Origin: Gammaproteobacteria bacterium | GTDB lineage: Bacteria; Pseudomonadota; Gammaproteobacteria; Acidiferrobacterales; SZUA-150 | Direction of reading: 5' to 3' | DNA length: 46,049 nt | Assembly: GCA_029880755.1 (NCBI GenBank) | Contig: JAOUNW010000002.1 | Span: forward strand, 1 to 46,049 | Part shown: in pieces, positions 1 to 46,049 of the stretch | Layout of the letters: the number at the start of each line of letters is the position of its first letter | How positions within the stretch are numbered: position 1 is the stretch's first letter | Notes under the pieces: model-generated | The model's database searches: none | Told to the model about the DNA's origin: nothing | The model's input: the letters and a program-made list of their open reading frames with translations, nothing else | Made by a program: the position numbers and the translations under genes

Positions 1-593
1 GGGGAGAAAAACGCGGACCAGGGCCCAAAGGACAACGCCCCAGAAAACAGGAAACAGAGGAACAGACCAAGCAGCCGACCCCTGCTCAAGCCCAAAGCTC
101 GGACGAACAACGTAAACCCAGAGAGCGCTCCGAAGGCGGCCAGCAACGTGGTCGTGGTCGACGAGGCAACCGGCGCGGCCGTGCGCAAGGCGGCAAGCGC
201 AATCCTAATGAGCAACAGACCCGGGGAACCGGCGACAATCCAGCAAACGAAAGAACCGATAACGGCACACCTTCAAATGTAGACGCTGTCCAAAAATCGG
301 AATCGACAAAGATTAGTCCGGCACCGGTTAGCACAGCAAGCCCTAGACCTCAGCCCGAAACATCAATGCCTTCGGGTGCGCCATCCACAGCGGTTGCGGC
401 TGCATCGGCACCCATTCAGGTAAAACAGGATACTGGCAACACCAGCGCATCGGCGCCCAGCCAGCCTCGGGAAGAATCCAAAACGGCAGCAGCATCGGCC
501 AGTTCAGATGGGCCAAAGTTGATGCAAGTGGAAACCAAGTTCAAACCGGAAGCACAGGAAAAACCTGCTGCCAAGGAAGTGACTCAGGACTAA
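1..593 (+). CDS. 3' end of a gene entering from the left edge; Arg/Gly/Gln/Glu/Pro-rich low-complexity C-terminal tail (RNase E- or DEAD-box helicase-like)
   Basis: Frame 3 is open from nt 3 to the TAA at 591-593 (GEKRGPGPKGQRPRKQETEEQ...RGRGRRGNRRGRAQGGKR...). The listed 366..593 ORF is only its Met-onward end. A terminator follows at 644-669. The product guess rests on composition only. Confidence 0.5.
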   Translation, partial: GEKRGPGPKGQRPRKQETEEQTKQPTPAQAQSSDEQRKPRERSEGGQQRGRGRRGNRRGRAQGGKRNPNEQQTRGTGDNPANERTDNGTPSNVDAVQKSESTKISPAPVSTASPRPQPETSMPSGAPSTAVAAASAPIQVKQDTGNTSASAPSQPREESKTAAASASSDGPKLMQVETKFKPEAQEKPAAKEVTQD

Positions 594-643
594 CAGATAC
601 TTTATGAACCATCTTCAATCGGCAGATGGATTAAATGAAAAAA

Positions 644-669
644 GGCAGCGATATATCGCTGCCTTTTTT
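644..669. terminator. Rho-independent terminator with a bidirectional shape
   Basis: Perfect palindrome GGCAGCGAT-AT-ATCGCTGCC (644-663), flanked by an A-run (638-643) and a T-run (664-669). It lies between convergent genes. Confidence 0.8.
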
Positions 670-708
670 CTATAACATACACTGCATCATCGTTAGTTAA
701 ATCATTTG

Positions 709-1317
709 TCAATCAACCTTGAACTCGGGCTTGATTCCCATGGCGCTGGCCACCAACCGTTTCACCTGCTTCAACGCCTCAGGGACTTCAATATCCATCA
801 CCCACTCCAACACCCATTTGTTGTCAGCCTCGGCCATGATATCGGCCACATGGTCGGCCACAGTACGGCAGAAGGCATAACCTGGACCTTGGGCATCGTG
901 GCTACACTGGGCATATTCCTGTGCGCGCTGGTTGATGATATCGATAAAGGGCTTTATATAATCACCTTCACCAAAAACATCTGTCTGGTTATTTTCCATA
1001 GTCTTGGCCAGATGCAGCGCGGCAGCATTAATCAATTTAGCCCGGTCTTCTTCCGTGACCTGACCGTAGACCATGCGGTCCACCACTTGAATCAAAAATG
1101 CGATCAACTCCGTCAACACGCCAAATAACTGCTTATCGGAAGCAAAGCTGAAATGCTCCTCTTCCATCATGTGGCGAATAACTTGCTGTGCCACTTTCCA
1201 GATATTAAAACCAATCACCCCAGCCCGGTCTTCAACGGTTTTTTCTCGGGTGATATTGGCCTTTCCCCGTCGCACACGTTTGGTTTGGTGCCAGGTGGTT
1301 CTTAATCGTAATGCCAT
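709..1317 (-). CDS. Hypothetical protein (202 aa), family not recognised
   Basis: Long ORF with ordinary globular composition. The overlapping plus-strand ORF 706..1128 has odd His-rich composition and is judged a shadow ORF. Confidence 0.6.
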   Translation of the reverse strand: MALRLRTTWHQTKRVRRGKANITREKTVEDRAGVIGFNIWKVAQQVIRHMMEEEHFSFASDKQLFGVLTELIAFLIQVVDRMVYGQVTEEDRAKLINAAALHLAKTMENNQTDVFGEGDYIKPFIDIINQRAQEYAQCSHDAQGPGYAFCRTVADHVADIMAEADNKWVLEWVMDIEVPEALKQVKRLVASAMGIKPEFKVD

Positions 1318-1411
1318 AATAGTAAGTCGCTCTTAACTGCTCAATAACGGGAAGTGTAACTCTAGCATGGCCGGTTTGTTAAATAGTTTATAATCCTTGT
1401 GGAATCCGCTG

Positions 1412-2125
1412 CTAATGCAGAAACAGTGAAATACCGCCCAGCAATATTAACCAGGCCACGACCCGCCGAAACAAGCGCTCATTCACCTTCAAATGCAAAT
1501 GGTTCGCCAGCCACAGGGTTGCCATAAGAAACGGCGCGGCCCATGCCATCATTAAAAGAATATCGTTGGTCAGGGTACCGTTCCAGACGTAACCTGAAAC
1601 CCGGAACAGGTTCATGGACAGAAAAAATGCCAGGGCATAATTGCGAATCTGGATTTTGCTATCGAATGTCGCCAGTAGCCTAGTCATGGCAATCGGGCCA
1701 CTGATACCAAACAATGCCTGCGACGTGCCAGCCAACGTATCAAGTAACCGCGCCAACCAAAAGGGCAACGCCAGTTTCCCCGGAAAAAACACCAGGTAAA
1801 ATCCAAACACCGTGATAGCAGCAGCCAGCCAGTATTGGAACGAAGAGACAGGCACCAGGTAAAAAAGATACAGGCCGAATACAGCGCCTACTGATGCAAA
1901 TATTACCATGGACAACAAAAAATCCAGTTTAACAGTTTTTTGGGATCGGGATAGCCCTATGGTGCCCACAAGAATTTGTGGCAGGGCTGAGAAAATCACC
2001 AATGTCTTGGTATCAATGATAAAGCTCATGACCATTATCATTAATATGGTGCCCGCCAGGCCGAAGATGATCTCCACCGTGTAAGTCACCATACAAACAA
2101 CTATCAACAGTGCCAACGACAGCAT
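1412..2125 (-). CDS. TauE/SafE (DUF81, TSUP) family membrane permease
   Basis: 237 aa and almost entirely hydrophobic, with about 7-8 predicted TM helices and Gly-rich helix motifs typical of sulfite/anion exporter TauE-like proteins. It sits 28 nt downstream of the 2OG oxygenase gene. Confidence 0.6.
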   Translation of the reverse strand: MLSLALLIVVCMVTYTVEIIFGLAGTILMIMVMSFIIDTKTLVIFSALPQILVGTIGLSRSQKTVKLDFLLSMVIFASVGAVFGLYLFYLVPVSSFQYWLAAAITVFGFYLVFFPGKLALPFWLARLLDTLAGTSQALFGISGPIAMTRLLATFDSKIQIRNYALAFFLSMNLFRVSGYVWNGTLTNDILLMMAWAAPFLMATLWLANHLHLKVNERLFRRVVAWLILLGGISLFLH

Positions 2126-2153
2126 GACTTAATTCAGAAGCAAGAACAGGTAA

Positions 2154-2741
2154 TCAGGCAAACACAACCCACGTTGTGGCAATATATTTCACCCCCGCCT
2201 GCAGTGTGGCGCCGCGATGCTCGTGAGTCCAAAAGGGAGGAAACAATACCAGCTTGCCTTCACGGGGTTTAACCTTGATTTCCTGAAATAGAAACTCGGT
2301 TTCACCACCAGGTCCGTCCACATCATTGAGATACCACACGGCCACTAATTGCCGTTGACTAAACTCATGACTGCCACCATCGATATGCCAATGATAAAAC
2401 TCTCCTGGCAGTGTTCGCTGGATTGCATAACCCATGTCCTTGAAGGGCCCCTTAAAGTAAGTGTATTTCTCCCGGAACTGATGCAGCACCGACCCCAGGG
2501 AGCGAAATAGTGCACGATCTATATCTTTCCAGTCGTCTTTACCGCTGACCACAAGATCAGTGGACCGTTTTACGTCAAGATCCTCTTCCCGGGTCTGGCC
2601 TATACGGCCCGGATACTGCTGCTCCTGTTTCGCCTCAAACCGCCGTATCATCTCCCGGCATACATCTCCCGGCAAAGCGCGATCCACTTCGAATATAAAG
2701 CTATTAGGTCTGATCTCGGTAATACTGTAGGTTTCTGGCAT
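2154..2741 (-). CDS. Fe(II)/2-oxoglutarate-dependent oxygenase (prolyl 4-hydroxylase-like)
   Basis: HxD...H facial triad candidates: YHWHIDGG and FWTHEHRG. Size is 195 aa. Confidence 0.65.
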   Translation of the reverse strand: MPETYSITEIRPNSFIFEVDRALPGDVCREMIRRFEAKQEQQYPGRIGQTREEDLDVKRSTDLVVSGKDDWKDIDRALFRSLGSVLHQFREKYTYFKGPFKDMGYAIQRTLPGEFYHWHIDGGSHEFSQRQLVAVWYLNDVDGPGGETEFLFQEIKVKPREGKLVLFPPFWTHEHRGATLQAGVKYIATTWVVFA

Positions 2742-2947
2742 TGTTTCTGACTTTTATCAACGATTCAGGGTTCGGACAATAAAATTAACTACTTATAATA
2801 ACACGCGTCCATTGGGGCCAGCAAAATCCCATGAGGGCAAAAAATAATGGCTGATTCACCCCTCACAGCTGACGGGTTTACATGGCTTGGCCAGACAACA
2901 CCAACCGTGCTAAATAGGATTGTAACGAAGCCAACACAGTCACAATT

Positions 2948-3994
2948 ATGCTGAATATCGGCGAGCTTATCGACACAGTGCAGACCAACTGCCATATTTC
3001 CGATGCCAAATATGCGGGCAACTATTCCATGTGCACTTTTTTGCTCAAGATGCGAGAGTATTACCGCTGGGAAAACGAATTTTCTTACTCCGCCACACTG
3101 GAAAAGGACGATATCGGCAACTGGCTGGTCAGCCGGGAACGTTCCTGGCAAGAAATAGAATCCGATGATTTTATGCCACTGCCACTGCAGGACACTTATA
3201 TCGATCCCTTCGATACCGATACCATTAATAATATCATTCTGGATCAGGGGTATGTATACAGCAGTGGTTATGGCATTTTTGGAAAACCCCATTTTTTTAT
3301 CGGCCACCTGCTGGAAAAACGGCGACGCGATGACATGACTATTCTTATTTCTTCATGTGAGTATGCGCGCGACCTTGTCGCCCCTCCGGCAATGACCCGT
3401 GATAAAACAATCTTTATTCGCCAGGAATCGGTCACCCGTTTTCTCTGGGAACGTATTGAGGAATGGAAGTGGAATAAGAAAAAGGATACTCCCATGGCAA
3501 GAGCCATCGCTTGTTATGGAAATGACGATAACATTAGCGAGTTGCTTTCACCTCTGACCGATGGTGAGATCGGTATTATGGTACTGCACGAATATGGGGA
3601 AGTTATGGTAGGCAAGCAACTGGGCCCGGATTGGGAAAAGATGCTATGGATGCTGTCAGGCACCAAGGCAGAGTTTATGGTTCGCGCCTTACGCGACAAT
3701 CTGGCGGATTGTCTATCTACCCTGCCTGAGCTTATCAGGATGAATATCGATGCCCCTCTGCATTTATTTTTTGCTAATTTTAGCGGTCTACGCAAACATC
3801 TATTCCCTGAAGCTGCAGAATGTTATCGCCAATGGCTACTGAAAGGCTCCATTAAGCCACTGGAATCGCTGATCTACGTCCACAAAGATATTATGCTGGA
3901 AAAGGCACAACAGATACTGCATCTGTTTCGATCAGGCAATCAGGAAACAGCAGCCGGCATTGAATCGCTTCTGGATCCCGGGCCTGCCAATTAA
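2948..3994 (+). CDS. Conserved-looking hypothetical protein (348 aa)
   Basis: Long ORF with normal composition, divergent from the 2154..2741 gene. No motif I can assign with confidence. Confidence 0.6.
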   Translation: MLNIGELIDTVQTNCHISDAKYAGNYSMCTFLLKMREYYRWENEFSYSATLEKDDIGNWLVSRERSWQEIESDDFMPLPLQDTYIDPFDTDTINNIILDQGYVYSSGYGIFGKPHFFIGHLLEKRRRDDMTILISSCEYARDLVAPPAMTRDKTIFIRQESVTRFLWERIEEWKWNKKKDTPMARAIACYGNDDNISELLSPLTDGEIGIMVLHEYGEVMVGKQLGPDWEKMLWMLSGTKAEFMVRALRDNLADCLSTLPELIRMNIDAPLHLFFANFSGLRKHLFPEAAECYRQWLLKGSIKPLESLIYVHKDIMLEKAQQILHLFRSGNQETAAGIESLLDPGPAN

Positions 3995-4087
3995 GCTGAT
4001 TATCCCGGCAATTACACTTCTATTTCCTGTCACAGGCTTCTGGTAAACTTACGTCTTTCCGCAATCCCATTTTATTAGATAATATTT

Positions 4088-4429
4088 ATGAACCTAGAAA
4101 TTATTATTGAGGACCGACGCAAAACCTTAAACGTTCCCGATGAAATTATGGCCGAAGCTGAGGCGTTTTTTGACAAAATGGATCGTGATATGGATCGCGG
4201 CTGGCAGATGGGACCGGAATTTATTGAGAAACCTGATCAGCTTGACCGTTGCAAAATTGCCGCAGACAAGATCCTGATTGCTATCGATACCAATAATGAG
4301 AATTTGTTGTTAATGATGGCGGGCTATATCCTGTCCCGAATGCCGGGTGTCACGGGTATTAATATCGATACCCAGGGAGAAATGCAAAACACGGAAATCA
4401 TTATGGGGCACGGTGGCCGAATCAATTAA
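4088..4429 (+). CDS. Hypothetical acidic protein (113 aa)
   Basis: ORF co-directional with its flanking genes. No recognisable motif. Confidence 0.45.
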   Translation: MNLEIIIEDRRKTLNVPDEIMAEAEAFFDKMDRDMDRGWQMGPEFIEKPDQLDRCKIAADKILIAIDTNNENLLLMMAGYILSRMPGVTGINIDTQGEMQNTEIIMGHGGRIN

Positions 4430-4453
4430 TTTTTCTGGGAAGGCTGTTACACT

Positions 4454-5128
4454 ATGTTACTCACTATCGCTGACATTTTAGATGAAAAAAAGCTGGCGAA
4501 TATCCGAAAGATTCTTGAAAGCGCCAAATTTGTCGACGGTAAATTGTCGGCAGGCAGTTTTGCCCGTCGTTTAAAAAATAATCAGGAAATGGAGCAGCAG
4601 TCCCAGCAGGCCCAATATCTGGATCAACTCGTGGTGGGCAGTCTGGCGGAAAATGCCATCTTTCGCAACGCCGCCCTCCCCCTGAAAGTATCTCAACCCT
4701 TCTTTGCAAGATATAATGACGGCATGTCTTATGGCGATCATATTGATGACCCTATAATGGGCACAGGTGGCGAACGCTACCGCACCGATGTTTCCGTAAC
4801 CGTATTTCTCAGTGAACCCAGCGAATATGATGGTGGCGAGCTGGTAATCAACACTACATTTGGCCAACAACAAATCAAACTGCCTGCGGGGCACGCAGTC
4901 ATGTATCCCTCATCCAGCCTGCATCATGTGGCTAAGGTTACACGAGGTAACCGACTGGTATCCGTATTATGGATTCAAAGCATGGTACGCGAACCCGCTA
5001 AGCGGGAGATTTTATTTGAACTAAATCAGGCCAGGGAGTCACTAATGAAAAGACATCCTGATAACCCAGAGACAGCGCAAGTTGACCACACCTATGTCAA
5101 CCTGGTGCGTTTATGGAGCGAGGTATAG
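4454..5128 (+). CDS. PKHD-type Fe(II)/2OG hydroxylase (YbiX/PiuC family)
   Basis: Collinear resemblance to E. coli YbiX as I recall it: [50 protein letters not shown]...ILFEL. Confidence 0.85.
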
Positions 5129-5535
5129 CGACATTGTCAAACGACAGCACTAAAACCAAGGAGCAGTGGTTACAACAACTAACACCGGAGCAATATCGCA
5201 TTACTCGCGAGCACGGCACTGAACCAGCCTTCAGCGGTAAATACCACAATTGCAAAACACCCGGTATCTATCAATGTATATGCTGCGGTGCCCGGTTATT
5301 TTCTTCGGAGACAAAATATGATTCCGGCAGCGGCTGGCCCAGTTTCTGGCAACCACTGGAAAAGATGAATATCCTGGAAAAAAAAGATGCCAGCCTGGGG
5401 ATGACGCGCACTGAAGTGCTTTGTGCTAAATGTCAGGCACATCTTGGGCATGTATTCGAAGATGGTCCCAATCCAACCGGATTACGATATTGTATTAACT
5501 CGGCTTCTCTCAAACTAGTGGAAAAGAAAAAGTAG
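5113..5535 (+). CDS. msrB: Peptide-methionine (R)-S-oxide reductase MsrB
   Basis: Two CxxC zinc motifs ([18 protein letters not shown]), GWPSF, and the catalytic RYCINS motif. There is a 16-nt overlap with the upstream hydroxylase gene. Confidence 0.9.
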
Positions 5536-5566
5536 GATCTAACAAAGAATACGGAGACCACGTGTT

Positions 5567-6250
5567 ATGAAGAAATTTGCTTTAATTTTGGTCGTCATAA
5601 GCACCACCCTGTTTGTTCACCACATCAGCTATAGCGATACCGCATTACCGGTGATCGAGCCAGAACGCATCATATTCATTAACAGCAAGGTTTTAGAGAT
5701 CAAACCAGATCAAATTGTCCACAAAGAGCCTCTCGACGCCTATCGCCTGCATGAACCAATTCGTTATCGGGAACAAGCGGTATTACTCGAGGACTGGCAA
5801 CGCGTCATCGTCAGCAAGCACATGAATTATTTTGAAGGACCGCGCGGAGAAGTCCGCGTTTATGATTATCAGGGAAACCTGCTGACCCCCGCCATCCAAT
5901 ATCGCGGACGAATTATGATTATCGGTCCTGCCAATCGAATTTTTTTAGGTCAACGATCACGCAGTTATCGCATCGATAGCAGTCTCCTGCTTAACAGTGA
6001 TGGAAAACTAGTGGCAACTATCCCGCAATCACAAGGTGCTTACGACTTTGCCCTGTCTCCGGATGGAAAGATGATTGTTATTTATGCCAGCGGCAAACAA
6101 AAAGACCAGAACATTACTAGTGCAAAATTGATTGATACTAATGGCAAGGAAATCAGAAGTCTGGAAGTCTCCCTGGGACAGACGCTAAATATAGAACACG
6201 AAGGACAGAAGTACGACTTTGTTGTGCCGCCTATTCCGCCTAACTATTAA
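5567..6250 (+). CDS. Secreted hypothetical protein (signal peptide; SPDGK beta-propeller-like repeat motif)
   Basis: The N-terminus MKKFALILVVISTTLFV is hydrophobic, and an SPDGKMIV motif is present. No family assigned. Confidence 0.55.
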   Translation: MKKFALILVVISTTLFVHHISYSDTALPVIEPERIIFINSKVLEIKPDQIVHKEPLDAYRLHEPIRYREQAVLLEDWQRVIVSKHMNYFEGPRGEVRVYDYQGNLLTPAIQYRGRIMIIGPANRIFLGQRSRSYRIDSSLLLNSDGKLVATIPQSQGAYDFALSPDGKMIVIYASGKQKDQNITSAKLIDTNGKEIRSLEVSLGQTLNIEHEGQKYDFVVPPIPPNY

Positions 6251-6431
6251 GCCAGAACATATTAAATGCTTTCTCATATCGACACGGCATTCTCTATTGC
6301 GCAGACAGGAATCGGGATGAAGGCTTCTTTAAGGTGGGTTATTTCGGGAAAATCTATCAATTGCGATTTGTTTAACGCTGCTTCCTTAAATAACAATAGA
6401 ATTCTTTTCACTCTATGTTCGCCACTTTAAA

Positions 6432-7355
6432 CTAAAGGGATTTTTCGGCTTCGGAAAACGTCAGCCCACAGACTTCAACAGGTTCGGTTTTACCTTTCAC
6501 GGTAATGGTCTTCTCCTTTTCCTGCCACAACGACTCAGGCAGGTGTTGATAGGCGTCTTTACCTATAATAATATCCTTACCCATTTCCTTGGAGTAGCTC
6601 TCCAGGCGAAATGTTAGATTGACAGCATCTCCTATAGCGGTATCACTTTTATCCACGCCAACGGCGGCGATACCGGCATTGATGCCCACCCCAATTTTTA
6701 ACTTTGTTCCCTGTAAAGTTGATTTATATTTTTCGTTTATATCATTAGAAATGCTATTCAACATGCACGCTGCTTTTAATGCAGCTGGCACCGCGCCTGT
6801 CATATTGCTTCCCGCCTCCCAGCGAGCATAGACACAGTCCCCCAAAAACTTGTCCACCGTACCCAAACATTTCTGAATACAATCGGTAACCGCATGAAAC
6901 CAGGCATTCATAATCTCGGTTAGAGATTCAATGGCAATGGTCTCGGACAAAGTGGTAAATCCGCGGATATCTGCTACCAGGATCACGAAATTAGACACCT
7001 CCACTTGCCGCTTTATCAGCACCGTCGCCGTCCCGGCCTCGTCGGCCTCCGGCTGCTTCAGCGCTTTTTCATGGATAAAAGCGAAATGACTTGAGCCCAG
7101 CGTAATTTTGTCTCCATTTTGGAGCAGGGTCGGTAGCGAGATGCGCTTGGCGTTGACATAACTGCCGTTTGAGCTGCCACCATCAATAAGGTAATAGTCG
7201 TCATCGCCCAGGCAGCGGACCATGGCATGATTGCGCGAAGCCTTCAAATCCACGAGGACAACATCGTTATTCTTATCGCGGCCAATAGTGAGTATGGTCC
7301 CGCAGGGAAATTCTTTTTTTTCTTCTTTCAGCGCTAACACTAGCGTGGCTGGCAT
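6432..7355 (-). CDS. FHA domain-containing class III adenylate/guanylate cyclase
   Basis: N-terminal FHA signature (GRDKNNDVVL...SRNHA...DGGSSNGSYVN). C-terminal cyclase motifs ILVADIRGFTTLSE, KFLGDCVYA and GINAGIAAVG. Confidence 0.8.
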   Translation of the reverse strand: MPATLVLALKEEKKEFPCGTILTIGRDKNNDVVLVDLKASRNHAMVRCLGDDDYYLIDGGSSNGSYVNAKRISLPTLLQNGDKITLGSSHFAFIHEKALKQPEADEAGTATVLIKRQVEVSNFVILVADIRGFTTLSETIAIESLTEIMNAWFHAVTDCIQKCLGTVDKFLGDCVYARWEAGSNMTGAVPAALKAACMLNSISNDINEKYKSTLQGTKLKIGVGINAGIAAVGVDKSDTAIGDAVNLTFRLESYSKEMGKDIIIGKDAYQHLPESLWQEKEKTITVKGKTEPVEVCGLTFSEAEKSL

Positions 7356-7650
7356 TATAATTACCTTTAGGAATATTCCGTAACTTATTGTATTTTATTA
7401 ACTATAAGTGAATTTTTGTTTTCACTATGACATTCCTCACTCTTGCAGCTTAGACCATAAATTCCCCCAGCAACAAACCCTGAGCCACTGGTTTCGCCTC
7501 GTCTTTCATGGCTTACCACAACATAAATGGCACTTTTCCTGCATACATCCTAAGGAAATCGTCCCGCCGTGGTCTATAGTTAATAGACCTGTCGCGGGTT
7601 AATAACAAAGTATACCGGGATAAATTTGACCGGATACGGGGGTGAACGCA

Positions 7651-8052
7651 ATGAAAGAACGGCACTTTCGAATAATGGTGGGTGTAATACTAATTATTGG
7701 GCTTTACTACGACATGAATGATCTCATTCTTGCGATATTGATCATTATGGCCTTTGAAGCCATTACCAACTGGCGCATACCCATCATGATTTCTCGTCTA
7801 CGATACAGAAAATCTGATGCCCTGGTCTCGCCTGAAACCTCCCACGATGCGGATTCCATCTTCGGCCGATTTCAATTTGAAGCGGAACGTATGTTTCGTA
7901 TTCTTGTAATTCTTTTTGTCGCCACAGGCCAATACCTGTTCCCAGAGCAAATCTGGTTTATTCCCTGGTTCGTAGCATTTGCCTTATTGGGTGCAGGTCT
8001 CTCCGGCGCCTGTCCCATGGTCCTGGTATTACGCAAACTGGGATTCCGCTAA
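7651..8052 (+). CDS. DUF2892 (YgaP-like) small membrane protein
   Basis: Hydrophobic helices and a C-terminal GACPM motif. The ATG at 7651 is preceded by GGGGG (7638-7642). The listed ORF starts at the GTG at 7642. Confidence 0.55.
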   Translation: MKERHFRIMVGVILIIGLYYDMNDLILAILIIMAFEAITNWRIPIMISRLRYRKSDALVSPETSHDADSIFGRFQFEAERMFRILVILFVATGQYLFPEQIWFIPWFVAFALLGAGLSGACPMVLVLRKLGFR

Positions 8053-8068
8053 CCCGAGCTGTGCCGCC

Positions 8069-10555
8069 ATGATCCCGGAATACCCCAAAGTTTCTAGCGA
8101 CACCCAGATCAGTCTTCCTATCAAGATCACTATGATCGTGTTTTGGAGTCTGGTGATGACTGGCATGTTGGTCTACCTGCTATTGGTCCAACACAATGAA
8201 CTGGATATGGCGGAAAAACTGTCTCAGAAAACCGAGATCGCCGCGCACCGGATTCATTCGGTATTAGTTCACGACGAAAAACAATTCTCTAAAAAAGAAT
8301 TTCTCGAGCTACTGGAACAGGTCCGCAGTCAACTGGATTTTTCCGCTATTAAGATCAAGCCGCTAGATATTAATGCGCTTGAATTTGGCAACGACTCCAT
8401 ATTTCCCCTGAGCACAGGATCAGCAACACCTGACCTTGTCAGCCAGCGTCACATTCTGGATGTCCATTCTAAAAACGGGGACCACCAGTCGGTTGAGCTT
8501 ATTCTTTATTACCCGGATCCAAAGAAACTCATGGCACAAAAACGAAAGAATCTTTTTCTTGGGATAGGCACCTTTCTGCTTGCATTCGGTATCATCCTGG
8601 CCATGATTCTACAGCAAATTATTGCTAAACCTTTCTCCGCGATGGTTTATTCAGCAAAGGCCTTTTCAGACGGTGATCACGACTCCCGTTTTAATACGAA
8701 TCAATCCGCCGAGTTTGGTTATCTGGCTTCGTTTTTTAACCGAATCCTGGATAAGCTCTTATCCCAGAGAGATGAATTACAATCTGCCTTGAATAGGGTG
8801 AAAGCATCTGAAGCGGAGCTATTTCAGGAAAAGGAGCGTGTGGAGGTTACTCTCCATTCTATTGGTGACGCTGTCATTACAACCGACAGAAACGGTTCAA
8901 TTAATTATATGAATCCTGTCGCTGAAGCGCTTCTCAATATCAGTGATACCGAAGCCAAGGGAAAACCTATATCGGATATCTTGTCTCTGCTTGAAGAGAA
9001 TGAGGCCAGGTCACCTATTAGCAATCCGATCTCTGCTTGCCTTAACACCAATGAAGTCGTCGAAAAAACCGAAAACATTGTCGCTGTCACACCCGACGGA
9101 AACCGCATAGCGGTCAGCCTTACTGTTTCTCCAATAAGAAGTGCCTCTGGCAATGTTATTGGTACCGTCATGGTACTGCATAATATGGAACAAAACCGAG
9201 CACTATCTCGGCAACTCTCTTACCAGGCTAGCCACGATGAATTGACCGGTCTTTATAATCGCCGGGCATTTGAACAGTTCTTGCAATCGGCAATCGATTC
9301 GGCCATATCCGAAGGTCATCAACATGCGCTATGTTATCTGGATCTGGATCAGTTCAAAATTGTCAATGATACCTGTGGCCATATTGCTGGCGACGAACTC
9401 CTAAAACAGCTTGCCGGATTGCTCAAAGAGCAGTTTAGAGATAGCGATATATTAGCTCGCCTGGGCGGCGATGAGTTTGGCTTAATTCTGCACCATTGCG
9501 ACCCGGAAAAGGCCCTGCGTAAAACCGAAAAAATACACGAACTGATAGCCAGTTTCCGCTTCTATTGGGACTCGCATGTGTTTGAGGCCGGCGCCAGCAG
9601 CGGACTGGTATCTATTACGTCGGACACCCGCACCCTGGATCAAATACTGGGTTCAGCTGATATCGCCTGTTATGCAGCCAAGGAAAAAGGCCGTAATCGA
9701 ATCCATGTATATCAGCCTGACGATGATGAATTAAAACAACGCCGCGGCGAAATGCGATGGGTGTCCCGTATCAAGGAGGCCCTGGAACAGGATCGTCTCC
9801 AGCTCTACTATCAACCCATCGCTGAAGTAAACGACATCCATTCCAGATATATACATTTTGAAGTATTGGTTCGCATGCTGGACAAAGACAATAAACTCAT
9901 CCCGCCAATGAATTTTATACCTGCTGCTGAGCGCTTTAACTTAATGCCGGCAATTGACCGCTGGGTGATCAGTCACGTTTTTAGCTTCCTTAAACGCAAT
10001 ATTCATTCCAAATGCTCATATTTATGCTGTATTAATCTTTCAGGACAATCGTTAGGGGATGATAATTTTCAGCAATTTATTGTCGATGGTATTCGACAAA
10101 ATCACATTTCTCCTGAAAATATCTGTTTTGAGATTACCGAAACTGCTGCTATTACCAATCTGGCCAGGGCCAGAGTCTTTATGAAAACATTGCGCGCCAT
10201 GGGCTGCAAGTTTTCACTGGATGATTTTGGTAGCGGCCTAAGTTCCTTCTCCTATTTGAAGGAGCTGTCGGTTGATTTTCTAAAGATTGATGGCGTATTT
10301 ATTCGGGACATGGCCCAAAATCCCATCGACTACGCCATGGTAGAAGCAGTTAACCGTATCGGGCATGTGATGCGACTTCAAACTATTGCTGAATTCGTCG
10401 AGAACGATGAAATACTAAAGCAGCTACACCTATTGGGAATTAACTATGCCCAAGGATATGGTATCGCACGTCCCGCTCCTATAGAACAGTTATTGGACAT
10501 GATTAAAGCAAAAGGAATTCCTTTAACCGTCCCCTCCAGAAAAACAGATAATTAA
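8069..10555 (+). CDS. Membrane-bound HAMP-PAS-GGDEF-EAL c-di-GMP turnover protein
   Basis: Two TM segments flank a domain of about 150 aa, followed by PAS (SIGDAVITTD). The GGDEF motif is intact, with an RxxD I-site 5 residues upstream (RDSDILARLGGDEF). EAL-domain motifs are EVLVR, EITE, DDFGSG, KIDG and QGY. The start was moved to the ATG at 8069, just after the stop of the upstream gene. Confidence 0.85.
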   Translation: MIPEYPKVSSDTQISLPIKITMIVFWSLVMTGMLVYLLLVQHNELDMAEKLSQKTEIAAHRIHSVLVHDEKQFSKKEFLELLEQVRSQLDFSAIKIKPLDINALEFGNDSIFPLSTGSATPDLVSQRHILDVHSKNGDHQSVELILYYPDPKKLMAQKRKNLFLGIGTFLLAFGIILAMILQQIIAKPFSAMVYSAKAFSDGDHDSRFNTNQSAEFGYLASFFNRILDKLLSQRDELQSALNRVKASEAELFQEKERVEVTLHSIGDAVITTDRNGSINYMNPVAEALLNISDTEAKGKPISDILSLLEENEARSPISNPISACLNTNEVVEKTENIVAVTPDGNRIAVSLTVSPIRSASGNVIGTVMVLHNMEQNRALSRQLSYQASHDELTGLYNRRAFEQFLQSAIDSAISEGHQHALCYLDLDQFKIVNDTCGHIAGDELLKQLAGLLKEQFRDSDILARLGGDEFGLILHHCDPEKALRKTEKIHELIASFRFYWDSHVFEAGASSGLVSITSDTRTLDQILGSADIACYAAKEKGRNRIHVYQPDDDELKQRRGEMRWVSRIKEALEQDRLQLYYQPIAEVNDIHSRYIHFEVLVRMLDKDNKLIPPMNFIPAAERFNLMPAIDRWVISHVFSFLKRNIHSKCSYLCCINLSGQSLGDDNFQQFIVDGIRQNHISPENICFEITETAAITNLARARVFMKTLRAMGCKFSLDDFGSGLSSFSYLKELSVDFLKIDGVFIRDMAQNPIDYAMVEAVNRIGHVMRLQTIAEFVENDEILKQLHLLGINYAQGYGIARPAPIEQLLDMIKAKGIPLTVPSRKTDN

Positions 10556-10556
10556 C

Positions 10557-11405
10557 CTATTCCCCAGTGGCAACAGGCCTCGCACTGTTCGTTATCCATT
10601 CGCTCCAACTACCCGCATACAACTTGGCCCCTGTCAGACCGGCGTGCTCCATTGCCAGAATATTATGGCAGGCAGTTACGCCTGAACCACACATATGAAT
10701 CACTTTTTCTGGCGCAAGGCCGCCCAAACGAGCTATGTATTCCTGTCGTAGTTCGTCGGGTGACAGAAAATCCCCTCCCAAATTCAGATTGTCTTCGTAG
10801 GGCAGATTGACTGCGCCCGGCACATGTCCTGCCACCGTGTCCAATGGTTCCACTTCGCCGGAAAAGCGCTCTTCCGAGCGCGCATCAAACAGAACTGTAT
10901 TATTGTCATTCAGCGCCTGCTGCACAGTATGAGCGTCCACCCATAATTCATCATGCAGGCTGTAATCGAACTTCGCCGTAACAATGCTGGGTTTATCGGC
11001 AGTGACTGGCCTCTTCTCCCGAAGCCATTTCGGGTATACGCCGTCCAGAAGTGCGACGTTACCATGGCCCAGCCAACGTAGTAACCACCACATTCGACTA
11101 GCCATGGCGCCAAAGGCATCGTCGTAGACAACTACTTGAGTTTGATTTCCCACTCCCCATTGACCCAGTTTCTTTGATAATAATTCCGGATCAGGCAAGG
11201 GGTGTCGGCCTGAACCCTCAGTAATAGGTGATGACAAATCGTTATCAAGATGTACGTAACGTGCGCCCAAAATGTGCGCCTTGTCGTAAGCAGACTGACC
11301 GGCATCCGGATTAGTTAAGGTAAAGCGACAATCAAATACAACCCAATCCGGATCATCGAGATGCCGGGCAAGAGTATCCGTGCTGACTAGCGTGGTGTAG
11401 AGCAT
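10557..11405 (-). CDS. sseA: 3-mercaptopyruvate/thiosulfate sulfurtransferase (tandem rhodanese, SseA type)
   Basis: Two rhodanese modules. The active-site loop CGSGVTAC matches the CG(S/T)GVTA mercaptopyruvate-type signature. Confidence 0.8.
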   Translation of the reverse strand: MLYTTLVSTDTLARHLDDPDWVVFDCRFTLTNPDAGQSAYDKAHILGARYVHLDNDLSSPITEGSGRHPLPDPELLSKKLGQWGVGNQTQVVVYDDAFGAMASRMWWLLRWLGHGNVALLDGVYPKWLREKRPVTADKPSIVTAKFDYSLHDELWVDAHTVQQALNDNNTVLFDARSEERFSGEVEPLDTVAGHVPGAVNLPYEDNLNLGGDFLSPDELRQEYIARLGGLAPEKVIHMCGSGVTACHNILAMEHAGLTGAKLYAGSWSEWITNSARPVATGE

Positions 11406-11449
11406 AAAATAAAAACAGGATACAAGCCGCCATTAAGGCCTGTATCCTG
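11404..11449 (-). terminator. Rho-independent terminator of the upstream minus-strand operon
   Basis: The minus strand reads CAGGATACA-(16 nt)-TGTATCCTG followed by TTTTTATTTT. The U-tract runs directly into the sseA ATG. Confidence 0.75.
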
Positions 11450-11486
11450 TAGTGTTATGTAGAAGATAATTCTGAATGCCAGCGAG

Positions 11487-11825
11487 TTAATATCCACCTT
11501 TACGACGCGACTCCGGCAAACCGGCAATACGGCCACCCTGTTTGCTGGGATCCTTTGGGAACAAGTCATACACATCCTTCTGGCTAATCTTACCACCCCA
11601 TTTATCAGACATTGCTTTAACGATATTTCGCGTGTTTGGCTGATTGCCATTATTATTAATGAATTCATCCCTGAGAAACTCAATCAGGTCCCAGTGCTTT
11701 TGGGTAAGATCGAGACCCTCTTCCTTGGCCAGATGTTCACCCAGCTCCTTGGTCCAGTCGCCGTGATCCACCAAATAACCGTTTGCAGTAGTTTCGATAG
11801 TTTTTCCATTAAATTCAATTGCCAT
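11487..11825 (-). CDS. DsrC/TusE-family protein lacking both conserved C-terminal cysteines (RspA-like)
   Basis: Collinear with the bona fide DsrC at 18684..19019 (GKTI..GYL...W......A..EG..LT..HW..I.FLR......P..R......AGLP). It ends AGLPESRRKGGY instead of AGLPKPTGCV. The internal QACKYAGLP is QGGRIAGLP here. SD GAGGGGG lies upstream. Confidence 0.8.
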   Translation of the reverse strand: MAIEFNGKTIETTANGYLVDHGDWTKELGEHLAKEEGLDLTQKHWDLIEFLRDEFINNNGNQPNTRNIVKAMSDKWGGKISQKDVYDLFPKDPSKQGGRIAGLPESRRKGGY

Positions 11826-11875
11826 TGGTATTCCCCCTCTAAGTAACTGAAAGATGGCAGGTTAAACAAAAAAAT

Positions 11876-12556
11876 TTACATAGTTTGTTCAGGCGACACT
11901 TCAGCGATATCCTTGTGCGGCACAAACAACCCGCAACCCAGATGCCGGAAGGGACCTAACCCTACCTGCTGAAGCTTCACTGAGTCTTTCACATCAAGTT
12001 CGGCCACCATTAAACTGCGCGTCGTCAGACTGCGCTCAGGTGTCCGAATAATTCTTTTCTTACCCGGTAACATTTTGTGCGGGCGTATTCCAATTTGCGC
12101 CAATTGCGCCACAACATTATCCATAAACACCGTTTCATCATCCTCGCTAACGACGTAACGGGAAAATACCGTAGTAATGTTGCTGAGTGCTCGCCGGTTC
12201 ACCTTGAGCACTTCCATGGCATTGCCTGCAACATCCAGAGTCTTGCCTACCAATGTATTTGCGTCAGCCTCCCGCTCTTTTGGCAGTCTCAAAATCAGGC
12301 GGGTACGCCGGGAAAGGTGGAGTATATCGTCTGGATTCTCCGGGCGCATCCATCCGTTGCCCATTTCGGAAATATGCAAGGGATGAACCCCGGCACCGGT
12401 TTCCTGTGCAAGCCATGGCAACTCCCTGAGTAAAGCGGCAGACAATGCCCAGGCATGATCCACTGGCAACGAGCGACACTGGATATTAAAGACAAGGTCG
12501 ATAATATCCTCGGGAATATTCTGATCCTGATTAGATTTGGTTTCGTTCCAGTACAT
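11876..12556 (-). CDS. Cas6/Cmx6-like RAMP-fold protein (orphan; no CRISPR array or cas neighbours)
   Basis: C-terminal glycine-rich loop GLGPFRHLGCG (nt 11930-11962) fits the Cas6 pattern G-h-G-x5-G-h-G. The N-terminal LPVDHAWALSAALLRELPWL...GVHPL resembles the type I-MYXAN Cas6 family from memory. Its ATG abuts the TGA of the upstream gene. Confidence 0.6.
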   Translation of the reverse strand: MYWNETKSNQDQNIPEDIIDLVFNIQCRSLPVDHAWALSAALLRELPWLAQETGAGVHPLHISEMGNGWMRPENPDDILHLSRRTRLILRLPKEREADANTLVGKTLDVAGNAMEVLKVNRRALSNITTVFSRYVVSEDDETVFMDNVVAQLAQIGIRPHKMLPGKKRIIRTPERSLTTRSLMVAELDVKDSVKLQQVGLGPFRHLGCGLFVPHKDIAEVSPEQTM

Positions 12557-13264
12557 TCAGTTTACCGGGAGTTTCTCACTCAACATGTCGCGGTCAAACC
12601 ACCAGTCGTTTTGCACCATGACATCGACAATATTGCGCAGTCTGGGCAGGAACAGGGACGGGTCATGTAGTTCCATTTTCCGGAACCAGACATCAAAGGC
12701 TTCCTGGGTCTCAATTTTGCTATGGCGCCGGGCTACAGTACCCATAAGGTTTCCGGTAAAAAATAACAGGTCGTCGCGTTTCTTCCCGTCGCAGCGCATA
12801 TCTACCACGTAGTGGGCCGCCGCCATGGCCACGGCGGCGCCATCGGAATCATCGGGCGTTTCATCCACAATGTGCTGCAATAAAGCCACCGTCACTTCCG
12901 GATCGATGGGATAGGTCACGCCCAGCCAAATCCCCTGACCCAGGGCCGCCAGGGATTCCGCCTGATCGGCCTTAAACATAACATCGCAGGCAATCGCGGC
13001 ATGCTCGAAATCTTCGGCCGTCATCATAACGTCGAATACCTGGCGAGCCAGATCAAAGGCCTCACTGCCCCGCTCCAGATCCACCAGTGTACCGGCTATC
13101 AATAATTCCAACTCGGCTCGTTCTCTTGGCTCATGCCCAGGAGCCAGGGCCTCAATCTGGCGCTGGGTAGCATCAATCTGCTGCTCCAGTCGGATAGTGG
13201 AAGACAGTGCATCTTCAGCACCGTCGGCATCCAGCATGCCTGTATCATCATTTATGTATTTCAT
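12557..13264 (-). CDS. Hypothetical acidic, probably all-helical protein (about 235 aa)
   Basis: Long ORF. Its stop TGA (12557-12559) abuts the start of the next gene. I prefer the ATG at 13264; the listed ORF starts at the TTG at 13270. Confidence 0.6.
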   Translation of the reverse strand: MKYINDDTGMLDADGAEDALSSTIRLEQQIDATQRQIEALAPGHEPRERAELELLIAGTLVDLERGSEAFDLARQVFDVMMTAEDFEHAAIACDVMFKADQAESLAALGQGIWLGVTYPIDPEVTVALLQHIVDETPDDSDGAAVAMAAAHYVVDMRCDGKKRDDLLFFTGNLMGTVARRHSKIETQEAFDVWFRKMELHDPSLFLPRLRNIVDVMVQNDWWFDRDMLSEKLPVN

Positions 13265-13289
13265 TACCAATCTCTAAAATATTTCTCAT

Positions 13290-13487
13290 TTAACGAGTTA
13301 CCGAATTGACACCCACAAAGGCGCCTTCCAGCTGATCTTCCCAATTAGGCGGCGTATCCGGAAAAGACGGCTTAACGTCCATCTTGAAAAACATTTCCGA
13401 ACCGGCTTTTTCCCTTACAATGTTCAAAAGCCCATCAAATGTTTCCAGCTCATGATGCTGAATCAGTATTTCGCTAAGATATAACAT
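13290..13487 (-). CDS. Small hypothetical protein (65 aa)
   Basis: This is the internal-Met portion (MLYLSEILIQHH...) of the listed ORF 13290..13673. GAGG-containing sequence lies upstream. It fills the gap between the TauD-like gene and the next gene without overlap. Confidence 0.4.
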   Translation of the reverse strand: MLYLSEILIQHHELETFDGLLNIVREKAGSEMFFKMDVKPSFPDTPPNWEDQLEGAFVGVNSVTR

Positions 13488-13506
13488 GTCCTGCCTCTTC
13501 CATTCA

Positions 13507-14460
13507 TCAATAAACGGGTTCAGTGCCCTGGATGCGATCATAATACCGGGCGCGGAATAGCAATCGCTGGCTACCGGTATCCGGATCGTCGGTAAATGCC
13601 GTCCGGCTATGTAACACATTATTGCAAAGCAGTCCTTGCCCGCTCGACAAACGATGCCGAAAAATATAACCAAAAGTACCCGCCAGTACTGTTTCCAGAA
13701 ATCTCACAGCTTCCTGAGTCAGCTCATCCTGTTTCCACTCAATACTGCGCGTTCTGGCTGTATAACGCATATGCAATGCACCGCTTTGCGGGTCGATGGA
13801 AAACACCGGGCCGGTTTGAGCGGGACGCAGTTGCTCCGGCCCCGTTTCCGTATTCTCCGGAATAGTCATAATATCCTGCGCCATCAATGCCCGAATAAAA
13901 TCCGGGTTATGCTCCCTAATTAATAAGTATGCAATTTCGTGGTCCATAAGTCCGTTTTCGCCGCCCGTCGCCGCTGGCGTTGCACAGTGTAGCAACATCG
14001 CCCGAATCTGCCGCTCAGGAGGATTGTAATAACCGTCGGTATGCCACAGTATTCGCTTATCGGTATAAGGGATGTAGCCGCGCAGGGATTTACCCGGCAC
14101 TACCGTTAGCGAGGTAATCCCGTCATCATCCGCCAGTAAGTTGGGATCCAGACGCTGCAGACCAAACGCCTGCCCGACGGCTCTTGCCGCGTCCTTGTCT
14201 TCCCTCGCCGACATGCACTCATATATGACAAAATTACACTTGCGCACCCGGCTCAACATGGCGCCATGCTCGTTTCTACTAAGTGCGTAGGGGTTATCGA
14301 GCTCTACCAGTAATTCCTCCAAACGGGAGGGATAATTCTGCAACTTGCCATCGCGCCAACGCTTGTAGCCGTCTTCATTTTTCAATGAAAAAGGACTCTG
14401 CTGGCTCCTTGCTGAACTCGTGGGGTCTGTTACAGCCATTTTCTGTCTCAAATTACCCAT
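13507..14460 (-). CDS. TauD/TfdA-family Fe(II)/2-oxoglutarate dioxygenase
   Basis: WHTDG (HxD) plus a distal NNVLHSRTAF His and an RLLFRARY Arg. Size is 317 aa. It is the first gene of the minus-strand operon. Confidence 0.7.
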   Translation of the reverse strand: MGNLRQKMAVTDPTSSARSQQSPFSLKNEDGYKRWRDGKLQNYPSRLEELLVELDNPYALSRNEHGAMLSRVRKCNFVIYECMSAREDKDAARAVGQAFGLQRLDPNLLADDDGITSLTVVPGKSLRGYIPYTDKRILWHTDGYYNPPERQIRAMLLHCATPAATGGENGLMDHEIAYLLIREHNPDFIRALMAQDIMTIPENTETGPEQLRPAQTGPVFSIDPQSGALHMRYTARTRSIEWKQDELTQEAVRFLETVLAGTFGYIFRHRLSSGQGLLCNNVLHSRTAFTDDPDTGSQRLLFRARYYDRIQGTEPVY

Positions 14461-14647
14461 CAGGCGTTACTGAAAACGACTTAAAATATGGGGGACAAAA
14501 TCGACAAGACAAGCGTAAAATCCCACCCACAGTTGATATCTTGAGCCCGGAATGTAGAAGAATCCGCCGCTAAAAAAAAGCCTGGCTTTTGGGGGAATAC
14601 AGTATTAACCGAGCAGACATCTGGAAATACGTGTGAGACACTCGTAT

Positions 14648-14670
14648 AGAAATAACATTAGAATAACATT
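14648..14670. promoter_or_regulatory. Tandem direct repeat (AGAAATAACATT / AGAATAACATT) in the divergent control region
   Basis: Two adjacent copies of about 11 bp sit inside the AT-rich core of the 545-bp intergenic region between the TauD-like gene and dsrA. Its function is unknown. Confidence 0.3.
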
Positions 14671-15005
14671 GTAACTTATTAATCTATATAGTTTATCATT
14701 CCAATGATCTTATCTGGATCTAATAATCAACTGTCTCTCATATATCTCTTTTGGGGAGGGTAAAGGCTGACTTTATCACCCCCAAAGAAAGATTCTATCG
14801 AAGGGCTGGCAAGACTAGACTTCTGCCAGTTTTTTGCAGCTGAGTGGATGAGTCAGAAATTCCTGGCAAGGTGATGAAAAGATACCCATTGCCTTCACAG
14901 GGAGAAATCTGAATAATATGCGCCCCTTGGCTGCCAAGAGGAGTCGCCCCGCAAAACGCAGGGTGATCTTAAAAAAAGATCCGATTCGCCTGGAGGTAAA
15001 AAACA

Positions 15006-16319
15006 ATGGCTAGCAGCAAACCCAAGAATCCGGAAAAGCACAGCACTTATCTGCCCAAAGAAAAGAAGTCTAGCAAACCGTTCCACAAGACTCCCATGCT
15101 TGATCAGCTGGAGACCGGTCCATGGCCGAGCTTCGTTACTGGTCTCAAGCGTTTGGCGATGAACAATAATATGATGGTCGACCTGCTTGGCCAGCTTGAA
15201 CATTCCTACAACACGCGTCTCGGTTACTGGAAAGGTGGCACAGTGTCAGTTTTCGGTTATGGCGGCGGCATTATTCCGCGCTTCACCGAGCTCATGAATG
15301 CCGATGGCAAGCCAATGTTCCCGGAAGCAAAAGAATTTCATACCTTGCGCGTACAGCCGGCACCTGGTAACCACTACACCACCGCTATGCTGCGCCAGCT
15401 ATCCAATTCCTGGAATAAGTACGGTTCCGGCTTAATCGCTTTCCATGGCCAAACCGGTAATATTATGTTTATCGGCACCACATCTGAGAACACCCAGCAC
15501 TTCTTCGACGAAATCAACGAATACGGTTGGGATCTTGGTGGCGCAGGCCCCTGCGTCAGAACCGGTATGTCCTGCATCGGTGCCGCACGTTGCGAACAAA
15601 GCTGTGCCAATGAACAGAAAATTCACCGCTTACTGGTAAATAATTTTATGGACGACATGCACCGTCCTGCCCTGCCCTACAAGTTTAAATTCAAGGTATC
15701 AGGTTGCCCCAACGACTGCATGAACTCAATTCACCGTTCTGACTTTGCTGTCATCGGTACCTGGCGTGATGACATGAAAGTTGACCAAAAAGAGGTCAAG
15801 GCATTCGTTGAGAAAAAGGGCCGCAAATACGTGATCGATAACGTAATTGCCCGTTGCCCAACCAACGCCCTGTCCTTGAGTGATGACAATACCCTGAATG
15901 TGGATAACCGTAATTGTGTTCGCTGCATGCATTGTATCAATGTCATGACCAAAGCTCTGTCAGTGGGCGACGACCAAGGTGTAACCATTCTTATCGGCGG
16001 AAAACGTACCCTGAAAATTGGTGATACCATGGGCACAGTGATCATTCCTTTCATGAAACTGGAAACAGAAGAAGACTATGAAGGCCTGAAGGAACTCGCT
16101 GAAAATACTATCGACTTCTTTGCAGAAAATGCCCTGGAACACGAACGCACCGGTGAAATGATTGAGCGTATCGGTCTGGTCAACTTCCTGGAAGGCATTG
16201 GTGTCGACGTTGACCCGAACATGGTTAATCACCCGCGCGCAACATCCTACGTTCGTATGGACGACTGGGATATTGAAGCTCAGAAATGGAACGAGCGTAA
16301 AGCAAAAAAGGCTGGTTAA
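15006..16319 (+). CDS. dsrA: Dissimilatory (reverse-type) sulfite reductase alpha subunit
   Basis: TPMLDQLETGPWPSFV N-terminal signature, siroheme/FeS cysteine motifs and a ferredoxin-like insert (CPNDC, CVRCMHC). GGAGG SD at 14992-14996. Context is dsrB-dsrR. Confidence 0.95.
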   Translation: MASSKPKNPEKHSTYLPKEKKSSKPFHKTPMLDQLETGPWPSFVTGLKRLAMNNNMMVDLLGQLEHSYNTRLGYWKGGTVSVFGYGGGIIPRFTELMNADGKPMFPEAKEFHTLRVQPAPGNHYTTAMLRQLSNSWNKYGSGLIAFHGQTGNIMFIGTTSENTQHFFDEINEYGWDLGGAGPCVRTGMSCIGAARCEQSCANEQKIHRLLVNNFMDDMHRPALPYKFKFKVSGCPNDCMNSIHRSDFAVIGTWRDDMKVDQKEVKAFVEKKGRKYVIDNVIARCPTNALSLSDDNTLNVDNRNCVRCMHCINVMTKALSVGDDQGVTILIGGKRTLKIGDTMGTVIIPFMKLETEEDYEGLKELAENTIDFFAENALEHERTGEMIERIGLVNFLEGIGVDVDPNMVNHPRATSYVRMDDWDIEAQKWNERKAKKAG

Positions 16320-16336
16320 TAAAAAAGGCATAACAA

Positions 16337-16368
16337 CAGGCCCGCCCCAACATCATTGAGCGGGCCTG
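16337..16368 (+). promoter_or_regulatory. GC-rich intercistronic hairpin between dsrA and dsrB
   Basis: CAGGCCCGC (16337-16345) pairs with GCGGGCCTG (16360-16368): a 9-bp stem and 14-nt loop, followed by TGTTTAAGAATTT. Confidence 0.6.
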
Positions 16369-16418
16369 TGTTTAAGAATTTAACCAAATACTCAAGTATT
16401 TTACTGGGGGTTTAAAAA

Positions 16419-17501
16419 ATGGCTGACCAAAAGGCGACTCCGCGCCATCCCATTGAAACAGGCTGTCCTGACGCGTTTCAGTACATGCATCCTATTTTTC
16501 TGAAAAACTATGGTAACTGGGCTTATCATGACCGCCCGCGTCCGGGTGTGTTACATCACGTTGCCAAAAGTGGTGATCAGGTCTGGACCGTGCGTGTCGG
16601 TACACAGCGTCAATTAGGGCCCTATGAAATCAATCTGCTGTGCGACATTATCGACCAGTACGCTGATGGTTACGTGCGCTTCACTATTCGCTCCAATATG
16701 GAAGTCATGGTGACAGATGAAGCCAAGGTTCAGCCTCTGATCCAGGCCTTCGAAGACGCCGGTTACCCTGTTGGCGGTACCGGTCCTTCCGTGACTATGA
16801 TCTCTCACACTCAGGGTTGGTTGCACTGCGACATTCCTGGCACGGACGCATCCGGTGTGGTCAAGGCGTTAATGGATGAGTTGCATGACGAGTTCATTAA
16901 TGAGCAAATGCCTAACCGCGTACATATCACCACTTCCTGCTGTCAGATCAACTGCGGCGGCCAGGGTGATATCGCCATTAACGTTCAACATACCAAGCCA
17001 CCCAAGATCAATCACGATCTGGTAGCTAACGCCTGCGAACGTCCGTCCGTCGTGGCACGTTGCCCGGTAGCAGCCATTCGCCCGGCCATGGTCAACGGCA
17101 AGCCCTCTTTGGAAGTTGATGAGAAGAAATGTATCTGTTGCGGCGCCTGCTTCCCACCCTGCCCACCCATGCAGATCAACGATGCAGATTTCACCAAGCT
17201 CGCGATCTGGGTTGGCGGAAAGCACTCCAATGCACGCAGCAAGCCTATGTTCCATAAACTGGTTGCCGCAGGCATTCCTAACAATCCGCCACGCTGGCCC
17301 GAAGCCGCAGCGATTGTTAAGAACATTCTGCGCGTTTACAAAAAAGACGCCCAGGACTGGGAGCGCGTGGGTGACTGGGTTGAACGCATCGGTTGGCCTC
17401 GTTTCTTCGAGTTAACCGAACTGCCGTTTACCAAGTTCCACATCGATAACTGGACCGGTTCACGTTATACGCTGAACGCTTCAACACATATCCGCTTCTA
17501 A
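16419..17501 (+). CDS. dsrB: Dissimilatory (reverse-type) sulfite reductase beta subunit
   Basis: 360 aa with DsrB-type Cys clusters (TSCCQINCGG, CPVAAI, CICCGACFPPCP). It is adjacent to dsrA. Confidence 0.95.
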   Translation: MADQKATPRHPIETGCPDAFQYMHPIFLKNYGNWAYHDRPRPGVLHHVAKSGDQVWTVRVGTQRQLGPYEINLLCDIIDQYADGYVRFTIRSNMEVMVTDEAKVQPLIQAFEDAGYPVGGTGPSVTMISHTQGWLHCDIPGTDASGVVKALMDELHDEFINEQMPNRVHITTSCCQINCGGQGDIAINVQHTKPPKINHDLVANACERPSVVARCPVAAIRPAMVNGKPSLEVDEKKCICCGACFPPCPPMQINDADFTKLAIWVGGKHSNARSKPMFHKLVAAGIPNNPPRWPEAAAIVKNILRVYKKDAQDWERVGDWVERIGWPRFFELTELPFTKFHIDNWTGSRYTLNASTHIRF

Positions 17502-17533
17502 GTCGTTAGAAGGCAAGTTACGGGGGAACGACT

Positions 17534-17926
17534 ATGAAGTTTGGAATTATGATTAATGAAGGGCCGTATACGCATCAGGCATCTGATACTGCGTATCACT
17601 TTACCAAGGCGGCCCTGGAAAAGGGTCATGAAATTTTTCGTGTCTTTTTCTATCACGACGGCGTTAATAACAGTACAAGATTGACCACACCACCGCAGGA
17701 CGATCGTCATATTGTCAATCGCTGGTCTGCATTGGCTGAAAAATACAAACTGGATATGGTGGTTTGTGTGGCGGCCGCGCAACGTCGCGGTATCGCCGAT
17801 GCTGATGAAGCCAAGCGCAATGGTAAGGATGCCGACAATCTTGCCCCTACCTTTCGTATTTCAGGCCTTGGGCAATTGATAGAGGCAGGTATTCAATCAG
17901 ATCGCCTTGTTGTATTTGGTGATTAA
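17534..17926 (+). CDS. dsrE: Sulfurtransferase complex subunit DsrE
   Basis: Near-collinear with Allochromatium DsrE as recalled (EGPY.HQASD.AY.F.KAALEKGHEIFRVFFYHDGV ... VVCVAAAQRRG ... LVVFGD). Confidence 0.9.
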   Translation: MKFGIMINEGPYTHQASDTAYHFTKAALEKGHEIFRVFFYHDGVNNSTRLTTPPQDDRHIVNRWSALAEKYKLDMVVCVAAAQRRGIADADEAKRNGKDADNLAPTFRISGLGQLIEAGIQSDRLVVFGD

Positions 17927-17943
17927 CGGCGGAGTTCAAGACA

Positions 17944-18336
17944 ATGAGCGATGACGAAATGATGCAAGAAGGCGGAACAATTAAAAAGTTCTGCTACGTA
18001 AACCGCAAGGCTCCTTACGGAACCGTTTACGCACTGGAATCCCTGGAAGTAGTGTTGATTGGTGCCGCATTTGAACAGGATGTCAGCCTGATTTTTATGG
18101 ATGATGGTATTTACCAATTAAAGAAAAACCAGGACACGTCCGACTCGGATATGAAGAATTTCTCGCCCACTTACCGGGCCCTTGAGATGTACGATGTTGA
18201 GAAACTGTATGTCGAAAAGGAATCCATGGAAGCACGCGGTCTTACTGAAGACGATCTGGTTGTTCCGGTAGAAGTTAAAACCAGCAAGGAAATCAGCGAA
18301 CTAATGGACGAACAAGACGTTGTCTTGAGTTTCTAG
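17944..18336 (+). CDS. dsrF: Sulfurtransferase complex subunit DsrF
   Basis: 130-aa DsrE/F-fold protein in the canonical position between dsrE and dsrH. Confidence 0.85.
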   Translation: MSDDEMMQEGGTIKKFCYVNRKAPYGTVYALESLEVVLIGAAFEQDVSLIFMDDGIYQLKKNQDTSDSDMKNFSPTYRALEMYDVEKLYVEKESMEARGLTEDDLVVPVEVKTSKEISELMDEQDVVLSF

Positions 18337-18346
18337 GAGACCAGAC

Positions 18347-18649
18347 ATGTTATTACATATTGTTAACAAATCACCTTTTATTAATAACTCGCTGGAGAGT
18401 TGCCTGCGCGCAGCCAAGAAAAACAGCGGCGTTTTGTTCATAGAGGATGGTGTATATGGTGCTTTAGATAACACCGCTATCACTCCGCAGGTCAAAAAAG
18501 CCATGAAAGACAAAAAGTTTTTTGTGCTTGCATCTGACCTGAAAGCTCGGGGAGTTTCCGACGGTGTAATCAAAGGGATCGAAGTGGTTGATTACGGCGG
18601 GTTCGTAGACCTGACAACACAATATGACGTTGTTGAGTCCTGGCTGTAA
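18347..18649 (+). CDS. dsrH: Sulfurtransferase complex subunit DsrH
   Basis: 100 aa with N-terminus MLLHIVNKSP, in the canonical position. AGGAG SD present. Confidence 0.85.
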   Translation: MLLHIVNKSPFINNSLESCLRAAKKNSGVLFIEDGVYGALDNTAITPQVKKAMKDKKFFVLASDLKARGVSDGVIKGIEVVDYGGFVDLTTQYDVVESWL

Positions 18650-18683
18650 CTAATATTCATTTAACGTAAAGAGGAGATCGAAA

Positions 18684-19019
18684 ATGTCTAGCATCGATGT
18701 CGGCGGCAAAACCATTGCTGTAGATGAGGAAGGCTACCTGTCTGATCGTAATGATTGGAGCAAGGATGTTGCGGTAATCATGGCTAAGGCTGATGATTGT
18801 GAGCTAACTGATAATCACTGGGAAGTTATCAACTTCCTCCGTGAGTACTACGAAGAATACCAGATCGCCCCGGCGGTTCGCGTTCTGACCAAGGCTATTG
18901 GCAAAAAACTGGGCCCAGATAAAGGCAACAGCAAGTACCTGTACGAACTGTTCCCTTACGGTCCTGCCAAGCAGGCTTGTAAGTACGCCGGTCTTCCTAA
19001 ACCAACTGGTTGCGTTTAA
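18684..19019 (+). CDS. dsrC: DsrC sulfur carrier / sulfite reductase substrate protein
   Basis: 111 aa. The C-terminal arm ...KQACKYAGLPKPTGCV has both conserved Cys, one penultimate and one 10 residues upstream. Strong SD AAGAGGAG. Confidence 0.95.
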   Translation: MSSIDVGGKTIAVDEEGYLSDRNDWSKDVAVIMAKADDCELTDNHWEVINFLREYYEEYQIAPAVRVLTKAIGKKLGPDKGNSKYLYELFPYGPAKQACKYAGLPKPTGCV

Positions 19020-19042
19020 TCACCAGTATGGCAAATAGATAC

Positions 19043-19066
19043 ATTGGGGTGCATTTGTACCCCAAT
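19043..19066 (+). promoter_or_regulatory. Hairpin immediately downstream of dsrC
   Basis: ATTGGGGT (19043-19050), 8-nt loop, ACCCCAAT (19059-19066). There is no clear U-tract, so this is a stabiliser or partial stop rather than a full terminator. Confidence 0.5.
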
Positions 19067-19098
19067 TATCGTGCCATTCATCTACGGTGGAGCAAGTA

Positions 19099-19842
19099 AT
19101 GTCTGCATTGACTATCACTTACGCGATCCTTTTTTACGCTGCCACAGCCATTCTTGTCATTGGCGTCGGCCGCAAGATCTTTATCTATGCGCGCACACCT
19201 GCGCCGCTAAAGATTCCCACTACCCCTGCCCCGCTGACCAAAACCGGCGTGGTCTGGCGTATGTTGAAAGAAGTTACCGTTTTTGAAAGCCTGTTTAAAT
19301 CCAACAAATGGATCTGGATTTTTGGCTGGTTGTTCCATGCGGCGCTGTTTCTGGTGCTGTTCCGCCATATCCGTTATTTCACAGAACCAGTCTGGACTCT
19401 GGTTGCATTGGCGCAACCCTTTGGAAAATACGCTGCCTTCGGCATGCTGGCTGGCCTTGGTGGTTTATGGGCGCGCCGTATATTGGTTGATCGTGTGCGT
19501 TACATCAGCAGCGCATCAGACCATTTTATCCTAATTCTACTGTTGGCCATTGCCGCCAGCGGTGTTGTCATGAAGTTCATCCCGGCGGCTCACACCGACA
19601 TTATTGCACTTAAGGCCTTTTTCCTGGGGCTGATGTATTTTGATCTTCAGCCGCTTCCCGGTGACCCGGTACTTCTGATTCATTTGGCTCTGGTCGCCGC
19701 ACTAATGATTATTTTTCCGATCAGCAAACTGTTGCATGCGCCCGGGGTCTTTTTCAGTCCGACTCGCAACCAGGTCGACAATGCCCGTGAACATCGTCAC
19801 GTGGCCGGCTGGACAGCTGCTGAAACACCAGGAAAACCATAA
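19099..19842 (+). CDS. dsrM: DsrM, NarI-like dihaem b membrane subunit
   Basis: Polytopic membrane protein in the canonical position. The ATG at 19099 is preceded by GGAG (19089-19092). The listed ORF begins at the GTG at 19087. Confidence 0.9.
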   Translation: MSALTITYAILFYAATAILVIGVGRKIFIYARTPAPLKIPTTPAPLTKTGVVWRMLKEVTVFESLFKSNKWIWIFGWLFHAALFLVLFRHIRYFTEPVWTLVALAQPFGKYAAFGMLAGLGGLWARRILVDRVRYISSASDHFILILLLAIAASGVVMKFIPAAHTDIIALKAFFLGLMYFDLQPLPGDPVLLIHLALVAALMIIFPISKLLHAPGVFFSPTRNQVDNAREHRHVAGWTAAETPGKP

Positions 19843-19878
19843 CAATAACCGGAAGAACAAGTTCGAGGAACAACCAAC

Positions 19879-21375
19879 GTGGCTGATTTCGAAATACCGG
19901 CACTAAAAGAATACCCCGTTATCCCTCCCGTAAAGGTAGGGACTATGGCGCATAGCAAGCCTTTCGTTGCCAAACCGGAACATCAGGCGGGCGTTGGCTA
20001 TCCGGGTGAACTGGTGGACAACTGGGAAGAAAAAGCAGTTACCCGCCTGGGTGAATTGGTTAAAGGCTCTCGCGCCCTGCAAGTGTTCCTGGATTCCTGC
20101 GTCAAATGCGGCGCCTGTACTGATAAGTGTCATTACTATCTGGGCACTAGCGATCCAAAAAATATGCCCGTAGCACGTCAGGATCTGCTGCGTAAGGTTT
20201 ATCGGCGCCATTACACCTTTGCCGGAAAACTATTTGGTGCCCTCGGCATGCCTGGCCTGGTGGGTGCGGCGGATATGACCAAGGAAGTACTGGATGATTG
20301 GTACAGTTATTTCCACCAGTGCTCGCAGTGCCGCCGTTGTTCCGTGTTCTGCCCTTACGGCATAGATACCGCCGAAATCTCCATGGCAGCCCGTGAAGTA
20401 ATGGACTCCGTCGGCCTGGGACAAAAATACTGTAACGAGATTCTCGGCAAGGTTCATAAGATTGGTAACAACCTGGGCCTGCCCGAACCTGCCCTGGTTG
20501 ACACGCTTGAGGGTCTTGAAGAAGACGTTAAAGATGACACAGGCGTGGATGTTCGTTTTCCTGTTGATCAAAAAGGCGCTGATGTTTTATTGGTGACTCC
20601 TTCTGCAGATTTTTTTGCTGAACCGCATATCGACGGTCTGATTGGTTATGCAAAAGTATTTCACCAGGCCGGTATAAGCTGGACCCTGAGCTCTTACGCC
20701 TCGGAGGCTGCCAACTTCTCCATGTTCATCGGCAGCGGTGACAATCTGAAGAGTACCGCCATGCGTATTCGTCAGGCGGCGCTGGACCTTGGTGTCAAGC
20801 GTATTGTGGTGGGTGAATGCGGCCATGCCTGGCGCGTTGCCTACAGTTTCTGGAATACATTAATCGGTCCGTTTGATTTTCTGGATCCGAAATATCCAGT
20901 GCCTCAGCACATTTGCGAGGTCACCTATGATCTATTACAACGCGGCGCCCTGAAAATTGATAAAGAAGCCAACGATCACAGAAGAATCACATTCCATGAT
21001 TCCTGCAACGTGTCACGCGCTTCCCGCATGGGCAATATTCCGGGCGGCCAGTTCATTATCCCGCGCGAAATTATTAAATCAGTGGCGAATCATTATTTCG
21101 ACATGCCTGCCAATACCATACACGAAAGCACGTATTGTTGCGGTGGCGGTGGCGGCTTGTTAACAGACGATTTGATGGAGTTACGTATTAAAGGCGCATT
21201 GCCTCGAATGGAAGCGTTGCAACAGGTAGTGGAAGAAAATGACGTCAATTACCTGTGTGCGATATGCGCTATCTGTAAGAGCCAGTTTACCAAAGTACTG
21301 CCCTACTACAAGTTCCCAATGGACATGATAGGCAGTTTGCATCAGTTGGTGAGCACGGCGATTCAGCTGAAATAA
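19879..21375 (+). CDS. dsrK: DsrK, HdrD-like Fe-S catalytic subunit
   Basis: Two CxxCxxC ferredoxin-type motifs (CVKCGACTDKC, CSQCRRCSVFC) and a CCG domain (STYCCGGGGG). GTG start with a GAGGAA SD. Confidence 0.9.
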   Translation: MADFEIPALKEYPVIPPVKVGTMAHSKPFVAKPEHQAGVGYPGELVDNWEEKAVTRLGELVKGSRALQVFLDSCVKCGACTDKCHYYLGTSDPKNMPVARQDLLRKVYRRHYTFAGKLFGALGMPGLVGAADMTKEVLDDWYSYFHQCSQCRRCSVFCPYGIDTAEISMAAREVMDSVGLGQKYCNEILGKVHKIGNNLGLPEPALVDTLEGLEEDVKDDTGVDVRFPVDQKGADVLLVTPSADFFAEPHIDGLIGYAKVFHQAGISWTLSSYASEAANFSMFIGSGDNLKSTAMRIRQAALDLGVKRIVVGECGHAWRVAYSFWNTLIGPFDFLDPKYPVPQHICEVTYDLLQRGALKIDKEANDHRRITFHDSCNVSRASRMGNIPGGQFIIPREIIKSVANHYFDMPANTIHESTYCCGGGGGLLTDDLMELRIKGALPRMEALQQVVEENDVNYLCAICAICKSQFTKVLPYYKFPMDMIGSLHQLVSTAIQLK

Positions 21376-21390
21376 GATAGTTTAAACAAT

Positions 21391-21410
21391 CCGTACGTTA
21401 TAACGTGCGG
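21391..21410 (+). promoter_or_regulatory. Small hairpin between dsrK and dsrL
   Basis: CCGTACG..CGTGCGG inverted repeat: a 7-bp stem including one G-U pair, with a TTATAA loop. Confidence 0.35.
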
Positions 21411-21456
21411 AACTGAACAATACATACACCTAGAGTTTTTAACAGGAGACTGAGTG

Positions 21457-23457
21457 ATGGCAACTCCGGCAGACAAGATGAAAGACAGCGCAAAAGGGCT
21501 TACCTTCCGTAAGTTCAAGGATGGCGATCACAAGCATCGCCCATGGCAGGAGGAAATCTTTAAAGGGGATCATACCCATAAGTGCCCGACCTATGTGCAC
21601 AAGACACCACCTTGCCAGGGCAGTTGTCCGTCAGGTGAAGATATCCGTGGTTGGCTGAATATTGTCCGGGGCATTGAGAAGCCCAGCGGCGATACACCGT
21701 GGCAGGAATACGCCTTCCGCCGCTCAACGGATGCCAACCCATTTCCTTCGGTAATGGGTCGTGTGTGCCCGGCGCCATGCGAAGACGGTTGTAACCGTAA
21801 TGAAGTGGAAGATCATGTCGGCATCAACTCCATTGAACAATTTATCGGTGATTATGCCCTGAGTCAGAAACTGACCTTCGAAGCAGGCAAGGAAACCGGC
21901 AAGAAAGTGGCGGTTGTTGGTGCCGGCCCTGCAGGTCTGGCTGCCGCCTACCAGTTGCGTCGCAAAGGTCACGCTGTCACTATTTTTGATGACCACCCCG
22001 AAATGGGCGGGATGATGCGTTACGGCATTCCCGGTTACCGTACCCCGCGTGACGTACTGGATGGTGAAATGGACCGTATTATTGCTATGGGTGTAGAAAA
22101 ACGTATGAACACCCGTATCGGCAAGGACGTTTCAGTTGAACAGTTAGAAAAAGAATTCGATGCCGTGTTGTTTGCCATTGGCGCCCAGTCCGGACGCGGT
22201 CTGCCTGTGCCTAACGCTGACAAGGCAACCAACTGTATCTCCGGCGTTGCTTTCCTGAGCGCCTTTAATGAAGGCCGCCTGAAAGCGGTATCCGGCAAAG
22301 TTGTAGTAGTGGGTGGTGGCGACACTTCCATTGACGTAGCATCGGTTGCCCGTCGTCTGGGTAAAATTGAAAATATCAACGAAAAAGATCGCCCGGAAAA
22401 CATTGTACTGGGTCATACCGCCCATGATGTTATTGATATAGCTAAACGCCAGGGAGCGGACGTACTGCTGATGTCACGGCAGCCTATTGAAAACATGAAC
22501 GCCGCCAAGCACGAAATCGATGATGCTACCCGCGAAGGTGTTGAAATCAAGGGTTCTTTGACGCCTGTGGAAGTTATCATGGGTGACAATGGCCGTGCCA
22601 AGGCACTACGTGTTGCCAAGCTGGACTACTCCAGTGGCAAACCCGAAGTGGTTGCCGGTTCTGAGTTTGATATCGAATGCGACCTGATTGTGGCTGCCAT
22701 TGGCCAAACCGGTAATCTTCAAGGTCTGGAACAGTTCGGCAACGACCGTGGACTGATGGAAGCGGACAAGCACTTCCAGATGACAAGCCGCCCGGGATTC
22801 TTTGCCTGCGGTGACATTATCCGTCCTCACCTGCTCACAACAGTTATCGGCCAGGCCTCTGTTGCAGCGGAAAGCATTGACCACTACCTGAAACACGAGG
22901 AAATGGTTAAGCGCCCCAAGGTGGATGTACATCATTTCAATCTGCTGGAAAAGCTGCGTGAAACGAATCTGGAACCCGAGTCGTTCAAACCTGAAGGCGA
23001 TGAAAAGGTTCGAGGTATTGACCGTGGCCTACGCGGCACTTCCGAGCAAGGCAAGGCCGTAGGTGGTTACGCTATTCACAATTACGAAGACCGCTCTGCC
23101 GCGGAAATTATCCCTTCTACAGAGTTGTTCCTCGGGCATTTCCAGTATGAAGAGCGTCATCGCCGCTCGGAAAGTGTTCCGGATGCCAACGAAGTATTGG
23201 GACATTTTGAAGAACGCATGAAGGGTCTGTCAGAAGATGATGCCAAGGCGGAAGCAGAGCGTTGTATGAGCTGCGGTATGTGCTTTGAGTGTGACAACTG
23301 CGTGATCTACTGCCCGCAGGATGCCGTTCACCGTACGCCGAAAAATGAATCCACCATGGGTCGTTATGTCTACACAGATTACAACCGCTGCATCGGATGT
23401 CATATCTGCGCCGACGTCTGCCCCACCGGTTACATCAAAATGGGAATGGGAGAATAA
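21457..23457 (+). CDS. dsrL: DsrL, NAD(P)H-dependent oxidoreductase (glutamate synthase small-subunit-like, with C-terminal ferredoxin domain)
   Basis: Dinucleotide-binding motifs VAVVGAGPAGLAAA and VVVVGGGDTSID. C-terminal 2x[4Fe-4S] motifs CMSCGMCFECDNC and CIGCHICADVCP. The ATG at 21457 lies 7 nt after AGGAG. Confidence 0.9.
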   Translation: MATPADKMKDSAKGLTFRKFKDGDHKHRPWQEEIFKGDHTHKCPTYVHKTPPCQGSCPSGEDIRGWLNIVRGIEKPSGDTPWQEYAFRRSTDANPFPSVMGRVCPAPCEDGCNRNEVEDHVGINSIEQFIGDYALSQKLTFEAGKETGKKVAVVGAGPAGLAAAYQLRRKGHAVTIFDDHPEMGGMMRYGIPGYRTPRDVLDGEMDRIIAMGVEKRMNTRIGKDVSVEQLEKEFDAVLFAIGAQSGRGLPVPNADKATNCISGVAFLSAFNEGRLKAVSGKVVVVGGGDTSIDVASVARRLGKIENINEKDRPENIVLGHTAHDVIDIAKRQGADVLLMSRQPIENMNAAKHEIDDATREGVEIKGSLTPVEVIMGDNGRAKALRVAKLDYSSGKPEVVAGSEFDIECDLIVAAIGQTGNLQGLEQFGNDRGLMEADKHFQMTSRPGFFACGDIIRPHLLTTVIGQASVAAESIDHYLKHEEMVKRPKVDVHHFNLLEKLRETNLEPESFKPEGDEKVRGIDRGLRGTSEQGKAVGGYAIHNYEDRSAAEIIPSTELFLGHFQYEERHRRSESVPDANEVLGHFEERMKGLSEDDAKAEAERCMSCGMCFECDNCVIYCPQDAVHRTPKNESTMGRYVYTDYNRCIGCHICADVCPTGYIKMGMGE

Positions 23458-23464
23458 CGCACCC

Positions 23465-23923
23465 ATGACACACACTAACCTCTTTTTGCGAATCAGGTCC
23501 TGGCTCGTGATGCTGATCGCGACTGTTATGCTCCAGGCGACAGCCGGTATTGTTTACGGTGACGGCCACGGAAACTCACGGGTACCGATGCCATCAACGG
23601 AAACCGCCAAAGGGGAAAAGTGTGTTGAGCCGGAAGACGTTATGAAACGCAAGCACATGGAATTTATCCTGCATCAAAGGGATAAAACCATGCACGAGGG
23701 AATCCGAACTAAGCAGTACAGCCTGAAAAACTGTGTAAACTGCCATGCCGACCCGCAGACCCAGAGTGTCCTCGGTAAAGATGGATTCTGTGAAAGCTGT
23801 CACGCCTACGCTGCCGTGAGTATTGATTGCTTTAGCTGTCATACCGACTCTCCGGAAGAGCAGGATGCCGCAGTATCCGGCACCGTGTTCGGCAGCATCT
23901 TTGACAGCAACATAACGAAATAA
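23465..23923 (+). CDS. dsrJ: DsrJ, periplasmic trihaem cytochrome c
   Basis: Signal-anchor segment plus three CxxCH motifs (CVNCH, CESCH, CFSCH). The start was set at the ATG at 23465, after the dsrL stop. The listed 23321 start would overlap dsrL. Confidence 0.9.
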   Translation: MTHTNLFLRIRSWLVMLIATVMLQATAGIVYGDGHGNSRVPMPSTETAKGEKCVEPEDVMKRKHMEFILHQRDKTMHEGIRTKQYSLKNCVNCHADPQTQSVLGKDGFCESCHAYAAVSIDCFSCHTDSPEEQDAAVSGTVFGSIFDSNITK

Positions 23924-23939
23924 AAAAGAGGAATAATAC

Positions 23940-24671
23940 ATGAGCCTCAATCGCCGCGAATTTCTTGGTGCAGGAGCCGCCGCTGTAGCCGGTACCGCTA
24001 TAGCCCCAGGGATTCGACTCATTGAGCTGGCCAGCGCCAGATCTCCAGAAGATGCCGTTTCCATGCAGCAACGCTGGGGCCTGCTGATTGATTCCAGCAA
24101 GTGCGCGGAAAATTGCAGTGCCTGTGTCAGCGCCTGTCATGAAGAAAACGGGGTCACCGACGAAGGTTCTCCCACAACTGACGCCCAGTGGATCCGCAAA
24201 GTCACTGTCAAAAATCCAACCAGCGGTTACAGTCATTCACTACCACTTATGTGTCAGCACTGCGAAAGCCCACCCTGCGCCGACGTCTGCCCTACTGGCG
24301 CATCATTTCGGCGAGCCGATGGCATTGTCCTGGTAGACAAACACATTTGTATCGGCTGCCGCTACTGCATGATGGCCTGCCCTTACAAGGCACGCTCATT
24401 TATTCACGAAACCATTACAGACCAAAAAGCCGATGCGCCACGCGGCAAGGGTACCGTGGAATCCTGCACGCTGTGCGTGCATAAGGTTGACCGCGGCGAT
24501 GGCACAACCGCCTGCGCGGAGGCCTGTAATAAGGAAGGCCATAGCGCAATCCTGTTTGGCGATCTCAATGATGCCAATAGCGAAATCGCCAGGCGCTTGA
24601 AGACCGAAGCCAGCCAGCAGTTGCGTGCTGACCTGAATCTGAACACTGGTGTACGTTACCAGGGCTTTTAA
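23940..24671 (+). CDS. dsrO: DsrO, Tat-exported ferredoxin-like Fe-S subunit
   Basis: Twin-arginine signal (NRREFLGAGAA) and multiple 4Fe-4S motifs (CQHCESPPCADVCP, CIGCRYCMMACP). Confidence 0.9.
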   Translation: MSLNRREFLGAGAAAVAGTAIAPGIRLIELASARSPEDAVSMQQRWGLLIDSSKCAENCSACVSACHEENGVTDEGSPTTDAQWIRKVTVKNPTSGYSHSLPLMCQHCESPPCADVCPTGASFRRADGIVLVDKHICIGCRYCMMACPYKARSFIHETITDQKADAPRGKGTVESCTLCVHKVDRGDGTTACAEACNKEGHSAILFGDLNDANSEIARRLKTEASQQLRADLNLNTGVRYQGF

Positions 24672-24710
24672 TAGCGACAAACACCAACACGGATATTGAG
24701 CGAAATACCC

Positions 24711-25961
24711 ATGAAAAAAGTTCACTACACCATGATTGAAGGTACCAGCCTGGGATTCTGGTCACTACTGGCTATTCTGGGGGCATTTATTGCCGCGGGC
24801 CTGGCCTCCAGCTATTACATGGAGCACCATGGCCATATTGTCACGGGCATGACCAATCAAATCGTCTGGGGCACACCACACGTGTTCGCCGTGTTCCTGA
24901 TTGTCGCGGCATCCGGTGCGCTCAATGTTGCCTCAATCGCCTCGGTGTTTGGCCGTAAACTCTATAAGCCTCTGGGGCGCCTGTCCGCCCTGCTGGCACT
25001 GACTCTGTTAACCGGCGGTCTCGCTATCCTTGTGCTGGATCTTGGCCGTCCCGATCGCTTGATCGTGGCCATGACCTATTACAACTTCAAATCCATCTTT
25101 GCCTGGAACATGATTTTGTATAACGGCTTTTTCGTCATTGTCGGCGCCTACCTCTGGACCATGATGGAGCATCGCATGAACCGCTTTACCAAGGCGGCGG
25201 GCATGGCTGCCTTCATATGGCGTCTAACATTGACTACTGGTACAGGTTCTATCTTTGGTTTTCTGGTAGCACGTCAGGCGTACGATGCCGCCATTATGGC
25301 GCCCATGTTTATTATTATGTCGTTTTCTTTTGGTCTGGCGATCTATTTACTGGTACTGATGTTTGCCTACCGATGGACCGAGCGCCCTCTGGGCGATGCC
25401 GTGGTTTATCGGTTAAAGAACCTGCTGGGCGTATTCGTGGCATCCGTATTGTACTTTACGCTTGCTTATCATCTGACCAATCTTTATGTCACGGAACACC
25501 ATGGTGTGGAAGGTTTTATTTTGCTAGGTAACAACGGCGGGGAAATCTATAGCAAGTTTTTCTGGATCGGACAGATAATTGCAGGCAGCTTGATTCCGCT
25601 GGCATTGTTCTATATGCCTGTATTTGGTAAATCCCGTTTCTTTATAGGCGTTGGTGCCCTGTTGGTTGTTATCGGCGGTTTGTGTCAGATGTTTGTTATT
25701 ATTGTGGGCGGCCAGGCCTACCCCATGTCATTATTCCCCGGTATGGAAGTCAGCAGTTCCTTCGGCGACGGCAAAGTAGCAGACTATAGCGCCAGCCTGC
25801 CAGAGGTAATGTTGGGGCTGAGCGGTATTGCCATTGCCCTGGCAGCCACTGCCTTTGCCATAAAGGTATTGCCATTTTTAGCCACCAGTCTAGCCGATGA
25901 GGTGGCCGATCCTCACTATCAGGCTAATGATGCTGCCACTGGAGCAGAGGCCAGCGCCTAG
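24711..25961 (+). CDS. dsrP: DsrP, NrfD/PsrC-like integral membrane quinone-interacting subunit
   Basis: About 10 hydrophobic helices, in the canonical position after dsrO. I prefer the ATG at 24711 to the listed TTG at 24696. Neither has a good SD. Confidence 0.85.
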   Translation: MKKVHYTMIEGTSLGFWSLLAILGAFIAAGLASSYYMEHHGHIVTGMTNQIVWGTPHVFAVFLIVAASGALNVASIASVFGRKLYKPLGRLSALLALTLLTGGLAILVLDLGRPDRLIVAMTYYNFKSIFAWNMILYNGFFVIVGAYLWTMMEHRMNRFTKAAGMAAFIWRLTLTTGTGSIFGFLVARQAYDAAIMAPMFIIMSFSFGLAIYLLVLMFAYRWTERPLGDAVVYRLKNLLGVFVASVLYFTLAYHLTNLYVTEHHGVEGFILLGNNGGEIYSKFFWIGQIIAGSLIPLALFYMPVFGKSRFFIGVGALLVVIGGLCQMFVIIVGGQAYPMSLFPGMEVSSSFGDGKVADYSASLPEVMLGLSGIAIALAATAFAIKVLPFLATSLADEVADPHYQANDAATGAEASA

Positions 25962-25996
25962 ACCTGGCAGGCCAGCTAGTAACGAGGAGCCAATAT

Positions 25997-26025
25997 TCCG
26001 TTAGAGAGAACGGGTTCTTCGTTTC
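25997..26025 (+). terminator. Weak terminator/attenuator-like hairpin after dsrP
   Basis: TCCGTT-AGAGAG-AACGGG (6 bp including one G-U pair) followed by TTCTTCGTTTC. Confidence 0.3.
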
Positions 26026-26051
26026 AATTAACGAGCCCGCGGAGGTTATCC

Positions 26052-26165
26052 ATGCAGAGCAAACACCCCTGCGCTCAATACATCCGCTTTCCCGGCAAAA
26101 CCCGTCATTGGACCGGCAACTCCTTGCGGGACAAGGAGCGGAAATTTTTCTCCACTGTCCCATAG
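26052..26165 (+). CDS. Candidate small ORF (37 aa, MQSKHPCAQYIRFPGKTRHWTGNSLRDKERKFFSTVP) preceding dsrN
   Basis: It is below the ORF-track length cutoff. GGAGG at 26041-26045 lies 6 nt before the ATG. Its TAG (26163-26165) is 4 nt before the dsrN ATG, which has no SD of its own. Confidence 0.35.
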   Translation: MQSKHPCAQYIRFPGKTRHWTGNSLRDKERKFFSTVP

Positions 26166-26169
26166 CAAC

Positions 26170-27570
26170 ATGTCGCGACTACTCATCTCCGCTGCGCACA
26201 AGTCCTCCGGTAAAACCACTATAACACTTGGATTGTGTGCCGCGCTGTCCCGCCGAGGAATGGCAGTACAACCCTTTAAAAAGGGCCCCGATTACATTGA
26301 TCCCTTGTGGCTTTCAATGGCCGCAGACCGCACCTGCTTTAATCTGGATTTTTATACGCAGAGCCACGAGGAAATTCTGACTACCTATGCTCGGGCCGCA
26401 CGGGATGCTGATATCAGTATCGTCGAAGGCAACAAGGGGCTTTATGATGGCACTGATCTTGAGGGCAGCAACAGCAGTGCCGCCCTGGCATCGTTGCTGG
26501 GAACACCCATCGTGCTGGTCATAGACACCCAGGGCATTACCCGTAGCGTCGCACCCTTATTGTTAGGATTTCAGTCTTTTGATCGCGACATCAATATTGC
26601 CGGGGTAATATTAAACAAGGTAGGGGGCAGCCGTCATGAGTCCAAACTCAGAGCGGTTATTGAGCGTTATACCGACATACCGGTACTGGGAGCAGTACAG
26701 CGAGACCCCCAACTGGAGATCAAGGAACGTCATCTGGGCTTAATCCCCAGTAACGAACTAAGCCAGGCAAGCCAGACCATTTCCACTATCGCGGATCATA
26801 TTGCCAAGCAGGTTGAGCTGGATAAATTACTCGACATTGCCCGGCAAGCCAGACCACTCCCGGATAATTTTAGTGACACACAGACGGCCACAGCTGCACT
26901 CGACATTAAATTGGGAATTGCCCGTGATGCCGCCTTTGGCTTTTATTATCCCGATGATCTGGCCGCACTCTCTGCGGCCGGCGCGAAACTGGTGAACATT
27001 GATACTCTACAAGACTCACACTTGCCGGAAATTGATGGATTGTTTATTGGTGGCGGTTTTCCAGAAACACATATGAAACAACTGGAGGCTAACGTGAGTT
27101 TACGCCGCGAAATCAGGCAAGCTATCGAAAATGGCATGCCCGTGTATGCAGAGTGCGGTGGCCTGATGTACCTGGCACGTAAAATTTGCTGGCACGATGA
27201 GCAGGCGGAAATGGTGGGCATTATCCCCGCCGACGTTATCATGCATAACCGCCCCGTCGGACGCGGCTATACACTTCTGGAAGAAACCGATCATCTGCCT
27301 TGGCGACACGCCAATGGTGAACCCATTCATGCCCACGAGTTTCACTACTCCGAACTTCGTGGTCTGAGCAACACGGCGCAATTCGCCTATCGTGTGTTAC
27401 GCGGTACAGGAATCCAGCATGGCATGGACGGTTACGTCTATAAAAATCTGGTTGCTACTTACACGCACCAACGCCATGTAAGAAAGAGCCCGTGGGCTAC
27501 ACGGTTTATTGAATTTGTTCGTCAAACCAGGCACTCTACTCAACATCGACACCAGAAATTAGGTGTCTGA
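26170..27570 (+). CDS. dsrN: DsrN, cobyrinate a,c-diamide synthase-like (siroheme amidase)
   Basis: CobB/CbiA N-terminal P-loop (ISAAHKSSGKTT) and a C-terminal glutamine amidotransferase domain (YAECGGLMYL). Canonical dsr position. Confidence 0.9.
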   Translation: MSRLLISAAHKSSGKTTITLGLCAALSRRGMAVQPFKKGPDYIDPLWLSMAADRTCFNLDFYTQSHEEILTTYARAARDADISIVEGNKGLYDGTDLEGSNSSAALASLLGTPIVLVIDTQGITRSVAPLLLGFQSFDRDINIAGVILNKVGGSRHESKLRAVIERYTDIPVLGAVQRDPQLEIKERHLGLIPSNELSQASQTISTIADHIAKQVELDKLLDIARQARPLPDNFSDTQTATAALDIKLGIARDAAFGFYYPDDLAALSAAGAKLVNIDTLQDSHLPEIDGLFIGGGFPETHMKQLEANVSLRREIRQAIENGMPVYAECGGLMYLARKICWHDEQAEMVGIIPADVIMHNRPVGRGYTLLEETDHLPWRHANGEPIHAHEFHYSELRGLSNTAQFAYRVLRGTGIQHGMDGYVYKNLVATYTHQRHVRKSPWATRFIEFVRQTRHSTQHRHQKLGV

Positions 27571-27595
27571 TAACCAACCAGACTCAGGAGTTGTT

Positions 27596-27928
27596 ATGAT
27601 TAAGTTAACGCCAACCGCCGCCTCAGAAATTCAGAACCAGGCCAAACAGGGGAACATGGAGGGACTAGCCTTGCGGGTAGCGGTAAGAGCTGATGACAGC
27701 GGCGCTTTCGAATATGGGATTGGCTTTGATGAAGCCGGCGAATCGGATATCAGCATTGAATCAGAAGGAGTTACCTTGCTGATCGCTCCCGTCAATGAGG
27801 AGATGTTAAAAGGCGCGACAATCGACTATGTCGAGATCGAGCCGGGAAAATTTCATTTTATTTTTCTCAATCCCAACGACCCCAACTACGTCCCACCCAG
27901 CGGGCACGATTCCGGTCTCGATAGCTAA
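27596..27928 (+). CDS. dsrR: DsrR, IscA-like protein without the Fe-S ligating cysteines
   Basis: MIKLTPTAA...LRVAV...GFD...EGV.LLIAP...DYVE.EPG.FHFIFLNPNDPNY.PPSG is collinear with A. vinosum DsrR as recalled. AGGAG at 27586-27590 lies 5 nt before the ATG at 27596. Confidence 0.85.
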   Translation: MIKLTPTAASEIQNQAKQGNMEGLALRVAVRADDSGAFEYGIGFDEAGESDISIESEGVTLLIAPVNEEMLKGATIDYVEIEPGKFHFIFLNPNDPNYVPPSGHDSGLDS

Positions 27929-27938
27929 CCTATACCCA

Positions 27939-27956
27939 GCCTGGTATTCCAGGCTT
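27939..27956 (+). terminator. Possible weak terminator at the end of the dsr operon
   Basis: AGCCTGG-TATT-CCAGGCT (7-bp stem) followed by TTCT. The U-tract is poor. Confidence 0.35.
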
Positions 27957-28023
27957 TCTGCCCCCATTCGTTGGGGATATCCGTACTGTACCCAAGGTAG
28001 TAAGACCGGATATAGTTAGCATC

Positions 28024-29646
28024 ATGCAAGCATACAAGCCCACTATGATCGCCAATCCAGAGGCCAATTCCGGGGGGCGTCTTGGGATTTTTACTTTATT
28101 ATTCATTGTGTTAGGTCTTACACTTGGATTCATCGCGGCCGGCAGTGTATTTAATGCCATCAATCCCCTCTATAGTGACATCGTGGCCACGGGCCAGTTG
28201 GTGCTATTGGGCGTCGCTATTGCCCTGCTGGCAGTCATCGGCCACCGGTTCCACAAACAGGTTCTGAAACCCATCGCTCACCTCCATCAGTGGTCTCAGC
28301 GTATCCGCGCCGGCGATCTTGCCACACCAATACCCGCCCCCGGTTACAGCTCTCTGCAGGACACCATTGAGGACATCAATAATCTGAGCCGGGAGCTGGG
28401 CAGCCTGACCGATGAATTTGATGTCAAGGTACGAGCGCAAACGGAACATATCGGCGCCAAATCCCGGTCTCTGGAAATTCTGTACGACATTGCTACCGAC
28501 TTGAGTACGGCGCGCAATCTTGACGAATTACTGGAACAATTTCTTGATACATTGATGGTGCTGGTGGACGCCCGCGCCGCCTCCGTGCGGTTATTAACAG
28601 AAGATAACAACACCCGTCTCGTTGCCAGCCGGGGTTTCGCACCTGACGTTATCAAACATGAACAGGTCATTGATGTGAATCGTTGCTTGTGTGGCCGCAT
28701 TGCTCAGTACGGCGGTTTTGGTATTCAGAAAGGCGTCGCCGAATGCGAAAAGGTGCTCGGTTGTGCCATTCTCAAGGAAGACTGCAGCGAATTGATTGTC
28801 GTGCCGTTGCAGTATCGTGACCGCATTTTGGGTGTTTACAATCTGTTTCTGGATCGTCCCAGCGCCGAGCTCGGAAGGGATGCTCGTGATTTATTAAACA
28901 GTATAGGAAAACACCTTGGGCTTGCCGTAGAGAAATCGCGCCTGGATAATAACGAACGTCTGCTTGCCGTCATGGAAGAACGTAATATCATCGGCAATGA
29001 ATTACACGATTCTCTGGCACAATCTTTGGTTAGCATGCGCTTGCAAGTAAAAATGCTCGGTGAGATTTTACACAAAAAAGATATTCGCTCAGCCCAGAAT
29101 GAAGTCAGGCGTCTTAACGCCGCCGTGGAAGAGGCCCACCACAGTCTCCGGGAACTGTTATCGAATTTCCGTTCACGCATGGACGAACGCGGTCTGGTCC
29201 CGGCAGTGGAAGATCTGGTACGACAATTCAAGGAAGAGACCGGCGTTGCCGTGTTTCTGCAAAAAGAATCCCTGCAATTTACTTTTACTCCCTTCCAGGA
29301 AGTGCAAATATTCCGCATTATTCAGGAAGCCCTGGCAAATATCCGAAAACACAGCAATGCCTGTAACGTTCGGATTTTGTTACAGAGCAGTAACAACTCC
29401 CATTTCAATGTACTGATTGAGGATGATGGCCTGGGTATTATCGAAACACCATCATCCACCCGCCCGGGGGAGAATATTGGCCTAAGCATTATGCGTGAGC
29501 GGGCAACACGCCTGAATGGTAAGCTCACTATCGAGAGCGAACCCGGTGAAGGCACGCGAGTAAGACTCTCCTGCCCTATTAATCTCTCACTATCTGCTAC
29601 CAGCGAACCTTTAGGAAATCCTGACAATGCGCGTACTACTCATTGA
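28024..29646 (+). CDS. NarX/NarQ-family sensor histidine kinase (2 TM, HAMP, Cys-rich GAF, HisKA_3, HATPase)
   Basis: Two N-terminal TM helices with a short loop. HisKA_3 H-box ELHDSLAQSL. ATPase N/G boxes (EALANIRKHS, IEDDGLGI, GLSIMRERA). The GAF-like region carries 5 Cys within 34 residues. Confidence 0.85.
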   Translation: MQAYKPTMIANPEANSGGRLGIFTLLFIVLGLTLGFIAAGSVFNAINPLYSDIVATGQLVLLGVAIALLAVIGHRFHKQVLKPIAHLHQWSQRIRAGDLATPIPAPGYSSLQDTIEDINNLSRELGSLTDEFDVKVRAQTEHIGAKSRSLEILYDIATDLSTARNLDELLEQFLDTLMVLVDARAASVRLLTEDNNTRLVASRGFAPDVIKHEQVIDVNRCLCGRIAQYGGFGIQKGVAECEKVLGCAILKEDCSELIVVPLQYRDRILGVYNLFLDRPSAELGRDARDLLNSIGKHLGLAVEKSRLDNNERLLAVMEERNIIGNELHDSLAQSLVSMRLQVKMLGEILHKKDIRSAQNEVRRLNAAVEEAHHSLRELLSNFRSRMDERGLVPAVEDLVRQFKEETGVAVFLQKESLQFTFTPFQEVQIFRIIQEALANIRKHSNACNVRILLQSSNNSHFNVLIEDDGLGIIETPSSTRPGENIGLSIMRERATRLNGKLTIESEPGEGTRVRLSCPINLSLSATSEPLGNPDNARTTH

Positions 29647-30295
29647 CGATCACTCCCTGGTACGCAAGGGGCTGGAAGCCCTGTTGAACAGCCGTAACAT
29701 CGAGGTAGCAGCCTCCGTGGGTACCGGCGCGGAAGGTATCGAGAAGGCCATTGAGTTGTCGCCGGATATTATCCTGCTGGATGTGAAAATGCCGGAAATG
29801 GGTGGGCTTGAAACGCTCAAGGTGCTTAGGGAACAGGGCGTGGAAATTCCTGTCCTGATGCTCACCATGAGTCGGGACGAAAATGACTTACAAGAGGCGC
29901 TGCGCATGGGGGCGCAAGGTTATCTGCTTAAAGACATGGATCCGGAGGATCTGGTGCCGGCACTCAACTCCGCCATACAAGGTGACAATGTCGTCGCCAA
30001 GGAACTTATCGGCGCCCTCACCCGTATTATCCAGGGAAAAACCGAGGATTCCGGCACGCCGGAGCCTGCAACACCGTTATCAGAACTCACACCCCGGGAA
30101 CAAGAAATTCTAAGTCATATCGCCGAAGGCCAAAGCAATAAAGTCATTGCCCGGGCATTGGAGATAACTGACGGCACAGTCAAACTGCACGTGAAATCCA
30201 TTTTACGCAAACTGGGGGTGCATTCGCGAGTAGAAGCAGCCGTCATTGCCGTGGAAAACAAGCTGAACAAAAATTCGCCGGAAGAAACTTCCTAA
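29627..30295 (+). CDS. NarL/FixJ-family response regulator (REC + LuxR-type HTH)
   Basis: MRVLLIDDH..., phospho-acceptor context ILLDVKMP, and a C-terminal LTPREQEIL...GQSNK.IA..L.I...TVK.H. There is a 20-nt overlap with the kinase gene. Confidence 0.9.
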   Translation: MRVLLIDDHSLVRKGLEALLNSRNIEVAASVGTGAEGIEKAIELSPDIILLDVKMPEMGGLETLKVLREQGVEIPVLMLTMSRDENDLQEALRMGAQGYLLKDMDPEDLVPALNSAIQGDNVVAKELIGALTRIIQGKTEDSGTPEPATPLSELTPREQEILSHIAEGQSNKVIARALEITDGTVKLHVKSILRKLGVHSRVEAAVIAVENKLNKNSPEETS

Positions 30296-30393
30296 CAATC
30301 TGGCAATAAATCTCTCCTTGATTAATTATTCCCCGGTTTATTCGGCGCAAAACACCTTGCAAGAGCACCCCGCGTTCGAAATGGCCAGCGAGA

Positions 30394-31788
30394 TCAGTCA
30401 GTCGGCTGAAACCAGTTGAGTTTGCTTCGTAGTCTGACCACCTCACCCACTATAATAAGTGTCGGCGCCTTGATGTCCTGGTTCTTCACCACCCCTGGCA
30501 TAGTGGCCAACGTTCCCTCATAGACCCGTTGATGCTGGGTTGTGCCCTGCTGCACCAGTGCGATAGGCATCTCCGGCGAAACACCGTGGTTAATCAGCTC
30601 ACGGCACAGAGGCTCAATGGCCACCAGCCCCATATAGATAACAATGGTCTGCCTCGGTTGCACCAGCCCTTCCCAATTGAGGTTCACGGTACCGTCTTTC
30701 AAATGCCCTGTAACAAAGGATACCGACTGAGAGTAATCCCGGTGGGTTAATGGAATGCCAGCGTAAGAGGCGCAACCGGAGGCGGCGGTAATACCGGGCA
30801 CCACCTGAAACGGCACCCCTTCCTGCATTAGCAATTCGATTTCCTCGCCACCCCGGCCAAAAATAAACGGGTCCCCCCCTTTCAGACGGCATACCCGGTG
30901 CCCCTCTTTGGCCAGACGCACCAACAGGTGATTTATCTCTTCCTGGGGAATAGCATGGTTGTTTCGTTCCTTGCCGGCATAGATGCGCTCGGCATCCCGG
31001 CGCACCAGATCCAGCACCTCGGGCGACACCAGGCGGTCATGCACCACCACGTCCGCCTGCTGCATTAAACGCAAGGCCCGGAAGGTCAGGAGATCGGGAT
31101 CACCAGGGCCGCCACCCACGAGATAGACTTCTCCCATCTTGCTGTCAGTCGCGGCACTCCCCTGAGCCAATTCCGCTTCCATATCAGCTTCAGCGGCCTG
31201 ATCCTGACCGGCGAATACCTTTTCGGCAATCGGCCCCTGCAAAACCTTTTCCCAGAATTTGCGCCGGGCATTGACGGAATCAAACCGTGCCTTCACCTTG
31301 TCCCGGAATTTGGCCATCATCGCTGCCAGTCTTCCGTAAGACGCCGGCACCAGCGTCTCGATCTTGGCGCGGATTAACCTGGCCAACACAGGCGAGTCGC
31401 CACCCGTCGACACAGCCACCACCACCGGTGAGCGATCCACAATAGAGGGTACAATAAAGGTGCAAAGATGCGGGGTGTCCACCACATTTACCGGAATGTT
31501 CTTCGCTTTCGCGGCCGCCGCTACCGCTTCATTGACCCCAGCATCATCGGTCGCGGCAATCACCAGGGCATAGTCTCCCATGTGCTCCGGTTGAAATTGC
31601 GCAGGTATATGGGTAATTTCACCGGCTTTCACCCCGGTTGCCAGGCTGACCCCCAGTTCCGGTGAAACCACGGTTACTTTTGCGCCTGCTTTTTGGAGTA
31701 ACGCCACTTTGCGGGCAGCGACTTCACCGCCGCCCACGACCATGCAGGGGAGACCCCTTACCTGATAGAATATCGGAAGATAATTCAT
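30394..31788 (-). CDS. cysG: Siroheme synthase (precorrin-2 dehydrogenase / sirohydrochlorin ferrochelatase / uroporphyrinogen-III methyltransferase)
   Basis: The N-terminal NAD-binding segment ([24 protein letters not shown]) and the C-terminal SAM methyltransferase ([31 protein letters not shown]) are typical of CysG. Confidence 0.9.
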
Positions 31789-31963
31789 ATTATTCTACAT
31801 AATAAAATCCACGGTAGAATAACACGTGTTTCAATCTAAGATAATACTAAATTTGTTGCAGGCATTCCTTTGAAGGATGTAAATTAAATTTATGCCTTCG
31901 ATTCCTGCATCACTATACAAAGCCGCTCTATTGTAACCAGTCTTCAGGGTGATTATGCGGCTC

Positions 31964-33751
31964 CTAATCTTTTAAAACATGTCGACCATGTAGTTTCAGA
32001 AACAACAGGTAAAACACTACCAGAATCCAAGATCCCGCCAAAGATTCATTACTCTTCCGAAGAGATAAAGCGCATCCCGACGAACTACTGGCATCAACAA
32101 TTCCCTCATTATCTAATGGGGCCATTTGCACTGCACCACCAGCTATATCGATATTACCATTCACGGTCAAATCTGAATCGCCACGCCCCCCATCAACAAG
32201 ATGTAATTTCACGATATTACCTGTGATAATCGCACCTGTTGTGCCGTCAAAGCTAAACTCATACCAGTGATACTCCATATTATCGGCGGTCCTACCATAA
32301 AGATAGTATGAGTCTAGCTTTACCCCCTCTGGAAAGATTAACTCCACCACTACCTTGCCCTCCGGGGAGGAAATATTTTTCACAACAACCCACTGTACGC
32401 CTTGAGAAAATAATATGTATTGATCCCCAGGAAATGATTGGTCGTTAACTGTCGGACCGATGTTTGCGGGGTTCTGCTCAGTGACCTCTATTATCGTTCC
32501 CTCTGGTGAAATATAGGTGATCATATTTCCAAAAATATTTGGTATAGAGTCTACGTTTGGCGGATCTATTAGATTAACCGGCGCCCCTAGACCCATGCTT
32601 ATTGTTCCATTAATTGACAGGTCGCTGTCTCCCCTCTGCCCATCGACCAGATGTATTATCAAGACATTATCCAGGAACTCAACGCCTGTGCCTGTGTTTT
32701 TGTCATAATTGAATTCATACCAATGATCCTCGAGATTATCTGGTGTTTTGCCGTAGACGTAATAACCGCCCGGTCTGGATAGCTCTGGCAATATGGCTAT
32801 TATCTCTACGGAACCATCGCCTGAATTAACAGATTCTACGCGAATCTGCTGTATACCCTGGAATATCTCCACGATCTTATAGTCTTTATCTGGTGCACCA
32901 ATAACATCTATCACGGCAGGATCTATTTCATCCACCAATAACACATCACCGCTCTTGAAAGTAAAAAACGATAAATATCTCTGGTTGCTGTTCCATATGG
33001 ACGTAACATTCATTTGATCCTGATCGGGTATATTATCACTGTTCGCATCCTCAAAAACACTAGTCAACAGTACTAGATTGTCCTGCATAATTGGTATATC
33101 AGGATTGGTATAATTAACTACTGGCACCTCGCAATAGGGTCCTTTGGAAGTGCTGTAATATGAACAATCTGATAAAGGTGGTGCATTCAGATTATATCGA
33201 GGAAATCCATTTATATTATCCACCACCGTCATCCCATTCTCTCTCACCTTACCGAATACGGTAAACCCACCATCTGTATAGTCGAGGAAACTAGAGTTGT
33301 CGCCCATATTAAAGAACCACTGGGTTGTAGCACTATTCTCAATTCCTCCTTTTCTCGCCATTGCAATGGTGCCCCTAACATTCGATAGTCCTGGTTCATT
33401 TAATATTGCACCTAGCGATAATACGCTTGGGTATACGTAATTTGGAGCAGTCATAACGTCCCCCCACTCGCTACCTGCCCAATAGTAACCGCCTCCTTGC
33501 ACCACAAAACCCGGATCACTTCTATGTATAAAAGTATTGTTGTATGCCCCACTGGAAACATAATAGAGAAAATTCTTCACCGTAATAGGCGCGTTCCCAT
33601 CATATAGCTCCAATGGTATATCACCTGCAGTGGTCTGCATCTTAACTAGTGGTTTGGAATAACTATTATTAGATGCTACACATAAAATAATAATAAGCAG
33701 ATACTTGCTATGGTCAGTTATTCGACTCTTTATCTCTTCTACAAACCTCAT
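31964..33751 (-). CDS. Secreted cyclophilin-type peptidyl-prolyl isomerase fused to two choice-of-anchor-like repeats and a C-terminal hydrophobic anchor
   Basis: Cyclophilin motifs: FIHRSDPGFVVQGGG, GTIAMAR...SATTQWFFN, FTVFGKV..GMTVVDNI. A module of about 100 aa is duplicated, ending YY.YG.T.DN.E.HWYEF.....TG......N...(I/L)HLVDG.RGDSDL..NG.I. The tail is SSSSGCAL..., then a TM helix, then KLHGRH. The start was set at the ATG at 33751; the listed TTG is at 33853. Confidence 0.7.
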   Translation of the reverse strand: MRFVEEIKSRITDHSKYLLIIILCVASNNSYSKPLVKMQTTAGDIPLELYDGNAPITVKNFLYYVSSGAYNNTFIHRSDPGFVVQGGGYYWAGSEWGDVMTAPNYVYPSVLSLGAILNEPGLSNVRGTIAMARKGGIENSATTQWFFNMGDNSSFLDYTDGGFTVFGKVRENGMTVVDNINGFPRYNLNAPPLSDCSYYSTSKGPYCEVPVVNYTNPDIPIMQDNLVLLTSVFEDANSDNIPDQDQMNVTSIWNSNQRYLSFFTFKSGDVLLVDEIDPAVIDVIGAPDKDYKIVEIFQGIQQIRVESVNSGDGSVEIIAILPELSRPGGYYVYGKTPDNLEDHWYEFNYDKNTGTGVEFLDNVLIIHLVDGQRGDSDLSINGTISMGLGAPVNLIDPPNVDSIPNIFGNMITYISPEGTIIEVTEQNPANIGPTVNDQSFPGDQYILFSQGVQWVVVKNISSPEGKVVVELIFPEGVKLDSYYLYGRTADNMEYHWYEFSFDGTTGAIITGNIVKLHLVDGGRGDSDLTVNGNIDIAGGAVQMAPLDNEGIVDASSSSGCALSLRKSNESLAGSWILVVFYLLFLKLHGRHVLKD

Positions 33752-33865
33752 AAACACACCCCTACCTACTGCTTGGAAATACTTGATACACGCTACATTA
33801 GACCGTAGATATACTTCGATCTCATATTCGAATCGAATCTGGCTCCTCCGCAAGCATTCCTGTTG

Positions 33866-34756
33866 CTATCCTATCCAATTGACTCCTTTGCGATAATCCA
33901 ATGTAGCGTTTATACCCGGGATTGGGTTCCCGTTAATATCAAACGCTTCAATGCTTAGAATTGATAGTGAGTCTGGTATTTGGAACCCCTGATCCGCTAC
34001 AACATATATTTTAAATTCGTCCAGGTTGGATAGCGCCTGGAGTTTGGCTGGAGTTATAATGATATCTGCCACACCGGCATTGTCCCGCCACGCTACATTC
34101 TTTATATCCCCTCTCGGGTTGACTACATGTGCAAAAACACTGGTGTGCTGGAGCTTTACCTGGATAGCGTAAGGCACAACAGAACCGCTGAAATTAACCT
34201 CGTAACTATTAACACGCGCCAGGGAGGCAAGCTGATTCTGCGTTAATGGCCCTGATAGCTCCGCTTCAAAATCTTCTGGGCTACCTACCCCATCCACAAC
34301 CAATACATCGGAGCTAGCCACCTCACCTTGGGGATTTGATATCTCTATATTTGCAGTACCAACTGGCAGAGTTGCGGGCAGGTCAACATAAACTGTGGTC
34401 TGCCACCAATCTTTGTCGTTTCCTGTAAAATTAGAGCTAACTAATTGTGCATAAACTTGCGCAGAATTTGTCAGGTCTTGACTAATTTGTTGAGACACAA
34501 TAATGCTTGATACTGGATCTGGATAAAGATTGATTACACCACGTATAGCTGGACTACCTGGACTATATACAACCGGCACTCCTACTGATGGAGTAATTGT
34601 GACTGTGATATTGTTTGCAGCAAAGTGGTGTTTCCATCCTGCTGCCACCACTACAGTGTCGCCAGCTCTAACCGTGCTTGGGAATGTCTTAACCCCAGCA
34701 CACGCCGAAAGCAGCAAACCGACAAGCGAGAAAAACAGAATATTTATTTTGGTCAT
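33866..34756 (-). CDS. Lipoprotein of unknown family (296 aa)
   Basis: Lipobox LLSAC at residues 15-19. AGGAGGG SD. It lies 19 nt downstream of the S8 protease gene. Confidence 0.65.
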   Translation of the reverse strand: MTKINILFFSLVGLLLSACAGVKTFPSTVRAGDTVVVAAGWKHHFAANNITVTITPSVGVPVVYSPGSPAIRGVINLYPDPVSSIIVSQQISQDLTNSAQVYAQLVSSNFTGNDKDWWQTTVYVDLPATLPVGTANIEISNPQGEVASSDVLVVDGVGSPEDFEAELSGPLTQNQLASLARVNSYEVNFSGSVVPYAIQVKLQHTSVFAHVVNPRGDIKNVAWRDNAGVADIIITPAKLQALSNLDEFKIYVVADQGFQIPDSLSILSIEAFDINGNPIPGINATLDYRKGVNWIG

Positions 34757-34775
34757 TATAATCCCTCCTATTTCA

Positions 34776-36839
34776 CTACTGCAAAACCAAATTCTTCAAA
34801 AGAAGAATATCTGATAAATTTATAACGCCATCCGGCGCACCCGGCGGATACAGGTCACCATGTGCAAGCACCATATTGGTGACCAGTGATGTATCAAGCA
34901 AAAGACGTTTCGCAATGACGTAATCAGCAGCGTTGATCAGCCCATCCGGAGAGCCAAGCGGGGCGAGATCTCCATCAGCATAATTAAAAACAAGGGGAAT
35001 GGGGTCCGAGCTGTCTGCCAGTCCATCCAGATCAGTATCGATAGCCAGCGGATTGAGGTCTACTCCCGCAATATAGCTGGCAGCGTTGCCATCATAGGCA
35101 ACCTCATCATAATCGCTCAACCCATCACCATCCGTATCTACCAATAAGGGGTTGGTGCCTATGCTGGCCTCCAGGCTATCCTCCAGGCCATCATTATCAT
35201 CGTCGCTGTCACAGGCGTTGCCAGCCAAATCGTTATCTGTATCTATCTGATCTAGATTTGGCACCAAAACACAATTATCATTATCATGATTTACGCCATC
35301 ACGGTCTGCGTCCAGACTGATTCGACCATATCCTGTCCGGGAGTCAAACCCCACGGTAGACACGTCTTTTGCCGTATCAATCAAACCACTACGAAACTGT
35401 AAATTAGACCAACCCGGATTCTGTGATAACAAAGATGCAAGAGCTCCTGTAACATGGGGTGCTGCCGCCGACGTTCCAGCAAAACTACTAGATAAGGACG
35501 TCACTACCCGATCCGGTGCGGCAACATCCGGTTTGAGTCTTCCGTCAGTCGTGGGACCTTCCGAACTAAATCCCTCAGGGCTGTCAGTCAAATTGGTAGC
35601 CCCGACACTAAATACAGAATTGCAATCCGCTGGCTGGCTTATACTGCTGGTATATGTCTTAGTACCAAGATCCGGTCCCAGAGAAAAAAGAGTCAACCTA
35701 ACATTTGGCGTGGAACTTCTGCTTTTCTTTACAACCAGATAATAAGCACCACTAGTTGCTGGCACATAATCTAGGATCTCGTAGGGATAGCTGGATGAAG
35801 TACCATTCTGCCGTCCCGTAGAGCTGGCAACGACAACACCTCCCGCAACTGGATCCGCATCATAAAGATAAAAATCGTAATCAATATTGGTAGTCGGATA
35901 CGCATCCCAATTAAGAATAAATCGGACGGAAACTCCTACGCTTAAATTTACTACATTAAAATTATTGCCGGCAGAAAATTCATGAAACAAATTACCATCA
36001 GTATCAGAGAATGTTCCCAGCCAGTGTTTTGCCCTATGATTTCCCATGGCGTTGACCCACATGATATTTCCAGTTTCAGCATAATTGGTAACATCACAAA
36101 TTGGTCCCGTACCATCATAGAAGGCAGCGGCATACCAACCCACAGAATGATTAATTATCCGAACACCAGCTGCCAGCATGTCAGCGGTCGCCTGCTCCAT
36201 CTCCAACAGGGTTCCAATTTTAGCCAAATAGAGCTGGGCATTTGGCGCCATATCGTAAACAATCTCTGCGACATTGGTTCCGTGGCTTATGCCTCCGTTT
36301 CCAGTACCGGTGTAATCTGTAATAACTAGATTTGCGGGTAAATCTCCTGAGGCCTGCGCACCAGCCAGACCGCTAAACCCCAAGTCAATCACACCTATTT
36401 TTGCTCCCGCACCCGCATATCCCAACGCCTGCATATCACCTCCACCGGTCAGTGACACGCCCTGACTAGTTACAGCCAGCGGCTGATTTGGATAAGGAAA
36501 TCTAACGAAGACGCCGTCAGGGAGATTCTGGATAAAAGACTTGAGTTGTTTTTCCGGCAGGCTTATCTGGTGCTGTTTGCCACGACTATAGCGCTGCTGT
36601 CCATCGTGTTTTGCAATGATATTTTGTGTCGTTGAAATATTATCAGTTTCAACAATGACCGTTATGAGCTTTTTGCTCTGGGAAATCCGAGTCTTCTCCC
36701 TCTTCAGAAAACTATAAAGCTGACCGGAGACCGAGCCCGCGGCACCAGCACTAATAGATAGCAATGACGATACAATAAAAACACACCCCAGTATCGCGGC
36801 ATGTTGTTTCTGCCACTGAGCACTTTTTCGTTCCCCCAC
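34776..36839 (-). CDS. Secreted S8 (subtilisin-family) serine peptidase with C-terminal TSP3-like Ca-binding repeats and two dockerin-like repeats
   Basis: Catalytic triad contexts GVIDLGF (Asp), HGTNVAE (His) and GTSAAAPHVTG (Ser). A DxDxDxxxDxxD-rich stretch is present (DTDNDLAGNACDSDDDNDGL, DTDGDGLSDYDE). The dockerin-like pair is GDLAPLGSPDGLINAADYVIAKRLLL and GDLYPPGAPDGVINLSDILLLKNLVL. Confidence 0.85.
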   Translation of the reverse strand: MGERKSAQWQKQHAAILGCVFIVSSLLSISAGAAGSVSGQLYSFLKREKTRISQSKKLITVIVETDNISTTQNIIAKHDGQQRYSRGKQHQISLPEKQLKSFIQNLPDGVFVRFPYPNQPLAVTSQGVSLTGGGDMQALGYAGAGAKIGVIDLGFSGLAGAQASGDLPANLVITDYTGTGNGGISHGTNVAEIVYDMAPNAQLYLAKIGTLLEMEQATADMLAAGVRIINHSVGWYAAAFYDGTGPICDVTNYAETGNIMWVNAMGNHRAKHWLGTFSDTDGNLFHEFSAGNNFNVVNLSVGVSVRFILNWDAYPTTNIDYDFYLYDADPVAGGVVVASSTGRQNGTSSSYPYEILDYVPATSGAYYLVVKKSRSSTPNVRLTLFSLGPDLGTKTYTSSISQPADCNSVFSVGATNLTDSPEGFSSEGPTTDGRLKPDVAAPDRVVTSLSSSFAGTSAAAPHVTGALASLLSQNPGWSNLQFRSGLIDTAKDVSTVGFDSRTGYGRISLDADRDGVNHDNDNCVLVPNLDQIDTDNDLAGNACDSDDDNDGLEDSLEASIGTNPLLVDTDGDGLSDYDEVAYDGNAASYIAGVDLNPLAIDTDLDGLADSSDPIPLVFNYADGDLAPLGSPDGLINAADYVIAKRLLLDTSLVTNMVLAHGDLYPPGAPDGVINLSDILLLKNLVLQ

Positions 36840-36934
36840 TGAGTTATCACTCCTCCAAACCAGAGGTAATTATCTAATATTTTCGTGGTTTGTGCCAGCC
36901 CAATATTTATTTATTTTCATTATTTATCATAGAG

Positions 36935-37705
36935 TTATACGCTTGAACTACTTTGTTTTCGCCCAAATCCAACCAATCCCAGCAACCCGGAACCGAATAA
37001 CCACACGGCAGCGGGAACGGGGACGGCACTAACCATGGGGGTCAGGGTACCGCTCCACGATGGCGTTTGATTGGGAAATGGCGCAGTAAGCATCGCGGTG
37101 CCCGGTACTCCGTCACCGTCACTGTCTACCGAGAACACGTTCATAAATCCGTCAACACTGGGATCGTTGGTGATCTGAAAAACTGACAAGACCGGGATAT
37201 CGTTGTTAACAGACCAGTCAAGGAAAAGACCGGTGGCGAACTGGTTGGCATCGGTTAAGCTGAACGCGTAGTCTGCATACAGGGTCAACCCCGGGGTAAA
37301 CAGCACTGTCTTGGCGGGGTTTGGTGCGCAAGTGCCGCTGCCCGTAATCTCTTGACACCTTTCGTTGGTGCCGTCGGTATAAAACCACTGAATGGTATCA
37401 GTTTTGAAATTGAAGTTCTGAATGCCGACTACATTGGTATCGTATTGGTACATTTGCATAATATCGGCGGTCTAATGATTGCCGGCGGTAGAATGATTAG
37501 TAGTTAAAGCTCCTAATCCTGGCACAGTGGGATCCATACCGCTAAAATCAAAGCGACCGACAACTGTTGTTTGAGTCATTGCCAACACCCCGACGGCATC
37601 ATACCAATCTACCGTCCCGGAAAAATTCCACAGGTGAGACGAGGCCTGGGTAACACCCGTGCCCAATGACAGTGCGATGGCGCCGGCGATAAGGGATATT
37701 TTCAT
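36935..37705 (-). pseudogene. VPLPA-CTERM paralog interrupted by a single in-frame TAG (split into the listed ORFs 37472..37705 and 36935..37459)
   Basis: The minus strand reads ...ACC GCC GGC AAT CAT TAG ACC GCC GAT ATT ATG CAA ATG TAC... = TAGNH*TADIMQMYQYD. The intact paralog has FHWTADVVQMYGYD at the same place, so TGG (Trp) has become TAG at 37472-37474. Both halves otherwise align end to end. Confidence 0.8.
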
Positions 37706-37778
37706 GGCTAACTCCTCGTGGAATACGTTATCTTTTATTTGTCTCGTTTTTGGTTGTGCCGGGTTTTTTCAGTCCAAG

Positions 37779-38558
37779 CTACGCTGTCATCTTCTTACGA
37801 GCAGCAACACCCACCAACCCCAGCAAACCGGAACCGAACAGCCATACCGCTGCCGGGAGAGGGACGGCCGAAAGAGTCCCGCTAAAGGCCGCTGTTTGAC
37901 CTGGAAATAGGTCAGTCAACATGGCGGCGCCTGGAGTGCCATCTAAATCGGTATCTACCGCAAAGACATTAATCGATCCATCAGGATTAATGCCTGTTGC
38001 CTCCATTACCCATAATATAGGCATATCCAAATTTACAGACCAATCCCAAAACGTGCCCAATCCAATCTGATTTTCGTTTGCCAGGGAGAAAGCATAATTT
38101 GCTACCACTTGTTCTTGGGAGAAACTTGTTCCACCCGGCGCAATGCAGGTATTGTTACCGGTCACTTCCCGACATTGGCCAATCTTATTTAAAGATCCGT
38201 CGTAATAGTTCCAATTGTTGACCTCAAAATCAAAATTTTGCTCCCCGCCAACACCGGTGTCATAACGATACATCGCAACAGTATCTATCACCCAAGGATA
38301 TCCCGCGAATGGCCGACCTGACTGAAGATATCCGGTCTCGTTGGCAAAATCGAAAGCCCCGGTAACGCCGTTGTCCACATAACTTGGTAGCAAGGTTCCT
38401 GACGAGTCATACCACTCCATGGTTCCGCTGAAATCATAATTGATGTTCTGGATCAAGGCAGCGCTGGCATGCGACATTACGCCTGACATTGCAATCCCCA
38501 ACGTAAGTACAGCGCCCGATTTTCCAGGGCCTTTTTTAATCTTTCTGAATTTTTCCAT
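37779..38558 (-). CDS. Secreted paralog (259 aa) with VPLPA-type PEP-CTERM-like sorting signal
   Basis: Signal peptide, shared family motifs, and C-terminal VPLPAAVWLFGSGLLGLVGVAARKK. AGGAGG SD. Confidence 0.8.
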   Translation of the reverse strand: MEKFRKIKKGPGKSGAVLTLGIAMSGVMSHASAALIQNINYDFSGTMEWYDSSGTLLPSYVDNGVTGAFDFANETGYLQSGRPFAGYPWVIDTVAMYRYDTGVGGEQNFDFEVNNWNYYDGSLNKIGQCREVTGNNTCIAPGGTSFSQEQVVANYAFSLANENQIGLGTFWDWSVNLDMPILWVMEATGINPDGSINVFAVDTDLDGTPGAAMLTDLFPGQTAAFSGTLSAVPLPAAVWLFGSGLLGLVGVAARKKMTA

Positions 38559-38773
38559 CTTCCGTTTCCTCCTGACAATACTAATTTTCTAACGACTCAA
38601 ATTTCGTTCTCCGCCAAAATCCTATGCCAAATTATTATTTTTATAATCATGTGCCATGCCAACGCGCATGGCATCAGCACAGTCGGCCATGCTGTAGCAT
38701 AGTAAACGCTGAATATATTCTTTAACTGCGAACGCCTGCTTGTGTTAATACTGTCTGAATCTTTGAAATCCGG

Positions 38774-39502
38774 CTAAGGGCATTTATTGTTTGTTCTATT
38801 TGCCTGAAACCACTTCGCCTCTTCCCGCCGGTTACCGTCCTGTGTCTGCAAAGTCCCATTGAATGCCGGTTGCTGCCCGGGAAAAGGTCCCGATAACAAC
38901 TGCGCACCGGGAATACCATCACCGTCTGAATCGAGTGTTTCTACTTGTACAAATCCGTCGGCGGTCGGATTATTAACCACTTCCATTACAACTAACATTG
39001 GTATATCCAGACTCCAGAACCAATCCACAAAGAAACCCATCGCGAATTGGTTTGGGTTATTCAAAGAAAAAGAATAAACCGGATGGCTGACGATCTGCGT
39101 ATAAATCGTATCCGATGGCGCAATACAGGTTCCGCTTCCTGTGATCTCTGTGCATCTTTTTCGGAAAGCGCTATTATTAAAATAGATGTATTCCGTCACA
39201 TCAAACACATACGTTTGATTACCACCTGTTTCAACATCGTAGAAAAAATATTGCACTACATCCGCTGTCCACAGGCTATTAAAGAGAGGCTGAGTAGTGC
39301 TTAATTGTCCCATTTGCTGTGATGTTACTTCTGAACCACAAAAATCCAGGTAACCGGACACGTTATTATCCACTACCCGCAGCGTTCCACCCGCATCGAC
39401 AAAATTCATGGTTCCGTCGAACTGCCAAAGTATGCCACTGTTGTCGCCTTGAGCCGCTCCGCCAAACATGAGAAAAAATACTATTGATACCAATTTTTTC
39501 AC
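38774..39502 (-). CDS. Secreted paralog (242 aa) lacking the C-terminal sorting signal
   Basis: Same family through ...FPGQQPAFNGTL. It then ends QTQDGNRREEAKWFQANRTNNKCP instead of VP(L/V)PAAVWLFGSG.... GTG start with a GGAG SD. Confidence 0.75.
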   Translation of the reverse strand: MKKLVSIVFFLMFGGAAQGDNSGILWQFDGTMNFVDAGGTLRVVDNNVSGYLDFCGSEVTSQQMGQLSTTQPLFNSLWTADVVQYFFYDVETGGNQTYVFDVTEYIYFNNSAFRKRCTEITGSGTCIAPSDTIYTQIVSHPVYSFSLNNPNQFAMGFFVDWFWSLDIPMLVVMEVVNNPTADGFVQVETLDSDGDGIPGAQLLSGPFPGQQPAFNGTLQTQDGNRREEAKWFQANRTNNKCP

Positions 39503-39551
39503 CCCACTTACTCCTCTAATATTTTTAGTCGAACGGATATCACCTGCGATT

Positions 39552-39592
39552 TTATAAATAAAAAAGCGCCCATTCCAAAAGGCGCTTTTTTA
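39552..39592 (-). terminator. Rho-independent terminator (bidirectional shape)
   Basis: AGCGCC (39565-39570) pairs with GGCGCT (39581-39586), with A/T runs on both sides. The minus strand gives the stem followed by TTTTTTATTTAT. Confidence 0.75.
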
Positions 39593-39628
39593 CATAACAA
39601 TGGCATCCCGGCCTTTACATAACTTTTC

Positions 39629-40900
39629 CTATTTCATTTTTCGTGTACGACGGCCAAAACCAACCAAGCCAATCAAACCAGAACCGAACAACCATACTGC
39701 CGCTGGCACCGGCACCACTGCATAAGGATCCGGACCATATAAAGACTCATCGAAATAATCTATGATTCGCTCAGCATCAGCCCTCAAGATAAATGCGTAC
39801 CCGCTGTAGGCATGGCCTTGAAGTGCATAGCCTGGTGTACCATAAAAACAGTCTGAGATATTATCTCTCAGTTCAGCATACCGTTTCACTCCAGGCCCAC
39901 GTTCGCCTGCCTGCCATTCCGCAGTTTCCACTAAGCAATCTGTGCCAACAGGAACTACTCCGGCACCATGGAAAGAAACCAGGTTATGGTACGCCTCATC
40001 AACCGGAGCACCTGTAACAGTAGCATTATTGCTGGTAGGATCAGTGTTGTTTACCACCGCACGACTGCTAAATTGCTGCGTATCACTACCAACCGTCACA
40101 TCGACGGTAATATCGCCATAACTTCGCATCTGAAAATCTCTTACAACCTCCGTGCTTGAGTAGGTGTAACTCACCGCGCCAGTAGTTGAATTGACTACTT
40201 GAAAGTAAACATCAAAAGCAAAATCAAACCCTACCTGACCTGCCATCGCTTCCAATGCATTCGGGTGTGATGCCATTACCGACCCACACCAACCTGTGGC
40301 ATCTGATAACGCGTAAGGCTGGAATGCCAAACCCGTTAAATGAGTACCTTCCGGCAAGCCTGTTACAGCGCCAAGGGAGCTATAATCAAAGAAACTATAA
40401 AATGCGAAATTCATATCATTTTGTCCAACAAGATAATCACCGTCATAATCGATTCTCATGTTGTTAAACTGCGATCCCGCATCAGAGGTATACCCCCATT
40501 TGTAAAAATTAACTGCTGAATCCATGCTGGCATCCGAAAATGTCCCTACATGCCCCGCAGGCGCACCAAAATCTGATTCAATCTGGCTTGGTCCATCCGG
40601 GGTTAATCCATCTGGGCCAAGGGTAATAACATGCTGGATTTGTCCTATCCCACCGGTGGGATCCAGGGCATTACCCTCCGCCAAGCCACCAAAACCATTT
40701 ATCGGGGCAAAATCCATTGCTGTCCGGCCTCCCGGTCCCGTATAACCCCAATCGTCAAAAGTTACAGTTCCCGTAGCATTATATCCCGCCATATCTATCG
40801 TTTGTGTAAAGATTGTCGCATAAGATGTCCCTGCGCTACCCGCCATAACGGCTGCGCCAAGCGCCATCCACAGGCATTTATCTAGTTGTTTATTGTTCAC
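39629..40900 (-). CDS. Larger secreted protein (about 423 aa) with VPLPA-type sorting signal, unrelated N-terminal domain
   Basis: It ends VVPVPAAVWLFGSGLIGLVGFGRRTRKMK. I prefer the GTG at 40900 (MNNKQLDKCLWMALGAAVMAGSAGTSYA signal peptide), which lies 10 nt after GGGAGG (40911-40916). The listed ORF extends to 41023. Confidence 0.7.
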   Translation of the reverse strand: MNNKQLDKCLWMALGAAVMAGSAGTSYATIFTQTIDMAGYNATGTVTFDDWGYTGPGGRTAMDFAPINGFGGLAEGNALDPTGGIGQIQHVITLGPDGLTPDGPSQIESDFGAPAGHVGTFSDASMDSAVNFYKWGYTSDAGSQFNNMRIDYDGDYLVGQNDMNFAFYSFFDYSSLGAVTGLPEGTHLTGLAFQPYALSDATGWCGSVMASHPNALEAMAGQVGFDFAFDVYFQVVNSTTGAVSYTYSSTEVVRDFQMRSYGDITVDVTVGSDTQQFSSRAVVNNTDPTSNNATVTGAPVDEAYHNLVSFHGAGVVPVGTDCLVETAEWQAGERGPGVKRYAELRDNISDCFYGTPGYALQGHAYSGYAFILRADAERIIDYFDESLYGPDPYAVVPVPAAVWLFGSGLIGLVGFGRRTRKMK

Positions 40901-41007
40901 TTTGATTAATCCTCCCAGTATCATTTTGCACCATATACGCTGCAGTATGCGCAATCTTCGTCGTGCTTCTAATCGCGTACATGCCTTGACCCTAACCAAT
41001 AAATATA

Positions 41008-41043
41008 TAAAGAAAAAAGGCAAGCCAGAAATCTGAGCTTGCC
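41008..41043 (-). terminator. Rho-independent terminator after the first paralog
   Basis: GGCAAGC (41019-41025) pairs with GCTTGCC (41037-41043). On the minus strand the stem is followed by TTTTTTCTTTAT. Confidence 0.7.
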
Positions 41044-41134
41044 TTTTTCTTTAAAAATGAGTTCCCAATGAGACGGAGACAAGTGGCTTATGCCAGAACT
41101 CCCCATGACCACCAGGACTCATTCACCTGCTTCC

Positions 41135-41866
41135 TTAGGCAACGCTCTTCTTGCGACGAGCAACACCTACCAGGCCCAGCAAACCTGAACCAAACAACCA
41201 TACGGCTGCGGGAACAGGTACCGGTGTCAGGGTGCCGTTGAAAGAAGGCTGCTGATCCGGGAAAGGAGATGTCAACATGGCTGTACCCAGAATACCGTCG
41301 CCATCGCTGTCTACAGATACCGTAGTCATCACGCCAGAAGGAGAGACGCTGGTGATCTGCTGAACAGACAATACAGGGATATCCTGGTTGGTTGACCAGT
41401 CAAAGAATGTACCGGCAGCAAACTGGCCAGCATTGGTCAGGCTGAACGCATAGTCTGCGTACAGACTCAAGCCAGGGGTGAACAATACAGTTTTGCCAGG
41501 ATTTGGTGCGCAAGTGCCACTACCGGTAACTTCGTGACAAGTCTCATTGGTGCCGTCTGTATAGAACCATTGAATGGAATCGGTCTTGAAATTGAAGTTC
41601 TGTACTCCACCAACATTGGTGTCATATCCATACATCTGCACTACATCAGCAGTCCAATGAAAACCGTTAAATGTGTTGCCAGAAGTAAAAGAACCTGTGC
41701 CGCCCGGTAAATCGAACGCGCCAACTACAGCTGGGTCAACAAACGCCAAAGTACCGCTGGCATCATAGAACTCCATGGTGCCTGCATAGGTATGGGTTGT
41801 AGCAGCTTGTGCAGCACCGACACCCATGGCCATAACAACGGCGGTCGCTAATACTGATTTCTTCAT
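41135..41866 (-). CDS. Secreted paralog (243 aa) with VPLPA-type PEP-CTERM-like sorting signal; promoter-proximal copy
   Basis: Signal peptide MKKSVLATAVVMAMGVGAAQA, family motifs, and C-terminal VPVPAAVWLFGSGLLGLVGVARRKK. GGAGGAG SD. Confidence 0.8.
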   Translation of the reverse strand: MKKSVLATAVVMAMGVGAAQAATTHTYAGTMEFYDASGTLAFVDPAVVGAFDLPGGTGSFTSGNTFNGFHWTADVVQMYGYDTNVGGVQNFNFKTDSIQWFYTDGTNETCHEVTGSGTCAPNPGKTVLFTPGLSLYADYAFSLTNAGQFAAGTFFDWSTNQDIPVLSVQQITSVSPSGVMTTVSVDSDGDGILGTAMLTSPFPDQQPSFNGTLTPVPVPAAVWLFGSGLLGLVGVARRKKSVA

Positions 41867-41972
41867 TATTAAACTCCTCCAGAAAAGTTAATTACAGTGC
41901 ACAAATACAGAAACTCCTTACTAAAACCGCTAGCCTTTCCAGAAAGACTGCACTTGTGCGCCATACCTGGAA

Positions 41973-41988
41973 AGCAATCCATGTGCCA
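41973..41988 (-). promoter_or_regulatory. Sigma-54 (-24/-12) promoter upstream of the paralog array
   Basis: The minus strand reads TTGGCACATGGATTGCTTT, that is TGGCAC-N5-TTGCT, matching the consensus TGGCAC-N5-TTGCW with exact spacing. It lies about 107 nt upstream of the ATG at 41866. Confidence 0.65.
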
Positions 41989-42422
41989 ATTTTATTTATT
42001 TCTTATATAACAATTAGTTAACTCACTTTGAAGGCGACTCTAATAGCGATCCTGACCTAAAGCGTAAAATTATCCGACAATCATATAACGGACTACTGCG
42101 CATAAATTCACGTGCTAACCTCTTTAATAACAACACTTTAAAGTGGCTATTTGCAGTAAAACTCCATCTTATTGAGAGGGTTTTTATACGCCACTTGAAT
42201 TTCACTATATGTGCGATTTACGACTCTACAGTGCAATAATTACTTGTAATTCAGATAGTTAATGCACTTTAAAAATGTTAAAAAAGCCGACACAGAGGGA
42301 TGGGTTAAGATGAACAACATGTATATGTGCGTTCCTGTTCGCAACACATAATCCATTAAAATCAGGCAATCTCGCCCAGCAACAATTTTAGCTAGCTTAG
42401 CATTTCTAAAGTTCGTCAGCTG

Positions 42423-44192
42423 TTAGCAATCGGAAAGTGCATCAACTAATTCAGGAATATTTTCCCGGTAATTCTGCCAACGTTGTAGAGATTTCCGATA
42501 AATCGGCTGTCTTACCTGATCAAAACTGGCCGTAATCGTTTGCCTGTCTGTATCGAAAAAATGCAAACACTGTTCTTGCCACTCAAGTCCACAAAAAGCC
42601 ACCAGTTCACGGCTTGTTGTTTCAAATTCACTCACCAAAATTTCGTATTCCAGATCAAAGAATTTCAGACCCAATACATTCTGCCAGTGATCCATTAATC
42701 TTCTATATTGCTTATAATAATGGGCAATGTCCCCTAGCTTCGTCGAATACGGGTGGGCTCCGCTAAAATTCTGGAAAAAAATAGACAAACATGTGTCCAA
42801 AGGATTTCTCTGGCAATGAATAACCCTTGCACCAGGAAACAATCGATCAATTACCCCGAGGTTCAGAAAGTTAGTGGGTAACTTATCTGTCACACGAAGC
42901 GCTCCCTGAGGGGAAATCTCATCCAAATGCGCCAGATATTGCTCAGCTATTTCCTCCGCTTTTTCCTGATTCCAATCCAGCACGCAAGCGGGATAGGCTT
43001 CATCAGATTCTAATCTTCGAGGCAAATCGGCAACAATTCGATTAATTTCAAGCAACTCTCCTGCACCGTAGACATCAGAGTGACTTGCCAGAATTTGCTC
43101 AGCCAGGCTTGTTCCGGAGCGTGGCATACCTACGATAAAGACCGGTAATTCAGCATTCAGCTGTGACTCATGCTGGTCTATGTCCATGTTGCTATTAAAT
43201 GCCAAAATTATACGGTCTATATTACTTGTATGCTCTTCCCTGTCGAAAGAATAGTTCAGCGCATCATTAGCCTTGCAAAAATCATCAAAAGCCTGGTCAT
43301 AATCGCCCTTTTTGTCATTTACATATCCTCTAGAGAAATACAGGCTTGCTTGATCACCGACACTGATCTGTTTGTTGCTTAAGAGAGCGCTAGCATGCTT
43401 TATCACGTCATCACATTGATCAAAGTGCCCGCAAAGATGGGCGTATGTCTCTATTGCAACCGTAGTTAGCGAATTTTTTTGTATCAGCTTCTTGATTATC
43501 TCTACCGATTTCTCTAGGTCTCGCCAAAGCAAATAGATATTCGATATCCCTGATAAAGCAACTGCATTTTCAGGATCCCTAGTTAGAACCTCTTTATAAA
43601 TATCCATTGCCTCATCTAGGGCGCCTTTCAAGCGAAGCGAGGTGGCCAATCGGCATTGCGCGTCTATCCAGCCCGGATTCTGTTCCAGCGTTTTTCGAAA
43701 AATATCTACCGCATCTTTGGTGTTACCCTTCGAAAGCAATGCGCTACCTAAGCTATGCAGCGCCTGCGGATAATGGGGCTGAAAATGTAATGCAGTCTGA
43801 AAACTTGTTATTGCCTCATCAACCCTTCCTGACAAATAAAAAGCATTTCCCAGGTTATTGTGGGCCAAGGCGTTATTTGGCTGTAACTCAATCGCTACTG
43901 CAAAACTGGACAATGCTTCATTAGCATTTCCTAAGGACGCATACGCATTTCCGAGATATATATATGCGTTTACGTTACTTCGATCGATGGATATCGCTCT
44001 CTTGCAGCATTTGATCACCTCCGGGAAATCTCCCTTCTGTCCGCTTATTGAAGCGCGCATGATCCATATATCAGGATCCTCTGGTATTTTACTGGATAGC
44101 TTTTTCAATAACTGCTCCGCTTCGCGTATTTTGCCGCTCTGCAAGCACTTAATTGCTTTGTTCTTAATTTTCACCAATGATAAGTTAGACAT
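42423..44192 (-). CDS. TPR-repeat protein fused to a PAPS-dependent sulfotransferase domain
   Basis: The N-terminal half has several TPR units (A..YLGNAYASLGNANEA...A.EL.P). The C-terminal half has the 5'-PSB loop VGMPRSGTSLAEQILASH and sulfotransferase-like downstream motifs. Confidence 0.75.
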   Translation of the reverse strand: MSNLSLVKIKNKAIKCLQSGKIREAEQLLKKLSSKIPEDPDIWIMRASISGQKGDFPEVIKCCKRAISIDRSNVNAYIYLGNAYASLGNANEALSSFAVAIELQPNNALAHNNLGNAFYLSGRVDEAITSFQTALHFQPHYPQALHSLGSALLSKGNTKDAVDIFRKTLEQNPGWIDAQCRLATSLRLKGALDEAMDIYKEVLTRDPENAVALSGISNIYLLWRDLEKSVEIIKKLIQKNSLTTVAIETYAHLCGHFDQCDDVIKHASALLSNKQISVGDQASLYFSRGYVNDKKGDYDQAFDDFCKANDALNYSFDREEHTSNIDRIILAFNSNMDIDQHESQLNAELPVFIVGMPRSGTSLAEQILASHSDVYGAGELLEINRIVADLPRRLESDEAYPACVLDWNQEKAEEIAEQYLAHLDEISPQGALRVTDKLPTNFLNLGVIDRLFPGARVIHCQRNPLDTCLSIFFQNFSGAHPYSTKLGDIAHYYKQYRRLMDHWQNVLGLKFFDLEYEILVSEFETTSRELVAFCGLEWQEQCLHFFDTDRQTITASFDQVRQPIYRKSLQRWQNYRENIPELVDALSDC

Positions 44193-44302
44193 TTTTAATA
44201 TTCGCTGGCAGATAATCGGATAAATGGATTAGAGTCTACGCTATAATCATAGCATATTATGAATAATCTGACCGAGCACCTCATCTCATAACACAACACG
44301 CC

Positions 44303-46049
44303 ATGAAAACAGGACGCAACGATCCGTGCCCATGCGGCAGCAAAAGAAAGTTTAAAAAGTGCTGCGGGCAGTTGATCAACAAAAAATCGGAGACGCAGAA
44401 CATTGACACATCGTCGATCCTCAACCAAGCATGGCAATATTTCTGCATCGGACAAATGGAACAGGCGGGAGCCCTGTATCAAAAAATATTACAGATTGAG
44501 CCCAAAAATGTAGATGCACTACACCTGCTCAGCGGCGTCGCTTCCAAAACCGGGCATTTTAAATCAGCAGAGGATCTACTGAAAAAAGCCATTACCATTA
44601 AATCCGATGTGCCAGAATTTCACAATAATCTTGGTTATGTGCTTCAAATGCAGAGACGTCCCGCTGCGGCTATGCCCCACTATCGTCGCGCCCTGGAGTT
44701 AAATCCCGCTTATCCGAACGCTCACCTTAATCTTGCCAACTCCTTTCGTCTTCTCGGCAGATTGGATAATGCGATAACTCACTACAAAAAAGCGCTCGAG
44801 CTGGATCCGGGTAATTTTCTATCTCATACGAATTATCTGAATCTAATGAACTTCTCATCGAGATACAACAGAAACCAAATATTTCAGGAGCATGTAAAAT
44901 TCGGTGAATACATTTACAAATCTCTGAATCCAACGAATCCTGGTTATACCCACACTCGGGACAGAACAGGAAAAATTAGAATTGGCTATATCTCTGCCGA
45001 TTTTAGAACCCATTCCGTTGCGTATTATATTGAACCAATTCTTGCTAATCATGACTCTGACAATTTCGAGATTTTCGCTTATTACAACTATCACGTTAAA
45101 GATGCTATAACACAGAGGCTTGAGACATTCAGCCACCACTGGCGAGACATTCAACATCTGAGCGACACTGCCATAGCAAAAATCATTCATAATGACAAGA
45201 TCGATATTCTTGTCGATCTATCCGGGCATACTGCAGACAACCGCTTGGGTGTTTTTGTCTACAAACCTGCGCCAATTCAGGTTACTTATTTAGGCTACCC
45301 AAATACAACGGGAATCTCAACAATGGATTACAGACTAACTGATGAAGTCACTGATCCTACGGGAACTACTGAAGCTTTTCATACTGAAAAACTTATTCGT
45401 CTACCTACGTGTTTTTGTTGTTACCAACCACCGGATAGCTACCCCAATGTAGCTCCACTGCCGGCTCTAGATACAGGGCATATCACATTTGGTTCTTTTA
45501 ATAATTTTGCAAAAGTGACTCCCGAAGTTATATCTCTTTGGGCCAGGCTACTTACCGTCATCCCAGACGCGAGAATAGTATTAAAATCAAGTGGACTTGA
45601 CGAGATAGAGCAACAACGCTACATCAGAGAGGAGTTTGCCAAATTTAATATTAGTGCTAAGCAAATCACCTTATTAGGAAATGACCCAGACACCGAGTCT
45701 CACCTACAACGATATGGAACAATCGATATTGGGCTCGATCCTTTCCCTTACAATGGAACGACAACCACTTGTGAAGCTTTATGGATGGGGGTGCCAGTTA
45801 TCACATTGAAAGGACGCGATCACCGCAGCCGAGTCGGTTCCAGCCTGTTAACAGCAATTACTCTTAGTGAGTTTATTGCCAATTCACTCGAAGACTATGT
45901 AGGTATCGCAAGAACCATGTTTTCAAATCTCCCCTATCTCGCCAAATTGCGATCGGGCTTACGAGAACAAATGCAGAATTCCCCATTAATGGACTATGCT
46001 ACATTTACAAAACAACTCGAAGATACATATAGAGGTATTTGGGAGAAAT
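44303..46049 (+). CDS. SEC-C motif + TPR + GT41-like (SPINDLY/OGT-type) glycosyltransferase, 3'-truncated by the window end
   Basis: This ORF is not in the track because it runs off the window end. Hand translation from the ATG at 44303 gives MKTGRNDPCPCGSKRKFKKCCGQ (SEC-C zinc motif). TPR units follow (ALHLLSGVA...NNLGYVL...AHLNLANSF). The OGT-like C-terminal domain follows (IRIGYISADFRTHSV, DILVDLSGHT, VTYLGYPNTTG, DIGLDPFPYNGTTTTCEALWMGVPVITL). Confidence 0.75.
   Translation, partial: MKTGRNDPCPCGSKRKFKKCCGQLINKKSETQNIDTSSILNQAWQYFCIGQMEQAGALYQKILQIEPKNVDALHLLSGVASKTGHFKSAEDLLKKAITIKSDVPEFHNNLGYVLQMQRRPAAAMPHYRRALELNPAYPNAHLNLANSFRLLGRLDNAITHYKKALELDPGNFLSHTNYLNLMNFSSRYNRNQIFQEHVKFGEYIYKSLNPTNPGYTHTRDRTGKIRIGYISADFRTHSVAYYIEPILANHDSDNFEIFAYYNYHVKDAITQRLETFSHHWRDIQHLSDTAIAKIIHNDKIDILVDLSGHTADNRLGVFVYKPAPIQVTYLGYPNTTGISTMDYRLTDEVTDPTGTTEAFHTEKLIRLPTCFCCYQPPDSYPNVAPLPALDTGHITFGSFNNFAKVTPEVISLWARLLTVIPDARIVLKSSGLDEIEQQRYIREEFAKFNISAKQITLLGNDPDTESHLQRYGTIDIGLDPFPYNGTTTTCEALWMGVPVITLKGRDHRSRVGSSLLTAITLSEFIANSLEDYVGIARTMFSNLPYLAKLRSGLREQMQNSPLMDYATFTKQLEDTYRGIWEK

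Follow-up and report, generated by a model that had tools for sequence, protein, structure and literature searches.

A Cas6-family protein of a CRISPR-independent clade in a conserved accessory operon divergent from dsrA

The window, a 46-kb stretch of gammaproteobacterial DNA analyzed over its whole length of 46,049 nucleotides, contains a minus-strand run of five tightly packed genes that extends from 13507-14460 down to 11487-11825 and diverges from dsrA. The locus is made up of the following genes and features:

13507-14460, minus strand: gene 1, dsrQ, first in the block, a TauD/TfdA-family Fe(II)/2-oxoglutarate dioxygenase (317 aa; PF02668)
13290-13487, minus strand: gene 2, s65 (65 aa; the ATG at 13487 is the real start, 19 nt past the gene 1 stop)
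12557-13264, minus strand: gene 3, H235 (235 aa; ATG at 13264, 25 nt past the gene 2 stop)
11876-12556, minus strand: gene 4, Cas6-family (PF09559) protein (226 aa)
11487-11825, minus strand: gene 5, cysteine-less DsrC/TusE-fold protein (112 aa; PF04358)
11405-11450, minus strand: terminator-like hairpin and T-run between gene 5 and the rhodanese gene (14-pair stem, 11450 to 11415, with 7 GC pairs, then TTTTTATTTT)
10557-11405, minus strand: two-domain rhodanese (3-mercaptopyruvate-sulfurtransferase-like; PF00581), a frequent sixth gene
14461-15005: shared divergent control region, the 545-bp spacer to dsrA
15006-16319, plus strand: dsrA (TIGR02064, 576 bits)
16419-17501, plus strand: dsrB (TIGR02066, 508 bits)

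The ATG of the Cas6-family gene abuts the TGA of H235 without a gap (12557/12556), and the 50-nt gap between genes 4 and 5 includes GAGGGGG. On the opposite side of the control region, dsrAB open a dsrAB...MKL.OPN cluster, with DsrM, K, O and P, a DsrL-type NAD(P)-binding flavoprotein and a DsrN-type amidase encoded downstream. A preliminary description of this DNA had delineated the five-gene block, and all of its coordinates and features that we checked hold. Its proposal of an operon that has a control region in common with dsr is likewise upheld. The five genes are present as it had described them, but the unit often reaches the downstream rhodanese as a sixth gene. The five-gene arrangement is far beyond chance and recurs in about 100 independent genomes.

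The first gene product matches PF02668 (TauD; E 3e-22, 80 bits), in agreement with the TauD/TfdA-type dioxygenase originally suggested, and it carries the His-x-Asp...His iron triad (H140-x-D142...H284) and the 2-oxoglutarate-binding arginine (R299) of this family, all at least 95% conserved in 128 orthologues. It scores far under the cut-offs of the carnitine- and phosphonate-pathway equivalogs. The gene had been taken as undescribed, which is not so: it is dsrQ, a tauD-like gene divergent from dsrA that PMC7596348 and PMC9371685 attribute to Lenk et al. 2012, and the position that defines dsrQ, divergent and directly upstream of dsrA, is found in the window and in most loci. According to these two citing papers, dsrQ occurs in aerobic or facultatively aerobic sulfur oxidizers; they consider the gene by itself and speculate that it helps to release sulfite from sulfonates, and the four or five genes that come after it receive no mention there. 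The rest of the block can occur independently of dsrQ, which is absent in Allochromatium palmeri, the one cultured phototroph sampled, and in some other Chromatiaceae.

Two products that the preliminary description could not place match no family in our searches either. For s65 we found no Pfam, NCBIfam or PADLOC match; it is conserved in 74 sequences with the pattern MLYLSE...DVKPxYPDTPxNWED..EGAF, and its gene lies next to the Cas6-like gene more often than any other. For H235 there was no match among Pfam and NCBIfam profiles, and its homologues fall into 4305 clusters, every one unnamed. The AF2 model of H235 (pLDDT 90) is all-helical, with 11 helices, and TPR-like; its best PDB matches are TPR domains, none of them significant (E at least 0.056). 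H235 was also compared with Cas8, to which it shows no relation.

The fifth gene encodes a protein that matches the DsrC profiles PF04358 (E 3e-31) and TIGR03342 (95.9 bits against a cut-off of 53.5) and has Allochromatium vinosum DsrC as its best PDB match (1yx3, E 4e-18), yet contains no cysteine. At the end of the printed alignment with 1yx3, KQGGRIAGLPESRRKGGY lies opposite KQACRFAGLPK..., with the first redox cysteine replaced; for the second, which belongs to the GC motif at the DsrC C-terminus (PMC8477390), the tail RRKGGY offers no equivalent. The DsrC/TusE fold lacking both redox cysteines that had been read from the sequence is therefore substantiated. In place of the two C-terminal cysteines and the AGLPKPTG-x-C motif by which DsrC is defined (PMC8477390), the tail reads AGLPESRRKGGY; across 76 sequences the C-terminus is nearly invariant and ends in GLPESRRKGGY. 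Because it has neither cysteines nor AGLPKPTG-x-C, the protein is of RspA type, neither DsrC nor TusE. Like the RspA-type members of the DsrC/TusE family named in PMC8477390, for whose function there are only hypotheses, it has the DsrC fold without redox cysteines or the motif. It differs from them in belonging to an orthologous group of its own, marked by a tail that hardly varies, DPSKQGGRIAGLPESRRKGGY, and by a constant position immediately behind the Cas6-like gene. The rhodanese matches PF00581 over two stretches (E 1e-28) and has a visible CGSGVTA loop, with an NF008557 score of 142 bits that lies under the cut-off of 250. Of the first 88 loci, 43 have it behind the DsrC-fold gene in the same orientation, among them many of the closest relatives; in more distant lineages it is absent from this place.

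By sequence and predicted fold, the 226-aa product of the fourth gene belongs to the Cas6 family. It matches PF09559 (Cas6) at E 9.5e-58 over profile positions 1-190 of 191 and the PADLOC Cas6 models at E 1.6e-57, and its score of 121.8 bits passes the 98.85-bit cut-off of the NCBI equivalog model TIGR02807 (cas6_cmx6, 'type I-MYXAN Cas6/Cmx6'). Foldseek places only Cas6 or Cse3 structures among the best matches to its AF2 model (pLDDT 86), with 8fcj_B first (E 4e-15, TM 0.74/0.77) and Pfu Cas6 and Cse3 next; in hhalign, comparison with a CAST Cas6 gave a probability of 99%. Model and matches agree on the double ferredoxin-like fold with a C-terminal glycine-rich loop that characterizes RAMP proteins. 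The loop, GLGPFRHLGCG, comprises residues 199-209 (nt 11930-11962), ends 17 residues before the C-terminus and is invariant as G199-L-G-x3-x-L-G-C-G209 in an alignment of 32 close relatives. A lack of profile or structural similarity to Cas6 would have counted against the Cas6/Cmx6-like identity first proposed; the similarity is strong in profile, structure and profile-profile comparisons, and the idea survives.

In RAMP proteins, the glycine-rich loop and family-wide His and Arg residues serve RNA binding. None of the residues that are invariant in both PF09559 clades has been lost from the 226-aa protein. D33, H58, R90, R133, Q196 and the loop GxGxxRxxxCGxFxP are near-invariant in 147 diverse representatives, and H58, R90, R133, R204 and the glycine-rich loop G199-P213 are common to CRISPR-linked and dsr-linked clades. 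A catalytic role of H58 is putative and assumed from this conservation. Among the 32 close relatives, which are 52-69% identical to the window protein, 43 columns are invariant, which indicates purifying selection rather than decay, and nine basic residues are invariant or at least 90% conserved. The dsr-linked clade has invariant features of its own, a GNGW-x-R insertion, C27, H34, W48 and H214, that are absent from CRISPR-linked Cas6.

As had been noted at the outset, the 46-kb window holds no CRISPR array (TRF, k-mer array scan) and no other cas gene (Pfam and PADLOC on the other large ORFs). The k-mer array scan detected no arrays in any fetched dsr-linked locus, and no cas genes were found in the three dsr-linked loci with Pfam-annotated neighbors. 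For Sulfuricaulis limicola, which carries the block, the complete genome is reported with 0 CRISPR arrays (PMC5024460). This relative speaks indirectly against the third objection raised at the outset, a cas operon elsewhere that lacks a cas6 of its own. CRISPR-linked PF09559 members sit in cas6-cas8-cas7-cas5 operons with arrays, and the dsr-linked proteins form a separate clade with a mean identity of 24% to that branch (3146 clusters, compared with 109 in the sampled CRISPR-linked branch). These results show that the dsr-linked gene is not a stray cas gene.

The closest known proteins are the Cas6 of type I-B CAST or 'I-MYXAN' systems (PF09559, TIGR02807, 8fcj chain B). They share with the dsr-linked protein the family and fold (profile E 3e-21), the glycine-rich loop, H58, R90, R133 and Q196, and a size of about 220 aa, but the dsr-linked protein is only about 24% identical to them and lies in its own clade, to which the GNGWxR insertion and the four accompanying residues are confined. 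Whereas the CRISPR-linked members adjoin cas8/cas7/cas5, TniQ or an array, the dsr-linked gene adjoins dsrAB, and those neighbors were not found in annotated loci. Tn7-like CAST elements and type IV systems also reuse Cas components outside adaptive immunity, but these retain both an array and an effector complex guided by crRNA; the dsr locus has a single Cas6-family protein, no guide RNA source and a place in core energy metabolism.

To describe linkage, we evaluated 104 loci from different species: dsrA is divergent within 4 kb in 95 of them, usually with the same partner genes. The dsr-linked loci span Gamma- and Betaproteobacteria, and cultured carriers include Allochromatium palmeri, Cocleimonas flava and Sulfuricaulis; in Beggiatoa-like genomes, s65 and the Cas6-like gene occur as a pair away from dsr. 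A block that was not syntenic in related genomes would have spoken against the original idea, and we found it to be highly syntenic. These results show that the oxidative (sulfur-oxidizing) Dsr system has in this block a conserved accessory operon, whose constant element is a Cas6-family RAMP protein of a CRISPR-independent clade. The one constant neighbor of that gene is dsrA, divergent from a common control region; the partners (dsrQ, s65, H235, the cysteine-less DsrC mimic and often the rhodanese) vary by lineage.

Within the dsrA-dsrQ spacer we located conserved boxes and, by promoter scan, candidate promoter elements:

14740-14760: box R, partly palindromic, TATCCC-N4-GGGATA
14771-14786: box L, conserved in the spacer
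14816-14821, plus strand: -10-like box TAGACT for dsrA
14889-14917: second dsrA promoter candidate

In about 50 of 70 loci the boxes occupy the same position in the same orientation, and in 1.1 Mb scanned, 64 of the 74 exact box-core matches lie inside this spacer. Box R shows uncompensated G-to-A changes and so resembles a DNA operator, not an RNA stem. Compared with shuffled controls, the candidate dsrA leader of the window shows the better folding (z = -4.15). A NarL/LuxR-type response regulator and its kinase are encoded in the window (28024-30295) and also adjoin the block in A. palmeri.

A CRISPR protein has seemingly been recruited into energy metabolism for a job not described before, and we found no paper describing a Cas6-family protein in a dsr-linked operon. 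Our preferred reading, which we advance tentatively, is that the Cas6-like protein, independently of CRISPR, binds or cleaves RNA and in this way controls dsr expression at the post-transcriptional level. Like its CRISPR relatives, it would still bind, and perhaps cut, a specific structured RNA. Because the genes are translationally coupled, it probably acts in a complex with s65 and H235; the abutting H235 stop and Cas6 start, and the s65-Cas6 pair that persists alone in Beggiatoa-like genomes, point the same way. Its activity might process or stabilize parts of the long dsr mRNA, for example, or act on the structured dsrA leader. Most speculatively, DsrQ, the DsrC mimic and the rhodanese could supply signals of oxygen and sulfur status or have the Dsr proteins themselves as targets.

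Regulation of dsr in A. vinosum includes DNA binding by DsrC, and we know of no RNA-binding effector named in that work. Mutants of DsrR and DsrS, in work of Grimm and colleagues from 2010-2011, reportedly point to post-transcriptional control of dsr. In the same organism, transcripts of dsrEFH and dsrC are far more abundant than those of dsrA although they belong to one operon (Grimm 2010, as summarized in PMC3397948). Unequal transcript levels together with a reported post-transcriptional layer constitute a task that would suit an RNA-processing protein encoded beside dsrA. We infer a link between this regulation and the Cas6-like gene, which A. palmeri carries.

The preliminary description had envisaged an RNA-directed module recruited to sulfur metabolism. 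This is plausible: all family-wide Cas6 invariants are kept, which speaks for it, but no target RNA was identified. Searches for one returned no repeated hairpin in the dsr region of the window and no Rfam match for a cognate RNA; hairpins in the dsrA-dsrB spacer are lineage-specific and missing in some lineages, the spacer between genes 4 and 5 is unstructured, and no covariation is seen in the 3' module of the dsrA leader. These empty searches would fit a repurposed Cas6 fold that binds protein or a small ligand and, with s65, H235, the DsrC mimic, DsrQ and the rhodanese, forms an RNA-free complex for DsrAB/DsrC assembly, maturation or sulfur trafficking. No known RNA-handling protein is among the partners, which all belong to protein or sulfur chemistry (TPR-like scaffold, DsrC fold, rhodanese, dioxygenase), and the clade-specific insertion, C27, H34, W48 and H214 could form a new binding site. 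We consider such a complex a possible but rather unlikely explanation, since the glycine-rich loop and the family-wide His and Arg residues would hardly be so strictly conserved had RNA binding been lost; to our knowledge, no RAMP protein works without RNA.

The combination of a TusE/DsrC fold, a rhodanese and an RNA-binding fold in one operon could also indicate a module for tRNA or rRNA modification, in which the Cas6-like protein supplies an RNA, sulfur passes through the rhodanese and the TusE-like protein, and the dioxygenase carries out a hydroxylation. The analogy with tRNA thiolation drawn earlier is weakened because the DsrC-like protein, without cysteine, cannot carry sulfur and leaves no persulfide relay. 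In addition, many lineages do without the rhodanese and dsrQ, whereas almost none lacks the linkage to dsrA, and housekeeping RNA modification would be expected neither to be limited to Dsr-type sulfur oxidizers nor to lie divergent to dsrA. We regard this module as improbable.

More doubtful still is a role for the Cas6-like protein as a DNA-binding transcription factor on the box R palindrome. A regulator gene divergent to its target is a classical layout, box R is kept in about 50 loci, and in stem and loop size it equals the hairpin GCC-N4-GGC that is present in CRISPR repeats belonging to related Cas6 proteins. However, we know of no Cas6 protein that binds double-stranded DNA, and in Beggiatoa-like genomes s65-Cas6 lies away from any dsr promoter. 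Box R presumably fits the 7-2-7 site of a NarL/LuxR-type response regulator (NarL heptamer) at least as well, and such a regulator with its kinase is present both in the window and beside the block in A. palmeri.

Finally, the above-cut-off match to the 'type I-MYXAN Cas6/Cmx6' equivalog might suggest a displaced cas6, an orphan working for a CRISPR-Cas system at another site in the genome, or what is left of such a system in decay. This reading is effectively refuted, and exceedingly unlikely, given the array-free S. limicola genome, the separation from the sampled CRISPR-linked clade, the purifying selection on the protein and the position beside dsrA that 95 of the 104 loci, drawn from two proteobacterial classes, retain.

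The preliminary description placed five co-directional minus-strand genes with tight junctions divergent from dsrA, and both the ORF table and the sequence bear this layout out; the rhodanese gene that follows the block is listed here as well:

13507-14460, minus strand: g1 (dsrQ), 317 aa
13290-13487, minus strand: g2 (s65), 65 aa; the ATG chosen is the one with GAGG ahead
12557-13264, minus strand: g3 (H235), 235 aa
11876-12556, minus strand: g4 (Cas6-like), 226 aa
11487-11825, minus strand: g5 (C*), 112 aa
10557-11405, minus strand: rhodanese gene, start codon immediately after a terminator-like hairpin

From g1 to g5 the junctions measure 19, 25, 0 and 50 nt, the last with GAGGGGG, and the H235 stop and the Cas6-like start abut (TGA/ATG at 12557/12556). 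Because these stop and start codons abut or nearly do so, the sequence suggests that s65, H235 and Cas6 are made together. The proposed terminator behind the block is a 14-pair hairpin with a T-run (11450-11405, minus strand), and the spacer to dsrA is indeed 545 bp long. Both dsrA and dsrB are authentic and are followed by DsrM, K, O, P, an NAD(P)-binding flavoprotein in the DsrL position and a DsrN-type amidase. The absence of any CRISPR array or other cas gene within the 46 kb of the window was likewise confirmed. The terminator-like hairpin (11405-11450, minus strand) is strong and reaches the rhodanese start codon, where a Shine-Dalgarno sequence is not visible; in other genomes the rhodanese gene is co-directional and lies 80-100 nt further on. 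Within the first 25 nt or so after the Cas6-like stop, a conserved CTTTGTAT(T/C)AT motif resembles an extended -10 element and is therefore a candidate separate promoter from which the DsrC-like gene C* may be expressed; it is present in several Acidiferrobacterales-type and related loci (L022, L027, L032, L037, L054 and L060).

The 226-aa product had been likened to Cas6/Cmx6 on the strength of a glycine-rich loop. Profile searches upheld this, with a match to PF09559 at 9.5e-58 that also passed the NCBI TIGR02807 cut-off, and the loop, GLGPFRHLGCG, lies where it had been noted (residues 199-209, nt 11930-11962). A profile built from 32 sequences recovered, at 3e-21, the Cas6 subunit of a type I-B CAST Cascade (PDB 8fcj_B), and an AF2 model (pLDDT 86) superposed on the same chain with TM scores of 0.74/0.77; the next structural matches were Pyrococcus Cas6 and then Thermus/E. 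coli Cse3. Sequence profile and predicted fold together show g4 to be a member of the Cas6 family; it is CRISPR-independent, and the gene is under purifying selection.

We sampled the CRISPR-linked branch of the PF09559 family by searching with the solved CAST Cas6 and the dsr-linked branch by searching with the window protein. The first search returned just 109 protein clusters, almost all of them cyanobacterial; their members have the gene order cas6-cas8(DevT)-cas7-cas5 and adjoin TniQ and a short array. The second returned 3146 clusters, and 1453 matches in a library of representatives at 50% identity, so that the dsr-linked clade outnumbers the sampled CRISPR-linked branch in sequence databases. 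Among the best 150 of these 1453 matches, 144 of the 147 full-length sequences carry a GNGWxR insertion, which belongs to the dsr-linked clade and is lacking from the CRISPR-linked Cas6 proteins. The two groups separate in a neighbour-joining tree, with a mean identity of 24% between them versus 41% inside the dsr-linked group.

D33, H58, R90, R133 and Q196 are invariant in both clades, as is the loop G199-x-G201-x2-R204-x3-C208-G209-x-F211-x-P213. RAMP proteins bind RNA through their glycine-rich loop and through conserved basic residues, and the strict retention of the invariants shared by both clades is the main argument that RNA would still be the ligand of the dsr-linked Cas6. A second set of residues (C27, H34, W48, G68-W69-x-R71, S82, R84, K161, R180 and H214) is invariant in the dsr-linked clade specifically and would mark a new or additional interface. 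The foremost rival, to which we give somewhat less weight than to a role in RNA binding or cleavage, is that the Cas6 fold has been turned to binding proteins or ligands within a complex for Dsr assembly or sulfur trafficking.

Among the partner products, the assignment of g1 as a TauD-family dioxygenase stood (PF02668, 3e-22); its His-x-Asp...His triad and one arginine are at least 95% conserved among 128 orthologues. The two products that could not initially be placed, g2 and g3, match nothing in Pfam, NCBIfam or PADLOC. For g3, an 11-helix TPR-like solenoid is predicted (pLDDT 90), and the model has no significant relative among solved structures. We considered whether H235 is a Cas8/Cas11 remnant, making the block a "mini-Cascade", and ruled this out (hhalign probability 0.2%); a defence-island reading was also rejected, PADLOC matches being absent for partners and neighbours. 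No s65-Cas6 fusion proteins were found, the longer representatives being start-site artefacts or linker insertions. As had been proposed, g5 is a DsrC-fold protein whose redox cysteines are replaced: its best match is A. vinosum DsrC (4e-18), it contains no cysteine, and its tail reads KQGGRIAGLPESRRKGGY at the position where DsrC reads KQACRFAGLPK. The lack of cysteine and the divergent tail place it with the RspA type.

Two scans over one-genome-per-species contigs yielded at least 575 and at least 589 confirmed relatives; we examined 157 non-redundant loci, 104 of which had enough flanking DNA to evaluate context. In 95 of these 104, dsrA lies divergently within 4 kb of the block. The commonest layout, dsrA divergent from dsrQ-s65-H235-Cas6-C*, occurs in 45 loci and the same order without H235 in 23; among the first 88 loci, a rhodanese gene follows the block in 43. 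Carriers belong to the Acidiferrobacterales, Chromatiales, Thiotrichales, Arenicellales, Ca. Thiodiazotropha and sulfur-oxidising Betaproteobacteria, and include the cultured Sulfuricaulis limicola, Cocleimonas flava and Allochromatium palmeri. These dsr-linked loci contain no CRISPR arrays, and those whose neighbours were Pfam-annotated contain no cas genes. No CRISPR locus occurs in the complete S. limicola genome, whose description counts the C* gene, SCL_1279, as an additional 'dsrC' copy five genes from dsrA, SCL_1274 (PMC5024460). These results show that g4 is genomically tied to oxidative dsrAB and that its partner genes are conserved. Readings of the block as a tRNA-modification module, or of its Cas6-like member as a DNA-binding protein or a displaced cas6, are less likely or refuted, the last being rejected because the S. 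limicola genome is without a CRISPR locus and because of the widespread dsrA linkage. The block and a proteobacterial-type dsr cluster also occur on contigs labelled Candidatus Methylomirabilis (L007/L034), Bacteroidota (L012), Nitrospiraceae (L063) and Haliangium (L099) in MAG records; these unrelated-phylum labels probably reflect mis-binning, with horizontal transfer as the alternative.

Partner sets differ by lineage, which makes the Cas6-like gene the common denominator of the blocks (partly by construction, as it was the search query), the partners a variable shell and dsrA an almost invariable neighbour. Some Gammaproteobacteria have dsrQ-Cas6-C* alone (L095-L104), and Beggiatoa-like genomes have only s65-Cas6, away from dsr. 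In A. palmeri, several Chromatiaceae MAGs and Ca. Thiodiazotropha, dsrQ is absent and s65-H235-Cas6 is kept; other Chromatiaceae MAGs retain dsrQ. Its absence from the phototroph A. palmeri fits an oxygen-requiring enzyme that is dispensable to an anaerobe, and also matches the distribution attributed to Lenk et al., as cited in PMC7596348, where dsrQ is said to occur in aerobic or facultative chemotrophs. Since dsrQ alone is lost in A. palmeri and some other Chromatiaceae, one could test whether the block divides into an oxygen-dependent module and an s65/H235/Cas6 core.

The dsrA-dsrQ spacer carries three elements common to about 50 of 70 spacers, with fixed spacing and orientation; the region was also mapped in loci L006-L090. 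In the window these are:

14816-14821: AGTCTA box reading toward dsrQ, TAGACT on the dsrA strand, in conserved spacers
14771-14786: box L, TTGGGGxGATA, about 25 nt past AGTCTA toward dsrQ
14740-14760: box R, (TAT)CCC-N4-G(G/A)GATAT, about 31 nt beyond box L toward dsrQ

The variants of TAGACT (TACACT, TAGAAT and TAAACT) match expectation for a -10 hexamer. The box R core has 74 exact occurrences across 1.1 Mb of loci; 64 of them, all in one orientation, fall inside the dsrA-dsrQ spacer. Box R is a partial palindrome (TATCCC-N4-GGGATA), perfect in some genomes; its right arm frequently shows a G-to-A change that is never compensated, and it thus behaves as a DNA site. GCC-N4-GGC in related CRISPR repeats had prompted us to consider box R as a Cas6 hairpin; we did not retain this as the main reading, because of the uncompensated change and because the element lies upstream of likely promoters. 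We take its 7-2-7 geometry to resemble NarL/LuxR-type sites. Downstream of the window's dsr genes are encoded a HAMP-GAF-HisKA_3 kinase (28024-29646, plus strand) and a LuxR-type response regulator (29627-30295, plus strand), and in A. palmeri a response regulator and a PAS kinase directly follow the Cas6-like gene (L160 8736-11961, minus strand). This two-component system is a candidate regulator of the conserved boxes.

A repeat and inverted-repeat scan of window positions 10-32 kb, including the dsr region, gave chance-level pairs only and no repeated hairpin that could serve as a cognate RNA, and no Rfam family matched at the gathering threshold. Spacers between Cas6 and C* showed no structure. 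Those between dsrA and dsrB contain GC-rich hairpins that are lineage-specific and absent from Sulfuricaulis-type loci; the window has one:

16324-16381, plus strand: 10-bp GC-rich hairpin in the dsrA-dsrB spacer, ACAGGCCCGC...GCGGGCCTGT, with non-homologous counterparts in many relatives

Among the dsrA leaders of L006-L048, many end in a UCCUUC...AGGAGG pairing, which would hide the Shine-Dalgarno sequence, the ribosome-binding site. Run on 16 dsrA leaders over their conserved 3' portion, RNAalifold gave a stem of only 4 pairs, with covariation and compensatory change absent; judged by eye, this stem may be a hairpin that sequesters the Shine-Dalgarno sequence. In the window, the candidate dsrA leader that runs from the conserved TAGACT box to the ATG (14822-15005, plus strand) folds better than its shuffled versions (z = -4.15), which we treat as a lead only.

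Mutants of DsrR and DsrS point to post-transcriptional control of dsr, for which no effector is known. We propose that the Cas6-like protein would bind or cut structured RNA and so control dsr expression after transcription, a model to which we give slightly less than even weight. Its appeal lies in A. vinosum, where a single operon yields more dsrEFH and dsrC transcript than dsrA transcript (Grimm 2010, as relayed in PMC3397948). More tentatively, and with rather low probability, the whole Cas6 clade could have been recruited as a stand-alone ribonuclease or RNA chaperone that acts with s65 on the polycistronic dsr mRNA, or on its leader, to shape it. If this more tentative reading is correct, the clade would be the missing effector behind the unequal dsr transcript levels and the post-transcriptional control reported in purple sulfur bacteria, and no earlier Cas protein would have had a housekeeping role dedicated to energy metabolism; CRISPR biology would gain a clear example of a Cas protein that has left immunity for a cellular job.

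The Cas6 family, the dsrQ name and the RspA class of DsrC-like proteins were already known. Our literature searches found no mention of a Cas6-family clade as a standing component of dsr loci, no description of the operon beyond dsrQ, and no function for s65 or H235, and we regard g4 as a Cas6 that has been recruited into a new functional context. Four or five conserved but unstudied genes are added to the Dsr pathway of sulfur oxidisers that are dominant in the environment (Acidiferrobacterales, Chromatiales, Thiotrichales, symbionts of invertebrates such as Ca. Thiodiazotropha, and sulfur-oxidising Betaproteobacteria), and the block is a concrete candidate for unexplained post-transcriptional dsr regulation. 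There is also a practical annotation problem, since the NCBI equivalog model names dsr-linked proteins 'type I-MYXAN CRISPR-associated protein Cas6/Cmx6' (homologues P0005, P0013, P0028, P0058, P0077, P0082 and others); JGI calls the same proteins 'CRISPR-associated protein Cas6'. The genomic context does not warrant naming this clade for a CRISPR function, and attaching the name to thousands of proteins that lack CRISPR context inflates the number of cas6 genes counted in genomes and metagenomes of sulfur oxidisers.

Beyond the block, the neighbourhood at 709-7355 and 7979-10555 is partly conserved in the three relatives compared (S. limicola L006, MAG L007 and the closest contig, L089). The genes concerned encode a TauE sulfite exporter, a DUF6866 protein, an FHA-nucleotide cyclase and a PAS-GGDEF-EAL protein. 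The same flank encodes two further 2OG-Fe(II) oxygenases, one of PKHD type, so that with dsrQ three oxygen-dependent oxygenases cluster around dsr.

Follow-up and report, generated by a model that had tools for sequence, protein, structure and literature searches.

A tandem array of VPLPA-CTERM proteins with an uncatalogued core domain in an uncultured gammaproteobacterium

The tandemly arranged paralogs described here are probably cargo of a VPLPA-CTERM/exosortase sorting system of the XrtD type, tied to an exopolysaccharide locus of an uncultured sulfur-oxidising gammaproteobacterium. Within this known sorting system the only new element is their core of ~190 residues, which is an uncatalogued, presumably extracellular domain family. 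Our analysis was centred on a stretch of DNA of 46,049 nucleotides, here called the window, and its features are listed in Table 1.

Table 1. Genes, regulatory sites and terminators of the array and its flanks (positions in the window)
Feature	Position	Strand	Description
Secreted S8 subtilase with TSP3 calcium-binding repeats	34776..36839	-	Peptidase_S8 E 4.1e-28, TSP3_bac; adjoins array downstream
W4	36935..37705	-	in-frame TAG 37472-37474 at Trp position; tail intact; TIGR03370 26.1 bits
W3	37779..38558	-	259 aa, intact, VPLPA-CTERM tail; TIGR03370 28.9 bits
W2	38774..39502	-	242 aa, GTG start; core intact, sorting tail lost or decayed; no family matches
Intrinsic-terminator-like hairpin and U-tract after 423-aa gene	39560..39590	-	-19.3 kcal/mol, z -5.8 (39556-39594)
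423-aa protein	39629..40900	-	secreted, VPLPA-CTERM tail; unrelated to paralogs, core without recognised domain; TIGR03370 26.7 bits
Intrinsic-terminator-like hairpin and U-tract after W1	41013..41043	-	-23.2 kcal/mol, z -5.9 (41008-41052)
W1	41135..41866	-	243 aa, intact; signal peptide, ~190-aa all-beta core, VPLPA-CTERM tail; TIGR03370 30.6 bits
Sigma-54 (-24/-12) promoter-like site TGGCACATGGATTGC	41974..41988	-	107 nt upstream of W1 ATG
PrsR-box-like motif TGTCGGATAATTTTAC	42064..42079	-	75 nt upstream of sigma-54 site; motif 1 of PEP-CTERM box
TPR-repeat sulfotransferase	42423..44192	-	Sulfotransfer_3 E 9.6e-44 and TPR; no obvious signal peptide; recurrent family neighbour
TPR and GT41 (O-GlcNAc-transferase-like) glycosyltransferase	44456..46049	+	Glyco_transf_41 on L003 8127-9737 product; ends 17 nt short at window end

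Gene composition and neighbourhood of the array

The ORF calls of the window place four paralogs, W1 to W4, head-to-tail on the minus strand. An earlier sequence-only reading of this DNA had counted five; the arrangement that it described, the split gene at W4 and the 423-aa ORF among the paralogs were all recovered. Two more copies of the domain were found in one 596-aa protein encoded ~7 kb past the window end. By inspection, each gene carries a GGAGG-type Shine-Dalgarno sequence and a signal-peptide-like N-terminus, in agreement with that reading. W4 starts 73 nt downstream of W3, and a hairpin folding scan detected no terminator hairpin between the two.

The putative sigma-54 site of W1 is the only exact match to TGGCAC-N5-TTGC on both strands of the 46-kb window, and GG-N10-GC sites are similarly placed upstream of the orthologs in loci L007, L005 and L006. 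The TGTCGGATAATTTTAC motif, located further upstream, is likely an enhancer site. The same motif was also seen upstream of the orthologs in L007 (4593-4608) and L006 (9689-9704), while the L005 member has a sigma-54-like site but only a weak and distant match to the upstream motif; as the loci used to define the motif pattern also served for counting it, its enrichment statistics are partly circular. The published PEP-CTERM box consists of a 17-nt motif ending in TTTACA, ~63 nt (range 32-92) upstream of a sigma-54 motif (Haft 2006; PMC1569441). A sigma-54 site together with an enhancer motif at a spacer of 32-92 nt was found for W1 only, with a spacer of 75 nt, and no recognisable sigma-54 site was detected upstream of W2, W3, W4 or the 423-aa gene. 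The predicted promoter layout of W1 agrees with the PEP-CTERM box and with the single-gene operons reported by Haft 2006 (PMC1569441). The pepA gene of Aquincola is RpoN-dependent, with a TGGCAC/CTGCTT promoter (PMC9850573).

The array had been presented as an orphan with no exosortase in sight. Indeed, none was found among the window ORFs of at least 120 aa, nor in the 13 kb of contig beyond the window, where the contig ends inside a PrsT-like gene. The orphan framing nevertheless fails, as past the window the same contig continues into a PEP-CTERM-type polysaccharide export gene, PrsR and PrsK, all three intact, and the PrsT-like gene that is interrupted by the contig end. PrsK (712 aa) shares 43% full-length identity with a PrsK scoring 675 bits, and PrsR (451 aa when complete) obtained 464 bits with TIGR02915 on a 275-aa fragment, where the full-length cutoff is 502.6. 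Also against an orphan array stand the sigma-54 promoter and PEP-CTERM-box motif of W1 and the XrtD-type exosortases seen in related loci. In the syntenic relative L114, an Exosortase_EpsH+EpsI gene lies 8 kb upstream of PrsR, and NCBI and JGI annotate its full-length homologs (57-65% identity) as XrtD, the exosortase specific for VPLPA-CTERM; a single MAG contig of 83 kb combines a family member with an exosortase, EPS genes and PrsT/K/R. The organism's own exosortase was not recovered, and the candidate XrtD proteins that we traced all belong to other samples. We infer the XrtD subtype for this genome from the exosortase names in the relatives, while NCBIfam names the accessory genes after XrtA systems. 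That no exosortase was seen is probably an effect of the window edge, the locus would be of the ordinary exosortase/exopolysaccharide type, and the rule that pairs PEP-CTERM-type tails with an exosortase is not challenged by the array.

It had also been stated that the window holds no EPS genes. This is nominally true, but the TPR-sulfotransferase and TPR-GT41 genes belong to a neighbourhood that recurs with the family beside PrsK/PrsR. In L006 and L007, PrsK/PrsR, a FadL-like outer-membrane protein and TPR proteins accompany the family member. Family members have TPR proteins on their flanks in the window, L006 and L007, and in L005 two ORFs that resemble these in size. Sulfotransferase domains are recorded in the window and L007, GT41 domains in L003 and L007, and a PAPS synthase in the L089 locus of a related MAG. 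GT41 enzymes are protein glycosyltransferases. These neighbours would fit a reading in which the small proteins serve mainly as substrates of the cytoplasmic TPR-GT41 and TPR-sulfotransferase proteins, receiving glycosyl or sulfate groups before export, and in which the modification, not the fold, defines their role; TPR-guided protein modification was raised for the PEP-CTERM system by Haft 2006 (PMC1569441). We regard this as unlikely, since the sulfotransferases could equally modify exopolysaccharide and the homolog alignment contains no conserved sequon, with FNGT varying to FSGT and FGGT.

A more far-reaching proposal takes the core as a portable, previously undescribed beta fold that, with the TPR-sulfotransferase, the TPR-GT41 protein and a FadL/PorV-like protein, would make up a conserved module that modifies and exports the cargo of XrtD systems in sulfur- and methane-oxidising Gammaproteobacteria, the FadL-like protein serving as outer-membrane shuttle. 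We consider it quite doubtful. To our knowledge, the outer-membrane shuttle step for exosortase cargo has never been identified. The conserved gene set of the neighbourhood (PrsK/PrsR, the FadL-like protein, TPR-sulfotransferases and GT41, with PAPS synthase in one related MAG) can be tested in uncultured sulfur oxidisers, and bears on sulfated matrix formation and on the outer-membrane step of exosortase sorting.

Sorting tails and divergence of the paralogs

W1, W3, W4 and the 423-aa protein end in VP(V/L)PAAVWLFGSGL(L/I)GLVG followed by a basic cluster, which confirms the four VPLPA-type tails reported before. As read from the translations, the tail comprises the signature motif, a transmembrane helix and an Arg/Lys cluster, in proteins with an N-terminal signal peptide. 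The assignment to the VPLPA-CTERM variant held in the TIGR03370 search, where all four proteins scored above the cutoff of 25.35 bits (Table 1), and generic PEP-CTERM models scored just under their own cutoffs on the same tails. W2 gave no match to TIGR03370; its C-terminus, ...GTLQTQDGNRREEAKWFQANRTNNKCP, resembles a decayed tail. Among the tail codons pS was 0.58-0.77 and pN 0-0.06, the differences being mostly synonymous. These values support the earlier claim that selection, here purifying, acts on the tail peptide and that it was not recently copied, with synonymous sites near saturation and the protein nearly unchanged.

The four tandem copies are old duplicates, of which two are intact, one lacks the anchor and one carries a nonsense codon. 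Whole-gene pN/pS among them was 0.3-0.6, with pS saturated. The TAG of W4 is its single in-frame stop and replaces the near-invariant Trp of HWTAD. Over the W4 region, an ENA contig that overlaps the window shows 100% identity with it and therefore has the same TAG. W4 compared with W1 gave the lowest pN/pS (0.31), and so the stop codon is either recent or a polymorphism. The nonsense codon of W4, the lost tail of W2 and a regulatory box kept by W1 only could be taken to mean that the array is a decaying remnant without present function, its duplicates drifting to pseudogenes and the exosortase maybe lost from the genome; genomes with few PEP-CTERM genes and no EpsH are on record (Haft 2006; PMC1569441). 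However, W1 and W3 are intact, the tails combine a pN of at most 0.06 with a pS of ~0.6-0.8, the whole-gene ratios are 0.3-0.6 despite saturated pS, the W4 stop appears recent or polymorphic, and the contig retains intact PrsK, PrsR and export genes, which makes such decay very unlikely.

The core domain and its distribution

All the sequence blocks that had been listed as shared by the paralogs were recovered, the invariant Cys pair and the DSDGDG loop among them, and they hold in outside homologs too. None of the cores of W1-W4 had a significant match among Pfam-A or NCBIfam HMMs. The core also remained unmatched in these libraries across 70 near and distant members, where the models that matched were those of sorting tails and, in two members, also those of Big_9, cadherin-like and tandem-95 repeat domains. 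A search of the core profile against PDB sequences gave a best E of 0.33. The AlphaFold2 model of W1 (mean pLDDT 84, core blocks mostly above 90) is all-beta, and its core has 12 strands of 3 to 15 residues, most of at least 10, in up-and-down order. Foldseek with the core model found nothing in the PDB at E <=0.001 (best TM ~0.2-0.27) and likewise no match in BFVD. The sequence-only reading, which had proposed structure prediction and Foldseek, was thus right that the core cannot be assigned to a family in Pfam, NCBIfam, PDB sequences or the two structure libraries, and the confident all-beta prediction has no significant structural neighbour in the libraries used.

Outside the window, eight homologs were found in 5.8 billion proteins, all eight with the same tail, and a profile search of 1.84 billion representatives returned 195 matches (~195 cluster representatives). 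The C-terminal ends among 158 matches were VPLPA-like in 69, Cys-containing in 20, PEP-like in 12 and dockerin-like in 5. The domain occurs singly or as 2-8 tandem copies in large or giant proteins, beside Ig-like or tandem-95 domains. With ~195 representatives and none in Pfam, NCBIfam or PDB, the family may deserve a model of its own, and it enlarges the exosortase cargo repertoire by one uncatalogued passenger domain.

The top NCBIfam match of W1 was NF033554, floc_PepA (36.1 bits, E 5.9e-09, residues 47-240), as it was for 44 of the 70 family members, and one could suppose that the array proteins belong, as divergent members, to the family of the flocculation protein PepA and share its function by way of a homologous core. 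The W1 score is, however, far under the 80-bit cutoff, and FxDxF-family matches are confined to the last 35-45 residues and THxN matches to the last 20-40. When the tail was removed the NF033554 match disappeared in all ten cores; the match is tail-driven, and PepA homology was rejected as highly improbable. That the core is an integral outer-membrane beta-barrel and not a soluble matrix protein, as the signal peptide, the 12 long strands in up-and-down order and a Thermus outer-membrane protein among the weak Foldseek matches (TM ~0.2) might suggest, is hardly credible for a domain that recurs 2-8 times in tandem beside Ig-like or tandem-95 domains, contains a conserved Cys pair as well as an acidic DxDxDG-type loop, is followed by an inner-membrane-type helix and basic cluster in place of a C-terminal beta-signal, and has no significant Foldseek match.

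Proposed mechanism and comparison with known systems

As exosortase cargo, each protein would be exported by Sec via its N-terminal signal peptide, and the C-terminal helix, judging from the sequence and the HMM match, would then hold it in the inner membrane with the Arg/Lys cluster in the cytoplasm. Following the published PEP-CTERM model, an exosortase encoded elsewhere in the genome would cleave at VPLPA, and the cleaved protein would be passed to the cell surface or the exopolysaccharide matrix. W1, a single-gene unit with a sigma-54 promoter, a PrsR-box-like motif and a terminator, would be the regulated copy, and the PrsK/PrsR two-component system, whose genes lie ~10 kb away on this contig, probably activates it. 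The ~190-aa core would most likely be a structural or adhesive matrix component, functionally PepA-like but not a PepA homolog.

The closest match in sorting is the TIGR03370/XrtD system. The same three-part tail stands at the extreme C-terminus of signal-peptide proteins, scores above the curated cutoff and is common to several unrelated proteins of one genome, and exosortases bearing the XrtD name are found at the syntenic locus in relatives and more widely among sulfur-oxidising Gammaproteobacteria. The differences are a passenger domain absent from every library searched and a cognate exosortase that was not observed in this organism. The best functional analogue is PepA of Zoogloea and Aquincola (NF033554; PMC9850573), also a small secreted exosortase-sorted protein with an RpoN-type promoter and a link to PrsK/PrsR and exopolysaccharide, although its core has no detectable homology with that of the array proteins. 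The NCBIfam choice-of-anchor domains are alike in being passenger domains ahead of differing C-terminal sorting signals, but no curated choice-of-anchor, NCBIfam or Pfam model matches this core. A choice-of-anchor U domain is present in the neighbouring PPIase.

Compared with the PEP-CTERM/EpsH system of Haft 2006 (PMC1569441), the motif here is VPLPA and not PEP, the box is found on one of the five tail-region genes, and TPR-sulfotransferase and GT41 genes are interleaved. In other respects the two are alike: W1 is a single-gene operon with a long upstream region, in which a TTTAC-type motif, a 75-nt spacer and the sigma-54 -24/-12 site are followed by 107 nt to the ATG; PrsK, PrsR and a PrsT-like gene lie on the contig of the array; and a passenger without known domains has undergone lineage-specific paralog expansion, both of which are the published norm for PEP-CTERM proteins (PMC1569441).

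Paralogs and sorting tails of the array

Five genes follow one another on the minus strand at 36935-41866. The sequence-only reading had seen here an array of five paralogs; the array itself stands, but its members are four (W1, W2, W3 and W4). All the sequence blocks listed as shared were found, and they are kept in outside homologs too; across both sets the Cys pair is invariant and the DSDGDG loop nearly so. Whole-gene comparison of the paralogs gave pS of 0.7-0.97 and pN/pS of 0.3-0.6, and the whole genes are old duplicates.

The claim that the tails are of VPLPA type was checked with the NCBIfam VPLPA-CTERM model (TIGR03370), and four of four tails scored over its curated cutoff of 25.35 bits (W1 30.6, W3 28.9, W4 26.1 and the 423-aa protein 26.7 bits), whereas generic PEP-CTERM models, from NCBIfam as from Pfam, stayed just under theirs. 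Across the 19 tail codons that these proteins share, pS (proportion of synonymous differences) was 0.58-0.77 and pN (proportion of non-synonymous differences) 0-0.06. Since the tail peptides are near-identical despite this high synonymous difference, the peptide is under selection and not a recent copy, as had been proposed.

Two array copies are damaged, W4 and W2. W4 is broken by one in-frame TAG (TGG to TAG) at the near-invariant Trp of HWTAD, and it has the lowest pN/pS against W1 among the paralogs (0.31); this is less like an old pseudogene than like a nonsense mutation of recent date or a polymorphism in the population. The C-terminus of W2 reads ...DGNRREEAKWFQANRTNNKCP / EEAKWFQANRTNNKCP, which aligns weakly to the tail start (PAAVWLF) and has no hydrophobic helix. 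W2 may be secreted without an anchor, or it may be a copy in decay. Strong hairpins with U-tracts lie 3′ of W1 (-23.2 kcal/mol, z about -5.8) and of the 423-aa gene (-19.3 kcal/mol, z about -5.8), and no terminator hairpin was found in the 73-nt gap between W3 and W4. A scan of the whole window gave no Rfam match.

Directly downstream of the array is a gene for a secreted S8 subtilase, and further downstream one for a secreted cyclophilin-type PPIase; a PPIase is also found in the XrtD locus of another contig, L128. Elsewhere in the window a Cas6/Cmx6 homolog was recognised, with no other cas genes among its neighbouring ORFs.

Features of the array, of the overlapping ENA contig L003 and of comparison loci (the eight rows from TPR-sulfotransferase to PrsT-like follow the order outward from W1)
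Feature	Sequence	Position	Strand	Remark
W1	window	41135-41866	-	243 aa, paralog
423-aa protein	window	39629-40900	-	unrelated, between W1 and W2
W2	window	38774-39502	-	242 aa, GTG start, paralog
W2 C-terminus	window	38774-38860
W3	window	37779-38558	-	259 aa, paralog
W4	window	36935-37705	-	paralog interrupted by TAG
W4 TAG	window	37472-37474
Sigma-54 site	window	41974-41988
PrsR-box-like motif	window	42064-42079
S8 subtilase	window	34776-36839		bacterial TSP3 calcium-binding repeats
PPIase	window	31964-33853		fused to choice-of-anchor U domain
Cas6/Cmx6 (type I-MYXAN) homolog	window	11876-12556	-	121.8 bits, above cutoff
TPR-sulfotransferase	window	42423-44192
Two TPR-GT41 glycosyltransferases	window; L003	44456-46049; 6238-8106
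FadL/Toluene_X-like outer-membrane protein	L003	4175-5545	-
596-aa protein	L003	2222-4012	-	two core-domain copies, Ig-like domain
Small Wza-like export protein	L003			best match XrtA/PEP-CTERM system export family, 139 bits, below 180 cutoff
PrsR	L003			464 bits to TIGR02915 on 275-aa fragment
PrsK	ENA contig
PrsT-like TPR gene	ENA contig			contig ends inside
CPBP-like ORF	L003	1649-2104	-	151 aa, uncalled
CPBP-like ORF/large protein pair	L114	12459-13013 and 15164-17032
FadL-like	L114	13759-15063
FadL-like	L006	7739-9094
FadL-like	L007	14811 onward
Five unclassified TPR proteins	L006	10826-19916
TPR-sulfotransferase and TPR-GT41 run	L007	2591-12964
prsK-prsR motif	L006	1789-1804	-
prsK-prsR motif	L007	1153-1168	-
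Second box-like pair	L005	11412-11427 + 11503-11517		75-nt spacer
PAPS synthase	L089	4193-5920

The shared core domain

The core, the all-beta domain of about 190 aa common to the paralogs, had been called unassignable to any family, and our searches agree. No Pfam model matched it. The best NCBIfam match of a core-containing protein was floc_PepA (NF033554; PepA is a flocculation-associated PEP-CTERM protein), whose 36 bits fall short of the 80-bit cutoff, and this match was gone in 10 of the 10 cores tested after removal of the tail. Matches of distant relatives to the FxDxF-family and THxN models were confined to the tail region. The matches to PepA, FxDxF, THxN and EDSAP-1 were all tail-driven and below cutoff, and membership in these families was rejected. 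In the 70 members scanned, near and distant ones alike, the only regions recognised by Pfam or NCBIfam were Ig-like domains and the tails, for Pfam the PEP-CTERM tail.

AlphaFold2, run on a 12-sequence alignment, gave a confident all-beta model of twelve strands (mean pLDDT 84, core blocks mostly >90). Neither Foldseek of this model against PDB and BFVD nor a sequence profile of the core against PDB sequences returned anything significant, and the modelled fold is possibly new. An outer-membrane barrel reading was rejected on domain architecture.

Only eight outside homologs (39-48% identity) turned up when 5.8 billion proteins were searched with a word index; all are metagenomic, and all have the same tail type as the array. 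Against 1.84 billion cluster representatives a profile gave 195 matches, 31 of them below E 1e-30. The core occurs singly in proteins of ~190-280 aa and in up to eight repeats in proteins of up to 1602 aa, and the C-terminal ends of 158 matches include about 69 VPLPA-like, 12 PEP-like, 20 Cys-containing and 5 dockerin-like ones. With such varied architectures and ends, the core behaves as a portable extracellular module.

The upstream region of W1

The sigma-54 pattern TGGCAC-N5-TTGC has a single exact match on the two strands of the 46-kb window, with 107 nt between it and the W1 start, and a PrsR-box-like motif, TGTCGGATAATTTTAC, is found 75 nt further upstream. Both are present upstream of the orthologs in two comparison loci (L007 and L006), whose proteins are merely 43-48% identical. 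A third member, in a Methylomarinum MAG (L005), has a sigma-54-like site but, some 295 nt away, only a weak match to the motif, with 2 mismatches. The motif pattern was derived from the same loci in which it was counted, so its statistics are partly circular. In a MAFFT alignment of the upstream regions only the shared motif was informative, because the spacers differ. No sigma-54 site was found upstream of W2, W3 (TGGCAC half-site only), W4, the 423-aa gene or the S8 gene, and W1 is predicted to be the copy controlled by PrsK/PrsR and sigma-54.

In L006 and L007 the short stretch between prsK and prsR contains the motif as well, which hints at autoregulation. The second box-like pair of L005, at the contig end, presumably precedes another, cut-off cargo gene.

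Genomic context, exosortase and known systems

The window comes from a metagenome, with ENA ERZ27296354 and ERZ27296342 and SRR7134474 as source samples, and carries a reverse-type dsr cluster, with a DsrA 86-87% identical to that of Acidiferrobacterales MAGs. The overlapping ENA contig is 100% identical to window 36910-46049 and runs 13 kb past the window end. Neither the window, as the sequence-only reading had noted, nor these 13 kb hold an exosortase. The 412-kb contig of a relative, L114, keeps the same frame from PrsR to CysG (PrsR 76% and PrsK 65% identical). It has an Exosortase_EpsH+EpsI gene that lies 8 kb upstream of PrsR and no core-domain copy, which makes the array an insertion, specific to its lineage, in a conserved locus. 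NCBI and JGI give the name 'VPLPA-CTERM-specific exosortase XrtD' to full-length homologs of the L114 exosortase (57-65% identity) in Thiohalobacter, Candidatus Thiodiazotropha and Chromatiaceae. On one 83-kb MAG contig an exosortase that shares 51-56% identity with named XrtD proteins occurs together with XrtA-system-like chain-length and tyrosine-kinase genes, PAPS synthase, PrsT/K/R, a 1187-aa protein with three domain copies, a FadL-like gene, five TPR proteins and a small member of the family with a VPLPA tail. In a third context, L007, PrsR, TPR-sulfotransferases, a core-family member, GT41 and a FadL-like gene occur together, and its sample also contains an EPS contig, led by XrtD, at almost the same coverage. 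Within 10 kb of PrsK no polytopic exosortase candidate was found in 22 related genome loci. This organism's own exosortase was not recovered: the XrtD-like P0281, P0293, P0327, P0378 and P0374 are all from other samples, and contig L117 has no nucleotide overlap with the contig end. Judged by the gene order of L114 and L115, it would lie a few kb upstream of the PrsT-like gene in which the contig stops.

Runs of cytoplasmic TPR-sulfotransferases and TPR-GT41 (O-GlcNAc-transferase-like) proteins accompany the core family in window/L003 and L007, as do the five unclassified TPR proteins in L006, and a related MAG locus (L089) encodes a bifunctional ATP sulfurylase/APS kinase (PAPS synthase). The sulfotransferases, GT41 genes and PAPS synthase suggest a sulfated matrix or modified cargo. 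The FadL-like gene, whose product has weak PorV/PorQ-family similarity (38-49 bits), is kept beside PrsR and a large surface protein in four of four contexts (L003, L006, L007 and L114).

The 596-aa protein ends in a three-part, Cys-containing tail (SAGCSLST...DRSDWLLVLGFLVALGLWRRG) of the type carried by the 20 Cys-ending core-family matches, and NCBIfam sorting models do not match it. Its gene adjoins an ORF with CPBP/Rce1-like protease motifs (EEWFFR, SLLH, THGLSN), both about 6-8 kb beyond the window end, and the same pairing is seen in L114. Haft has described Cys-containing sorting signals that have CPBP proteases of their own (bioRxiv 10.1101/2023.06.07.544157); tail and ORF resemble these, and the tail may be an unmodelled variant of such signals.

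The genes of the array most likely encode VPLPA-CTERM cargo for an exosortase and exopolysaccharide system. This reading is carried by the tails and their selection, the W1 promoter and box, the regulators on the same contig, the conserved neighbourhood and XrtD in syntenic relatives. XrtD would be present in this genome and would cleave at VPLPA, and the proteins would be delivered to a matrix, possibly sulfated. Their DxDxDG loop may bind calcium, and their role may be structural or adhesive, like that of PepA.

Most PEP-CTERM genes form operons of one gene behind a long upstream region, and the PEP-CTERM box is a 17-nt motif ending in TTTACA, separated by ~63 nt (range 32-92) from a sigma-54 motif that follows it; its phylogenetic profile agrees with PrsK, PrsR and PrsT (Haft et al., 2006, PMC1569441). 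The layout upstream of W1, a motif, a 75-nt spacer and a sigma-54 site, is exactly this pattern. Aquincola pepA is RpoN-dependent, with a TGGCAC/CTGCTT promoter (PMC9850573). For PEP-CTERM proteins, published work already covers the sorting system and how it is regulated, the expansion of paralogs and passengers that lack known domains; new here are the domain family itself, possibly its fold, and the regularity with which TPR-sulfotransferase and GT41 genes and a FadL-like gene accompany it.
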